NCBI GenBank assembly: GCA_000934665.2 | Contig: KZ538400.1 | Span: 1-64,000, forward strand | Origin: Catajapyx aquilonaris | Lineage: Eukaryota | Reading direction: 5' to 3' | Length of the DNA: 64,000 nt | Part shown: one piece after another, positions 1 through 64,000 of the stretch | Layout: each line of letters starts with the position of its first letter | Numbering within the stretch: the first letter of the stretch is position 1 | Program-made: the position numbers and the translations under genes | Notes under the pieces: model-generated | The model's database searches: none | Told to the model about the DNA's origin: nothing | Seen by the model: the letters and a program-made list of their open reading frames with translations, nothing else

Positions 1-199
1 CAACAACTGCGCGTCCTCTATCAACAAAACAGTCCGCTCTCTTAGCGCCTCTCGCCTGACGCGTCTGAGCGCACCCGTTCCTTGTCTATGAACCCCCCCT
101 AGATGGCGTTTCCGGACACGGGTTCCTATGTCAAAAATACTTGTCTTGGTCCCCTCTATTACCCCTACAAGTTTGTCGATCGAATTCATTTACACCCTG
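1..199. mobile_element. Right arm of a mariner-type MITE (same family as 12940-13501)
   Basis: Closely similar to ~13303-13501; ends CACCCTG|TA. Confidence 0.85.
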
Positions 200-2439
200 T
201 ATACCAGCGGATTCAGGATGTTCTTCATCAGAAAGGGTATAAGAAGTGCAGTTCTCAGCAGCCAGGTAAGTCGCGTAAAATGAAAAAAAGATGCAATGAA
301 ATTCCGTCGGAATAATAATTGATCAATAAAATTAATTGGAAATCTTTAAAAAAAAATTAAAGTCCAAATGGTCCCCTTCAAACCCGATCTCCTAAATTCA
401 TGCAAGCTAAGTATTTGGGATTTGGGACCTTAAGGCCGCAGTATAAACAAGTAGACATGATTATTTAAAAAAAATTACGTCATTGTGCAATGATAGCAAT
501 TAATATTTTGTTACATCCCCCTCAAATATCTCAATTACTATACGTTATGATGCGAAAGTTTGTTTTCATGAATAGTATTGTGGCTTTTTCATTTTCTAAA
601 ACTTTTGGCCTCCTTCCGATGAGGTGAAAGCATAGTACTGTACAGGCTCTTCATGACGTACTGTACGTGTATTTTTTAAATTTTTTTTTTAAAGAACAGC
701 TCTGCCTTGAAAACTAAGTCGCATTATAAGAGCATAAGATTTTATTGGCTCACATTCTACCAAGCAATAAGAATACAATAAATAAGACATCGCACAAATT
801 GAAACCGGTCCTTCATTTTCCTCGTAATCAAAAGAGAGCAATCACAACATTGTTAAGTCGTCTTAATAATTACACTACTTTGATTAGCCCCCTATACTGT
901 GATAAGTGCCGAAGTCACACGCTACGCTCCTATAGTATTTATTGATATGGTGGCTCTTTATCACATAATTTATACAATCTTTATAGTACAACTCTTTTCA
1001 GGATTAATCTCAGCCCATATTGAAGAAGCAGTCTCCATTCCATTGCCACACTTCTTACAGCAGTGTAATGACTGTTATTATGTCAGTTTACACCATGTCT
1101 GAACCCAAGTTGTGACATCCGGTTTTCCAGTCGAAAGCAGAGACTCTCGTACACATCATTTGCATACTGTACGACTAGTGTTCAGCTGGTCGCAACCGGT
1201 TTTTCCATGCGACGTTTTCTAAGGTCAAACGTAAGGCGTAGGCCTGTAGGCGGAATTATAGGAAGTTATGACATTGGTGCGTCATGCTGATCTAGTTACC
1301 CTTTTTTTTCTCTCTTTCTAACTGATAAATCGCGATTATTTAGTCCAACGCACCCCCCCCCCCTCCCCAAGGGAAATACCGCGAGTAGGCCTATCGCAGC
1401 GATGCTCAAACTGACTGTTTTGTTTTTCTAGTAAAGTGCGCGACGCTTATTCCTACTACGAAGCACTGCACTTGAGTTATTCCGGGAACAAAACATTTCA
1501 GCTACAATAACTCTGCACATGTCCAGTCATACGGCCCCAAACATGCGCCCATTTATTTTCGAGCTGACCTACATAACCTGCCTATCATAAACATAGGCAT
1601 CTGATCACATAACCTTCATTGCCACTAATACGCAGCTAATACTATATGTCTGACTCATCTAACCATCTTTGAGATTACTCATAGCCCCCCCCCCCCCTTT
1701 TTTTTGCGCTTCCCAAAAAATCGGGTGACATCAGAACTGTCCATTGTCAACCCCCCGCCCCTCCCGGCCGTGTCATCAGTCACGTACGTTGTCAGTCAGG
1801 ATATCGAAGAGTTCAAGACCTTTTATTTGGAACGAAAACACGTCTAACAAGTGATGAGTCCCCTGAAATTGGCACGGCTTGCTTCGTATTCTATTTTTAA
1901 CGTGTGCCAGGGACAACCGCACTTTTTTGGGTTCCATTTTTTTTGTTTTTTTTTTGTAATGATGACGGATCATTATCCGGCACGGAATTCACGCGTGTTG
2001 TGTGGTGTTAAGGCCAGTGCATTAAGAGTGATAGGGCATGGGAGTCAAAGGGTGGTTACATGAGAAGAGGGTGACAGTTCCATGGATACTCATTAGCCTA
2101 CAGGTTTCTTGCACATACTTCATTTTGACCAGTGGATTCTGATTGGTCATCCAAATGGCAGGGTTGCCAATTCCAATTGTTGGCTTTGTTTTTTTCTTCT
2201 TCCAAGATGTTCATCATGCAGAAATGACATGTATGGTAAACGAATCATGCCTGTCACTTCGGGGATTGCCAGCAAACGGTAAAATACCGAGGGATTGTGG
2301 CTGCAAGGTCAAGCAGGATAACTTACGAAATGTAGTTGCATCATAAAATCCAAGGCCAAGTTAACTCGGATGACTGCCTACAACTTGTTTCCTACCCATT
2401 TTCCACCCCCCCCCCCTCCCATTTTCATGCGCGTCATTT

Positions 2440-2623
2440 NNNNNNNNNNNNNNNNNNNNNNNNNNNNNNNNNNNNNNNNNNNNNNNNNNNNNNNNNNNNN
2501 NNNNNNNNNNNNNNNNNNNNNNNNNNNNNNNNNNNNNNNNNNNNNNNNNNNNNNNNNNNNNNNNNNNNNNNNNNNNNNNNNNNNNNNNNNNNNNNNNNNN
2601 NNNNNNNNNNNNNNNNNNNNNNN
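2440..2623. other. Assembly gap (184 N)
   Basis: Run of N flanked by poly-C tracts. Confidence 1.
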
Positions 2624-5155
2624 CCCCCCCCCCCCGTCCCCTCCAATCTGGTACGTGCGTCCCTATCAATGTCATCCCTTCTGATTAATCACCCACTTCA
2701 CAGGTTACTCACCTGTATTGTTGAGGGCCCAAAGATGACATCTGAGCAAATCCCGGCTAAGTGCACGGATGTGAAACAGCCTGTTCAATATTTTTCATCA
2801 GGCTGGTCCTCTGTTAGCATTATTCTTTGTAAATTTGCTGTAAATTTGTAGGGGAACAGGATGGCTCTTCACAAGGTTTGGCAGTTAGCATACCAAATAA
2901 ACGAATTTCTCGCACAAATTTACCAATAAAGGCACTGAAACTTTGTTATCTTCTTCTGAATACAACAATACACACAAAGTATATAATAATACACCCTGTA
3001 CAGCAATGTACATATTTTTTTACATAACCAAAGAATCTCATATCATGTGTACACCTTCACGTGCTGAGATACAAAATTTAGAGATTAGAAACCAATCAAA
3101 GTGTATAATATTATACATTCTTATATTACTCTAAAAATAACTTAAGAACCCTTTCTTTTACTCAAAACTATCTCACCCACAATGTTTCATTCTGTATACA
3201 TATGGTTGATAAGTTCACCCAGGTTAAGTGACAAACCTGGTGGTGATGCACACAACAACACAAAAAAGGACACCTGGTAGAAATCACTGGTTATTGCAGC
3301 AAACCACCGTCTCTCTCTTGTGAAATCTCCGTTTGAAATATTGCTTCCCAATGAACACCAGGAAGCTGGCACAGGTAAATACTCTACCGCTTACAATGAC
3401 AGAAATGGCAATAAAAAAAGGTAACATACACAATGCACAGAAATTTGGAACATGAAGAGGAAGTTTTTGGATCCTCTTAACCCCATTGTGAATTGCTTTA
3501 AGATTATTACCAAAGTTGCTATTAAATGTTCATTTATTTTAGCCAATTCAACATGCTTGGCGTGAAGTGAATGGCATTGATTTTGGGCACCAGTGGATAA
3601 TAGAATATCTGGAGAATTTCATCTTGCTTCTGTGTTACAGGGAATAAAATCAGGTACCTTCACTTTCTTTTAACGCATATGTCAGCGGGGCTATTACTAT
3701 GATGTGGTTGCAAAAGTCACTTTGTGTCATATCTCTTTGCACTACAGTTACTATGAAAGTAAATAAATAAGATCATAAATAAGGTCAAAAGTCAACATAA
3801 CAATTCATTTAAAAAATATGGACAACCGGGCAAGAAAATAAATTTAGACAAGGCCCAAAAACAAAACAGTGAGCAAGTCTTGCATGAATCGAGCTACGAG
3901 CAAGCTGCAATACCAATAAATAATTATAGATAGATAAAAGAAACCACTTTTGGTCAACCGAGCAAAAAAATTCTTTGGACATGCACACTGTGTTGAAACT
4001 AAACCCTTAACAACAAGTGGAGTTGGACCCACAATTCTCAACCAAAGGCATAGTTCCCACAATAGTATATAAATCTTTTTGCTAATTTATTAAGTCAACA
4101 CCTAACTGGACAAGGACACTACCTTGCAAGAAATGCAGTACTTATGAGGGTCAAGAAGAGGGGCAGAATGTAATAAAGAAGGTTGCCAAGAACGTGAACC
4201 GATCAAAACAATAAAAAAACGGAAGGCAGCTGCCACTGCTGGCACTGATCATCTCTCCTTTTGCGATATGCAGTTGAATTGATCTTCTCAGAGACGGCCT
4301 GCAAATGCAATTTCCAAAGCTCAGATAACAGCAATAAATGGCACTCTGATGGTACAATACTATGCAGTTATGTAACTATGCTGCAGACCATGCACAGCAT
4401 CATGCAGGTGGGGACAAGTTGTTTTTTTCCACCTATTACTAGATCTACTGTTCTCTTGTAAAAACTGATGATTAACTTCTACGAATTTGTTTAAGGGCTC
4501 TCAACTAGGATGGCATTATTTTTGTAAATGGTCACTACTTTTGAATCCATAATCTAGGAAGATAGACATCCAATAGCAAACAATAGAATCAAAGTAGGGT
4601 CACAACGGGTCAATGGCAAGTAATATTCACCTGTATGAAGAGAATGATGCACTGCTTTACCAAGCCTGCTCTTCTCCTGCATAAGTTGCACCCACCTGAG
4701 TAGTAGGAAAAAAGCATACACATAAATACAAATAGCCTCCCAATCAATACCAAAAACAACTTGCTGTCCAAACAACCTGCAACAAAAAGTCAGTTTCAAA
4801 CCCTCACGAATCAATAAGCATGCATAAAAGATGCACTTGTTCAACCTCAACACAACTTCTTTGTATATTACTATGCCCTCCCTGAAATGGTGTTTCAATC
4901 TCTTGTTAATCAGCAGGTCAAGTTAAGAAGGTCAGTTTAGCAACCTCGCCACTATTATGGTTCCTCAGAAGAATTCTGAACAAGGCCATGTACTGATTGC
5001 AACATGCAACTATACTATAAAACAGTGTCTTCTTACCTTTCGTTTTTTCTGTTGTCTCCTTCCTTTAATTGCCAGATGATATATCACAGTGAACTGCATA
5101 TTTCCAAAGTCCTTTTTACATTAACACAAACTCACTAAACATCCACAGGGAAAGT

Positions 5156-7729
5156 TTAATTTTCACTCGGCACGCCCTGTATTGCCATCACATACGTCCG
5201 TTTGAGGAAGCGAACTCCACACTGCACATAGTCGACTAATTCTCGTATTGTGCCATGAAGGCTGAGGGGCCCACATGTGCGATCTAACTGGATGAAGAAC
5301 TCGCGGCAGTTGCCCTTATAAACAAGGGCATCGGCTTCATCCCATAGATCGTGACAATTCGAAAGGTACCCAAAATGCTGCGACAATTTCTGCAATGACT
5401 GATGCACTGGAAGTGGCACAGACACAGCTGGCTGGGACCCAGTACGTGGAGGGGTGTGACCAACAGCAGGTTTGGTGGTCAATTCTCCGGAGCTGTATCC
5501 AGATGACTGGCTCGACACTGAAGCAACCGAACCATATAGTGATGGGGACACTGGAGATGGGGTGCTGGTCGTGCGTGAAGACCAAGGTGTAAGCTCACCA
5601 GGTGTCTGCGCTTTTTGAAAGTAATCGCTAGCCGATTTGAGGTACTCTTGGCACTCCCCCCGACACATCTTGTACAGCTTCAGGTACAACAACGACTGAC
5701 ATCGCAATCCAAGAACAGCAAGCTTGGTGTCAATGTTGCCTCCACGCGGCACTGGCTCCTGGTGGTGGTGGTGATTCCGAAATTTTGAGCTTATGTATTT
5801 GATCAGCTCCAGAGTATCCTTGTACATTGTGAAGGCAGCCCGTTCAGTGCCACGATCCTGTTCCATCGCCTTGCCAGTCAAAATGAAGTACAGGACCGCT
5901 TCAAGGTACATCATAGCTTGGGCTGTGTGATCTGTCTCCTTGTCTGCACCATGCTTCAAATTTTTCGCTTCATTTAAATAGTGGTCCTTGTTTTCTTCAG
6001 TTAGCTCCGGACGGCGTTCAAAATAGCTGTAATAAACCTTACGAGCTTCAGGAGCCGGGCATTCAACAGGAGGTGGCTTCTGAGGTTCAGGAGCTTCAAT
6101 GGCTGTGCTTGTGCTGTCAGGCAACACTGGAGTGGCCTCACCTTCCTTTCGGCGCTTTCTGTGCTTGTCAGGATCTGGAGTCTCTTCAAAGTGGCTTGAG
6201 GCACTAGATACAGTTGAAAGGGAACTGGCACTCCGGCGTCGCTTTTTCACATCGTTTTTGGGTTTTGGAAGCTTACGTGGTTCCGGGATGTGCTTGACCC
6301 GAGACAGCTCAATCCGGCATATTAGAGACGGGACGCCTCCATTCCACACCAGAGGAGGAAGCTTTTGACTAGAAGTGTTTGGAGGAGGGGTGGGTGACGA
6401 CCAAAAATTCCTGTCACGCTTATCTAACCGGTTCTCTGGGGCAGTTGGTGGTGGATCAGGGGCTTCTGGCTTTGGTGGGTCAGGGTCCTTGCGCTTCAGT
6501 TTGTTCGAGAAGAGACGTCTGATGGTGTCTGACTTTTTGCGGTCATGACTTACTTTTGCTTCCATATCCAGCTTTGGGGGAGACTCCTCTTTCACCCGGA
6601 CTTCTGGTGGATCAGCCTTTTTACGAGTTTCACTATCAGAATCGGACCTTGTTCGCCATGCATGTTTCTCAGCAGGGGGTTCAGGCTTGGGCTTGGGCGG
6701 CCGCCCACGTTTGGATCCCGAACTTCCAGATCGCCGACGCCTTGCGTGGGGGGCCACTGTTGGTCGTGCTGGAAATTCAGTTTCAGAGTCACTGTCTGCC
6801 TTTTTGACAGCACGTTTCTTCCGCTTCACCGGTGATTCGTCCTTGGCAGATTTGTCTGAATCCGAGAAGCTGGACAGTGCTGGTTCTAGCTTGGTTACTG
6901 ACCCAACAGACACATCAGCCCCTGAATCTTCATCAGGTGCAGGGGCGGGTGGTGGGGGTGCCTCCTCTTGCCTCGGGGTCGCAAACACACTCGGTTTAGT
7001 CTGAGCAACTCCTGGGGTGCTCGAGCCTGGAGTCGACGTGTCCTTTCGAAGGAAAGAACTTAAGTCCCAACGAGGTTTGGACTCCTCAGTCGGGGGCTCT
7101 GGATTTTCTTCGCTTTCAGATGCATCGGAGCTGCTTCCAGAGTAGTTGCTCTCATCACTAGAGCTGCTCTCAGTGGAGTCCATTTTAGGGATTGGGGAAG
7201 GCGGGTGCAAAACTGACGGGGTTGGAGACACATCTGGTGGGGGTGCCGGAGCTACCGGTGGAGTCACGAAAGTAAACTTGCTACCTTCAGGATCCTTGAT
7301 TGGAGTCACAATGTTGGCAAGCAAACTACCTTTCATCTCCTGTAAGATGTCCTCCAGTTCTGGCGCATCTATCGGTGGCAGCTGTGGCTTCGGAGGCGGA
7401 GGTGCTGCTGGCGGCTTAGGCGGGCGCTGCCGCCGGAACAACCCTCCATTTGGCACCTGGGGCCGGTAGCCCGACCGCTGCATCTGCCTGGGCGCAGCAA
7501 ACTCGTCGTGGCTAACTCTGGCTGGAAGCGGGGTGGGCGGCTGCTGATCAACCCCAATCAGCCGCTTACTCTTAGTGTCGTCCAACATGAACGGTTTCAC
7601 CTGCTCATAGTTCCCAAGTGTGTGCCTTATCTGCATGGTGAACTTGTCCTCAGCTGAGGGCTTGACAATTTGAGGTGCTGAGAACAGTGGGGGGCCACCG
7701 TACACGCCGTCCTCGTCCTCCCCCGACAT
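5156..7729 (-). CDS. lilli: AF4/FMR2 family super elongation complex scaffold (lilliputian/AFF-like), single long ORF, ~857 aa
   Basis: 877-aa ORF whose first ATG is at 7729 (ACC-ATG context). Motifs in AFF order: N-terminal [35 protein letters not shown]; Ser-rich tract followed by WDLSSFL; AT-hook KRGRPPK; AF9/ENL-binding-like [12 protein letters not shown]-terminal homology domain [54 protein letters not shown]. The last few codons could be spliced differently (GTATGT donor at 5195). Confidence 0.93.
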
Positions 7730-8214
7730 GGTAACGCAGCAGGCGGCCGGGGAGAGCAAGGGGGCGGTCAAAGGAGTAGGAAAACACACTTTGGGGCGGG
7801 GATGGTTGATCTGCTAGTAACTAGTGGTAATGCTCACGAATACGTCCTCGGCCATCTTTTGAAGAAAATTCAGCCGCAATACATGTCCCACCAACTGGGA
7901 AATGCCTATTCCCAACTGTACAAGGGTTCTGGTACACCGAACGAACGTCCCCTATTGAAGGCAGAGGAGAGGGACGTCCCAACCGAGTGTCTCTTGTTTC
8001 TTGCCTTTGGCCCCCTCACTCCCTCCAGCAACCCTCACTCCCTCCAGTCTTCTCTACCACCACCTCCTCCTCCTCTCTACATCTCCTTATTCCGTTGCCA
8101 ACAGAAACTCATCACTCCGCTCCACTCCCTCCAACCCCTTCTCACCATAACCACGAGATAAAGTTCAGTCACCTCCATCCTCGAAATCCTATTGGTGGTG
8201 ACTCAGGTGGCTGA

Positions 8215-8290
8215 GCTCATGGCCGCCATGTTTGACAGTCAGCAGCATACGCTACCAAGCTTCTCATACCTGCATCACGTGACCTACTGC
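8215..8290 (-). promoter_or_regulatory. Candidate core promoter region of the lilli-like gene (YY1/Pho motif, E-box)
   Basis: Minus-strand AAACATGGCGGCC at ~8221-8233 and GTCACGTGA at ~8275-8283, ~500 nt upstream of the ATG at the edge of a GC-richer segment. Confidence 0.4.
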
Positions 8291-11009
8291 ATGCACAAAC
8301 CTGATTGTTATGGATTACGTAATGACACTCTTGGTAATGATGAATAAAAAATATTACAAATCACACTAATTATACTAAAAAGCCAAAAACCTGCGTTAAA
8401 ATGGTTCCGGCTGTCATCAAGAATAAATATAGTGTCATCATATAACCTATTTATTTTCTCGAATGCATTTTTCTTCCGTCCTTTTCATTGCAAATGGTGT
8501 TTCTTCTCCGAAAAGTTTACTACTGTATATACTTTAACATCAGTTTAATTCGCTCGTACCGGCAGAAAAATAAACGCTGGTCATTTTGAGTCATAAAATT
8601 AGTCAATTGTGCTTAGAAATGCAAGACGCTGGTATATTTTCCCCTCAAATCTTTCGCCCTACATTGGTCCTACATTCTGATGACAGATGGAATGGACCAT
8701 AGGACGAAAAATCCTCCGGAAAAATCGCACATTTCGCGTCGTTTCGTGTTTTTAATTATGGTAAACCGGTTTTATGCGCTTTAAATAAGTGGGTTTTTCC
8801 ACCATGATATACACAATCTATTTCAGAAAAAATTGCCATCTGCGACGAATGGCTAGAAAACGAATTTATAAGAACAAGGCCATTATTTGGTAGAAATAAA
8901 GGTTAAAACCAGGTGACAAAATCTTACGTCACTCTCTGCGTACGTACATGTAAATGCGTCATGGTTTCATCACTTTCCAACCACTTTTCCTACTCATCAG
9001 TTATTATTGTCCTATCACTAGCTGATACCCCGCAGGCATATTATGACTAGATGGCGAGACATTAAGGGGGACAAGATGGCGCCTACAGATAATTAAGCTG
9101 AAATGGCCGTACTCTTCCACCTTGCGTACTATCAGCTTCCCTTTTCCTCTACCGAACACAAAGCTCGACTTACTAACGCCAATATGTCATAAATTTCGAT
9201 AGGAGCTTACCATACGTTTTTATGTTCAAACAATTTTGGAACTTCATAGTCTGGCTTTCGTTTTACGGAGATGGAGATTATAGATCCGTGACTGGCGAGC
9301 AAAATCGAACTATACCGTAGAAAGTTGCCGCTAGAGGCGCTGCCATTCGGGCCGACTTATGGTATTTCGGCCTAAATTCCATTACCTTCTCGATCTCAAA
9401 TCCTGAAACATGACCGCAGTGGATTCTCAAAGGGTGCCAAAATAATAAAGATGCCAACTACATAATATGTCAAGTTTCAACACCCTTTTTAATTCTTTCA
9501 ATACAATATTTCCAACACATGTACAAAACAAAATACATGCACTTTTCTTGTCAACGGGACAACAAAGTGAGGGAAAAAAATGTTTTCAATGCACCTGGCA
9601 GTTGAAGGAATAAGACAATGTGAACATCATATACTCTCTTCCGCAATCCAAAAAAGTCACTGTTGACGCAAGTGCTCAATAAATGAGATCAGTGCAGTTG
9701 ACAAGAGTACCATATGGTGCTGTTGTCCAACTCGTGAAGTTTCACCATGACTACAAATCAACCACTTGTGACAACCATTTTTCATAACAAAAAACAATAA
9801 AATATAATGCCAGGGCACATAATTACGATACAAATGTATTCTCTGAAAAATACTACAACCTGCCAATCAAAACAGGATTACTTTGTCTGTCAATTCATGA
9901 CGAGGGGGTGGGAGACCAAGGAAGGGAGAGGATGCAATGCAACATACATATTCCACCATTGGAGTTACTGGGTGAAGGGTGGGAGGGGAGAGACATGAGA
10001 GGCGGCAACGCCCGAGATATATTTTACCCCTGAGTAACTGGTTGGGGTTCTGCAAAGAAACACAGGAAATAAATTTGCAACTGCACATAAAACATCATTT
10101 TCGTTTCAAATTTTGAAGGACTGTACTGCAAAGTACACACCACTACAATTCAACTCGCAACTTGAGTCAGCAGCATGCCCTCCAGTGATGCAGCAACTCA
10201 ATCCAGTCTATGGCCTTTTTATAGCAACTCTTTAATGTGTGCATCAGGGGTATTTCACCTAGGCTGGAATTTACGTGATCTGGACCCAAGTATGCACAGG
10301 GTGTTGCTAGCAGAACACTTGACTGGACCAGAGTTGGCACACCCATCTGGCTGAGCCTGTGACGAGTTGTATCTCAGCAGTGTAATGTCTAATTTTTAGG
10401 AGCTATTGTGTACATTTGGGTAAATTGCAGTCATGATGCACACACATCAGACCCATGGTTATACCTTCCATAGTACAGAACCCTCAATTTACAACAACTG
10501 TAATAGTAAACAGCCTTCAACATCAGTTCAGCTACTTTCATATGTGGGGGTTTCTCTCCCCTCTACCAACTTAACCAACACTGGAGGGACACCCCACCAT
10601 GTCACTTCCCAATGCATGGTGTTGGCTGTCTGTTGTTAATCTGTACATGTGGCATTAGCTTTAACCATGTGAACTTGTCAGCACGAAATTTTTGTCAAAA
10701 ATCTACACAATGTGCATTATTGCCTTTCACATATAAAAATCCAATCTACTGTACTACTGTATAGCCCATTCCTGCTACCATTTAACTTCAATCATCCAGG
10801 CAGAAAGAGGCCCTTGCATTATCCTATCCATTAAAAAAAACTCATCTCCAGACACAATTGCAACTTGTCCAAACAAATCCGTGTGATAAGGGAGGCGCTA
10901 GAATTGAACCCAAACAGATTCTCATGACACTGACACAGAAAGTAAATCACAAGAAAATTCACTACTACTCATTAATCTTCGGCACGAGGGAGGGTTTGAA
11001 ACATCTTAA

Positions 11010-11403
11010 GGGTGGGATAAAGGTCCCGGCGCTTATGGAAGTTGACATGTTAAATGTCGGGCCTAATAACTCCGTAATTACTGAACAGAATGACATGAAA
11101 TTTTTGACACAACACAACACAACAACCCTTGTCACGGCTATGTTGAGCGATTTTGCTCATTTGGTCCTTATTCTTCACAGGACATTATTTCCTCACATCA
11201 GTGCCTTCAAATTCCTTTCAGTTTCGTGGTTTTCATAATTAACCGAATCCCTAAAACAGGTTTCGCTCAACATAGGCGTGACAAGGGTTGTTGTGTCGTG
11301 TTGTGACAAAAATTTCATGTCATTCTGTTCAGTAATTACGGAGTTATTAGGCCCGACATTTAACATGTCAACCTCCATAAGCGCCAGGACCTTTATCCCA
11401 CCC
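11010..11403. mobile_element. Palindromic MITE with TTAA TSD and GG..CC ends (Kolobok-like)
   Basis: TTAA|GGGTGGGATAAAGGTCC...GGACCTTTATCCCACCC|TTAA; ~140-nt TIRs. Confidence 0.85.
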
Positions 11404-12132
11404 TTAAGTTGCATGGAAAGTGGTGGTAATTTGGAAATTTGAGAGGGATGAAGAGCCAGAGTGGAGGTGGGTCAAGGCGGGGTGAACGTCACGTCACGTT
11501 GTTCTCTCACTTTTAAGGACTTTACTCCGAATTGAAAAGGAAGAGACCAACATACATATTCATCTTGCATAGCCAATCCTATATATATGATTTCATAAGA
11601 TAGTGGGAATAAAAGTGAGAGATTGAGACACATATTTTAAAGCAGCAGTCAAAAACTAGAATGAATTTTGATCAGGATATTACTGACGTCACAGTCATCT
11701 CTTTAATTGATAATTACAAAGTTAATATTGTCGACAGTCTGACAGAATATTGTAGCCTTGACATTTCAGTAATATTCTAAGGCTGAATACAAATTAGTAA
11801 ATATAAAATTCAACGGTCAACTTCCATAAGAACAGGATGATAATGTCTTAGCTACAGATTCCTCTTAAATATTCCATGACTGCATTGCATTTTTTTGCTT
11901 TAAATTAAAAAACCTAATTATTCATGTGAGTGCCATGAAAATCTGTGGAGTTCGATCTGACTTTCTCATTCATTGCGTGTTGCTAAGCATTTTAGAGGTG
12001 GCGCCATGAGTTTGAAACGGTCCTTGGGCTGCCACCTATTGTCCCTTACATTTAACTCAAAGATTGCTTCCAGTTGTTTCTGATGAAATATTTCAGCTCT
12101 TGTATCCCTTCCCTGTGATCACTTTCTGCACA

Positions 12133-12240
12133 TCACCATTCTGCATCACCATTAGCCTTCTGGAACACATAGTCCTTCCCATTCAAGTTCATGATTCCAT
12201 CCTTCAGGTGGAACTTCCATTTGTTTCGACTCCTTGTAAT
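12133..12240 (-). CDS. TfIIA-L: TFIIA large subunit terminal exon
   Basis: tttcag|ITRSRNKWKFHLKDGIMNLNGKDYVFQKANGDAEW* is the hallmark TFIIA C-terminus; too short to appear in the ORF track. Confidence 0.97.
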   Translation of the reverse strand: MTRSRNKWKFHLKDGIMNLNGKDYVFQKANGDAEW

Positions 12241-12879
12241 CTGAAATGAAGAAATGCATAGTTTGGTATTAAGGTGAATATAAAGGTAAATTGATAGCCT
12301 AATATTTTTATGTAATTAGCAGGATTTGTAAAATGAAAGCTTCTCTTTCTAAAGACATGAAAATGTGACCCTCACTGGACAAACTAGCACAGCAGGAGGT
12401 CCACAAGTTGTCATAGTCCCTGGTTCTCAATTATGGACAGCAAGACCAAGCAGTCACATCTATTAAGTGTGTTTCACAAATTCGGCAAAAGTGAGCGGGC
12501 GGATGGGTGGTAGCAGGGCATGATCGGAATACCAGCAATTGAGACACTAGCGCTAGAATCGCCCTCATGCCCTGGAGGGCGGAATGCAGGTGGGAGGATT
12601 ACATACTTCCTAACTACTTACTAACTAACTACATACTATAAGTAATCCCTGGGAGATCCCACAAATTCAGCGGACTGCCTGCAGGATTTTAGAAAGATGG
12701 CAGACCCTAAACATCCGTACAGTCCGACCCAATGGGCTTGAGCGATTCCCGCAGCACCACTGCCGAATTTGTGAATTCTCAATTGCCACCACTCACATTC
12801 CGCGCCCCAAACACACACTTTCCGCCAGCCCAGCCACCCACCAAATTTGTGAACCAGGCTTTAGGAGTAGTGGTGAAAT

Positions 12880-15128
12880 ACAGCGTGTTTCACTAGGTAG
12901 TCCCCCCAAAGAATCAGCTATATTTATCTTCCCACTATACAGGGTGTTTACGACCTAACTTTACAAACTTCTAGGGGTGATAGAGGGGACCAAGACAAAC
13001 ATTTTTGACATAGGAAACTGTGTCCAGAAACGCCATCTAGAGGGGGTTCATAGACAAGGAATGGGTGCGCTCACACGCGTCACGCGTGAGGCGCTAGGTG
13101 AGCGGACTGTTTTGTTGATAGATGGCGCTCGGATAGTAACCAACGATACGATGTGCCATAACGTGGCAACAACAGAGTCATCTAGAAACTAAAGTCCGCC
13201 TCCTAGGAGACGCGCGGATAGTGAACAGCGGTTCTGTTGTTGTCAGGTTATGGCGTATCGTGTTGTTGTTTACTTACAACGACGAGATACGCCATAACCT
13301 GGCAACAACTGCGCGCCATCTATCAACAAAACAGTCCGCTCGACTTGCGCCTCTCGCGTGACGCGTCTGAGCGCACCCGTTGCTCGTCTATGAACCCCCT
13401 CTAGATGGCGTTTCCGGACACGGTTTCCTATGTCAAAAATGTTTGTCTTGGTCCCCTCTATTACCCCTAGAAGTTTGTAAAGTTAGGTCGTAAACACCCT
13501 GTATATAGAAACGTGATGTTTGGTTTAAAACGTACTTTGGTTTATGTGAATGTTGCACCATTCACAATAATTGCTGGAATTGAACTTCGACGACCTCCAT
13601 ACACACTTGACCTAGACGCAATGTGAATTGCCTTATTATCACTCCTCCGCAGCATATACTCATCAATAGTCAGGATAGGTGCACTGACAACCAAGCTTAT
13701 TTTTTTTACTCCCCTGAATTTTGAAAATGTTTGCATTTAGTGTTGCGCAAACATCACCTTGGCTGCTACTTTTCATGTTAGCAGGGTCACAATACAAGCC
13801 AAAAGGCGACATTCCGAATCCACAACACCAGCATCCGGTCGCGGGTTGCAGGTCCTTGGTCCCCATCCCCGGTCGCAGAGACTGATATCAGTGATATGTA
13901 AATGATTGATTAGACTTGATTCACACATTGCTACATAAAATTGATTTCAAAGCGTGTGAGGTGGTATTCTTCTCGTTCGCGCTACCCAAGAGCGGGCTAC
14001 AGCCATGGTGACTGGGGATGGGGGACCTGCAACCTGTGACCGGCCGATTGTGTTGTGGCTTCGGAATAGCACCTTTTGGCTTGTACTTTGACCCCGCTAA
14101 TGTGAAAATTAGCAGCCGAGGTCATGTTTGCACAACACAAGCAGATTTAGAAAATGCAGAAAATTTCAAAATTGAGGGGAGCAAAAAGTTTGGTTGTGAG
14201 TGTTTTGGACCAATACAGTGGTAGATGATTTCATTTAGAGGAAGAAAAAATGGACATAGTGAAGCACAGGCTGCACACGCATCACTGAAAAGGTCACTGC
14301 AATGTGTTTCACAAGAAACTGGATATTAAGTTTCCACCTGCCAAAGAGCTGTAAATGGGGACATTAAGGTATATAGTCTGGTGACCCTGGGTAGCTTGCC
14401 CCCTGGGGTAACTTGTTGTTTACTGCTATTCTTTTACATATGTTGCCATGGTGTTTGCCCGCGGGCAAGCTTACCCTGGCTTACCGGGGTCACCAGACTA
14501 GGGGCCTTAAAGACTTGTGCTGACAACAATACGCCTTGAGGTTAGAAGACTTGAAAAGCAACATCACTGCAGCAATCCAGACTGTTGTTGAGGATGTGCT
14601 GCGGAGGACCTGCGATAATAAGGTGATTTGTGTCGCGTTGCATTCGAGTGTGTATGGAGGTCGTTGAAGGTCAATTCCAGCATTTATTGTGAATGGTACT
14701 ACATTCCCATGAACCAAGGTAAGTTTTAAACCAAACACAGGGAGGTGGAGTGGCGCTGCGGTAATGTATGCGCTCACGGATGTTAAGGTCCCGGTTTCGA
14801 TCCCAGCCCGGGGTTCCCCCCTTCATCTCGTGCAGAGTTTAGGGCCATCTCTGACTTCGTCTTGGGTGGGATTCGGATAGACTAACCACCCGGGGGAGTT
14901 CACAAAATGACCACATATGCCAATGCACTGCACTTTGCACATCCCCTCCTGTCATCCTGCCCATGGGCCCAGGCGCTGTATAAAAAGGCACCCATATGTC
15001 CTTGGACGAATACATGTCCGTGCTGTATACCTTAGGGTTTTTTTTACACCAAACACCACATTTCTAGGTAGAGTGGGAAGAAAAATACAGCGGATTTTTG
15101 GGGGAGACTACTTAGTGAAACACCCTTT
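12880..15128. mobile_element. Nested mariner-derived fold-back complex containing a 562-nt MITE (12940-13501), a second inverted element (~13690-14210) and a SINE (~14738-14990)
   Basis: Outer ends CAGCGTGTTTCACTAGGTAGTCCCCCCAAA / TTTGGGGGAGACTACTTAGTGAAACACCCT; inverted arms ~13540-13690 versus ~14570-14740; inner TA|CAGGGTG..CACCCTG|TA. Confidence 0.8.
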
Positions 15129-15166
15129 GTCTTGTCAGAGCCACACTACTTCACCTCCCATCATCA

Positions 15167-16778
15167 GGGGACACTTGAAATTTCTACCATAGAAATAATT
15201 ATAGTATCAATATCTCCTCAACGCATAGGTACGAGTCTTTGCGTGCATACCAAGAACATAGCCACAGCCAATCCAAGACAGCGTGCGCCTTGTCGAGCAT
15301 GCCCAAGAGGGATCAGTGCATTGTTATGCCATATCTGAGGGGAGACGGAGTGGCGCTGTGGTAACGTATGCGTCCACGGATGTTAAGGTCCCGGGTTCAA
15401 TCCCAGCACGGGGTTCCCCACTTCATCTCGTGCAGAGTTGGGCCATCTCTGGCTTCGTCTCGGGTGGAATTTCCTTAGACTAATCCACCCGGGGGAGTTC
15501 ACAAAATGACATTAGCTAAGACATTGCACTGTACCTTGCACATCCCCTCCTGTCACCCTGCCCGTGGGCCTGGACTTTCATTAAATAAGCACCTTGTACT
15601 GAACAACTCAAAAATACGATAAAAGTCCATGCTATATACCCCGGACGGGGTGAAAGCATTACCCACAAATTATTATTATTATTATTATTACTATTATTAT
15701 TAATTATTATTATTATTATGCCATATCTGACGTCCAAGGGCAATAGACAAGTGGAAAGCCATCGGAGGATGCTTATGGTGTACAGGGCATCCAAGTAAGC
15801 CAGATGCACCCACAATCCCCCCGTATCAGCTGGTCCTCACATGTAATGATGGCAGGTGTGATTGCAGGCCACGCCTGGCCTGGTCAGGGAAGGTCGGCCA
15901 TGGATTGTTTGCCATCTCGGAATCCTGAACCATTCCACAAAGGTATTTTTGCCACACAGCTGGCACTCTACACCATAAGCATCCTCCGATGAATTCCTCT
16001 GGGTCTATTGCCCTGGGCTGTCAGAAATGGAATAAAAATGTGGGCTTGGGCATGCTCGACAGGGCGCATGCTGTCTTGGATTGGCTGTGGTGTTGTTCTT
16101 GGTATGCGTGCAAAGAATCTTACGTATGCATTTAGGAGGTATTGATACTACAGGGTGATTCTCGTGAAAGGAAACCCATACATTCCTCAATAGCATTTTA
16201 TCTATTGAATGGTTCCCGATGAAAATTTACATGCACTTACTTGTATGTTGGTAAAAGGTCTGACTAGAGAATATACTGAAAATGGTCACTTCCAGATTCC
16301 AAGCACTTTTGTTTGAGAGTCTGCATATAATATGTGCTAATGTGACATCATAATGGCAGGACCCCCGATACGGCAGGAGTGTCCTGCTATTATGATGTCA
16401 CATTAGCACATATTATATGCCAATATGCAGACTTGCAAACAAGAGTGCTTGGATGATAGAGGTCCATTTTCGGTATATTCTCTAGGCAGACCTTGCTTAC
16501 CAACATACAAGGTAAGTACTATCGAGTTCAAATACTTTTGGCCACTTTATCCTGGTCTTGAAGCAACCCTTCGCACAGACCCCACGTTAAGGAGGTGTGT
16601 GTGTGTGTGAAGGGTTGCTTCAAGACCAGGATAAAGTGGCCAAAAGTATTTGAACCCGATAGTACGTGCCAATTTTCATCAGGAACCACACAATAGATAA
16701 AAAGTTATCGAAGAATGTTTGGGTTTCCTTTCGAGAGAACCACCCTGTTTATTGCTGTGGTAGAAACTTCAAGTCCCT
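15167..16778. mobile_element. Nested MITE cluster: outer TIR element holding a SINE (15339-15720), a MITE (~15720-16030), a mariner MITE (16151-16747) and a GTAC-MITE (16516-16665)
   Basis: Outer GGGACACTTGAAATTTCTACC / GGTAGAAACTTCAAGTCCCT; arms ~15205-15308 and ~16046-16148 are inverted. Confidence 0.8.
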
Positions 16779-17327
16779 GCGTTCAGTAGCTTTCATTCCA
16801 AACGCCAGGAACGGGTTTCATTTGATTAACCCTAATATTTGATTTCAAATTGAATATTAAGTCTATATCAGGGTGATTGTTACTAGTCCAGCCAACTACC
16901 GTCAGCGTATTCCTTGAGCCAAAATAAATCGAAAATGTAGGGGGAAGAAATGTCGATGGAGCAGCCCAAACCGTTAAAATTACCTTGACCAGAAACATTG
17001 GTCAGTGGTTGCCGAAGGAGCAGGATATGAGCGTGAAAATCACGACTATTGGGATTTTCAAAGTCACCTCTTTCACAGAAGTGATTATCACCGCTCATAT
17101 CCTAGAAATTCAGCAACCACTGGCCAATGTTTCTGGTCGTCTATCTCGTTAGCATTTGACCCCTTGACATTTCTCCCCCCTACATTTTCGACTTGTTTCG
17201 GCCCAAGGAATAGGGTGACGCCTGTTGGCTACACTAGTTAGAAACACCATGTATATTCTGAACACATTTGACCATTAGGTAATGCCAATGCCACAGTATT
17301 TTTATTCATTTCAATGTTTGTAGTGAT

Positions 17328-17497
17328 GTATTATCGGGTTCAAATACTTTTGGCCACTTTATCCTGGTCTTGAAGCAACCCTTCACACACACACACACAC
17401 CCACACCCACACACACACCTCCTTAACGTGGGGTCTGTGCGAAGGGTTGCTTCAAGACCAGGATAAAGCGGCCAAAAGTATTTGAACCCAATAGTAC
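17328..17497. mobile_element. ~150-170-nt MITE with ~55-nt TIRs and (CA)n core; further copies at 16516-16665 and 55527-55674
   Basis: TATCGGGTTCAAATACTTTTGGCCACTTTATCCTGGTCTTGAAGCAACCCTTC and its reverse complement. Confidence 0.9.
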
Positions 17498-17650
17498 CAT
17501 ATCTTCTGGGGGGAAGGGGTAAGCAGAGGATGGGGAATATTCAAGAATGGCTTACTTGCAAAATGATCAGTGCTGCCAGATACAGTCAAGCCCCCAATTT
17601 ATGTAATTTGGAACCAGTTTTCAAATAATACAGTTCACTGTATTGTACCT

Positions 17651-17653
<3 letters not shown>

Positions 17654-17729
<76 letters not shown>

Positions 17730-17990
17730 GATACCATGTGATAGGCCTCCTTGGGCCTCTTAGGGGATCATCTTTTGAATAGCCGTCTTTAATCATTGCC
17801 TGCGCTGTGATGGATTTTGATTGTGGGAGGAAACGGGAGAACCCTGAGAAAACCCACGTGAACACGGAGAGAATCCATCGAAACTCTATCCACACAAGAC
17901 CATAAGTATCCTCCGTCCGACCCGGAGATCGAACTTGGGACCTTAGAGGTGGAAGGCTGCGGTGGTAACCACTACACCACCGTGTCGCCC
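17654..17990 (-). mobile_element. tRNA-SINE with V-domain-like core and (TTA)n tail; copies at 48184-48444(+), 58030-58288(-), degraded at ~27745-27925 and ~61860-62015
   Basis: A/B boxes, core GTGGGTTTTCTCGGGGTTCTCCCGTTTCCTCCC, TSD ACTGTAYTGTACCTTAT. Confidence 0.9.
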
Positions 17991-18818
17991 ACTGTACTGT
18001 ACCTTATCGTACACAGATACTGGAGTCATTCTCATATCCTATTGAGGCCATTATGAGCAAGAGGGAAAAAATGTCTGTCAAATGCAAACTGAGTGAGAGA
18101 ATGAGTCGTGGCAGGAAGGTCTGAGTTGTCACGCACCAATATTTAACACGTTTTGTCGCAGTTGCTGGCATTTTATGTTACCAGTTTATTTGATTTTTTT
18201 GTGGAAGTCCGAATCTACATATGTTGGAGCTACATGAAGTTGGGGACTGCCTGTATATCATGTTATTTTTCCCAATTCCCTTCTCCATATGCATCAGTAT
18301 TTCATAATATTGCAATATTTCCCATGCCTTGATACAGACAGGGTGTTCCAATTGAAATGCATGCAGTGGTAAGTGATTTTTTGCCACTACGCTGCTTACT
18401 TTTAATCGGTTACTTTCAAAATTATATTTAGGGGATATCAAAATTTCATCTGCTAAGAACGCATTGGAAGGCCTGTTGGCCGTTCTGGCTCATGTATATA
18501 GATAGAAATCTGTGAGAATAAACCGGCATCCTGAATGGTCAAACGAAGAAAGAGTCACCACAATGTTACAAAGACACCAATTTCAAGGGTGGGGAAGTAC
18601 ATGAATGCCTCCATAAGCCCATGTTTGTAACTTTCCTCACTGTAAGATTGGTGCAGGGGTACTTGTCAATGGAAAATTGAAGAAATGAAAGCATATTTGA
18701 TTAGCAAGTGATTCATTACTAAGGAGCACTTCTTATCAGCTCTACAATTTATTACAAGGCCTGCTTCAAATGTTTCCACCCAGCCATGAAATCTACCAGT
18801 AGGGTAATGGAAAAAAAA

Positions 18819-19053
18819 AATTACTGTGTCTCGGCCAGGGTGAAATTTGGCGCTGGCGGCGCTACATCATTCACTATACCGCCATCTCGTCAAAGTGCAC
18901 TCAAGTGGTAAGTCTGCGGAAGCAAAGAAAGATCAAGCCAATTGCGGCAGACTACCCGTACCTACCACCAGATGCACCTTGACGAGATGGCAGTATAGCG
19001 AACGATGTAGCGCCACCAGCACCAAATTTCACCCTGGCTGAGACATAGTAATT
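18819..19053. mobile_element. Palindromic MITE
   Basis: ~80-nt TIRs AATTACTGTGTCTCGGCCAGGGTGAAATTTGG / CCAAATTTCACCCTGGCTGAGACATAGTAATT. Confidence 0.8.
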
Positions 19054-19447
19054 ACCCTACCGTATTCGAGGAGTGTCATGGGGCTGGGTACGACAATAGC
19101 GACAAGGGGTGGATCAACTAGTGAGCACACAAAAGGGGGGGGGGGAAAGGGAGGGAGGGAGGGAGGGAGAATTACCTGACCTGAGTATTCTAAGACCATG
19201 GTCTAGTGATAATGAGAACTAATAATTCAATGGCATTTCTTATGTGATGACTAATTAACTTATGAGGTAAGTGATTTTTCGCATTTGGCATCATGGGTTT
19301 GTGGCTGATTCATAAAAGATTAATTACAGTTCTTCATACACAATTTAAAAATCAATACTGAAAATGATGGCCATGATATTAACTAATTCTTTAAAACATA
19401 CACCTTGTACTAGGAGTACAAGTGACTAGGAAAGATGCTCACTGTAC

Positions 19448-19675
19448 CTTGTCATACTGGCAGACAACAACATTATCTGTGTCGAAGAGCTCAGTAGGGT
19501 CATCTTCACTGACGTCATCTTCCGAATTGAGAGGCTCCTCCTGTACACTGAATTCAGACTCTTCTTCATTTTCATCCTCATCCTTATCATCGTTTTCGTC
19601 CTCCTCCTGATCATCTTCATCATCCTCCTCCTCCTCTTCATCTGAAGTGTCTCCACGAGGGCCATCCAAGAACCC
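19448..19675 (-). CDS. TfIIA-L: TFIIA large subunit exon with cleavage-site region, acidic tract and start of the beta-barrel
   Basis: gccag|GFLDGPRGDTSDEEEEED...EEPLNSEDDVSEDDPTELFDTDNVVVCQYDK|gtacag; 228 nt, phase 0-0. Confidence 0.95.
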
Positions 19676-19752
19676 CTGGCATGGAAAGAATTATAGTTAC
19701 CAGTTCATTTGCATACTGGACAACTCAAAATATCCAAAAATGGTTCCCACTT

Positions 19753-19880
19753 GGGGGAACAGTGGTCTAGTGGCTATGTTACTGGCCAGCCAAGCGGGAG
19801 ACCAGGGGTTCAAATCCCGTCCCCGTCACCTTCACTTGGTCAGGTCTTTTCCCACTTTTCACCCAAGTATCCAGGTTAGT
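19753..19880 (+). mobile_element. Degraded tRNA-derived SINE head; related copy at ~39280-39375
   Basis: A box TGGTCTAGTGG, B box GGTTCAAATCCC; downstream body shared with the second copy. Confidence 0.6.
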
Positions 19881-20269
19881 TTGGTTCGAATTTCATTGCG
19901 ATATCTTCATTAGTTTTAAAGTTATTTCAAAATGCCTGGTAAAATAGCTAGTGGGACACAGTGTATCATTGCAAGTCACTTGCAGGCATAGTGCTGGACA
20001 GTAATGGTGTCGTACTGTGGCACCATGAGGCACTGGTGACAAAAGAGTGAATTGAAGTGATGCATTGGCTGCTAATTCATCATTCTGATTAGCTCTTTTG
20101 CCACCATCAGCACGTGGCGCCACCAGTACACCATTAATGTCCAGCACTGTACAACGTTAAACAGTTCAGATTTTAAGCAACTTAGTGTGTCTATGGTCCT
20201 TTCGTCCGGTCGCTCCCTTTCCCAAATTCAAGACTTGTGGGATGAACTTTTGGACATGACTATGCAAAA

Positions 20270-20640
20270 TAAAAATAGCCCAATAGCCGGTGAAACTGCC
20301 GAAAACTATTCTTCCTCTGGGTGAGATTAAAAGTAAGAAACAAGTCCATGGGTGGGGATTGGTTCGAGTCATGGGGATGTGTGATAATTAAATTTAATTC
20401 AAAACATTCGTGCTTTGGGGCTGGGAAGAATTAGGCAGATATCGCTTTTATGTACTTCTCCGACTCTCATACTCTGCCTAATTTTTCCCAGCCCCAAAGC
20501 ACGAATGTTTGGAATTAAATTCAATTATCACACATCCCCATGACACAAACCAACCCCCACCTATGGACTTGTTTCTTACTTTTAATCTCACCCAGAGGAA
20601 GAATAGTTTTCAGCAGTTTTACTGGCTATTTTTACTTAAT
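20270..20640. mobile_element. Palindromic MITE
   Basis: Arms ~20290-20445 and ~20470-20620 are reverse complements. Confidence 0.8.
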
Positions 20641-21516
20641 TCTTTTCATCATCATAATAAAGTAATGTCAAGATATTTTAGGTTCTTTAAATAACACGAC
20701 GTCGTGCCTATTTCTGTGGTACAGAAAGAGAGCAAGAACCACAAAACTGACACTATCGAAATCGCCTCGTAACTCAAAAAATTATGTTTTTTTTTTTCAA
20801 AAAACGGTAGGCAGAAGGGCACCTCCTAGGAACATTGCGGTTCTAATGACACATTGCATGACCCTCTACGACGCACCGTTTAGGCTGTACCCTTGTCGAA
20901 GATACGACACATTTTTGAACTTTGACCCCGGCTAGTGACACCGGTAATGACCCAAGTCGTTGTCAATCTATTTAAAGTTGGTTACAGGAGTTAGCGGAGT
21001 GTAAATCTTGTTTCCGATTTGAAATCGGTTAACCCAATCGTGAGTTATGAAGTCGAAAAATTAACATTGGGAGCATAGCGATTCCATACTATTCCTTTTC
21101 ACTGGCCCTGCATGGAGGAAGAATAGAAATAGTAACTCCACAAAAGTAACTGCCATGCATGTTGATGATAACCCCCACGTTTAGCTAGCCCGAGCCAGTA
21201 TTTAAGATGGACTGAGAGTGTCTTCATGGTCATTCGTCAGTAATCCTCCACATCATCCTTTACAGTCAGCCATTCCATGTTGACCTCTCACTCTTCTAAG
21301 TGAGGCTGTGGCTGTCTGCCATTGGGGTTGGGCCTGACCCCCAATGTGCAGCCAAATCTACCTTTCAGGCTCCATTCCAAATTGTGTGGCAGGGTTACCT
21401 TGGGCTCCATTTCCCCCAGTCCCTATTATGCCCTTCATTGTGTTGCCCTACCTTACCCTTGGGTTGTGGCCAAGTCCCCCCTCCCATCTGTCTGAACTTC
21501 ATTGTTGGTCATATTT

Positions 21517-22142
21517 GAATACATGAATTTCCAAAGGGCCCAAGTCGTCTGTTTGGGCAAAACTGAGGTAAGACCGGAGATCTGTTCACAGTACCGGGCT
21601 GCATATGTATGCTGCATAGGAAGGCCCAAGTCCCATAAGAACAGGAGGAAAATGGCATTGGGAAATTTTGATGTTTGGTAGAAAGGGCAAAACATATTGT
21701 AGAACGACTGGCAGGTGGCGATAGTGGGAAGCATGAGCTGGGTAAGTTATTAGCTGCATGAAAGGACATCACAAAAACAGCAGGTATGGCCTGCAGTAGT
21801 GCCTGCAAAATATGATTTCATGATGTCCATGTACTGCACAATGCATTAGCAGGAGGTATTGACTGCAATATTAGTCTTGGAATGCTGAGGCTACCTCTTC
21901 AGGATTCCATATCCACTTAATGTTTTTCCAAAGGACCCAAGTCAGGCCCTTAATTTTATTTATGATTAGCACACTGTTCGTCGTATGGTGTTAATATTGC
22001 TTCAACACAACCGATTTTAGGTATGGTTCATTGTGTTAAAATCCCAACTGCCAGGCAGTAATTTTGTTCTGTGGCATCGTTTTTTCCTTCTCCTGGAAAT
22101 TTCATGTTGCCGGACTTGGGCCCTTTGGAAATTCATGTATTC
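21517..22142. mobile_element. MITE with 30-nt TIRs and 4-bp ATTT TSD (Sola-like)
   Basis: ATTT|GAATACATGAATTTCCAAAGGGCCCAAGTC...GACTTGGGCCCTTTGGAAATTCATGTATTC|ATTT. Confidence 0.75.
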
Positions 22143-22495
22143 ATTTAATAAAACAAATCTACACCACATTGAGTGTCTCACTGACCACCACTACCTGATG
22201 ATTCAGCACAGAGGTCTGCCTGATAGTCCTCTGGAATTGGCCTTCATGGCACCCGAGAGTTTGGTTTTCATGAAGAATCGTGAGAGAAGCACAGAGGAAG
22301 GGTGTAATTGGACAATGAGAGGAAACACGAGAAACCGCTTATAAACCCTGCTCATCCCCTGTGAAGTCTGGCAGCACTTCTTGTGCAATGGACCTAGAAA
22401 GGGATTTCCTGTGTACTGAATGCCCTGAGGCAGGACACAGTGGTGGGTCGGCCAGGATTACAGAAATTGCTTACCCATGTGATACAGAGACATAC

Positions 22496-22579
22496 CATTT
22501 TTATAGCAAGCCATCTTTCTGGGTCGATAGATTTCATAAGCTTCATACCAGCACGATCGTTACAGTAAACGGGTGGCAT
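22496..22579 (-). CDS. Candidate TFIIA cassette exon F: MPPVYCNDRAGMKLMKSIDPERWLAIKM
   Basis: 67-nt intron from exon E ending ccctctccttccccag; 84 nt open in phase 0; donor ATG|gtatgt (an alternative in-frame TGG|gtaagc donor lies 21 nt further). Confidence 0.5.
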
Positions 22580-22646
22580 CTGGGGAAGGAGAGGGTGATA
22601 GTTAGCCCAGAATTAAAGCAATTGAAAGCAAAAGTTAGAGACATAC

Positions 22647-22724
22647 CTCGAATGAAACTTCAATCTCCTCCTCCTCCTCCTCCTCCTCATCCTCCTCCTC
22701 ACCAGCACCCTTCAAGGTCTTACT
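22647..22724 (-). CDS. Candidate TFIIA cassette exon E: SKTLKGAGEEEDEEEEEEEEIEVSFE
   Basis: Acceptor region homologous to that of exon B; 78 nt open in phase 0; donor GAG|gtatgt. Confidence 0.6.
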
Positions 22725-22798
22725 CTGGGGGAGAAGAGGGTGATTGTTCAGCTAGAATTGTAGCAGATGAGTGCACAAGAGATATTTAATCACAATAA

Positions 22799-23185
22799 AC
22801 CGAAGCAGTAGTGGTGGAGTGGATATGGTGTCCGACTGCTAATCGGGAGGTCCTGGGTTCAAATCCCGGAGGCCGGCGATCCTGACCTTGGTTTTCTGTG
22901 GTTTCCCAAGGTCGCCAGAGGAAAAATTCCGGGATCATACCGTAAAATAGGCCACAGCCGCTTCCTTCCATTCCCTGCCCTGGAGGAGGTGCGGTGTCAG
23001 TCCCCGGGTTTCTGACTCGCATCCAGGGGGTCATCTTGGCGAACGGGCCCCCTGAGAGACTGCACACGACCCCCAACCTGAGACATTGCACATGCACCAG
23101 TGTCCCTCCCTCATTATCCCTGCCCTGTCCCCTGCACCGATGGTGGTATCCCACTCCCCTAAGAGGGCCCTATCACAGGGTATAA
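22799..23185 (+). mobile_element. tRNA-SINE family 2; copies at ~35445-35650, ~37340-37525 and truncated ~39598-39670
   Basis: Head ..GACTGCTAATCGGGAGGTCCTGGGTTCAAATCCC, core GGTTTTCTGTGGTTTCCC..AGGCCACAGCCGCTTCCTTCC, A-rich tail. Confidence 0.85.
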
Positions 23186-23395
23186 CAAAAAAAATAAAAA
23201 ATAAAACAACAACACCACCACCATCACGACATTTCCCTAAGTCAGCGATGACGGGAGACACAAGCTAACCCAAAATATGAACGAAATTAAAACTTGTAAA
23301 AAACAGTCTATAAATGTGTAATATAAGTCTACGATCTCACCTGTTATTTTTGTGGGAACACCAGAGGTAATAACTATTTTCATTTTAAAAAATTA

Positions 23396-23991
23396 CAGTA
23401 AAACTTCCATAAGTCAAACTTCCCTAAGTCGAAGTTCTCTATAAGTCGAAGAAAATGATGAGCTTGGTTGGTCACAATGTAAAATAATAGGAAATAAACT
23501 TCCCTAACTCGAATTTCTATAACTCGCACTTCTCCATAACTCCATAAGTGCAGGTAGGGCCTTACGATGGGATATCAATGCATTTTCAGTCTCCCTAAGT
23601 CAAAGTTCATGTTGGCGAGTGCAGAAAATTTTCTCATTTCCCAACTGAAGGGTCGAGAGTAGGCCACATGTACAGAAAGGCTCAATTTCCTCATCTCCGT
23701 CTACCAGATGTACCGAAAGAAGTGTTTGACTCGATTTTGAATCCTTGAATCTAAGAGTAGGCAAATGTCCATCACAGAGATTTTTTTTTACACCAAAACA
23801 ACGAGGAACATTGTAAGTGTGATATTGACAGTTATTTTTAAGTTTTGAACACCTTTCGTCGCTGGATATAAAGGTAGTCTTCCTTATAGAGTTCTATGCC
23901 TTAAAAAATCCAAACTTCTCTAACTCGAATCTTCTATAACTCGAAGTTTTCCCCCGGTCCCATGGAGATTCGACGTATAGAAGTTTTACTG
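23396..23991. mobile_element. pogo/Tigger-type MITE; partial copies at ~35662-36030 and ~58897-58975
   Basis: TA|CAGTAAAACTTC...GAAGTTTTACTG|TA with internal TAAGTCGAA repeats. Confidence 0.85.
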
Positions 23992-24073
23992 TATTTCATT
24001 AAAGGACATTTACATTAATTTTTGGGGGAAATGAAATTGCACTTTTTTTCACTATTGACCCATATGTAAATAC

Positions 24074-25131
24074 CAGTGCCGGTGAAAGACTTGGTGTGGG
24101 TGTGGAGCACTCCCCACCCGAATGATTCCTCATGGGGAAATTCCCCACCTGAAAATTTCCAACCGTTTTGAAACGAACAATGTCGCAGATCATGTTTTTC
24201 AAACCCCAGAAGAAATGTATCATGCAAAATATTTTGAAGTTCTTGACCAAACAACTACATCGTTGAAAAGTTGAGTCGACAACAAATCGAATAATTTTTT
24301 TTCAGTCTTTAGAAGCGTTTGCTATTGGTATTGATAAGCCCAAGGACATGAAGAAAATTGTCAATTTTTACCAAGGTGATTTCGATGAAGATAGATTAGA
24401 TGAAGATTGTAAATTGTTTTTGAGTTTATTGCTTTAAAAAATGAAAAATTCGAAAATTTGAAAGATGAGGTGAATTTTTTGCACACAGAAAAATGGAGTC
24501 TAGGTATCTTGCCTGAATACATTCGATTCATTATATTGCTATTGACAATACCAGGCTCGTCATGCACAAATGAAAGCTGTTTGGTCCTGAAACGTCTGAA
24601 AAATTATCTTCGAACGACGATGTCCCAAAATCGATTGAACGACATAACAAACAATGTTGCATATTTATTCCGAAGAGGTCGACAAACTTGATGATGAACA
24701 GGTAATGGACGAATTCATGTCTAAAAATTCAAAACGCAGTTTTGTATTCGCACTTTCTCGCAAATAAATGAAAATCATTTTTGGTAATATTGCTCTTACT
24801 AATTCAGTGGTTTCCAACCTTTTACCAACTGCGACCCCCTAATCATGTTTCCATAAATGTGCGACCCCCCCCCCCCCTCAGCCCCTTCTACAACTGCCCC
24901 ATTTCCAGTAAACATACATTATGTACGGCCGCAAAAATGGTTTCATTTACACAGAAATTGTACAAAAAAAAAGATTAACAAAGGCTCGCGACCCCCAGGT
25001 TGGAAACCACTGTACTAATTTATCCCATAACAATTGCACTTGTTTCGAATTTCGAAAATGAGATCCCCCCCCCTCGGCCCCTCCCCTACTTGTTACTCAC
25101 CACCCGGGCTGAATCTGTTTCACAGGCACTG
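24074..25131 (+). mobile_element. Internally deleted hAT transposon with a transposase C-terminal (dimerisation) remnant and a nested hAT MITE at 24805-25012
   Basis: 8-bp TSD GTAAATAC, ends CAGTGCC/GGCACTG; peptide LLLTIPGSSCTNES..LKRLKNYLRTTMSQNRLN; the inner element has TSD TACTAATT and CAGTGGTTTCCAACC TIRs. Confidence 0.9.
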
Positions 25132-25616
25132 GTAAATACGGTAATAGGTGTTGTGACCAGCCTGCTCAATCATATCTGGAGTACTACTGTGATCCTATCC
25201 CGTAGGTGCTGGAGATGCTGAATCTTTTCACCATACATGTATCTCCACAAATAAGTCCATCAGGGTAAGATCTGGGCTTCTGGGGGCCCAGACATGGGGA
25301 AACTTCTCATTCAAGACTTCACACACTGGGAGGCAGAACATATAAAACTTTCATATAGCAGGTCTGTTTCATGGATGAGGCGACATTTTATGTGCATCAT
25401 CAAGAACAATGTGTACGGTGTAAAGACCCATCATCTCCAGCACCTACGGGATAGGATTGCAACGGTAACGCCAGATATGAATGAGCGAGTTTGGCACGAG
25501 ACCGAATAGTGTTTTTTATCTGCTGAGCAACAAATAAAGCTCATATCGAAACAAACTAAGGTGAGACCACAACTTCAGACATTTCTTAGCATTTCAAAAC
25601 TTGTATCATTAAGATA

Positions 25617-26409
25617 CAGTCGAATCCCTCTATAACGAATCTGGATATAACGAAAATCCGCTTATAACGATAGAAAATTTGTGACCGTCAGAGGCCCCAT
25701 ATAAACCCATGTTAAAAATATCCGCTTTTAACAAAAGGATTTTCGGTTTCGGTTCGCATGTATCGAAAAATCTTCGCTCCTCCAGTCCCACCTCTCCGCC
25801 GAAAAAGGGTGGAAGTTGGCAAATTGGGCTATAAATCACCATCTGTGTGGTTGGGATTCAACCTTTTTTCACACATTCCCACCAAGAGTTGATAATTTGG
25901 GGTCCTAATGGAAGGGAATGGATTCTCTGGGAGGGGGGAGGGCTGTCATGCAGTGACTCACTGTCAGAGCTGCCCACTGGATTTACTGCTAGCACGTGGC
26001 CCCCCCAGGGAAGGAGGCAGGTGGTTAAAACCTGGGAAAATTCATAGGAAATTTGAGCAGCAAAACGAATCACATCTGGAAAGGAATTTCCGGACGTGGA
26101 CTGATCATATGCTGCCTAAATGGTGGGATGAGGGCGCCAGCGGAAAAGGAGAAGGGCCGCCTGGCCTGCATCTGGTGCAGTCCTCTGGTGTTTGCTGTAA
26201 CTTATTGTTATCGCGTTTGCGCCATGCTTTGCGAGATAATCTAATTTAGTGCAGAAATTTTTTTTAACTTTTTCCCGCTACCAGGGCTTCATATAACACC
26301 TAAATATCGAAAATAGTGAGGTTTAAATGCGGTTTTTTATATAGCGAAATTCGCATATAACGAAAGAAAATTTGGTTCCCTTCAATTTCGTTATAGAGGG
26401 ATTCGACTG
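25617..26409. mobile_element. pogo/Tigger-type MITE nested in a mariner remnant (~25150-26472)
   Basis: TA|CAGTCGAATCCCTCTATAACGAA...TTCGTTATAGAGGGATTCGACTG|TA; host peptide IKNNVY..LQHLRDRIATVTPDM..VW. Confidence 0.85.
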
Positions 26410-26556
26410 TATGTCTACAAGTATTTGAGTTATAGGATTTTAAAATCTGAGCATTCTTTTTCGATGACCCTGTATTTAAAAAATGAAGGGGGGAGTTGGT
26501 TGAATCGACTATTCCTGGCTACTCGACAACATTGAAAGCAAAAGTTAAAGGCATAC

Positions 26557-26655
26557 CCTGTCTGCACCACGCTGCCTTGATTTACGCTTAGAATCTGCTT
26601 CCTTCAGAGCTGCAAAAAATTCTTCTATAGTCGACTCAGTATAGCTGTCTGTGCT
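26557..26655 (-). CDS. Candidate TFIIA cassette exon D: STDSYTESTIEEFFAALKEADSKRKSRQRGADR
   Basis: 67-nt intron from exon C ending cttcctctccctccacag; 99 nt open in phase 0; donor AGG|gtatgc. Confidence 0.6.
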
Positions 26656-26722
26656 CTGTGGAGGGAGAGGAAGATGGTTCACTCAGTGTTTCAGTAATTG
26701 AAAGCAAATGTTACAGGCATAC

Positions 26723-26803
26723 CCTGCCAGCAGCACCCTGCAATGAAGCGTCTTCAGAAGCTACATCCTTCTCCATAGCAGCACCAGTCAAGATGTTCAT
26801 TCT
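26723..26803 (-). CDS. Candidate TFIIA cassette exon C: RMNILTGAAMEKDVASEDASLQGAAGR
   Basis: 58-nt intron from exon B ending ctcctcccgcag; 81 nt open in phase 0; donor AGG|gtatgc. Confidence 0.6.
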
Positions 26804-26861
26804 CTGCGGGAGGAGGTTCACTCAGTATTGCAGTAATTGAATGCAAAAATTAGTGACAAAC

Positions 26862-26942
26862 CTTGTCTGCATTACTCTGCCGTGACAACCATTTAGAGGC
26901 ACTATCCTCCTTCATAGCAGCACCATTCATGATGACTGTACT
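26862..26942 (-). CDS. Candidate TFIIA cassette exon B: STVIMNGAAMKEDSASKWLSRQSNADK
   Basis: ccctctcctcccccag acceptor, 81 nt open in phase 0, donor AAG|gtttgt. Confidence 0.6.
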
Positions 26943-27227
26943 CTGGGGGAGGAGAGGGTGATTTTTTGTTCAACTAGAATTATAGCAAATAAGTGCATAA
27001 GTTATGTTGAATCACAGTAACCATAGCACTGAAACAGGGCCAAGTTTTCCCTCCTTCCAAGGTTGCAATCATGATTGTTAAACTCATGCGGTGGTACCGT
27101 CCCCTATCAATGATACTGACTTCCAGTACTTAAAAAAATAAGGGGAGAGGTGGTTGAATTGACTATCCCTGACCACTCGACCCCACGTTCAGTGCTAGTG
27201 TTAGGCTGATTCGAGTATACTACATAC

Positions 27228-27311
27228 TGTGTTGATATCATACAGCAATGACAAGGTCTCTCCAACATATCCATCTTCCTGGGCAAAAGAACCATCCAGG
27301 AGGTTTGCACT
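27228..27311 (-). CDS. Candidate TFIIA cassette exon A: SANLLDGSFAQEDGYVGETLSLLYDINT
   Basis: Pyrimidine tract ctttctcctctttcctcag, 84 nt open in phase 0, donor gtatgt. Confidence 0.6.
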
Positions 27312-28466
27312 CTGAGGAAAGAGGAGAAAGTGGTTGTCCAAAAGAATGGGAGTACTTAACTACACTATTACAGTGAATTTACACATCCCTGATTTGGTGA
27401 AATTATAACTGCCATGACCATTTCCTGACAATTCTGCTGACCCCTTGGTGCTTCCACCTGGGCACCCCCATAGCTCTTTTTCCCTCTTTCTTGCCATCTG
27501 TCTTTCTTCTTCTCTTTTTTTTTTCTCTAGGCCCTTAAAATCATCACAGTGGCATCCAGATTCCCAGTCAACCACGGTTGTATGACAGGAGTACAATTCT
27601 GCTGTCCTAAGGAAAAGGGCCCCATCCACAAAACCGGGGACTTTACCAGTTTTGTAGAGAGGGCTCTTTTCCTTGAGTTGGCAGAATTGTGGCTATTGAC
27701 TTGGTCAAGTGACGCAGATGGATCTGCTGATTAATATGGAAAATACCAGGGTGGTGCATTGGTTAGCAACACAGCATTCCACCTCTGGGATCCTGAGTTC
27801 AATCCCTGGATCAGAGAGAGGATTTTCTCAGCTGTACAGTGTCTATGGGTTCTCTCCATGTTTGCAGGAGTTTTCTTGAGGTTCTCCCATTTCCTCCCAC
27901 TATCAAAATTGATCACAGCACAATGAATGAGTAAATGAAGGGAATTTAAAGGATGATCTCTAAAGGCCTCTTTCCACTAGCACTATTTTCGAGCACAAAA
28001 GCAATTTTTGATGGAAAGCACAAAAAGGGAGCCCAAAATGAAGACCAATTCTGGATTATTCCAAAGTAGAAAATGGTGTACTTTTCAGATATTGCATCTT
28101 GCACAAAATGGGAATCAAAGACGGCCAACTGTGCAAGGCCTTGAAACGGTGGAATTAACGGAAGTATTATGTGACAATGCAAGCACAATTGACAGTTAAA
28201 TTAAGCTAAACAATTTTCGGAAAGGGGTGCAGTTTAACCCCTTCACTACCAACTATATCCACCATCACCTAGAAGACTAGATCTTCGCTTACACGTACTA
28301 TGAAGATAAGGGCAATAATATATGCAAATACTGTAAATGAAGGAAAAAAAGTTACTGAAAACACTTGGGCGTAGAGATGCTTTCACAGCAAGAATAAGAG
28401 ACAACTTGGGCACAAAACAGACGTGAGAGTAGTTCAAACATAGAAGCATGATCATTATAGCTATAC

Positions 28467-28794
28467 CATATTTTTGTCGGTAGTGGCAGGTTGCATAAAT
28501 GCTTGATAGATGATCCCTCTCTCCCTGAGGGCTAAGTTGATCTGTTGCTGCAATGCAGCACCAGCCAATTCCACTGGAAGGGAAAAGGTGGCTGCCACTG
28601 ATGGATGGGTCAGAACAGCTTGAAGTTGGTTTCCCTGTAGAGCAATGGCTGGGACGTGAATTGTGAGGGCCTTGCTGGGGCGGTTAGTTCCTGGCTGTGC
28701 CGGAATTGTTATCTGAACTGGTATCATCCGGTTTGGATCTGTTATGGCCAGGGCAGGTGCAAGAGACTGGCTTGGGTTGGGCACATGCAGCTGC

Positions 28795-28841
<47 letters not shown>

Positions 28842-28909
28842 CTGTTGCTGCATACCTGGCTGGTGGGGCTGTTGAGAGGCCTGAAGCTGCTGCGATGCGT
28901 TAGTGTGCT
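28467..28909 (-). CDS. TfIIA-L: TFIIA large subunit exon 3 (polyQ linker and arthropod-type DPNRMIPVQITIP...LTIHVPA..LQGNQL..LQQQIN segment)
   Basis: tttttcag acceptor at 28910-11; phase 1 completes the Lys codon from exon 2; contains a Q20 tract; ends ...TTDKNM|gtatag (phase 0, weak donor). Confidence 0.85.
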
Positions 28910-29199
28910 CTGAAAAATGCAAGGAAACCTTTCAGTTTACATTGCAATGACACTTTAGCACGTATAATAAGACTTGAGGGTGAAGAAGGACTGAACATCT
29001 CGTTTATTGCGGGGTTGCTTTTATATACAAAAGGGGAGGACGCTAGTGTGCCCGTTCAAGGGCAACTGGACAAGGGCATATCCTTTTTCTGGCTTGAAAG
29101 TCTGAAAGGGTGCATCCTGGTTGCAAATTAACTTGTCCTTGTGGTCTAGACGGACTGGCTGGGAATCCGGATGAGAATCCGGATGCCACCACATTAATG

Positions 29200-31106
29200 C
29201 CCCCCTCTGGTGCTGGCTGCTCCTCAGTGAAGGCTTGCTTGAGGCGGTCGATGGAGATTCTCTTCTCTCCCACCGGCACTGTGAAATGCTTGTCGTTCCT
29301 CTCAAGGACAAGATATGGCCCGTCGTAGGGTGGCTGAAGGAGTCTGCGGGTGGCATCGTGTCTTACAAAGACATGTGAGGCTGCACGCTGTCCCGGATTG
29401 ATGAAACAGGGCATTGGCCAGTGTCTGGAGACCGGTTTTGGCCTGATGTGCCGGAAGAGTTCCCGAAGTTGGCTGGCGTGGGTAGGGGCTCCAACCTGCG
29501 ACGATGACGGCTCGAAGAACTCTCCGGGCAAGTGTAGTGTCGTGCAGTACGTAAGCTCGGCACTGCTGGCTTCAAGAGAAGGACCAGGGGCAGGATGTCG
29601 ACCCAATTCTCCCGGTTCAGCTGGGCTTGGAGGGATGCCTTCAGCTGACGATGAAATCTCTCCACCATGGAGTTGGCCTGCGGGTGGTACGCGCAGGTGC
29701 GCCTTCTCTCTATTCCAAACAGTCTGAGGAGTTGGTGATGGAGGTCCGACTCAAACTGAGTACCGCGGTCCGTGGTGATGCAATCGGGACATGCGAAACA
29801 GGCGATCCAAGTAACGACGAAGGCCCGTGCAACGGTCTCTGCCAAGCTGTCGGGAATCGGCACCGCCTCCGGCCAACACGTAAACCTGTCAACGAAGGTC
29901 AGCAGGTACTTGTTGCCATGTGATGATGGAAGGGGGCCCACGATGTCTAGGTGGATGTGGCGAAAGCGGTCATCGGAGGGGTGGGAAAGTGGAGAGAGGG
30001 GCAAGGGTGTGCCTGTGGATCTTAGCTTTTTGGCAGCTGGAGCAGGTACGGACCCATCTCTTGATATCCGCTTGCATGCGGGGGCAGATGTCCCGCTCCG
30101 AGATGAGCCGCTGGGAGGCGCGGATCCCGGGCTGAGCCAGGCTGTGCAGTTTGTCAAAGATGGGACGCCGGAAAGGAGGCCGGGGGTACAAAGGGGCAAT
30201 GACGACCTTGGGAGGTGTCACGTATGACGGACAGGCTGGAGACAGGAATAGGGAAGGCTTGGAACGTGCAGCTAGTGCCACCACGCAGCAAGGTCTGCAG
30301 CTCCTCGTCCATCTCCTGGGCCTGGGCGATGTCTGCATCAGTGATGGCATCCACTGTTGCCAACACGGGTCGGGACAGGGCATCAGCTAGGGTGTTGTCA
30401 GTGCCAGGGATAAAACGGAGGTCTGTTGTGAATTCTGATATGAAGGTGCTATGGCGGCATTGGCGGGGAGAGAGTTTGTCATTGTGGGTACGGAAAATAA
30501 AGGTTAAGGGTTTGTGGTTGGTGAGGATGTAGAATGGGCATCCTTCCAGCAGGTGTCGAAAATGTTTGATGGCAGAGTATATGGCCAGCAGCTCTCGGTC
30601 GAACGAACTGTACCGAGATTAGGACGGGGACAGCTTCTGTGTGAAAAATCCAAGCGGGAGCCACTCGGCTGCATGCAGCTGCTGCACAACGGCGCCAATG
30701 TGGACGTCGGAGGCGTCGGTCATCAACCTCGTGCGGGCATCGCCACATCGCTGCGGGGGTGTGTGAGGAGAGTAGCGTCGGCCAACATCTGTTTGATGTC
30801 TTGGAATGCGGAAGTTGCTTCGGGTGTCCACGTGAGCTTTGGAGAGGCGCTGTTTGCAAGGTTGTGTAAGGGGTGGAGGATTTTGGCAGCGGCGGGAAGG
30901 AACCGGTTGTAGAATTGAATCATGCCAAGGACACGTTTAAGCTGGGGTCTGGTGTAAGGTGGGGAAATGTTGTGGATGGCAGAGACTTTGCATGGGAGGG
31001 GGCAGATCCCTGCAGGGGAGATGGTATGTCCTAGGAACTGGAGCTCTTGTTGGCCAAAGATGCACGTGTCTGGGTTGATCTGGATATGGTGTTGACTGAC
31101 AACCAA
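29200..31106 (-). pseudogene. Gypsy pol remnant (RT C-terminus, RNase H, integrase), frameshifted; protease and RT core missing
   Basis: CIFGQQELQFLGH..LGMIQFYNRFLP; LMTDASD..GAV; HLDIVGPLP..ITTDRGTQF..ANSMVERFHRQLK; LQPPYDGPY, distributed over different frames. Confidence 0.92.
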
Positions 31107-31383
31107 AGTAACTCTTCTGACCCTCTTGAATTTTGAAAAAATTTGGATTATCTAATTCTGCTTGGCCTATGGTGTTGAGAAAACATCACCTCCGCTGCTA
31201 ATTTGTACATTATCAGGGTGAAAATAGAGCCAAAATGTGATGTTCCGAAGCTACAACACCTGCATCTGGTCACGAGTCGCTAGTCCCGGCTTCCCGGCCG
31301 TGGTCGCCTTTCACCGCGTCTGTAGCGCTCTCTGGTGCTGCGAAGGAGAAGGGTCATCTCGCACGCTTTGAAGTCGAAGGCGA

Positions 31384-32151
31384 TTATAATAAAGGAGAGC
31401 CTCCATTATTATAATCGCCTGCGACTTCAAAGCGTGCAAATGACCCTGGCGACTGCGAGGGCTGCGGGGCCAGTAACTGACTGCGAGAGGGCTGGGATGA
31501 GGCCTGTCGGTCAGTTTTGGGCTGTCGTCGGGGGTCATCTGTGGCTGGGCGGTGGGCCGACAGCCGACTGATTGCAGCGGTGAGCTCGGACACCTGCTGC
31601 TGGAGGTCCTGGATGGCGCAGGCTTGGTCCAGGGCAGAGATTGCCGCAACAGATGGGAAGGGTCGGGCAGCATCCATCAGCCTGTTGCCTGCCTCTGTCA
31701 GCTGTGCGGTCGACATGGAATCAGGAGAACCCGCCAATATGGTTCGGACCTGCTGTGGAAGTCGTCGTAGAAACAGCTGCCTGATGAGTGGGTTGTCTCC
31801 GGCAGGTTTCCCCAAGAGCTGCTCCATGTGTTGCAGCATCTGGGATGGGCGCTGATCTCTCATGCCCAGCTCCTGAAGTAGCTGCTGGAGGCAGTGGGAT
31901 TCTGTCGGAGTCGTCCGGCTGATGAGTGCAGCCTTGAGGGCCGTGTACTGGCCGGTCACGGGAGGGTTGATCAATACGTCCCGGACTTTTGTGGTGATCT
32001 CAGGGGCCAGACAGGCTGCCACATGGTGGAATTTGGTCTGCTCTGTAGTGATGGAACGGATAGTGAACTGGGCTGCAACTTGGGCGAACCACAAGTCGGG
32101 GTCCGCTGGCAAGAAAGGAGGCATCTTCAGTGCGATGGTGGCTTGCTCCAT
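31384..32151 (-). pseudogene. Gypsy gag, 3'-truncated
   Basis: KMPPFLPADPDLWFAQVAAQF..ITTEQTKFHHV..YTALKAALI..RPSQMLQHM..LFLRRLP. Confidence 0.9.
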
Positions 32152-32591
32152 GTTGCGGGGCGGCGTGAAGAAACGTCGGGGTCACCAGTCTAGCGCGTAT
32201 AATAAGACTCGAGGCTGAAGAAGGACTGAACATCTCATTTATTGCGGGGTTGCTTTTATATACAAAAGGGGAGGGCGCTAGTGCACCCGTTCAAGGGCAA
32301 CTGGACAAGGGCATATCCTTATTCTGGCTTAAAAGTCTGGAAGGGTGCATCCTGGTTGCGGATTAACTTGTCCTTGTGGTCTAGACGGACTGGCTGGAAA
32401 TCCGGGTGAGAATCCGGATGCCACCACAACACATTACATGTTCATTAGAGCATTTGATGGGGGAGGGGGGGGGGAGGGGAGGAGGAGGAGGAGGAGAAAT
32501 TACATGAGAGGATATTCCCAACTACACTTAATTAAAATATGAAAGCTGACACAACACCTATGTCGAGTAAGATAACATCCTGTATACTGTA

Positions 32592-33535
32592 CAGGGTGGG
32601 CGAAAAGTCCCAGGACACCTGGCTTTTTTTGCCTGCAAAACAAATCTGTGCATGGAAAATGTGTTGGGGATGATGGTGTGACATATTCTGGACACTGACG
32701 GAACTGTTTGATGAGGGGAGACGTCTGGGGACCCCCAACAACACCCACAGTAAGTTAACACTGTTAACAGTGCAAGATGGCAGATACGAGCGGGTTCACT
32801 GTGGAGGAGAGACTTGTGGCTACTGTGTGGGTCCACGGGAGGCCTCATACGGGAAAGAACATAACGCACATAATGCAGGGTATCAGGGCTCCTTTTGGTA
32901 AGGTGCCACCGAGAAGAAGTAACTTGAACAAGTGGGAGAAAAAAGCATTCAGCATGGGAAATGTGAAAGACACTTCCCTTGCTAAATGTTTTTTATGGGT
33001 GTTGTTGGGGGTCCTCAGATGTCTCCCCTCATCAAACAGTTCCGTCAGTGTCCAGAATATGTCACACCAGCATTTCCGACACATTTTCCACGCACAGATC
33101 TGTTTTGCAGGCAAAAAAAAGCCAGGTGTCCTGGGACTTTTCGCCCACCCTGTACTATACAGGGTGGACCAACTTCAAGTGTCGTTTTATAACGGCTATT
33201 AATAGAAGCGCTTTACGATTGACGTAGCAGCGATGCGTAAAATGGCCCACTTCGGCGCCATCGAGAATATTAGCTGTTTCGTTTGCAGGCTTCCCCCTTG
33301 CATTACAGGCCCATCTGGTGTGTTGGGCGTCACCCAGGCGCATCGCAGGTCATGTGTGCACCACCTTTTTTCCAGGTCAACCCAGCAGCAGGGTTGATTA
33401 CATGTGTGCTGCTATTGGCAGCTAATATTTTCGATGGCGCCGAAGTGGGACATTTTACACGTCGCTGCTACGTCATCGCAAAATCACTGCTATTAATCGC
33501 CGTTATAAAACGACACTTGAAGTTTGTCCACCCTG
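32592..33535. mobile_element. Two adjacent mariner-type MITEs (32592-33152, retaining a transposase 5' remnant; 33160-33535)
   Basis: TA|CAGGGTG..CACCCTG|TA ends on both; peptide MADTSGFTVEERLVATVWVH..FGKVPPRRSNLNKWEKKAFSMGNVKD. Confidence 0.88.
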
Positions 33536-36289
33536 TATTGCTCAAAATCATCTCTGTTTTTGAGCAATATAGTACAACATCTACTGTTAAAATCTCCACC
33601 CACAGCCTTATCTGAGTGTAATCTACTCTGGACATCTGACCACAATAACTGGGTGGGTGGGTGGGGGGGGGGGGGAATCAGACACCTGGCTAGACACAGT
33701 TATCAGGTGGAAGTTGTGCACCTTGGTCGGTTGGGTGGCGATTGGAGTAGAGGAGTGGTGGGGTAGTGGAGGGGTGTAGCAACATCACCGCCCCTTTGAG
33801 CGCCTCTAGCGGCCAAATGGTTTGTCAGAGAAAACCACCACATGGCTCATTCGACTCAGTTCATGAACCTCTACAGTCTACAACATATAGGCTATTAAAA
33901 TGAACCCAATAGGAGCCACCTGATATTCCGACTTTGAGCGCCTCTAGCGTAGATTTCCTTCAGCCTTCAGAACAATTGACCCTAAGGTCAAGGTGTATCA
34001 ACTGACTAAGTTTCATCGAAAGGTTCAACTTTTGCCATAAGGACCCAACCATATCCTTTAGTGTTTGCTTAAAATGGGTGCGTGGGGGGGGGGGCGACGA
34101 CATATCCGTAAATATCATTCCCTTTTCCCAATTTGCATTTTCAGTACGGTACAGGAAGTCCCTGGTGATCGGTACTTACGAACGGGCTGCCAAGGCTCCC
34201 TATATAAATAATTTATAATACCCCTCCACTCTCAATCACTTCTGCATAATATGCAGAAGTGATTGAGAGTGGAGGGGTAATTATGTTGACCAACACCATG
34301 TTCAACATAAATACTGTATAATTTAGAAAGAATTCCAAATCTGCTTCATTCCGCACCTGTAAACAAGTCCACATTCTGACTTAAACAGTTCGTTGGCACA
34401 GCATCTTTATGCTAGCAGCTATTATTTATATTACCGTGTGTGCAGTTTTCACCAGGGACCGAAGCAGGTTGTGTCACGAGTGACATTTGACCAGTGGCTT
34501 GTCCCTCGGACCGAGTGTGATATTTTTTGCTACCTGACCTTGCTAGGCCAGGAGGTGGCTTTTGGAGCCAACGGAGCAATTGTGCTCAGTGAACGCTGGA
34601 GCGGCTTGTGATAGCTTGTCTCTTTTTGGGGGCTCACCTGAGGACCTGTGATGGCAAATCTGCTAGGGATCCTCAGGTGAAGTTGGAAGTGGGTTGTACG
34701 TGGGAAAATTATACACGGGGCCTTTACACTCTTCTCATTGTGAGTGAGAGCACTTCCTTTTTACGTGGGAAAATTGTACACGTTCATTTACCCCCCCCCT
34801 TCCTAGTGTGGATGGGTTACTTCTCTTTATTTGAGAGAATTACGCTATGGAAGCTTCATCTTTTTTTGGGAATGTGTCATTCCTTCTGGTGGTGAAATTG
34901 CACCAACTCGAAGAAGCATTTGGTTTGATGCGTAGAGAATTGCGCATCTAAAGCATACTTCGAAGTTGCAACATCGTCCTTATCCTTTTGGTAAATTCGA
35001 CGTGTGGTTCCGGTTACGGGATCATCTATTCACCCAGGAGAATTGTACCTTGGTGTTCACCAGTGAGTGAGTGCTTAGTGTCATTTGTTAACTCCATTTG
35101 GCCCAGTGCAAATTGTGGCTTGGAGTTGGAAGCAAGTGATTGTGCTTCCGTACGCGAAGTGATTTTTCTTGGCTGGAGCCATGTAATATTGGATTCTCAT
35201 TGTGAGTATTTTGGTGTGATCATTCAGGCTTGTTCGAGTTGTAAGTCCATCCTTCCTAGCCGTCCATTTACCCTCCTGTTTTTTTGTGAACCTTAAGTTT
35301 TCTTTTGAAGGCAATGTTCCTCCTCTCGCCTGAATTGTTGTGGTGATAATAAAATTGTACTTTTCGTAATTAGCACTCTTAGTATGTTCTTCTCTGCTTG
35401 ACTTGTGAGGTCGATATTACCCTCCTGAAAATTGTCTTCGTGACAGGTTGGCATGATGGATAAGGCGTCTGACTGATAATTGGGAGGTCCTGGGTTCGAA
35501 TCCTGGGGCCGACGATCCTGACCGTGGTATCTGTGGTTTTCCACTGTCTTCCTAGGATAATTCCAGGGTCGCTTCCGTATAATAGGCCACAGCCGCTTCC
35601 TTCCTACCCTATCCTTGGAGGTTGATGAGGCAATGCCGGGTCAACCTCCCTAATATCAATTACAGTAAAACTTCTATAAGTCGAACTTCCCTAAGTCGAA
35701 GTTCTCTATAAGTCGAAGAAAATGATGAGCTTGGTTGGTCACAATGTAAAATAATAGGAAATAAACTTCCCTAACTCGAATTTCTATAGCTCGAAGTTCT
35801 CCATAACTCCATAAGTGCAGGCAGGGCCTTACGATGGGATATCAATGCATTTTCAGTCTCCCTAAGTCGAAGTTCATGTTGGCGAGTACAGAAAATTTTC
35901 TCATTTCCCAACTGAAGGGTCGGGAGTAGGCCACATGTACAGAAAGGCTCAATTTCCTCATCTCCGTCTACCAGATGTACCGAAAGAAGTGTTTGACTCG
36001 ATTGTGACAATTGAATCCTTGAATCTAAAACTGCCCAGCGTGCCCATGAGTTAAGACAACATGAGTACAACAATAAAATGTAATTATGCCCCTAATTGTA
36101 ATGTAGTTAAATACTAGGTAGACACTCATACAACCCCTAGCATATAGAGCCCTTGCTTGGTGGCACTTGTCTCTCCCCAGACCACCCCAGCTGTCATAAA
36201 GCACAGTCACAATAACATGTGCCGCATGCCTTTACAATCAGGTTTGACTATAGTAGTCCTACTTGCAAAGAGAAGAAAAGGAAACATAC

Positions 36290-36497
36290 TTGCAGAGGTG
36301 TGGTTTCCTTGGTGTCCCGGAACTTGAAGATGATCATGCTGATGATCAGCATTGGGTTCAATGGCTTTGCTGCTCACCAACTTTGTCTCCCAAATCTGCT
36401 TTAATTCTAGTAAGACTTGTTCATCAACCCCTTCATCCAAGAAGCACTCTCGGACACCATTCACCACATCTTCTATCACACTTCGATACATCTTTGG
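36290..36497 (-). CDS. TfIIA-L: TFIIA large subunit exon 2 (conserved region I helices)
   Basis: ttccag|PKMYRSVIEDVVNGVRECFLDEGVDEQVLLELKQIWETKLVSSKAIE...HTSA-A|gtatgt; phase 0 to 1. Confidence 0.95.
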
Positions 36498-37019
36498 CTG
36501 GAATTCAAAGCAGTATATTAGTCACATAGTTTTCCCTTGCACTCCAAGATGCAAGTGACAATCTTTTGAATTTCAATAACAGAATATTTCAGGTCAGTAC
36601 CACAATGCTGCTTACATTATGTCATGCATTTACAAGCAAATGGTGTGTGCTGTCCAAGCCTGATTTTCTTGAAACCTGCCTCATTCCACAGAGTTGTTGG
36701 TACAAGAGTAAAAGGTCCAATGAATTACCATATACTCAAATGGGATTTGGTTCAGTAGGTAGGAGCAATTCAAGTATCAGACCACTTTGGCATTAGCATA
36801 CATACCAAGATATATACCCCATACCCCACCCTCAAGTGAGAGTTGATGTATATACAGCATGTGTGTTGGTTGCACAGACTACCTGCTCTGCTTGGCAAAG
36901 CCAATGGGCTGCCAGCTGCTGGAGACATGAAATTCCTTTTTTGCTTTTTAAGCTCCTGGCCAATTCATTCCCCATATTTTTGCTGGCTACTGCTTTGTAG
37001 ACCTAGAATAACTTCACAG

Positions 37020-37338
37020 TGGGGAGGTGTGGTGGCCAAGATGGTAATGTCTAGGCTTGCTGAGTGAAAGATCCAAGGTTCGATCCCCGCTTGGGAGTTC
37101 CCTTTCACCTGCGTCAGGAGGGTCTCTGACCTGCCCCTTGGAGGTGTCTGGCAACCTAGCCTCCTGGGGGACTGCATATGGCCCGACACAATGACAATGT
37201 ACCTGCACAAGTGTCCCCTCCCCAACAATTCCTGTCCCTACCCCTCATCCTGAAGTCCTTGCACGGAGATTGAAGTAAATAGGAAAATGGTTCTGAATGG
37301 TGGTAATCCACTCCCCTACAGACCCTTATTGGGTTATA
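37020..37338 (+). mobile_element. tRNA-SINE family 3; copies at ~37860-38174(-), ~56035-56370(+), ~57155-57497(+)
   Basis: GGGGAGGTGTGGTGGCC..GGTTCGATCCCC..CCTTTCACCTGCGTCAGGAGGGTCT shared by four copies. Confidence 0.85.
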
Positions 37339-37632
37339 ACACCGAAGCAGTAGTCGTGTAGTGGTATGGTGTCCGACTGCTAATCGGGAGGTCCTGGGTT
37401 CGAATCCCGGAGGCCGGCGACCCTGATCATGGTTTTCTGTGGTTTCCCATGGTCACCGCAGGATAATTCCGGGGTCATTACCGTAATTATAGGCCACAGC
37501 CGCTTCCTTCCTTACCTATCCTTGCCTCAATTCCGGTGAAAAAGTATAGTAAAGATGGAAAGAGTTCCAGACAAAAAAATTGGGAGAAATCCCCCCCCTA
37601 ATAAAGCCTAAAGGGCTGATAATGGGGTATCA

Positions 37633-37633
<1 letters not shown>

Positions 37634-37686
<53 letters not shown>
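37634..37686. repeat. (TTA)n microsatellite; others at 17651-17728, ~15670-15718 and ~52962-52992
   Basis: Direct reading; most are SINE tails. Confidence 0.9.
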
Positions 37687-40600
37687 GGGTTATAACAGGG
37701 TAATAGAAAAAATAATAATAATAACTTCAGAGTTTGATAAAATTATGGTAGCTTTGAGAAAAATTGGGGACAATGCAGGCTGACAATACATAATTATGGT
37801 GCAGGTGACATCAGTATTTATTATTTATTAATTTTTATTAATTTACCCCGTGCCAGGCATCAATGGCCTATTTGGGGGGTGGCACACCACCATCAGTTTT
37901 CTCTGTCATTTTTTCTTCAATCACCGGTGCAAGGAGTCAAGGATGTAGGGTAGGGGTAGGGATTTTTGGGGAGGGAACATGGGGTGCAAGTGCAATGTCT
38001 ACAACATGGGTCATGTGCTGTCCCCCAGGAGGTTAGGTTGCCAGACACCTCCTTGGTGCAGGTCAGAGACCCTCCCGACGCAGGTGAAAGGAAAGTTCCC
38101 CAGGCGGGGATCGAACCTGGGGCCTTTCACTCAGCAAGCCGTGACGTTACCATCACGGCCACCACACCTCCCCAGGTGACATCAGTAAATTACAAGGCAG
38201 AGCAGGAATAACAAGAAAAAAACGGACAAAGGAAGGTCATGTCCTCTGCAGCGGCCAGCCCAAAAGCCTTTGTCAAAAGGACCACATATAGCCTGTGCCT
38301 AGCCAACAGACTGTTTATACATCAACTCCTGCTTGAACAAGTGTTATGTACGATATTAATGGCACTGGCCCAATACTTAAATCGCTTCTGATGCCCAGAC
38401 TGAAGCCAATTTGAGTATATAGTTCATGGGACCTCTCTCTCTCTCATACCAATATTCCCCATGGAATGATACCAGTTTCAAGAAAATTGGGCTCAGAGAG
38501 CAGACCCTTATCAGATGTGCAATAAACAAATAATGCAATACTAGGCACCAACTTGCCAAAATTTGGCAAAATTGCAAAAGTGGAGGGAGAGAGAGATAGA
38601 GATAGAGAGAGCGGGGGAGAGGGAGAAGCGGACCAGGCAGCGACATCCAACGGCAAAGTACCGAAGTAAAACGGTGCGGAGGTAGCGCCCGCGGCCGGAA
38701 TGGCATTTATGGGAACTCCGTAGTGGTTGGGTTTTTTAGGCGGTCAGCGTTTTGTGCGTTTTATAAATTCCCTGGACACTATTTCCAAAAAACAGAAGTT
38801 TATTGCAAATATAGGAAGCGGGGGCTAAATTTTGACATCACTTCCAATGCTGTAGGCCAGCTGTAGGCCATATATAGCGGGAGGAATCCCCATCACAGTA
38901 GGGTATTAATAATATAGATGACCTGTGAACATGGGTAATGCCTGTTGATTTACACTTAACAACAAAATACTTCCATCCCAAGGAGAAACACCCTATCTCC
39001 AAAACTGGTAAGGTCAAAGGTCACATGCAGGCCCTGCACCTATCCAGGTTAGGTGCAAGGCCTGCATGAGACTTTTGTCTGATCAAATATTCCTACAGAT
39101 AAAGTATGGTGATGGTCGATAGGTTTTCCAGTTTGCAGCTGCCATGAATCAAAATGTATGTTGGAAAGAATGTAGTCCATACAATTCATAAGCAATGTTA
39201 TAAAGTGTTCCAAATGTTTGTAGTGGCTAGCAATTTTACCACTCTTAGCTACTTATCATTAAACAGTTACTTTTACAGGCTATCAGCCAAGCTGCAGGTC
39301 CAGGGTTCAAATCCCATTCCTGTCACCTTTGCTTGGTTGGGTCTTTTCCACTTTTTACCCAATGTGTCCAGGCAGACTTACGTTCCCTTCTCTTCCCATG
39401 GCTAAGAGAATAAGTCCAGGTTTCAAAGGGTCGAAAATGACTTGAAAACGTTCCAGGAGAGCCCTTCATTGAGAACCTTCCCTCAATTACAAAGACATGT
39501 ACAATTTTAAAAAATAAAGTTCTGGGCAATACATCCCTGCTGGGTTGAAAGCAATACCCAGATTATTATAATGTCTATTAATTTATTAGCCAGCACAACC
39601 GAAGCAGTTTGGAGGAGGGAATATGGTGTCCGACTGCTAACCGGGAGGTCCTGGGATCAACTCCCGGGGCCACTCGGCCACTGTGTCGCCCTATGCTGAT
39701 AAAATAATAGACATAATAAGGAGACTGTGTTCATGGGTTCCTAGTGTTCGAAAAGCATCATCACGGGGTTCTAGAATGGATTTTAAAAATCACCTATCGC
39801 CTATAACACACTCCTGAAATTTAAAAAAATCAACACGAGATTTTGTCTTTCCCATGAGAAGCGGCTGAAAATTGCATTTTAAAATGTAAAAAACCAAGAC
39901 ACTATTTTAATCGCACACTGTGACATCACAGGTGCATAATGACTATAGGCAAGATGTAGGCATGACAATGGTTAGAGAAATCCTCATCCTTACCCAATCA
40001 ATAAGGCAAGGCAACTCGGATGACAAATTCTAAATTCGTGGGTCTTTATTAAATAACTGTATTGCACAATAGTAGTGATTTTTTTTGTAACATGTTGTGC
40101 CCCATTCATTGATCGTGCAGTTGATATAGAATGCAAGTGCAACCAGTGCTTGGAATTATAGATTCAAGGTATGAACTCACTGCCTAGAGCAAAGAAAATA
40201 TAAATTTCTAACAGAGGCTAGAACCCTATATTGTGAAAAACTGTTAACCCCTTGAGCCCCATGGCTCTTTTCTCCAGCAACCTCTGTATATACTAGCTAT
40301 GTAGATAATATTTAATATTATTACATGATAATATTACAATCATACGGATGCGGGAGGTTGTTTTTTTTTGCCCCACCGTAGTGTCTGTATATTCCAGAAG
40401 AACCAGGGTTGCCGATGGGAATATCCCAGTAAGTCTTTTGCAGCATATGTGCACAGTGTTAAGTTACATTGCCATCGCCTAAACATGTAGGCAACTGGGG
40501 CCGAATAATGCTAAAATGGCACATGATGAAATACTGCCCCGTGCCACTACCACATCTACCCACATCATGTTTCCCTCCTGAACACCACTGCTTGATATCA

Positions 40601-40724
40601 CACAAGTCACAACAGTCCTACAACAGCCTACATGATGTGCATCCCAGTTAGCTTACAATTTAGGTTCAGTAAGATTAGTTATCACTATATTAGGTAAAAG
40701 TTAATTTGTGTGCAATAACAGACA

Positions 40725-42620
40725 TGTACTATATACGACATATAGTTTCATACCCCCNNCAAACGAGCTTTATCCTGGCTATCCTAAGCAACCCACACGG
40801 CATGATAACAGAACCGAGTAGGCGGCAACAGGGCTTGGGGGGTTGGCCGGCTACGGAACCAGGTGGGCTGACCTTGCATACCCCGTAAGCGATAAAGCTT
40901 ATTTTTTTTTGACATTTTTTGACTTGCACATGCCGGAGAAAAAATAACCATCGTGTCCTTTCACTAAATGCGCGCATACGAGCTTGATGCTGCATTCTGC
41001 ATATAATCAGATATCATTGAACTTAGGAAGCATTCTGTTTGCTTCTGTGTGCTGATTGTGTGCTGCTGCAATTAACTAATTGATGCATTTAAAAGGAGCG
41101 TGGGAAGGGGGAGGGGGGAGTCATTTGAATGATAAGAACCCATCAAACAAGAGCGAATTCCAGCAAAGGCTGGATGCCTCAGGGGTTCGAAGCCCGTCTG
41201 GAGCCACAGCTGGATTATTTTCAATTGTTTTCTTCTGTTAACATTTTTTCACCCCGGTATTGTCCTCAATTGATAATTTTACAGATCCCCTGTCTAAAAC
41301 TATATATTAGCCAGAAATATCCCCCGGACGTAATTATTCGTCCCTTGACCTACCCTTAAACCCGCGCGAAATTTGCCGGTGTGGACACATGATTATTCGG
41401 CATAAACGAACAAGATATTGAGCACCCATTCCATGGTTCCATGATGGTGCCATTCTATAGGTCTGACACGATACTTCTGAGGAAGTAAAAAAAAGACTGG
41501 GATGCCCACACACAATAAAAGCTGACAGTAAGCAGCAGGGCAAGACACTCTCAAATACTATACAGGACGTGTCTGTAAGATGCCAACAAAATTCGTGCTA
41601 ACGAAGGCAATGTTATAGCATTTACTTTGAGATGCAATCTGCTTCCCTCTCTCTCGGGACACCGGAAGCAGCACATGAAGCAATGAAACCATCAGGAAAT
41701 AAGTAGAGAGGGAAGCAGATTGCATCCCAAAGTAAATGCTATTAGCACGAATTTTGTTGGCATCTGTCCTGTACACGTCCTGTATAGTATTTGAGAGTGT
41801 CTTGCCCTGCTGCTTACTGTCAGCTTTTATTGTGTGTGGGCATCCCAGTCTTTATTTTACTTCCTCAGAAGTATCGTGTCAGACCTATACAATGGCACCA
41901 TCATGGAACCATGGAATGGGTGCTCAATATCTTGTTTGTTTATGCCGAATAATCCCGTGTCCACACCGCCAAAATTCGCGGGTAGGTCAAGGGACGAATA
42001 ATTACTTCCGGGGGATATTTCTGGCTAATATATAGTTTTAGACAGGGGATCTGTAAAATTATTATTTGCGGACAATACCGGGGTGAAAAAATGTTAACAG
42101 AAGAAAACAATTGAAAATAATCCAGCTGTGGCTCCAGACGGGCTTCAAACCCCTGAGGCATCCAGCCTTTGCTGGCATTCGCTCTTGTTTGATGGGTTCT
42201 TATCATTCAAATGACTCCCCCCTCCCCCTTCCCACGCTCCTTTTAAATGCATCAATTAGTTAATTGCAGCAGCACACAATCAGCACACAAAAGCAAACAG
42301 AATGCTTCCTAAGTTCAATGATATCTGATTATATGCAGAATGCAGCCATCAAGCTCGTATGCGCGCATTTAGTGAAAGGACACGATGGTTATTTTTCCTT
42401 TGGCATGTGCAAGTCAAAAAATGTCAAAAAAAAGGTTTTATCGCTTACGGGGTACGCAAGGTCAGCCCAGCGACCCCCACCTGGTTCCGTAGCCGGCCAA
42501 CCCCCAAGCCCTGTTGCCGCTGACTCGGTTGTGTTATCATGCCGTGTGGGTTGCTTAGGATAGCCAGGATAAAGCTCGTTTGGGGGGGGGGGTATGAAAC
42601 TATATGTCGTATATAGTACA
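40725..42620. mobile_element. 1.9-kb fold-back element (~925-nt near-perfect arms, ~50-nt spacer) in TFIIA intron 1
   Basis: TGTACTATATACGACATATAGTTTCATACCCC... mirrored at the 42620 end; mirrored ORFs 41129+ and 42206-; spacer ~41655-41704. Confidence 0.93.
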
Positions 42621-44940
42621 CTCAAAAATGGTTTTGTTAACCTTTCCCTGGCTTACTGCCACTACAATCCCTTATAAATAACAGTTCCTGTATTAAATAT
42701 CAGTACACTGGTTCATTAGCTATGTATCCAAGCCATCACTGCAAGACTACAATCAGTATTTTTCCCCAGCCGTGTCGAGTTTCCAGTGCAGGGCTTTCTT
42801 CTCATGACATTGCAACCAGCAAAGCAGGCAAATTTCCTTGAGCACTTGATCCAATCTCTACCAGCAAGGTCTTGGCTCCCTGGCCACCATCCACACAGCA
42901 GGCAAGGGACTAGCCCTGTCATTTTGAATTTCAAATTCCTGTGCCAGCACAGGGAATGGCATGATGCAGTACTTTAACTCCACTTCTCTCGCATCAACAA
43001 TGGAAACCTTTTAGTACATGGTGGGATACTAAGCACGTAATTTCAGTACACGTAGGAGATGTTCTGGAGCTGACATTGTGGTTGCAAGGCCAGTCCAGTT
43101 TACTATTGAGGCAAGCAGTGATGCTCTGTATGAGAAGATCCCGAAGTGATTTGGGAGAATCAGCAGGTGCTGTCGAAGCTCTTTTCTTCCCACACCTCTT
43201 CAATCACCTGAGTCACAAGGAGGCCATGCCAGTAAAATGCTGAAATTTTTCTAGTGCACCAAATGATATTACCGTAGTTATAATTACATGGTCCATTCAG
43301 ATGAATATGAGCCAGTCAATCACATATGGACATGGTTACATATAAGTCCAGGGGGGGGGGAATGCTTAAATATGGACAAATAGCCCTATGTTCCACCAGT
43401 GAACCAAACTCTGTTCCCAACAAAGTTGTAGAAGTAGGTGTTCCAAAAGATCCTGGCCCCCTTCCCAAACTTGGCTGACTGGATGACATCAAGGGATATC
43501 GGTTAGAGAAGGGAGGCAAATGAAAGATACAATGAAGTGTTGTATGATAGGGCATGTTTATTCTAGTGTCCTCCCAAAGGTCATTGACCTTCACCACAGC
43601 TGGACCGAACATCCAATCCCAATTTTTAGCATAAATCTTTCCTAGATTGATTCGTAAATGTGTTCACATATGGTTGACTGGCTCACTTTCATCTGAATGA
43701 AACCAGTACCTAATTAATATCTCTCATTAGGTGTATTGGAAAAATTGCAGACCTGTTGCACAGGGAAATGGTTCGTAATAATTTGTGATGGTCAGGTAAT
43801 TTTTTTCAAGTTTAAAATCGACTTTTATTATTAGTGTTGGTGGCCTATAATTCTCATGCTGCGCAGAAGTAGATGTAGAAGAGAGTATACCCATTTCATT
43901 ACTCATTTATACTTTAAATATTACAGAGAGTACCGTATATGTCTGATAAGGGGTGGTAATGTATTTAATTGACTATTGTAATTATGACAAACTTCGTGAA
44001 TGAAAGGAAATGGAGGAGCTCCAAAAAACCCACAAATGAAGAAATCATTTCAGTTATTTCTACATAAAATAGAATGGTTCCAAACTGCATAAAAATTAAC
44101 AGCCTATGTCAAAACTTGACTAGTTAAATCAGACACCTCAACTAGAAAACACTTCTAACTCACTGCAGTATGCTGGCTGTGGATGAATTCAGTCGAGACA
44201 ATAATATTGTTGTGCTATTATTTACTGAGTCACTTTGGTATCCTCAATACCATCATGATTACATCATTCTAGTCCCCATACTGATCCCATGTTAACATTC
44301 TTATTTCATATCACACATGTTCAGTTATCTCTCATTTCCCTGTAAATCCATTTGATGGCATTACACATGAAGGATGGAATTACAATGCAGCAATTTCAGC
44401 AAATTATAGCTCTCACATTAAAACAAGTTTATCAAAATAAGAAAACTGTCTAAGAAATGACATGTTTGGCTCCTACATAAAATAATTTTTAGAAGCTCTA
44501 ATTCAGGTCTTTTTTTATGCACATTCATAACCTGCAGCCTAACATGTATACAGGTAACCTACATGCACATAATTCTGAATAAAACTCTTTCTTGAAAACT
44601 GATAGTCAACATTACTTTGCACTTAATGTGTGCCTTGCACACGGTTTTAAATGCACCCACGTGCTTCTCTCCTGCATGGGAAAGCGCCTGACACGACCAA
44701 ATCCTCAACATCGCATGCTACAGGTGGCATATGGCCCCCTTCAAACATTAGAGCCCACGCCTGATATATACAGGTGGCGCTGCACCCCCTCCTACTTGCG
44801 GGTATATTAACAGCAATTCCAACCCCTCTCCCATTCATTTCATACATCAAACTGGCTGGCAACAGACGTTACCCAATCCGCCATTTCGCCTCCCTCTCAC
44901 ACCATGTTTATACGCGGCATTGGGTGTAATTATTACTCAC

Positions 44941-44964
44941 CACGACAGCCTGACTTTGAGCCAT
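44941..44964 (-). CDS. TfIIA-L: TFIIA large subunit (alpha/beta precursor), coding exon 1: MAQSQAVV
   Basis: ATG GCT CAA AGT CAG GCT GTC GTG|gtgagt with a consensus donor; phase 0 matches exon 2, which begins PKMYRSV. Resembles the short first coding exon of GTF2A1 orthologues. Confidence 0.8.
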
Positions 44965-45680
44965 CCTGGGGCTTTTGGGGATCAACGGACGAGGGGAAAA
45001 TGTTGGTACGAAAGGGAAAACGCGTTGCCCCAGATGGCTCGTTAGGGCTTCCAGCAGAAGCCCGGAGTCCTGTCCGCCACTGCTCCTTCTTTTATACTCC
45101 TAGCCAGGGACCACTGCGCTCACTACCACACCTTCAGGGGGGCTGGGGGGGGAGCCACGGAGACGGAGAGGGGCTAATGGGAGTCCTCAGTCTGGGTTCC
45201 AGCCGTATTTGCCTCCGACACACAAAGTAGTTCTGCGGTTTCATGTCATCTACTAACGTAAAGAGGATAATACTGTGGCATTTTTGGGACAGTTGACATA
45301 AGTCTGCATTTTATTTATTTATTTTGCATATAGAATGGGTGTATTTAGTGTGATTTTGAGGATGTGAGATCTGTTGGCGGGATGGGGATGATGTGGAAAA
45401 CCTGGTGGAATAAGGTTGCACGCTGTAGTGGACGAGGGGCTGTGATTGCAACCAGGCTTTAGTGGGTGCGTTTTGTTCTCCGTCAGAGGGATAGTATCTT
45501 AGGATTGTAGGTGCGTTCGAACGCTGGTTTTGATAATGGAATTGGTGAAACCCGGCCATGCCATGGTCACCCGCCAGATACTCGATCCGATGACAGAAAC
45601 CGGGGAAATATGGACCTATAAGTACGGTCCACGGTCCTAAGGAGTGATCCGTAAGGTAATGTCACGTGGCTCACGTGGGG
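44965..45680. promoter_or_regulatory. Probable bidirectional promoter region between TfIIA-L (minus) and CMTR1 (plus), with a likely non-coding first CMTR1 exon ending ~45655
   Basis: Segment with no obvious TE and relatively many CpGs, immediately upstream of the TFIIA ATG; plus-strand donor AAG|gtaatg at 45655/45656; CACGTG E-boxes at ~45663 and ~45672. Confidence 0.45.
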
Positions 45681-46429
45681 CATTTACACATTACCGAGGA
45701 AATCTGGAAATCTGATCTAGACTCGTCGACGCCACCGCGGACCACCCGGTTCTGGGAAGGAGGGTCAATCAACAACTTCGGAAGGATGATTAAAGGAGGG
45801 GAAACGAGGGTCGGACTGGCCCATTGTGGGCCATAATGTGATGGTTTTGATATTGCAAAAAAATGTCAGAACTTTATCAAACGGACATATACAGGTGTTC
45901 ATTTATTTCGGCATTATTATATCGGGGACATTAAAAATATATCCCCTATGTCCAAAAAACAAGTTCCGAGATATTCCAGAGCCAGTCTGTCTCTGCTTTC
46001 CTGCTACCCTGCAGCGGCGCGCACCTAGCTGCAGCTCAGCTAGAAGCTGAAAGACTAGCTTATTTGCCCTTTGTGTGCAGGATGCCTGACTGGTGATAGA
46101 ACCATATACACGGATAGAACGGCATAGAACAAGCGGAGTCGGAGCGAGGGCCGGTATTGGAGGGAGTGGTAGAGCGGGGAATTACGTGAGGGGATGAGTG
46201 AAAACTCCCGGCCTTATTGTCTGTTGCTCCGACGGAAACTTTGATATACATGGGATGTACGTGGGAAATGCACAGGAATTGCGCGTTTCTACCACGGGAC
46301 GCCATGGACATGTGCGGACATGTGGATATCCACGTAAATACTATATGACTATCCTAATTCCCGGGATATTTCAGTGGATATGTGGACTTCCACAAGATGT
46401 CGCAGAGGGCGTTTCGTGCTACTAGGAAG

Positions 46430-47370
46430 ATAAGGGACTCGGAGAAGCTCAGGTCAAATCTTACATTTGATATGCGATATGCGATGATATTGATTATGCG
46501 AAATATGTTTTTATGCTCCAGGAGATGGTCTTACCCAAAATTGACAAATCCAAAAATTTAAAGTCAAAGATGGCGCCCCAAACTGCGTGATTTTGATATT
46601 GCTTATTATTAATGGCCCCATACGATCTCTTTTGAATGGCACTTAAAATGATCAGGGTAATGTTTACTTGAGATTTACGCAAAATGTGGAGAACACTTTT
46701 TTGATATTTTCCAAAATAATACAGGGGGATTCTCTCGAATGGAAACCCAAACATTCCTCAATAACTTTTTACCTATCACCTATGGTATGGTTCCCTGTGA
46801 AAATTGACATGTACTTACCTTGTATCATGCCAAACAAGGTCTGACTAAAGAATATACCAAAAGCGGTCCCCTCCAGCATCCAGGAATTTTTAAATGCGAG
46901 TCTGCATCTTTACCGAAGATGCAGACTCGCATTTAAAAATTCCTGGATGCTGGAGGGGACCGATTTTGGTATATTCTTTAGTCAGACCTTGTTTGGCATG
47001 ATACAAGGTAAGTACATGTCAATTTTCACCGGGAACCATACCATGGGTAAAAAGTTATTGAGGATGTTTGGGTGACTACTCTCACGCTACACGTCTTGCA
47101 ACTAAAATGTTTTTATATTTGGCAAATATCAAAAAAGGGTTCTCCAGATTTTGCGGAATTGTCAATTAAACATTACCCTGATCATTTTAAGATATCGTAT
47201 GGGGCCATTAATAAGCAAAATCAAAATCAACGTTTTGGACGCCATTTTTTACTTTAAATTTTTGGATTTTTCAATTTTGGGTAAGACCATTTCCTGGAAC
47301 ATAAAAATAGATTTCGCATACGCATATCAAATATAAGATTTGACGTGAGTTTCTCCGAGTTATGGTCCTC
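46430..47370. mobile_element. Nested fold-back: outer TIR element plus inner mariner MITE (~46721-47075) related to 16151-16747
   Basis: Arms ~46436-46715 and ~47115-47360 are inverted; inner palindrome centred at ~46911. Confidence 0.8.
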
Positions 47371-50165
47371 CAAATGAGGTGACTATATTACGGGAGGCGT
47401 TTGGAACCAAAAAAGTTATTATTGTCGGCAAATATCGAAAAAGGGTTCTCCAGATTTTTCGGAATGTGAAGTTGGGCAACGTGGGCTACACATGGGATCC
47501 ATTTTCAGCACACTTTCCCACACTGGGCCCATTATTTGGGGCCAACATGGGCCCCATGCAGCAACTTCCTTTGCTGCATGGGAAGCAAACACCAGCATGG
47601 TGGTACCAGCAAAATATTGCTGGCGTTGCTGGAATGGCTGCTGGTCTTTGCTGGTCCCTGGGATTTTACTCGATCTTTTGCTGGTCTCGGCTAGTTGCAG
47701 CAGTGACGATTTTCAGCATACCAGCATGCTGGGACCAGCATCGCATACCAGCATTGCTGGTTTCAAAACCGGGGTAGGCTGGATGTGTCAGGGGGTTGGT
47801 GTGGCATGGTTGATGGGTGCAGGGCCGGTCTAGGTTGATCACATAAAACCTCTCGACAGCAGTTTTCGAATGGCCCGATTAGTGAGAACATGTCAGTCTT
47901 GTGTCTGCCTGTCGTTCCATAAAGTGAACTGTTTACTCATTATGTAAACAACTTCACAGTAGTGCCAACTGGGCAACAATACAGTTTCCCAGGCAACTCA
48001 CCAGTCACCAGATGTGTATTGTTTACACCCCATGGCGCCTGCACATAGAACGCGGGCCAATGGGAAAGTGGCGTCAACAATATAGCGGTGGTCCGGTGGA
48101 CCAAATCAGAGGGCTTATAGGCTACATAGTCCGCAAGCATTTTAATATTATAGATGAAGTTGATAACAATAGTGGTAGAAGACGAGGGCGACACGGTGGC
48201 GGAGTGGTTAGCGCCACAGCCTTCCACCTCTAAGGTCCCGAGTTCGATCCCCGGGTCGCGCAAAGGATGTTTATGTGGATAGAGTTTCGATGGGTTCTCT
48301 CCGTGTTCGCGTGGGTTTTCTCGGGGTTCTCCCGTTTCCTCCCGCAATCAAAATCCATCACACGCAGGCAATGATTAAAGACAGTTCACGAAAAGATGAT
48401 CCCCTAAGAGGCCCAAGGGGCCTATCACGGGGTATCCATTATATATAGTGGTAGAAGACTAGAATCACTAGAATCAAGAGCTCTTGCTAGAATGGATACA
48501 ATACAGGCTTGGACTCAGATATGGAAACATATGTTGCGTTGTTTCCGGCTGGGTTGTACTGAAGTTGAATTGACGAGTTCTGTGCACTGGGAGAGGGACT
48601 AACCCCTTTATCTAGAACTCACGGTATGCGAAATATTCACATAACTGCTGAGGTTTCAGCCTGTTGACATTTCAAAACATTATGTGAACCATATATCGTA
48701 CTGTACATTTCTTTGACGCGACTACTTTTTGAAAACACCACGTAAGTTATAACGGAGAATTATTTAGATTCCTCATATTCTGATTAGTGCTTGGACCTTG
48801 CTTCACATCTTCTTTAAAAATAAACAGCATTAGCCACTTCTGTTGCTGCTGTCGTGGCCATTCAGCAGAGCGATGCCGCAGAATTCTTCCCGCGCGTTTG
48901 TTGCGAAACAGTTGGTAGTTGGCAGGTCTGTTTTCAAAATGGCTACAGGCAGAAGACGAATTCTTCAGGACGTTGTCGTCGAAGCCCAATGATAGGTCTG
49001 AAGGACGTGTAACGTGCACCTGTAGCTGCCTCAGGCCGCCGGGCGGTTGGAGTGCGTGTCTCTGCAAGGTTGGGAGAAATTACGAGAGGTATCCATGCAC
49101 CACATGGTTTATTGAGCAGTTGTTATTATCTTTGCACATATGCATGGCCATATTATGAGAATCTGATGAGAAGGTTGTAAGGAGAGGTGTGACATGCAGA
49201 TGGTCTGCTTCATAATACCGATTGTTGCATGGTACTTCGTTAAGGCTGGGGTTAATGTGCAGGTGAAAGGCTTGCTGATACAAGCATATGCCAGCGTGGT
49301 TGTAGTACTGCAGGTTGTAATCCATCATTTGGTGTCATTGTGGAATGCATGCAGAATGTAGCACACAAGGCTGCTGGGAGATTAAATGTGAAAATTTCGT
49401 GATGAATGTAGTGGTAGTTAACGACAAGGGGTAAATCACGCATTCACGCGTCAAGTCTGTTGTACGGTATAAGACGCCAAGTCCAGGCCCAAGTCTGACA
49501 AGTCGGAGCCCAAGTCCAGTTTTTTACAAGTCCGTTGTACGCTTATCTGCAGAGTGATTTACCCCTTAGTTAACGATTTTCTGAGCCTTCTCACTTTCCT
49601 TGTCAACATCACTCGCAGCTTGTTACGTTTCATATCTTTTCTTCACTTGTTCCCTGACATTCCTCATCATTCTGATGTTTAATTCCGGGAAAGGGTTCTT
49701 ACCTTAGTCACTATATCAGTCAGTTTTCTAGACAGCCTGAAGCGCTGTTCTGTGAGCTACCTCTCATATCTGTGAATAACTTTACTGACATGACTCATGA
49801 AAATCTGTCATGAAACTGGCAGTATGGTGGTGATTTAGATTACTATTCTTCCACTCCTGAGGTCCTGCATGCAATCCCCAGATTTTTCATGTGATGGATT
49901 TTCCATGTTTCAATTGGCCCTCTTTATGCTTACGTCCGTTTTATTGGGTTCATATAATTTTCTTTCTGGTCAAAATAGATAAACAATAGGGAGGATCGAT
50001 AAAGTAAAAAAAAAGTAAAGGAAATTCCGCTGTGAAGCACCAGGTCAATCTCTGGGTATCCAATATTGGTAAAATTTGCTGCACAATAAATTTATCTGGA
50101 AGAAAGGTAGTTGAGGGACAGCATGGCATTTACTGTTCATTAAATCTACACTTTCATAATACATA

Positions 50166-51383
50166 CAGGGTGATCAACCTTTTTTGTCGTTTTAGTTATT
50201 GACAAATTCGGCCTTAGCTGCTTTTGTAGCTAGCAACCAGTTGTTGAAATCAGAAATCTGAAATAACAACAGTATATTGATATTAGGGATTAAACCACAC
50301 GAAACATATGAAGATCGATTTGAATGCTGGAATATGCACGAGATTGCCAGGGCAGGCCAGGGCACCAGATTGCCATGACCAATCCACTTGCTGGGGTACT
50401 TCCTATTTAGCCAGGCACGGACACAGTGGTTGTAGTGTGGGGGTGCCCCGTCTTGCTGGAACCACATCCCCCGTCGCATGGCATAAGGCACATCATCAAG
50501 AAGTGCTGGCAGCTTGCCTTTCAGGAACTGCAGGTACCTGTCGCCGGTCAGGGAGCCGTGGAAAAAGTAGGGCCCGAAGATGTGGTAGCCGACAATCCCG
50601 CACCAGGCGTTGACCCGCCAGTTGTCCTGAAAGTGGGTGTCACGCACCCAGTGGGGATTTTCTTGAGCCCAGTAATGCATATTGTGGCGGTTCACCACAC
50701 CAGATCGCGAAAACTGGACCTCGTCCGACCACAAGATGAGGTGTGGATCCGGACCTCTCCCCGACAGCAGCCAGGCGCAGTAGTCCACTCGCTGCTGGTA
50801 GTCCCCGCTCCTCAAGGCTTGTGTCAGGTGAATTTTGTAGGGGTGATACCGAGCACAATGCAGGATATTCCACACAGTACCATAGCTGCAGGTGAACTCT
50901 TGTGCAATTGTGCAGATTCCTACCTGAGGGTAGACTGCCACATATGCCTGGACTGCAACCTCCAGCATCTCATCCCTGACAGGACGTCGATGACGTTCGC
51001 CATGTCGCAACAGCACAAAGCTTCCATGCTCTCGCAGGTTGGCCATCAAATGCCAGATGAAGCGTTCTCCGGGGTGTTTCCAGTTAGGATACCTGTATGC
51101 GTCCAACCTTGCAGTACGTGCGGCGACCTCTCTGCAACTAGCATGGAGCACAACCATGTCCCACATCTCCGCATTCGCAAATGCTGGACATGTGGCTGCT
51201 CGAATGGTATTCGAATTTGTTCGAATCGATCTTCATTTGTTTTGTGTTGTATAATCCCTATGATCAACTGTTGTTATTTCCGATGCCTGATTTCAACAAC
51301 TGGTTGCTAGCCACGGCTACAATATAAGCAGCTAAGGCCGAATTTGTCGATAACTAAAACGACAAAAAAGTTTGATCACCCTG
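50166..51383 (-). mobile_element. Tc1/mariner DNA transposon with long (~170-nt) TIRs and a C-terminally deleted transposase (ORF 50192-51166)
   Basis: TA|CAGGGTGATCAA...TTGATCACCCTG|TA; HTH-type N-terminus, ILWSDE, NRHNMHYW..NPH, WFQQDGAPPH, WIG..WP followed by an abrupt run into the TIR. Confidence 0.93.
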
Positions 51384-51959
51384 TATATAAGTGCTTTTAC
51401 ATTTTGTGTGTTTCCTGGCTGCCTACAGGCTCTACAGTCCTTTAAGTGAGAGAATAACAATTCGTCACGTTCACCCCCCCTCGACCTACCTCCACTCTGG
51501 CTCTTCCCCCCTCTCAAGTCCCCGAATCATCACCACTTTACCAACTTATGACCTTTCAGATCCTCCCTTGCGCCGAAGATTAGCGCGTAGTAGTGACGTT
51601 TTTTTGGGACGTCATGTCATTCTCTTGCTTAAAGGACTGTATACCATGTCTCAAAAATAAGGTTTCCTTCTAGTCCCCGCTACATCTAGTGATACACTCT
51701 GCCAGCATGTTGAAAAACATCATATCTGCATGAAAGTGTAGTCAAGTTTCTAAACAATCCACCTAGAAACTCGACCTTACCTCTATGTGCAGATGCAATG
51801 TTTTTCAAAATGTCATACTGCTGTGCCTTTGTGTCACTACATGTGCAATTGTACTAGGTGCTCCTCATAAGTTTGTTTAGAATTTGGCTGCACAGGTCAT
51901 TTATACCTATTAATGAATATTCTTATGCCTATGGAAATTGATTATGGCTCATTGTGTTA

Positions 51960-52628
51960 CAGTGAAACCTGCCCATAACGGACCCTGGGTATAGCGGAAA
52001 CCTGTCCATTGCGGAATTTTTTCAGGGAACGGTCACATGCATAGGGCATGCAATGTATTTTTGACGGATATAACGGAATCTGCCCAACGCGGAAACGGAA
52101 GGGATTTTTGTCTCCCTTCAAGGAAAATCCCGGTTCACAACGGAAATCAAAAGGCTCACATTATCTCCTATGGGTCATAAAAAATAGAAACTACAGCTGA
52201 GTTCCCTATTGCCCCTCCCAGGAGGCCTCTGAGTAACCCTTTTTGGACCAGGAAAGGGGACTATTTTTGGTTGGGAAACTCGAAAAACGTCTTGTGGAAA
52301 CAGGTCAAGAATTTGTGACTCCTGTAATTCGTAGGTGCCTTTTAGTTCACGGTTCACAGTCCAGTTTTAAAATGTCGGGGAAGAGGGAGGGGGTTGACAC
52401 GGGTTTAACATATTGCCTGAGTCTGCGCTGGTGGTCCAATGGAGCAGGCAAAATTATAATTTTGCACCATATTGAGGTAAGGTGCTTATTTTTGCTCTCC
52501 CTATTTTCCTCTCTTTCTCGCAGGCAAAAAAAAATTAGTAACGTCCTTGATCTGGTTATAGCGGAAACCTGTCCATTGTGGAAAATTTTTGGGGTCCCAT
52601 GCGAGTCCGCTATACACAGGTTTCACTG
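51960..52628. mobile_element. pogo/Tigger-type MITE; unrelated ones of the same class at 59176-59794 and 62017-62597
   Basis: TA|CAGTGAAACCTG..CAGGTTTCACTG|TA; TA|CAGTGG..CCACTG|TA; TA|CCGTATTACCTCTCATAT..ATATGAGAGGTAATACGG|TA. Confidence 0.82.
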
Positions 52629-53395
52629 TATTGAGTCTGGAGAAGGTGGAGTGGTGCTGCAATAACGTATGTGCCCATGGATGGAAGGGTCCCGGGATTG
52701 ATCTCAAGCCTGGATCTTCCCCTTTTTCATTCCTTACAAATTTAGGTCATCTTTGTGTTTGTGTCTGGTGGTATTTCCATTAGAATGACCATCCAGGGGC
52801 CAAAGCAGAAACAATAGAGACTGACGTTGCATTTGCATTGTCTCTCCCACTCACTCTACCTTGCCTGCAGACCTGGGCAGTGTGCCAAAAAGTTCCCTGC
52901 TGTATCACAGACCTATAAGAACAATAAAGCAATACCTCCCAGGAGGTCAGCAAGCTACCATATAATAATAATAATAATAATAATTATTATTATCTTTGAG
53001 TCTGTAATCTTATGTGTTGCTATTGTGGTAAGGGTTCCAACTCCATGCAAATTGGAAGAAGGCATATATTTGTGTCAAGAATAAACCAATAGCAAAGAGT
53101 GTGAAGGTTGAATTTCTTAGGGCCACTAAGCACCAACTTAATTGTTGCATGGAGAGAGATTTTGCCATTGCCACAAGTGAAACTTCATGACCTGCTTATT
53201 CCATTAATCTTAATGTTCAATTCATTGCTCAAATTCATGCCCAAATTTTCCACACAAATTAAAGCATTTTTACATGAGGGTGCATGAGCAGGACCTGTTT
53301 CACTGCTTCTTTTTGAAAGCACACCAATGCAGTTGAATTCCTATGTTTTAACAGGTGCAACTATTGGGTAGACCAAGAAGAGTACAACAGTCATC

Positions 53396-53423
53396 ATGTA
53401 TTCCAGACCTGTGAACCTCAGTG
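53396..53423 (+). CDS. CMTR1: CMTR1 probable first coding exon (exon 53355-53423; MYSRPVNLS-G)
   Basis: ttttaacag acceptor at 53354, ATC-ATG context, donor G|gtgagt; phase 1 matches the exon at 60865. Confidence 0.6.
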
Positions 53424-53534
53424 GTGAGTGATCTTCCTAGTGCTATATTGCTAACATTTTGTAGGAAATATGAACAGACTTGTCTCTTAACACTTGAGCC
53501 ATCACATACCTACATTAAAAAAGAGTAATGGATC

Positions 53535-55333
53535 TAACAAGGGAACGGTCAAGGTCGACCCCCTCCGATTTGGTTGAATCTTGCGATAGACACAGTAGTG
53601 CAAGTTTCAGCTGACACTGTCCAGCCGTTTCCGAGGGGTGTGGGTCACCGACACCCACCCGGCCGACAGGCCAGTTCACCGACAGACATTTCACCGACAT
53701 ACCCATTCCACCGACAGGCCATTTCACCGACAAGGAGGTTCCCCGACAGGTCGTTTCACCGACAGTCATTTGATCGACAAATTTACCCACACAATTCCGA
53801 TATGAAAACCATCCAGTCACTGGAGAGAAGGGGTCCAGATCACACCTCATTTTCGCAGCTTCCCTTATGGAAGGAACCACGACAGATGTCTCCCATTTCT
53901 ATAAAAGATAAACGGAATATACATTTCCAATTACATTGCATGAATGAAATACCTGTAGTCAGACACCCGGACAACAACTGCTTACCGGGGAAGCTGCAGG
54001 TGACTGATTCGTTAAAAGATATTCTCGTGGGAAACGTGAAAATGAGGTGTGATCTGGACCCCGTCTCTCCAGTGACTGGATGGTTTTCATATAGGAATTG
54101 TGTGGGTAAATTGTCGATCAAATGACTGTCGGTGAAACCTCCTTGTCGGTGAAATGGCTTGTCGGTGGAATGGGTGTGTCGGTGAAATGGCTTGCCGGTG
54201 AAATGGCTTGTCGGTGAAATGGGTATGTCGGTGAAATGTCTGTCGGTGAAATGTCTGTCGGTGAAATGGCCTGTCGGCCAGGTGGGTGTCGGTGAAATGA
54301 CCCGCTCCGGTTTCCAGATATGAGCGACAGAAACATCCGAATTTTCGCCCCGCTCATAGAGGTCGGGCGAGAAGGACGAGTGCAAGGAAGAGCTGATGGT
54401 AGTCAAGTGGATAGAGCATTGGACTTGTGATTTTGCCGGGAGTCGCTCTGCCAGCTCCAAATCCCTTTTACCTTGATTCCCCTCGCCTGTCCCCTTTACC
54501 CCCTTTTTACGATCCCATACGGCATACACTATCCCCCACTTCCCCACCAACATTTTCGTTTTCCATTGTTTCTTTGCTCCGGTATTTATTATGAGACCAT
54601 CAAGCGGCTTTCTTTCACTTCTGTCAACTGCGAATAAAGAGCTTCTGCACCTAAAATTGCGTAATGGGAACCTCTTCAGCCTTATCAAAATATGTATGAC
54701 ATTTTATAATCTCTCCTGCCCTATCCGATTAAGAATCTGTCGATATTGTAGCAAAGCTCACATTATTTTGTAAATGTTACGTGTTGACAATTTTGTGTTC
54801 TTGTTGGGGGTTCGCAGCAAAGTTATCTACAACAAACACTGATAGCGGCATAATTATAGTGTCCAGCTTTCGCTCACTTGTTTAAACTTCCACTCACGGG
54901 TGGTATAAGCTGTGATAGGATGGATGAGTCATCTCTAGAGGATGGTCACAGAAGTGCGCATGTGTTAATTCGTAAATTGCCAGGTGGCAGAGCCGGGCCC
55001 CAATATGTACCGAAAAACTGTAGTAGGCCGCCAGATTTTGGCCTAGGTTGAGATGAAATAGCCAGTGCTTCGGGAGCATATTGGTGTGTCAATTATTAGC
55101 ATCACCTATAGCCTGCTGTGGTGCATTCGCTTTGGTTATCCTTATCCAATCCATCCTTCTCGCCCGACCTCTATATGCGCGGGGTCAAAATTCGGATGTT
55201 TCTGTCGCTCATATCTTGGAAATGGCTGGAAAGTGTCGGCTAAAACTTTCACCACTCTGTCTATCGCACACGAATGACCCCTCACGTGAGTTTTAACCAA
55301 ATCGGAGGGGGCCGATCTTGACCGTTCCCTTGT
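53535..55333. mobile_element. TIR element with a nested modular-TIR (foldback-type) element at ~53635-54308
   Basis: Outer ACAAGGGAACGGTCAAG / CTTGACCGTTCCCTTGT; inner arms built from ~15-16-nt CATTTCACCGACA repeats in opposite orientation. Confidence 0.8.
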
Positions 55334-55849
55334 AAAAAGAACTGTCCACAGCAATATTATAATAATTACAGGGATGATACTGGTAACTCAGCAATTACAA
55401 GGCTACAGGCTTCTGAAGTTCAGCAGATCACCCGTTGAAGACTGCTTCTTTAGTATTTTTGTCCTGGTGTGAAAAAGAATGGGAACCAATGGGGACACAA
55501 AAATGTAAATCTAGGCTCCACAACATGTACTATCGGGTTCAAATACTTTTGGTCACTTTATCCTGGTCTTTAAAGAACCCATTACACACACTCACCTCCT
55601 TAACATGGGGTCTGTTCGAAGGGTTGCTTCAAGACCAGGATAATGTGGCCAAAAGTATTTGAACCCGATAGTACTTTGTATATGTGCTGACAGTATAAAA
55701 GAGTTTCTGACCACACAGTGTAGCCACTACTACTGCTGCTACATACATGCCAGAATTAGATGCAGCCATGCTTTTTTTTTCTCTCCCATGTTTGACTTTA
55801 GTTGGAGGTAGGAACTCCGTAGTAATATTTCCCCCACAATACTGGTAGT

Positions 55850-56703
55850 ACAAGGGGCATTCATAAAGTTCGTACCTTCACCTTGAAGGAAAACTGTTCA
55901 AATTGCACACATGCATTAGTCCTTCTCTCTATTTGAATCCTGGAGAGCCACACATTTGTACCAGTGATGCATGACCTATAGGAGACAATTATTGTCGATG
56001 TAGACACGTTGTGATTGAAAAATGTTTTCAACCAGGGGAGGCGTGGTGGCCAAGCTGGTAACGACTCGGCTTGCCGAGGAGAAGGTCCCAGGTTCGATCC
56101 CCACCCAGGAGTTCCCTTTTGCCTGCGTCAGGAGGGTCTTGGACCCGGGGCCTTGGAGGCTTTTGGCAGCCTAACCTCCAGGGAGACTGCACATGACCCA
56201 GTATTCCGCCATTGCCCTAGTACCCGTGTCTCCTCCCTTAAAAATCTCTATCCTCACCCCATGTCCTCTCTTCACTGCGCAGAGTTTGAAGAGAAAATCA
56301 CTAGAAAATTGGAAAATATGGTGGTGTTCCACCCCCCTAAAAGGACACAGTTCCCTCTAATGGGGTATAAGAAGAAGAAGAACAAGAAGAAATGTTTTCA
56401 ACCTCTGTTGTCCATGCTGGGGTGTGCTTGTGTTTCTCCCATGACTCCAAAGACCTGTCCGGCTTGGGAGACCCTGCCAGTAGACGAAGCTACCACTGGA
56501 ATAGCTCTTCTGGGTCATGGGAGAAGCACAAGCCTCACAACGTTGACTTCTACAATGATGGTGTCCTACAGGTTGTGCATTGCTGGTACAAATGTGTGGT
56601 TCTGCAGGGTTCAAATAGAGAGAAGGACTAATACATGTGTGCAATTTGAACTGTTCATCTCTTTTCCTTCAAGGCGATGATACGATCTTTATGAACACCC
56701 CTT
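55850..56703. mobile_element. mariner-type MITE with nested SINE
   Basis: TA|CAAGGGGCATTCATAAAG...CTTTATGAACACCCCTTG|TA. Confidence 0.75.
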
Positions 56704-56713
56704 GTATATTATA

Positions 56714-58735
56714 TCCTCCTGAGACCCGAGAAAAAGTTTGTAACACAATGAGTGCGTTTACATCGGACTAAAAATCGACCTGGGCCAGGCCCCCTAAGCA
56801 AGGTCTGTCTACGCAAAGCCTGCTCCCACTTTTGCCACTGCTACTAGGGACTACTCTCTTGCTGGAAAGGTAGCCCACTAGGAAGCAAGACTTCCCTCCC
56901 GGGCTGTCCCCTCACCCAATCAGCGCCATTGCCTTATGTAGACCACCTGACCCAAAAGGCTTGGGCTGAGCCCGATACTGGCTCTGACCGGTTCAGCTAA
57001 AGCCAGTCTAACATAGTCCCAGCGGCTACATGGGAGTAGACTGGTTCTCCTAGCATAGGTGGCCGTAGCTAGGCCGATTTTAAGTCCCATGTAAATGCAC
57101 TCAATGTCAGTTCTTGTTGCATTTTCTTAACATATTGTCAATAAGAAACGAGTTGGGGAAGTGTGGTGGCCGAGATGGTAAAGTCTCGGCTTGCTGAGTA
57201 ATAGGTCCCAGGTTCGTTCGCTGCCTCAGAGCTCTCTTTCACCTGCGTCAGGAGGGTCTGTGACCCGCGCCTTGGAAGTGTGTGGCAACCTAACCTCCTG
57301 GGGAACAGCACATGACCATTTAACGACATTGCACTTGCACCCACATTCCTTCCCCCAAAATCCCTAACCTTACCCAATGTCCTTGATTTCCCTGGATTGG
57401 AGTTTGAAGTAAAAACAGAAAATTATCTGAGAAAAATGGTGGTTTCCCACCCCCCTAAGAGAGCCACTATCCTAAGAGAGGCTCTATCACGGGGTAAATA
57501 TGTTTTAAAAAAAGAGAGAGAGAAAAATTAGAGTTCTAAAATATTGACCAAAATAATGACAATAATAATAATTAATGAAATAATGACTCAATTGCTGCCA
57601 CAAAGGCAGAACGGATGAATGCTGAAAAGTTAAATGTCACTTAATGGATCACTCGCATAGTGCTTTATCCTCCAGACAATGTTTTTTACATTCATTTGTG
57701 GAATTCGTGGTGGCAATTCCTTTCAAATGACAATAAAGATAAATATATGATAAAATATAAAATAATATAAAGATAAATAATAAAAAATAATATATAAAAT
57801 AATATAAAGATAAATAATAAAAAATAATATATAAAATAATATAAAGATAAATAATAAAAAATAATATAAAAAATAATATAAAGATAAATAATAAAAAATA
57901 ATATATAAAATAAAATAAAAATAAAATATAAAATATATAAAATAAAAATAAAATAAATAATATATAAAATATATAAAATAAAAATAAAATAAAAGATATA
58001 TAATAATAATAAAGATAAAAATAAGATAATAATGGATACCCCGTGATAGGCCCCTTGGGCCTCTTAGGGGATCATCTTTTGAAAACCCGACTTTAATCAT
58101 TTGCCTGAAATGTGATGGATTTTGATAGTGGGAGGAAACGGGAGAACCCCGAGAAAACCCACGCGAACATGGAGAGAACCCATCGAAACTCTATCCACAT
58201 AAGTATCATTCGTCCGACCCGGGGATCGAACTCGGGACCTTAGAGGTGGAAGGCTGGGGCGCTAACCACTCGGCCACCGTGTCGTCCCAGATAAAAATAA
58301 GATAAAATCTTCAATTATTTTTGAAGGCCAAAACTTAAGGCATGGGGTTATCCCGTCTCATCTTCCCTCCTAGCATGGTGCCTCACTATTCTAGATTTTA
58401 AAACTGAACTGTAGTGCAAAGCACACTTCTGTGTGGGTGTATAGGTACAGGCAGGTACAGAAAGGTACAGAGTATTCATATGATCATTATCATTGGTGAC
58501 CAATTGTTTTAAGTGTTATTGATGGTCATTTACTTCATCTAGTAAGTAGAGTAGTTGAAGTGACGGAAGGGGGATGAATACTAATACTGCTGCTGGAAAC
58601 ACTGTTCAAATTATTTCAATTGATTGTCTCTCAAGCAAGTAGCGGTTTGTGAAAGTGTTGGAAAGCAATGATATATTCGGCGAAAAAAAAATCAATTCAA
58701 ATGTCGACATATGATGACACCGGGTCTCAGGAGGA
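56714..58735. mobile_element. piggyBac-like non-autonomous element hosting a 3-bp-TSD MITE (56750-57102), two SINEs and an AT minisatellite
   Basis: TATA|TCCTCCTGAGACCCG...CGGGTCTCAGGAGGA|TATA. Confidence 0.7.
57735..58030. repeat. AT-rich minisatellite, ~37-nt unit TAAAATAATATAAAGATAAATAATAAAAAATAATATA
   Basis: About four near-identical units followed by a degenerate tract. Confidence 0.85.
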
Positions 58736-60864
58736 TATAGTACAGTACACTCACGGCACTACTGGTGCAATAGGCTGTTCGAGGTTGCTGCATAAAATAC
58801 TCGTGGTATCAAAATAAGCCAGAAAATAAGCCAGCCCAGTGAAAACACTGTTACCACTGACTTTACCTGCTACTCCTGTCACTGGCAATTTCACATACAG
58901 TAAAACTTCCATAAGTCGAACTTCCCTAAGCCGAAGAAAATGATGAGCATGGTTGGTCACAATGTAAAATAATAGAATAATTGTGCCTAGTTTCATTCAG
59001 CAACTCCATTGACAACACTCACAGTTCTCTTGTGAGTTACGTACAGATCTGACTTAGACATTATCAGGAACATATCCCCATTCGTAGGCTGGGGACTTAC
59101 TGCAATCATTACAATATTGAAATCTCTCTTTCACCAGATATGCCTGTATTTGAAAAATAAATTCAGGATATTATACAGTGGAACCACGTACTTCGAAAGC
59201 CTCTAACTTTGAATGTTCCAGAGTTCAAACGCTAAAGAGAAAAATTTGATCAGGAGTTTGAACAATGCTTTATAGTTCGAATTGAGCGCGCAGTGAAAAA
59301 ATGCTCTTGCTGGCCCAAGTCATCGCTAGGTTTCGCTGTGAAAGCATCTCTTGAGTTATGCTTGCATGTTTTCAGTGCCTTTTTCATTTTGTTTTTGGTG
59401 TGTTTGGTTATGTAGTATAATGGAAAGTGACTCCCCTCCCCTTCTAAACACTAACCTTTCTCTTCCTCTCCCCCTTCCACTCCACCAGCCACATGGGACA
59501 TCATCACTCCTCACTTGTACAGCAATTGCAATTTTCATTTTATTACACAGTATTTACGTATTTTATATATTGTTTTCATGTTTTAATTTATTATTTATGG
59601 CATTTAGGTGTTATGCTTACATTAAATTGTGTGCATTTTCTGTTAAGTTGATCGAAATGGGTATTGTTTGGTCTGGGAACGGATGAATTCACTTTCCATT
59701 ATTTATTATGGGGGAAATTGATTCGGACTTCGGACAATTCAGAGTTCGACCGACTTCCTGGAATGAATTAAGTTCGAAGAACGAGGCACCACTGTATATT
59801 AATTTTGAAGAGATTCCCAAGTTGTTAATAGTTCATTACAAAAATTGTGTGGTGTGCAGGGATCCAGAAACTGTCGTAGACAGTGAAACACTTCCACAAC
59901 AACAAAATGAGGTGTAAGCGTGCTGCAGCAGAGGATAAATCTGAAGTAAAGCTCAGAAGGGTATTAAAAAGTTAAAAAAGAGTTGGTTTGTTTTAGAGAC
60001 ATAATGGTATTGGAGAAAGGTAAATACATCAAGTGCAGGAGGACAAGGGAGGTAGGGGGTCATCTGTCCAATATTGGAGGTTTTCTTTTGCGCCCATAGA
60101 ATTTGTTATAAGTTATAATAATAAAGGGTGTTTATTAATCGAAACAGAAAAAAAGGAAAGATGGGAGAAATGTCGAGAGACCAACCTTTAACGAGGTAGA
60201 TGACCAGAAATATCGGCCAGTGGTTGCCTAAGGAGCACGATATGAGCATGAAAATCGTAGCTTTTGGGATTTGTAAGATCACCTCTTTCACAGAAGTATG
60301 CTCATATCCTGCTCCTTAGGCAACCACTGGCCAATGTTTCTGGTCATCTACCATGTTAACGGTTGGTCCCTTGACATTTCTCCCCACTACATTTTTGACT
60401 GTTTTGCCCCAAGGAATACGCTCACGGCCGTTGGCCATACTTGTAAGAAACACCGTGTATATGAAGACATTGTTACCGATTTGGGAACATAACACATCCT
60501 CCACATTTTGCTAGCAAAGTTTTGACTTCAATTTCAATAATTCTGCAATAATGAGCCATCTTTTTTATTAGTTCAGTGTTTCTTTTGTAGAATGTTACTA
60601 ATCAGCATTGTATGGTTGTCGTACATTAGGAAAATACCCATTTGCGAAGGGGGTAGGGAAGAGAAGGCAAATAGGAGTCCTGTGGTTGTCTTCCTGTCAA
60701 TTATGTTACTTTTTACTACAAAGATTGACCCTCACTCAGTGACCTTTTGCATAGCATGAGACATGAATACAAGAACCTCAAAATTCAATTTTTTTCTGAA
60801 ATGCAATACAACATTTGCACAAGAAGGTTGACCATTTTAATAGCAGGGTTTTTCTTAATTCCAG

Positions 60865-61115
60865 ACTCGGAATCCAGTGACTCTGATGACGCCATGTGTC
60901 GGCAAAATCTAAGCATGTCATTTGGGGGCCAGACCTCATCTAGTCCACCTCCTGCCAAAAAGCCTAGATTGAGTGGAGCCACAGTGAACCCTCATGTTGC
61001 TTCAACTCTACAAGATGAAGAAGGATCTTCAAAACCAGTTGTGCTAAAGAAGTTTTTTGGGAATACTGAAGAGTCTCCTAACATGCAGTACAGTGCTATA
61101 GCCCAAAAGCTGATG
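60865..61115 (+). CDS. CMTR1: CMTR1 exon (acidic/NLS region and start of G-patch)
   Basis: ttccag|(D)SESSDSDD..PPAKKPRL..YSAIAQKLM|gtaagg. Confidence 0.85.
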
Positions 61116-61356
61116 GTAAGGTGCACACAAAGTGTGAGCAGGGGGCAACAAATGCTTTTTTATGTTTTTAAATGCTAAAATAATGGGACAGTATGACTGA
61201 AAGAGAGAAGCATTCCTGGAGGAGGATATGAGGGCTGTCCAAAAAGTATCCGACCTTAATTTTTTTCGCGGAAACAAATGAAACACGGGAGGCTTTGAAC
61301 TTTTTCTCTCTCGTTTACTCACTTACTTCAAATATGTGACCACTGAATTTTTACAG

Positions 61357-61512
61357 ATGAAAATGGGCCACAAAGAAGGAAAAGGCCTGGGCAGAAACAG
61401 CCAGGGAATAGTAGATCCTGTGGCTTTTTCGAAGCAGAAAGGACGCAGAGGATTGGGACTCCAGATACTAGGCCTAGAAGCTGGCACTGTGAAGTGGGAC
61501 TTTACACAAGAG
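61357..61512 (+). CDS. CMTR1: CMTR1 exon (G-patch domain)
   Basis: MKMGHKEGKGLGRNSQGIVDPV..QKGRRGLG..WDFTQE|gtaac. Confidence 0.93.
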
Positions 61513-61578
61513 GTAACAGGGTTACTACTGTCTGCCACAATACAGAAATAATACAATGAATACTGACCTTAAATCCAG

Positions 61579-61746
61579 GTAGTGGAAGTGCAAGAGAAGA
61601 TTCGCTGGATGCCAGAGCATGCAAACGGTAGATTGGATTCTGAGACCCTTCATTCTTGGATTGTTGTGGGTCCCAAGAAGCTGGACATAGATGATGAGAC
61701 CACCTTTTGTGATCCAGATATGTTGCAGGACGTTCTTAGCTGCAAG
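61579..61746 (+). CDS. CMTR1: CMTR1 exon
   Basis: VVEVQEKIRW..GPKKLDIDDETTFCDPDMLQDVLSCK|gtaggc. Confidence 0.93.
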
Positions 61747-62990
61747 GTAGGCATTTTTATTTTCAAAACATATGCTGCATCAGCCTGCAAGTGCTCAGGG
61801 AAGTAAGTTAGTGATAAAATTATTGGTTATCTAGAATGAATGAAAGGGGTTTCAATTAAATGTGGAAAACATTGGAATGGGTTCTCTCTGTGTTTGGGGT
61901 TCTGCTGTTTCTTCCCACAATAAAAATTCATCATAGTGCAGTCAGTGAATGTAGTTGTATTGAAAATGATATTCCCCTAAAAGGCCACAGTAGGCCACCA
62001 CAGGAGTAACCAATTACCGTATTACCTCTCATATCGCGGCATGCGGTGTAGGCGAGGTCGACCAGTTAAAAAAATGCTTGATCTGGTGGCTATACCGGCA
62101 TGCCGGTCTAAGCGAGGTATGCCAGTATAAGGCAAGGTTTTCACATAAGTTAAATTATAATTTCTGAACTTGACATTTGCCTGAAAATCGAAATTCACGT
62201 ATAAAGGCTATATCAAAAAGGCACATTTTCCAAATAGGGTACCCGTACCATATATTGTTTTCAATCGCAGTGTTGGGCAATAATCTCTATTTAAACAGTA
62301 TGTTAGAGCAGGGGGTTCCCTTGTCAAAACAGGCTGACGATGGGATTAGTCACAGACTACATTTTTTATATGCACTGTGCAACAGAACTTACATATTCTC
62401 ACAGCCTGTACACTCGCCCATTTTCATTGTAACATTATTTTAGTATGGTACCAGAAGAATTCCAAAATATTTGGCAATGATCAAAATTATGGAAATCCAC
62501 CTGGGTTATTGCAGCATGCCGGCCACCCCTGGGTTATACCCGCATGCTGGTCGACCTCGTTTTATACCGGCGTGCCGCAATATGAGAGGTAATACGGTAT
62601 AAGAAGGGGGTATGAAGAAGTTGCAGTGTTTTCCCAAGCAAAGTCTGGCTTAAAGAGGGAGAACTCATCATTGGAAACAACAATAATATTATAGCCTCAT
62701 TCACTTGTGATTGTTGCATCCCTGTAAATAGCTTGCTGGAGTAAACAATCCATAACTTCACCTCTTGGATTGGGGACTTTGGGCAGTGCACCTCCCTGTA
62801 TAACTGTTGAGAGGACTGAAAGTGGAAGTGTCATTGAATCCCTTGTAAATTTGCTAATTTTGATTGTTATCATTATCATCTTGTGCAAATTTTCTAGTGC
62901 ATTTGGATAGTGTATTGAAACCCTTTCTTATTATTAATTAGTGTTCTGACATGATGACAATGACAAAAACAACAAAAATGTTTATTGCAG

Positions 62991-63158
62991 ACTATCTTCG
63001 ATAGACTGGGGGAAGATGAGCTGTACAAAGCGAGGACTCGGTGCAATCCTTTTGAAACTATTCGAGGCGGTTTTTTCCAGAACAGAGCAGCTATGAAGAT
63101 GGCCAACATGGATGCTGTCTTCGATTTTATGTTTACTGATCCTAGGGACTCACATGAT
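62991..63158 (+). CDS. CMTR1: CMTR1 exon (first catalytic Lys)
   Basis: [38 protein letters not shown]|gtgagt. Confidence 0.96.
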
Positions 63159-63374
63159 GTGAGTGAAGCCTATGTTTATTTTGTCATTTCAACTGTTGTT
63201 GAGTGTTTAATTTCTCCTGATGGAATTGTTTTGTGATATGCAAATATTTTGATGGTAGAATGTTTTAATCAGCAAATGAAATTAGTACATTGGAATGTAT
63301 ACAATTTTCTTATGCACAGGTTAGAAATGTACCTTGGTGTAGCATGACTTATGTTGTGATGTTAATCATTTCAG

Positions 63375-63567
63375 GTGTCCTTGGTTGGCCCCAATGAGCT
63401 CCTATACTTTGCGGATGTGTGTGCTGGCCCAGGAGGTTTTAGTGAATATGTTCTATGGAGGAAGAAATGGGAAGCAAAAGGTTATGGATTTACCCTTCGT
63501 GGAGAAAATGATTTTAAGCTAGACAAGTTTTTTGCTGGCCCCTGCGAAAGTTTTGAACCTCATTATG
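63375..63567 (+). CDS. CMTR1: CMTR1 exon (SAM-binding motif of the RrmJ/FtsJ methyltransferase)
   Basis: [47 protein letters not shown]|gtgagg. Confidence 0.97.
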
Positions 63568-63634
63568 GTGAGGGGGATGGCTTTTCTATTATCACTCTTT
63601 GAGAACCAACTAAAGGCTTCACTTTCTTGATTAG

Positions 63635-63753
63635 GTGTGAATGGGGTAGATGGGGATGGTGACGTGTATGACCCCAACAATCTACGCACATTTCAGAGCT
63701 TCGTACTGGAGAATACTGGTGGACAGGGAGTCCATTTTATGATGGCTGATGGA
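63635..63753 (+). CDS. CMTR1: CMTR1 exon (catalytic Asp)
   Basis: [20 protein letters not shown]|gtaaga. Confidence 0.96.
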
Positions 63754-63814
63754 GTAAGATTCATATTTAAAAGGGTAATAAAGAGTATGTTTTTACCATT
63801 ATGTTGTCTTGAAG

Positions 63815-63997
63815 GGATTCTCCGTGGATGGACAAGAAAATATGCAAGAAATCCTTTCAAAACGTCTGTACCTCTGCCAGTGTATTGTAGCCTTGGGGAT
63901 AGTTCGTCCAGGCGGCCACTTCATCTGCAAGCTATTTGACATTTTCACGCCATTCAGTGTTGGGCTAGTCTACTTGTTGTATCGTTCCTTCGATAAG
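63815..63997 (+). CDS. CMTR1: CMTR1 exon (second catalytic Lys); the gene continues beyond the window
   Basis: [61 protein letters not shown]|gta. Confidence 0.95.
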
Positions 63998-64000
63998 GTA

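Follow-up and report, generated by a model that had tools for sequence, protein, structure and literature searches.

The minus strand of a 64-kb window of Catajapyx aquilonaris DNA (contig KZ538400.1; by window we mean the whole stretch of 64,000 nucleotides analysed) carries the gene for the large subunit of TFIIA, and the stretch described here is the linker part of that gene. Six exon-like units of 78-99 nt, A to F (Table 1), separate the middle exon from the acidic exon K, and we consider it reasonably probable, judging from the sequence, that these constitute a duplicated array of optional exons which alters the TFIIA linker and not the place at which the protein is cut. Each exon that is included would most likely lengthen the disordered tail of the alpha part by 26-33 residues, immediately before the cut; inclusion would in this way alter the length and charge of the linker while leaving the place of cleavage as it is.

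Exon map of the TFIIA large-subunit gene

PF03153 is matched on three exons (the N-terminal exon, the acidic exon K and the last exon), and the search on the identity of the protein returned 803 homologues at E <= 0.001. The exon map was drawn by tblastn with P0001, the closest relative and a transcript-length record. The start of the Pfam profile (positions 2-60) is matched at 36291-36497 (-) with 78.4 bits against a cut-off of 36.2, K matches positions 326-380 with 26.8 bits, and the end of the profile (positions 381-415) is matched at 12136-12240 (-) with 82.1 bits. Since the N-terminal-domain exon begins after an acceptor, ttccag, the exon with the initiator methionine must be further upstream. 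The middle exon is 76% identical to P0001 and ends at the donor ATG/gtatag (28467/28466); its 5' end is uncertain and falls at the acceptor at 28909 or at 28889. The peptides and positions quoted for A-F and K in the first-pass annotation proved exact on the minus strand when re-translated.

Table 1. Features of the TFIIA large-subunit gene and its exon array, in the order of transcription (positions are those of the window)
Feature	Position	Strand	Size	Content	Basis
N-terminal-domain coding exon	36289..36497	-		PKMYRSVIEDV...	tblastn with P0001, Pfam
Middle exon	28467..28909	-		poly-Gln, then ...ITDPNRMIPVQITIPAQ...RERGIIYQAFMQPATTDKNM	tblastn
Unit A	27228..27311	-	84 nt, 28 codons	starts SANLLDGSFAQED	leave-one-out profile, E 1.6e-6
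Unit B	26862..26942	-	81 nt, 27 codons	starts STVIMNGAAMKED	leave-one-out profile
Unit C	26723..26803	-	81 nt, 27 codons	starts RMNILTGAAMEKD	leave-one-out profile
Unit D	26557..26655	-	99 nt, 33 codons		leave-one-out profile
Conserved element right after D donor	26531..26556	-	26 nt	GTATGCCTTTAACTTTTGCTTTCAAT	4 matches vs 0.41 expected
Unit E	22647..22724	-	78 nt, 26 codons	starts SKTLKGAGEEEDEEEE	repeat family, leave-one-out profile
Unit F	22496..22579	-	84 nt, 28 codons		flanks common to array
Orphan acceptor, extra intron-like copy after F	22427..22495	-	69 nt	ends cctgcctcag	repeat family D2, copy 22424-22492
Acidic exon K	19448..19675	-	228 nt	starts GFLDGPRGDTSDEEEE	tblastn, Pfam, site-module HMM
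Last coding exon	12133..12240	-		ITRSRNKWKFHLKDGIMNLNGKDYVFQKANGDAEW, then stop	tblastn, Pfam

Tandem duplication of the array

The units are covered by the repeat families D2, D3, D4 and D6, and their pairwise identity averages 48% within the exons and 70% both in the 45 nt preceding the acceptor and in the sequence that follows the donor. When a profile of the other five units was used to search for the sixth, B-E were recovered with E-values of 4e-17 to 8e-26, A as given in Table 1, and F via the common flank only; the body of F is just 32-42% like those of the other units, with which it has its flanks in common, and its nhmmer match extends to 22426. The introns between close neighbours are very short (58-67 nt), and that between A and B aligns with the flanks downstream of D and upstream of E. 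These alignments show that the six units descend from an exon that was duplicated locally and repeatedly, along with the flanks holding its splice signals, and that one duplication step copied a block, A-intron-B matching D-intron-E. Because the units form a tandem family, the start common to A, B, C and E (Leu/Met-x-Gly-Ala/Ser-x4-Asp) was inherited within the array and represents paralogy. Compared with B and C, unit D has an 18-nt in-frame insertion and carries a basic stretch, SKRKSRQR, and the peptide of unit E runs from SKTLKGAG through 12 acidic residues, with a (GAG)8 stretch, to IEVSFE. Behind the orphan acceptor that follows F there is no matching exon or donor.

Arthropod genes with tandemly duplicated arrays of alternative exons include Dscam1, Mhc and 14-3-3xi, and a mechanism of docking/selector pairing is known from Dscam1 and 14-3-3xi. 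The 26-nt element that follows the D donor has copies after B (26836-26861), C (26697-26722) and E (22621-22646), and conservation of this kind after four donors might suggest a mutually exclusive cluster, in which the element pairs with a docking site to select one exon. We regard this as extremely improbable, however: the pre-mRNA strand holds no complementary site (the elements themselves account for 4/4 matches), duplexes with the two long flanking introns were at best no more favorable in energy than those of 40 shuffles each and their positions did not coincide, and the units vary in length from 78 to 99 nt with bodies only 32-65% alike. A-F resemble the arrays of Dscam1, Mhc and 14-3-3xi in that they are neighbours of related sequence and equal phase, with conserved intron flanks and very short introns, but differ from them in their unequal lengths, in yielding no docking/selector pairing in these searches, in bodies that diverge faster than the flanks and in lying in a disordered linker rather than a folded domain.

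Coding potential of the units

All six lengths, like that of K, are multiples of three, and frame 0, which is the frame of the gene, is free of stops in 6/6 units and is the sole open sense frame, the other two having a mean of 2.0 stops per unit. From the density of stops in the sense frames the chance of six open frames is ~6e-6, an argument that is somewhat weaker because one antisense frame is open in 4/6 units. Every unit has a CAG acceptor behind a C/T-rich tract, and the donors are GTATG in five units and GTTTG in B. We infer that A-F are used as exons.

Alternatively, the units might be unused as exons, representing an exon-like intronic tandem repeat or the relics of a dead array. A protein search with the exon-bearing frames returned zero proteins at E <= 10, so that no cassette-like protein was found, and P0001 is without a cassette-like insert. 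Purifying selection on residues was not seen between B and C (dN 0.51, dS 0.32; 11, 10 and 7 differences at the three codon positions), and the body of F is unlike the rest, an odd reading for a disordered linker. Against this, all six units have kept frame 0 open and a length divisible by three despite 35-68% divergence of their bodies, and the splice signals have changed less than the bodies, as would be expected if splicing is under selection. We hold the non-exonic alternative to be unlikely.

Likeness of the units to the cleavage-site module

The first-pass annotation had aligned the units from their acceptors and proposed that they are degenerate copies of the start of K, where the Taspase1 cleavage site lies. 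The Gly of the motif is indeed common to A, B, C, E and K, but register shifts are needed to align it (A, B and C have it at residue 7, E at residue 6 and K at residue 5), and on re-reading D and F were found to fit the motif poorly, as had been conceded. In the comparisons of DNA, similarity to the 5' end of K beyond that of shuffled controls, which the proposal called for, was not obtained once the acidic run was removed. With this run excluded, Smith-Waterman comparison of the units with the K 5' end gave p(max) 0.32; E alone with its acidic run gave p 0.015. The best nhmmer profile match to K had an E-value of 0.66-1.3 (1.3 in the window), with a score reached by 117/1000 shuffles, and K was matched neither by a profile without E nor without the acidic run. 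When K was added to the alignment of the units, the real value was reached by 12/200 shuffles. Among non-members, the 5' end of K is nonetheless the strongest nhmmer match that the window offers, at a position close to the register originally proposed.

Comparison of proteins was more favorable to descent from the site exon. When A, B, C and E were aligned profile to profile with the site module of 119 homologues (hhalign), 0/200 column shuffles reached the real score, and the register was again the one proposed. Unit E, with LKGAG and acidic residues against LDGAG and acidic residues in the P0001 module, was equalled by 0/2000 full shuffles and by 41/10080 permutations of its head that left the acidic run in place. 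In the profile comparisons with the site module there was no signal from D, from F, or from B and C on their own. We consider the likeness between the array and K borderline, and descent of the array from the start of the acidic exon suggestive. Because the start of the array fits the P0001 module (Q-L-D-G-A-G-D-T-S-D), and does so best in E, the array may have been founded by a copied 5' end of the acidic exon, a possibility to which we give somewhat less than even weight; we lean modestly towards a founder that was an ordinary linker exon, the likeness being due to chance plus the GAG repeat.

The original proposal went further, holding that the array derives from the cleavage-site module and that splicing determines if and at which point TFIIA is cleaved, or provides decoy sites. 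In its favor are the two protein comparisons and the rank of K among non-member matches, and also the fact that the module is doubled elsewhere, with two or more Q-x-D-G motifs in 26/190 homologues. On the other hand, likeness of nucleotides and flanks does not rise above controls without the acidic run, the profile without E fails to match K, four of the units gave no signal as described, Gln-hydrophobic-Asp-Gly occurs in no cassette, and the patterns were picked after the data had been seen. We find this full reading very unlikely, and its splicing part finds no support in the Taspase1 rules, which fit no cassette, or in K itself, which has Phe at P3.

The constitutive site and the Taspase1 rules

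The Asp-Gly processing site of K lies in FLDGPRGDTS (19672-19643), that is F-L-D/G without the Gln at P3. A site-module HMM placed K first among 2141 frames of the window (E 4e-4). The site is at the place of the protein homologous to the Taspase1 site of TFIIA alpha/beta (human QVDG, residues 272-275), and has in common with that site and with the site of MLL a hydrophobic-Asp-Gly, G-D-T-S and an acidic run. Parasitoid-wasp homologues with G-P-H-G-D-T-S resemble its downstream side, G-P-R-G-D-T-S. The TFIIA alpha/beta site has Gln at P3 whereas K has Phe, and cleavage of K is a prediction; Q-x-D-G is kept in 184/190 homologues (120/120 and 64/70).

The refined human consensus for Taspase1 is given as Q-[I,L,V]-D/G-x-D-D (PMC3102056); there, Gln at P3 is critical, with neither Ala nor Asn a substitute in human assays, P2 must be Leu, Ile or Val, and Asp is needed at P3' or P4'. 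None of the predicted cassette copies conforms to these published rules. Asp at P1 followed by Gly at P1' is present in K (FLDG) and twice in A (LLDG and QEDG) and is absent from B (MNG), C (LTG), E (LKG), D and F, P1 being Asn in B, Thr in C and Lys in E; the earlier statement that only A and K keep Asp-Gly holds. P3 is Phe in K, Leu in the LLDG of A, and Gln in the QEDG of A only, and P2 is hydrophobic as required in K and LLDG but is Glu in QEDG, so that the two features never occur together in one site of A or K. P3' and P4' are Arg and Gly in K, Phe and Ala after LLDG, and Val and Gly after QEDG, with Asp in none. Since these rules were measured on the human enzyme, and since many insect homologues read G-P-L-G-D after the cut and likewise break the rule for P3'/P4', their transfer to this organism is uncertain, and the QEDG of A may still be cut.

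Unit A contains LLDG at 27302-27291 (codons 4-7) and AQEDGYVGET at 27284-27255; the second Asp-Gly, in QEDG (codons 11-14), had been missed at first reading. Among the TFIIA exon frames this is the only Q-x-D-G, another occurring in an intronic frame (21456-21746). It is conceivable that A represents a genuine second site module, placed upstream, and that, K being without the P3 Gln, the protein gains its only Q-x-D-G when A is included. The site-module HMM gives A 5.7 bits, reached by 5/2000 shuffles (GSFAQEDG against nniaQLDG), and ranks its frame second of the 2141, behind K; by hhalign the score of A alone was reached by 1/100 shuffles, and some beetle sites likewise have a residue at P2 that is not hydrophobic (Q-T/S/A/H-D-G). 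In TFIIA large subunits with two modules, known from beetles and a locust among others (for instance Onthophagus, Nicrophorus, Anoplophora, Sitophilus and Schistocerca), a second Q-x-D-G, itself followed by an acidic stretch, precedes the canonical one by 20-60 residues, and exon A (AQEDG) joined to K would produce a similar layout. However, the frame of A has a HMMER E-value of 4.6 in the window and a small lead over the next frame (4.2 against 3.1 bits), six exons were tested, and QEDG has Glu at P2 with Val and Gly at P3'/P4'. Moreover, a profile of the upstream modules of the beetle and locust two-module proteins recognises no unit of the window, A included (unit E ranks 5th, with an E-value of 11). 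We judge such a second module decidedly unlikely. A scenario in which the constitutive site lost its needed Gln, the last Q-x-D-G survives in optional exon A (A-Q-E-D/G-Y-V-G-E-T) as the relic of a duplicated module, and splicing of A decides the alpha/beta split would be more improbable still.

Implications

In mammals, cleavage of TFIIA by Taspase1 governs its turnover and tissue-specific transcription (PMC5668323). If an arthropod ties TFIIA cleavage to alternative splicing, general transcription factors would have a new mode of regulation. The present result is more modest: the gene for a general factor has acquired an array of six exon units in its disordered linker, beside an atypical processing site. 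Because its splice signals are better kept than its coding sequence and the adjoining processing site is atypical, the array is a good test case for the start and decay of tandem exon arrays, and the atypical site of K raises the question of whether the rule of Gln at P3 is valid outside mammals.

Tandem exons in the TFIIA-L linker

Between the middle exon and the constitutive acidic exon (K) of the TFIIA large-subunit (TFIIA-L) gene lie six short exon-like units, A to F, of 84, 81, 81, 99, 78 and 84 nt, all multiples of three, whose coordinates, lengths and peptides proved on re-reading the window to be exactly as the first-pass annotation had them. Every unit is preceded by a C/T-rich tract and CAG and followed by a GT donor (GTATG in five, GTTTG in B). 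Frame 0 is free of stops in all six, the other two sense frames average 2.0 stops per unit, and the chance of six open frames at that stop rate is about 6e-6; since the unit bodies are 35-68% diverged, these frames have not merely been inherited from a recent copy. Counting against the exon reading, one antisense frame is also open in four of the six. Selection at the residue level was not seen between B and C (dN 0.51, dS 0.32; 11, 10 and 7 differences by codon position). To judge by these features, A to F are probably real exons of the disordered linker, and we infer that they are used in mRNA.

The units also form a family. A repeat search placed the flanks, along with parts of the unit bodies, in families D2, D3, D4 and D6, and a MAFFT alignment that took in 70 nt to either side of each unit gave a mean pairwise identity of 70% over the 45 nt preceding the acceptor, 48% in the exon and 70% after the donor. 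B, C, D and E have, directly after the donor, a 26-nt element that hardly differs among them (4 matches, 0.41 expected). Leave-one-out nhmmer profiles recovered the omitted unit at E-values of 1.6e-6 (A), 3e-25 (B), 8e-26 (C), 2e-18 (D) and 4e-17 (E); the body of F was not recovered in this way, and its membership is by flanks only. Sequence after D aligns with the 5' end of the 285-nt A-B intron and sequence before E with its 3' end, so a block of exons was copied in at least one duplication step. The introns between neighbours are otherwise very short (B-C 58, C-D 67 and E-F 67 nt), except for the 3832-nt D-E intron, which insertions later enlarged, and downstream of F one more intron-like copy ends in an orphan acceptor. 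On these alignments A to F are a genuine array, a family of tandem exons, and the shared starts, in register L-L-D-G-S-F-A-Q-E-D in A, I-M-N-G-A-A-M-K-E-D in B, I-L-T-G-A-A-M-E-K-D in C and T-L-K-G-A-G-E-E-E-D in E, are consequently paralogy inside the array.

Elsewhere, no cassette-like protein was found at E <= 10 among 908 candidates, the query being the stop-to-stop frames with A, D, B, C and F (E was omitted for its poly-Glu words). The linker of P0001, the nearest relative matched in our searches, was closest to F when compared with the six unit peptides (p 0.038, among six tests). Hymenopteran isoform pairs have no cassette difference at the processing site: they diverge around residue 78, and close to the site one Gln sets them apart. 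The ant isoforms P0099/P0101/P0103 and P0051/P0052 differ by one Gln about 8 residues before Q-L-D-G, which looks like the product of a tandem acceptor and suggests that in ants, too, the acidic exon begins a few residues ahead of the site. The literature search returned no report joining tandem exon duplication with TFIIA, nor one joining GTF2A1, Taspase1 and isoform.

The gene and its surroundings

The window has the character of animal DNA: its introns are long, and it contains tRNA-like SINE heads as well as retroelement frames. Four conserved exons of TFIIA-L were placed on the minus strand with P0001 (339 aa, the closest protein found) as tblastn query. As a protein query K drew 803 matches at E <= 0.001, the named ones mostly insect TFIIA-L, and the middle exon matched P0001 and P0121 solely. 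The N-terminal exon ends in phase 2 and the middle exon can start only in phase 1 (28909) or phase 0 (28889); these phases are incompatible, so at least one small unseen exon must lie in the 7.4-kb intron between them. At the protein place matching this intron, hymenopteran isoforms differ by a cassette of 12-17 residues. The window is G+C-rich at 28-32 kb. Downstream of TFIIA-L on the same strand is a neighbour gene, an AFF4-like open frame.

Features of the window
Feature	Position	Strand	Evidence or remark
N-terminal exon	36497-36289	-	tblastn with P0001; Pfam PF03153 78.4 bits (cut-off 36.2)
Intron, N-terminal to middle exon	28910-36288	-	7.4 kb
Retroelement remains in that intron	29363-30217 and 31384-32181	-	integrase core PF00665 48.6 bits, DUF7041 99 bits
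Middle exon	ends at 28467	-	tblastn with P0001
Unit A	27311-27228	-
Unit B	26942-26862	-
Unit C	26803-26723	-
Unit D	26655-26557	-
Unit E	22724-22647	-
Unit F	22579-22496	-
tRNA-like SINE heads	22810-22868 and 19761-19819	+	73% alike over 59 nt; each 85 nt upstream (gene sense) of the acceptor of E or K
Intronic open frame	21456-21746	-	E-V-Q-T-D-G-R-G-D
Inverted repeat in F-K intron	about 20310-20620		long, near-perfect; foldback or MITE-like (by reading the sequence)
Acidic exon K	19675-19448	-	tblastn with P0001; Pfam PF03153 26.8 bits alone
Processing site in K	19661-19672	-	F-L-D-G; in context G-F-L-D/G-P-R-G-D
Last coding exon	12240-12136	-	tblastn with P0001; Pfam PF03153 82.1 bits (cut-off 36.2)
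AFF4-like frame	5156-7813	-	885 codons; AFF4 C-terminal homology domain PF18876, 176 bits

An atypical processing site

In the cell assay with human Taspase1 described in PMC3102056, Asp at P1 and Gly at P1' are obligatory; Gln is critical at P3, where neither Ala nor Asn allows cleavage; the P2 residue has to be Leu, Ile or Val; and P3' or P4', if not both, has to be Asp. The motif is written IXQL(V)D/G in PMC4905357, and PMC5668323 places the human TFIIA site at QVDG 272-275, links its cleavage to proteasomal degradation and gives it roles in spermatogenesis and head formation. By these three sources, the Taspase1/TFIIA background that the first-pass annotation took as established is sound.

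In K the P3 residue is Phe; Gln holds this position in 184 of 190 homologues. P0001 reads T-Q-L-D-G at this point, together with about 16 residues before the site that the window exon is without. In the census, Q-x-D-G upstream of an EEPLNS anchor was present in all 120 homologues scored from a first search; a second yielded 140 new proteins, of which 26 that were too short and 44 without the anchor were dropped; of the remaining 70, in which 50 or more residues preceded the anchor, 64 carried the motif. As six of the 190 are without the Gln (exceptions include N-L-D-G, K-L-D-G and V-M-D-G), a Gln-less site is rare, not unique. Many insect sites (G-P-L-G-D) also break the rule of Asp at P3'/P4', and given these the rules from human Taspase1 may not transfer in full to this organism.

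Among the units, A has a first site N-L-L-D/G-S-F-A with Leu at P3 and a second, A-Q-E-D/G-Y-V-G, with Gln at P3 yet Glu at P2, while the Asp position is Asn in B, Thr in C and Lys in E. The proposal that splicing of the units chooses whether and where TFIIA is cut, or adds decoy sites, finds no support here, the weak case of QEDG in A apart; no unit follows the human rules. Within the gene, its strand has a single further Q-x-D-G, that of the intronic open frame; lying in a repeat-flanked stretch and scoring 1.0 bit with the site profile, it is probably due to chance.

Does the array descend from the processing site?

The first-pass annotation had further proposed that the units are degenerate copies of the start of K. 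The best match outside the array to a profile of the six units (nhmmer, whole window, both strands) is indeed the 5' end of K, at 19671-19608, beginning 4 nt into the exon and near the register proposed, with an E-value of 1.3 and 2.4 bits against a bias of 4.9 bits; leave-one-out profiles gave 0.66 at best and lost the match without A or without E. Shuffled 5' ends of K reached the real score of the 5' profile in 117 of 1000 cases, and there was no match without E or without the acidic run. By Smith-Waterman comparison of K's acceptor flank and exon start with each unit (1000 shuffles, intron by dinucleotides and exon by codons), E alone stood out when 60 nt of exon were included (p 0.015; maximum over units p 0.016; p 0.001 for E in an earlier run with lenient gap penalties), and no unit did so with 27 nt, which leaves out the acidic run (p of the maximum 0.32). 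With K included, the unit alignment had 51.8 identical columns as compared to 46.8 +/- 3.2 in shuffles, 12 of 200 of which reached the real value. A likeness to the acidic exon's 5' end above shuffled controls, on which the proposal turned, thus did not emerge at the DNA level, and the phylogeny of exon-plus-acceptor units put forward as a check gave no resolution (0 of 4 inner branches supported in a tree of seven sequences, each of 60 nt flank and 78 nt exon). The DNA signal between array and K, such as exists, comes from the GAG-rich acidic run in E, which repeat slippage could just as well have produced from a B/C-like AAG-GAG-GAT.

The spacing of the two SINE heads, 3049 nt apart and equidistant from the acceptors of K and E, was considered as a mark of shared ancestry and rejected: the 85-nt stretches from head to acceptor are only 25/85 identical, a level also attained at 2220 of 8891 other offsets, so we treat it as coincidence. 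ARAGORN called no tRNA at either head.

Protein tests independent of K's own DNA are more favourable to descent from the site module, the columns around the Asp-Gly of homologues. An HMM of 24 such columns from 119 homologues ranked K first among the 2141 stop-to-stop frames of the window (E-value 4e-4) and the frame with exon A second (E-value 4.6, 4.2 bits; next frame 3.1 bits). Exon A itself scored 5.7 bits, reached by 5 of 2000 residue shuffles; for B, C, D, E and F the real score was reached by 984, 386, 1235, 375 and 1077 of 2000. The matched part of A, GSFAQEDG on nniaQLDG, is its second Asp-Gly, not the LLDG aligned in the first-pass annotation. With hhalign the first 20 columns of A, B, C and E scored 10.7 against the site module, a value reached by 0 of 200 column shuffles, in the register proposed, Gly on Gly; without E the register shifts and the score is attained in 4 of 100 shuffles, and for single sets the score is reached by 57 (B and C), 1 (A), 81 (D) and 37 (F) of 100. 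Against the P0001 site module (SSGVVTQLDGAGDTSDEEDEDEEE), LKGAGEEEDEEE... of E aligned on LDGAGDTSDEED..., and 0 of 2000 full shuffles reached the score of this alignment; when only the first eight residues were permuted, leaving the acidic run intact, 41 of 10080 permutations did so. A site of the form DGAGD is present in 9 of 190 homologues, including molluscs, a damselfly and a stick insect.

These results favour the proposal but are suggestive for E and A only; they were obtained post hoc, over six exons and several targets, and A and E match in different registers. Likeness to the acidic exon is not demonstrated at the DNA level, and B and C by themselves, D and F contributed nothing. Weighing these alignments together, we put the chance that the array descends from the site module somewhat short of even.

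Comparison with other systems

Choice among variable exons in Dscam and 14-3-3xi involves docking/selector mechanisms. For the array, pairing of the Dscam type was rejected: the pre-mRNA strand contains no complement of the post-donor element, and duplexes with the two long flanking introns have energies inside the shuffle range and positions that do not coincide.

Many beetle TFIIA-L proteins, one from a locust and several others are of a two-module kind, in which a second Q-x-D-G, followed by acidic residues, precedes the canonical site by 20-60 residues and often has after it an I-E-I-E-F-like piece and a basic stretch (matched proteins P0039, P0057, P0064, P0067, P0069, P0070, P0075, P0079, P0080, P0087-P0090, P0094, P0095, P0097, P0102, P0105, P0111, P0113, P0114 and P0189); at least two Q-x-D-G motifs occur in 26 of 190 homologues counted. 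A profile of the beetle upstream module placed unit E only fifth among the 2141 window frames (E-value 11). When the six peptides were compared with 29 two-module linkers, B and F each reached p 0.013, a level we distrust because the match of F is plainly irrelevant.

The array in Catajapyx aquilonaris is a further instance of the tandem exon array, a known type, here beside an atypical TFIIA processing site.

Follow-up and report, generated by a model that had tools for sequence, protein, structure and literature searches.

A probable lineage-specific set of in-frame cassette exons in the linker of a TFIIA-L gene from Catajapyx aquilonaris

Does a row of small, exon-like units within one intron of a TFIIA-L gene contribute to the TFIIA-L protein? 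The window, a 64,000-nt stretch of contig KZ538400.1 from Catajapyx aquilonaris, raises this question on its minus strand, where a sequence-only reading had described six tandemly duplicated small exons, each of which could be added to the message in frame. Our verdict is that the units are probably cassette exons, a set specific to this lineage, lying in a disordered linker. More exactly, on the sequence we lean with modest confidence towards a lineage-specific tandem array in the TFIIA-L intron, whose units would be spliced, now or until recently, as in-frame cassettes.

Pfam, tblastn and family-profile searches identified the host as an insect-type TFIIA-L gene, as had been proposed. Its exons, and a retroelement remnant outside the array, are arranged as follows.

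44941..44964, minus strand: TFIIA-L exon 1, 8 coding codons beginning with the ATG (donor GTGAGT)
36290..36497, minus strand: TFIIA-L exon 2, encoding the conserved N-terminal domain (phase 1 at its end)
29046..32181, minus strand: LTR-retroelement remnant, frame-broken, within intron 2
28467..28909, minus strand: TFIIA-L exon 3, poly-Q and conserved middle (ends in phase 0 at 28467; weak donor GTATAG)
19448..19675, minus strand: TFIIA-L acidic exon (starts in phase 0 at 19675, residues G-F-L-D-G)
12133..12240, minus strand: TFIIA-L last exon with stop codon (profile and P0001 match)

Residues 1-8, from exon 1, are identical in P0001, the nearest protein found. Exon 2 matched Pfam PF03153 (E = 1.4e-21; 78.4 bits, cut-off 36.2), the family profile (E = 2.9e-27) and P0001 (81% identity by tblastn), and exon 3 matched P0001 at 76% identity and the profile at E = 1e-29. 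The acidic exon was recovered by the profile (E = 3e-27), and its score against PF03153 when taken alone, 26.8 bits, lies under a cut-off meant for the whole protein. In the last exon 35/35 residues are the same as in P0001 (profile E = 1.1e-25). The retroelement remnant carries the Pfam domains rve, RT_RNaseH and DUF7041, each on a separate ORF.

We also considered a fast-evolving TFIIA-L paralogue and rejected it, since the window gene scores as well as P0001 against 119 relatives. Overall its exons scored no lower than those of P0001, falling below them with 63/119 relatives for exon 2, 3/119 for the tail of exon 3 and 29/119 for the C-terminal part of the acidic exon.

The array lies in the 8.8-kb intron that separates exon 3 from the acidic exon. 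All six units described earlier were found, with the positions, lengths, signals and open phase 0 claimed for them; a seventh intron (22495-22425) and the candidate unit G beyond it had been overlooked.

27228..27311, minus strand: unit A, 84 nt, phase 0-0; strongest pyrimidine tract (18/20)
26862..26942, minus strand: unit B, 81 nt, phase 0-0; donor GTTTGT
26723..26803, minus strand: unit C, 81 nt, phase 0-0
26557..26655, minus strand: unit D, 99 nt, phase 0-0; longer than B and C by an 18-nt in-frame insertion
22647..22724, minus strand: unit E, 78 nt, phase 0-0; largely an acidic (GAG)n run
22496..22579, minus strand: unit F, 84 nt, phase 0-0
22347..22424, minus strand: candidate unit G, 78 nt, phase 0 open; weak donor GTTTAT

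Such units might instead be a dead intronic minisatellite of pseudo-exons, an alternative that we consider unlikely. It would hold that a module of ~140-150 nt, perhaps derived from a former exon, was amplified in tandem and is rarely or never spliced, and that its open frame and splice-like ends persist by chance and shared ancestry. The splice signals argue against this. All 12 splice dinucleotides of A-F are intact, the donors comprise five GTATG and one GTTTG, and a CAG acceptor stands behind a pyrimidine-rich tract in 6/6 units. Unit signals match or surpass those of the canonical exons: acceptors have 12-18/20 pyrimidines, compared to 12-14/20 at four canonical TFIIA-L acceptors, and donors have 6-7/9 consensus matches, compared to 5-7/9. 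If the units were dead, splicing would need to pass over six or seven strong acceptors for a weaker one 8.8 kb away. We note that unit F has an alternative donor, GTAAGC, which keeps the frame and moves the exon end to 22475.

The reading frame likewise speaks against a dead minisatellite. Phase 0, the frame set by the flanking exons, is free of stops in 6/6 units, compared to 1/12 open among frames 1 and 2. Frame 0 has 0 stops in 169 codons, with 10.7 expected from composition (P about 1.6e-5) and 11 and 13 in frames 1 and 2, and nucleotide use by codon position resembles that of canonical CDS (chi2 of 48.9, or 32.8 without unit E; the 99th percentile of intron pieces is 17.0), where both tests count homologous units as independent and are applied to a region that had been picked for its open-frame, spliced look. 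The exon parts of A-G all have lengths divisible by 3; the intron parts (58, 67, 67 and 71 nt) do not. Script-joined models gave the protein sizes reported before, 336 aa when every unit is skipped and 505 aa when all six are included, and the earlier claim that any subset stays in frame was borne out by 64/64 subsets, each with one unbroken ORF.

Some of the evidence on constraint favours the minisatellite. In a neutral drift simulation started from open sequences, B-F all stayed open in 445-1416 of 20000 runs (2.2-7.1%), and an analytic estimate gave 0.3-2.6%. Open frames by chance, at a few per cent, are thus unlikely but not negligible. Moreover, B and C differ at codon positions 1/2/3 by 11/10/7 changes, with no third-position excess, which points to constraint only on the open frame and not on the peptide. 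The earlier argument that retention of frame and splice sites suggests selection holds to the extent that retention goes beyond neutral drift; it does not extend to the peptide. Neutral non-coding DNA would likewise show no third-position excess. Two features of single units count against cassettes: the peptide of F is hydrophobic, with Cys, Trp and Met, unlike a typical acidic linker, and the in-frame length change of E falls within its triplet repeat.

The introns between the units, and the repeats in the longest of them, are listed below; we call the conserved minimal intron the I element.

26804..26861, minus strand: minimal intron B to C (I element), 58 nt
26656..26722, minus strand: minimal intron C to D (I element), 67 nt
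22725..26556, minus strand: intron D to E, 3.8 kb; I element split by dispersed-repeat insertions
22580..22646, minus strand: minimal intron E to F (I element), 67 nt
22425..22495, minus strand: seventh I-type minimal intron, after F, 71 nt, with its own CAG acceptor
22795-22986: tRNA-derived SINE in intron D to E (further copies at 35457-35621, 37336-37511 and 39597-39671)
23391-23754: dispersed repeat in intron D to E (matches 35658-36028)

By sequence comparison, units B-F are tandem duplicates of a module made of an exon and a minimal intron of 58-71 nt. Significant exon or flank similarity joins all five, and the scores of the key pairs were reached in 0/300 shuffles (B vs C exons, z = 14.5; B vs E upstream flanks, z = 23.7). 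Unit A showed no significant similarity to the other units, in the exon or its immediate flanks, so the description of six tandem duplicates stands for B-F only. A weak I-element profile match stops exactly at the acceptor of A (E = 3.3, not significant). The body of G had no significant similarity to the other units either, and this, with its weak donor at the 3' end of the array, is what a minisatellite might leave. The introns are modestly better conserved than the exon bodies (best pairs 76-88% identical, compared to 59-72%). Introns after B-E were said to begin alike. The motif was found three times in the window, after C, D and E (up to 3 mismatches; 0.00 expected), and the start after B is diverged yet homologous, with z = 10.8 over the first 40 nt downstream of B and C and 0/300 shuffles as high. 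Intron B to C, which matched the I-element profile at E = 5.6e-13, is one of that profile's own training copies; the seventh intron belongs to family D2, at 61% identity to the reference copy. Both larger duplicated blocks reported before are real: 26904-27020 resembles 22689-22798 (78.6% over 117 nt), and 27127-27181, after A, resembles 26473-26527, after D (about 83% over 59 nt).

We considered whether the module might be part of a dispersed repeat, that is, an exonised transposable-element fragment that came to lie in tandem by chance, with the repeat's conserved part posing as an intron. The host intron is rich in dispersed repeats (the SINE copies, the 23391-23754 repeat), intron D to E also carries elements bounded by inverted repeats, and the 59-nt block that recurs after A and D could be a repeat end. 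We regard this explanation as very improbable, however, given that motif, profile and blastn searches found no I element or unit body outside the array in the 64-kb window (next-best profile match, E = 2.2), that the intron motif had 0 matches in a metagenome contig collection, and that the frame and length pattern would be left unexplained. For the proviso that the unit must not be a multi-copy repeat, the space covered was the other 59 kb of the window and the metagenome contigs, where no copy was found; copies beyond that space would still suit the repeat explanation. Rfam gave 8 matches within 19000-29000 (E up to 1), none at gathering score and none overlapping a unit or minimal intron.

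Candidate unit G bears on a further explanation, in which the units are spliced but into something other than a longer complete TFIIA-L. A transcript that includes E and F would run into G, meet the stop at 22205-22203, and then end at a downstream poly(A) signal or undergo nonsense-mediated decay. The outcome would be an isoform with the alpha part only, lacking the acidic and beta-barrel regions, or else unproductive splicing of a regulatory kind; in a variant of this explanation, the units would make up a separate nested transcript. Several features are consistent with truncation: the acceptor of G is good (15/20 pyrimidines) and lies behind the seventh minimal intron, 71 nt past F; its donor, GTTTAT, matches consensus at only 5/9 positions; without that donor the frame continues 73 codons to the stop; and ATTAAA at 22149 and AATAAA at 21960 lie 3' of the unit. 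The G acceptor and weak donor could in this way divert E-F transcripts to a premature stop. Nevertheless, we hold this explanation to be improbable. With GTTTAT in use, G is 78 nt long and open in phase 0, and may simply be the seventh cassette of the row; an open frame across A-F would be of little use in a transcript bound for decay; and we identified neither a promoter nor a first or terminal exon for a nested gene.

Comparison with relatives gave evidence in both directions. P0001 (339 aa, from a 1788-nt contig) shows no trace of the units, and its length fits the 336-aa skip form, which counts against cassettes and agrees with a minisatellite in a gene whose skip form is of normal length. 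The unit peptides had no similar protein, relative or Pfam family in the databases searched, as a minisatellite would also predict. In a profile of 120 relatives, on the other hand, the skip form has nothing to match positions 206-237, in the linker ahead of Q-L-D-G; as a gap to fill, this would favour the cassettes.

Under the cassette reading, which we prefer, the module of the tandem array is a small exon in phase 0 at both ends with its 58-71 nt minimal intron. Six or seven copies are now present, later repeat insertions having split the array into A, B-C-D and E-F-G. The layout of the array, the homology among B-F and the statistical excess in retained frame and splice sites are shown by the sequence; beyond this, we infer that TFIIA-L mRNA includes the units as in-frame cassettes, or did so until recently, each contributing 26-33 residues (169 for A-F together, net charge -15). 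The added peptide would be a spacer free of constraint and probably disordered, placed where the alpha part ends C-terminally, immediately upstream of the acidic region. Selection would maintain an open frame and working splice signals and leave the peptide sequence alone. Since the introns within blocks are minimal (58-71 nt), block-wise inclusion (B-C-D, E-F-G) appears more likely than free combination.

Tandem exon duplication was reportedly recognized as a source of alternative exons by Kondrashov and Koonin in 2001 and by Letunic et al. in 2002. The type of event is already known, and the TFIIA-L array would be another case of it. A published account also treats it as such a source (PMC9741552). 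The units resemble that process in being adjacent homologous exons copied with flanking intron, with splice sites and phase kept. In the classic cases, two exons of the same length are mutually exclusive and replace each other within a folded domain. In contrast, the TFIIA-L units are 78-99 nt long, strongly diverged, addable in frame, and placed in a linker.

A mutually exclusive cluster of the Dscam type was rejected, since the units range from 78 to 99 nt and their peptides resemble each other only weakly (mean column identity 37%). Dscam-type clusters depend on competing RNA pairing, in which conserved intronic selectors are complementary to one docking site. We found no docking/selector pairing for the six intron starts: their best duplexes along the pre-mRNA (-17.7 to -23.4 kcal/mol) fall at differing places and are no stronger than those of 10 shuffled controls, which span -18.8 to -28.3 kcal/mol.

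The PEVK exons of titin are another parallel, being an array of phase-symmetric small exons in a disordered region. Like them, the units are phase-symmetric exons of ~80 nt, in tandem, with ~27 low-constraint residues each, potentially differentially included; unlike them, they are far fewer, their host is a basal transcription factor and not a structural spring protein, and their inclusion is only predicted. Phase-symmetric small exons in disordered protein regions are presented as a general principle in a further account (PMC3632108).

Within TFIIA-L itself, ant and wasp isoform models (NCBI X1-X3; pairs include P0009/P0031, P0050/P0091, P0024/P0025 and P0036/P0081) differ by an in-frame linker cassette of 13-17 residues in 5/6 pairs, and the sixth pair by 3 residues at the same place. 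By analogy, these provide a precedent for in-frame linker cassettes in TFIIA-L. The ant/wasp cassette differs in that it is single, lies at the exon 2/exon 3 boundary (residue 78) and not in an array before the acidic exon, and shares no sequence similarity with the units.

Vertebrate ALF/GTF2A1L and Drosophila Moonshiner are germline TFIIA-L paralogues encoded by separate genes, and the earlier suggestion of tissue-specific use had drawn on them. The comparison is an analogy only: variant large-subunit forms would arise here too, although inside one gene, from units within TFIIA-L itself. The window gene does not look like a separate, diverged copy of the germline kind, the units being intragenic and the exons not low-scoring. 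Tissue-specific or germline use of the units is unsupported, and we think it doubtful, from the sequence features, that A, B-C-D and E-F-G act as regulated cassette blocks to yield a TFIIA-L isoform set, or an alpha-only form through G. If they did, the alpha-subunit tail would gain up to about 170-195 residues in certain tissues, such as the germline, or exit through G would produce an alpha-only form with neither the acidic nor the beta-barrel part; in either case the locus would offer a splicing-based counterpart to the gene-duplication route of ALF and Moonshiner.

Before the acidic run, relatives carry the Taspase1-type cleavage motif Q-[VLIF]-D-G, with the Q kept in 114/120. The window gene does not match this motif, since G-F-L-D-G has F in place of Q; in a regulated isoform set, such a change would fit altered processing of the alpha/beta precursor. 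The Q-to-F change is a departure, though Q-[VLIF]-D-G is not a defining feature of Pfam PF03153.

A complete gene for the TFIIA large subunit (TFIIA-L), a single essential basal factor, lies on the minus strand of the window. Its exons, compared here with the closest database protein (P0001, a TFIIA-L of 339 aa), are as follows.

44964-44941, minus strand: exon 1, coding part; first eight residues identical to those of P0001
36497-36290, minus strand: exon 2; Pfam PF03153, E = 1.4e-21
28909-28467, minus strand: exon 3; poly-Q and conserved middle part; ends in phase 0
19675-19448, minus strand: acidic exon; starts in phase 0
12240-12133, minus strand: last exon; completes the protein

Searching the 2152 six-frame ORFs of the window with a profile built from 120 TFIIA-L relatives, we recovered exactly the four internal and terminal exons (E = 1e-25 to 1e-29). 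The relatives are insects, the top-scoring named ones being termite, stick insect, katydid and cockroach, and on this basis the DNA is probably that of a polyneopteran-grade insect. P0001 is 81% identical to the window gene in exon 2, 76% in exon 3 and 100% in the last exon. A search of a 5.8-billion protein set for longer proteins similar to exon 3 returned P0001 alone (76% identity) and no protein of the species itself; exon 3 matched none of the proteins of 80-258 aa in the protein database. A fast-evolving paralogue was ruled out, since the window exons score as well as those of P0001 against 119 relatives. At its start (19675-19661, minus strand) the acidic exon reads G-F-L-D-G, with F in place of Q whatever exon precedes. 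Among the 120 insect relatives, 114 carry Q-[VLIF]-D-G there, the Taspase1-type site.

Between exon 3 and the acidic exon lie six small exon-like units, each preceded by a pyrimidine tract and CAG, followed by GT, and open in phase 0.

27311-27228, minus strand: unit A, 84 nt
26942-26862, minus strand: unit B, 81 nt
26803-26723, minus strand: unit C, 81 nt
26655-26557, minus strand: unit D, 99 nt
22724-22647, minus strand: unit E, 78 nt
22579-22496, minus strand: unit F, 84 nt

These coordinates and properties had been proposed in the sequence-only reading and all proved correct, as did its claim that any subset would splice in frame: with both flanking exons in phase 0, all 64 subsets keep frame, the models running from 336 aa with none of the units (the skip form, exon 3 joined straight to the acidic exon) to 505 aa with all six. 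The intron-start motif that it had put forward occurs three times in 64 kb (0.00 expected), and both larger duplicated blocks that it had named are present. Its description of all six units as tandem duplicates needs amending, in that pairwise tests of exon bodies and flanks tie together B, C, D, E and F, whereas A has no significant similarity to any of them. In a crude scan of both strands for acceptor-donor pairs (a pyrimidine tract and YAG, 45-150 nt, then GT(A/G)(AG/TG)), 11 of 67 candidates were open in phase 0 with a length that is a multiple of 3, and 5 of these 11 lie in the array, an alternative donor of F included. This second donor, GTAAGC, 21 nt downstream (22495-22475, minus strand), is more consensus-like, keeps the frame and gives an exon of 105 nt.

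The repeated module consists of one small exon and one minimal intron, which we call the I element. Its complete copies, and a further candidate unit, are these.

B to C, minus strand: complete I element, 58 nt
C to D, minus strand: complete I element, 67 nt
E to F, minus strand: complete I element, 67 nt
22495-22425, minus strand: seventh I element, 71 nt, after F, with its own CAG at the end
22424-22347, minus strand: candidate unit G, 78 nt, open in phase 0, weak donor GTTTAT

Directly before B and before E stand the 3' portions of other I elements. After D comes the 5' portion of one more, cut short where dispersed repeats totalling about 3.7 kb have been inserted. An I-type profile match also ends at the acceptor of A, at a non-significant E = 3.3. 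It is very improbable, in our estimate, that the module was itself derived from a repeat: outside the array, neither a profile search of the window (next best E = 2.2) nor blastn within it found a copy of the I element. The conserved minimal intron matched no family in Rfam. Metagenome contigs gave 0 matches to the intron motif, and 589 pattern matches to the exon 3 tail, of which 0 were confirmed. If the donor of G is not used, the frame runs on to a stop at 22205-22203, with an ATTAAA at 22149. That the units are spliced but lead via G to an alternative end or to decay, or else into a nested transcript, is an outcome that we hold to be improbable.

We found that the array is made of frame-symmetric, splice-competent units in tandem, from one module, and that frame has been retained beyond neutral expectation. 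Two of the tests, on stop counts and on periodicity, make the evidence look more independent than it is, because the units are homologous. Across the 169 codons of A-F there are 0 stops in frame 0, compared to 10.7 predicted from base composition (frame 1, 11; frame 2, 13), and codon-position nucleotide use resembles that of canonical coding sequence (G at position 1, A at position 2), with a chi2 of 48.9, or 32.8 without E, relative to a 99th percentile of 17.0 among random intron pieces. A frame-0 stop is created by 4.8% of all possible single substitutions in the units. In simulated neutral drift at the observed divergence, all five of B-F were open in 2.2-7.1% of 20000 runs, and a star-tree calculation of the same question gave 0.3-2.6%. 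Exon-part lengths are all multiples of 3 despite indels (D +18; E -3, in a triplet repeat; F +3), whereas the intron parts (58, 67, 67 and 71 nt) are not. The open frame of the units is the one required by the neighbouring TFIIA-L exons. Splice signals are at least as strong as those of canonical exons, with 12-18 pyrimidines in 20 nt at unit acceptors (canonical, 12-14) and 6-7 of 9 donor consensus matches (canonical, 5-7 of 9). The signals of the array, a region selected for its exon-like look, exceed chance and are partly independent of each other.

Against these signals we weighed the explanation that the array is a dead pseudo-exon minisatellite, which we consider unlikely but a real possibility. 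P0001 is without any counterpart of the units and matches the skip form in length, which counts against exon use. B and C differ at 11, 10 and 7 sites of codon positions 1, 2 and 3, respectively; the peptide sequence as such therefore shows no sign of being constrained. In favour of exon use, the skip form has no counterpart of family profile positions 206-237, the roughly 30-residue linker before Q-L-D-G in other insects, and so would have an unusually short linker.

On sequence grounds, we lean towards the explanation that the units are cassette exons lengthening the disordered alpha-side linker of TFIIA-L, with an unconstrained peptide and with inclusion more likely block-wise. They would be spliced as predicted cassette exons of TFIIA-L, and would extend the linker immediately upstream of the acidic region, units A-F together contributing a net charge of -15. 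Introns of 58-71 nt are in the size range usually removed by intron definition in insects; with intra-block introns this short, B-C-D and E-F(-G) would be likelier to be included or skipped as blocks than as 64 free combinations. Since the peptide sequence looks unconstrained, the role would be one of spacer length or charge and would not depend on any particular fold or motif. Competing RNA pairing as a basis for mutually exclusive splicing was rejected, as no common docking/selector site rose above shuffled controls. The sequence-only reading had pictured a modular, possibly tissue-specific set of isoforms built by exon duplication under selection; this stands in part, in that duplication and selection on frame hold.

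The unit peptides resemble little else. Against the 120 TFIIA-L relatives, blastp-short gave matches to acidic runs and, apart from these, a single weak lead: unit C aligned with three gaps (E = 0.013) to an exon-3-type segment from a hymenopteran. None of the seven units matched a Pfam family. The units also go unrecognised by the family profile, for which the ORF with E alone appears, at E = 1.3. A six-unit profile had two matches among 1.84 billion representative proteins (E = 2.3e-4 and 4.9e-4), both judged to be chance, as they are long proteins of a different repeat aligned to profile positions 1-14 only. When the units were compared as DNA with the start of the acidic exon and with the end of exon 3, E and the acidic exon formed the sole significant pair (z = 12.2), due to a shared (GAG)n run, and C reached a marginal score with the end of exon 3 (z = 3.4, equalled by 1 of 200 shuffles). 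A derivation of the units from the acidic-exon start or the exon 3 end would thus be unsupported by DNA, low-complexity sequence and one marginal score aside, and is neither shown nor excluded.

Titin PEVK is an example of phase-symmetric exons multiplied in a disordered region. The array belongs to tandem exon duplication, and it fits the general pattern of phase-symmetric exons multiplying in disordered regions, as set out in two published accounts (PMC9741552, PMC3632108). In ants and wasps, NCBI isoform models of TFIIA-L are told apart by a short in-frame cassette where exon 2 meets exon 3, of 13-17 residues in five of the six pairs compared and 3 in the sixth. Three of the six pairs show a further difference of one glutamine, roughly ten residues ahead of Q-L-D-G. 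Given this linker cassette, an optional linker mini-exon in TFIIA-L is not new in kind. What is new is an array of six or seven units, placed in the intron that precedes the TFIIA-L acidic exon; no such array was found in a search of the literature on insect TFIIA-L alternative splicing and GTF2A1 cassette exons. The specialised TFIIA-L versions known so far are products of gene duplication. ALF and Moonshiner, to which the earlier reading had likened the array, are separate genes, whereas the array lies within the TFIIA-L gene, and none of the observations ties it to the germline. If the units are expressed, exon duplication in a dispensable linker would be another route to diversify TFIIA-L, and a clean example of selection on frame and splice signals alone while the peptide drifts; if they are not, the array is a well-preserved set of pseudo-exons of little consequence. 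Two other relatives show linker peculiarities: in P0002, from a stick insect, a 13-residue linker segment is repeated twice in tandem, and P0120, a mosquito gene model of 504 aa, has two Q-L-D-G motifs about 150 residues apart. Together they hint at a tendency of this region to duplicate internally in other insects, unless they reflect gene-model errors.

Repeats and other features of the window are listed here.

29046-32181, minus strand: LTR-retroelement remnant, frame-broken, in TFIIA-L intron 2; integrase core, RT-RNase H and a DUF7041 gag-like part on separate ORFs
22795-22986, 35457-35621, 37336-37511, 39597-39671 and also 19761-19819: tRNA-derived SINE copies, 81-90% alike
20282-20630: inverted repeat, MITE-like hairpin; 158 nt, 94% complementary, 33 nt between arms
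23391-23754 (D to E intron) and 35658-36028 (just downstream of exon 2): a further dispersed repeat in two copies, which share 95.7% identity across 371 nt
about 17590-17760, minus strand: long trinucleotide microsatellite within the intron that separates the acidic exon from the last exon; poly-L/poly-Y ORF translations
2440-2623 and 40758-40759: assembly gaps, runs of N

Three miRNA families match the inverted repeat below threshold, each falling well short of its gathering score, and one SINE copy contains a sub-threshold Rfam tRNA match (22812-22869). One SINE copy lies directly upstream of the I-element remnant that precedes unit E.
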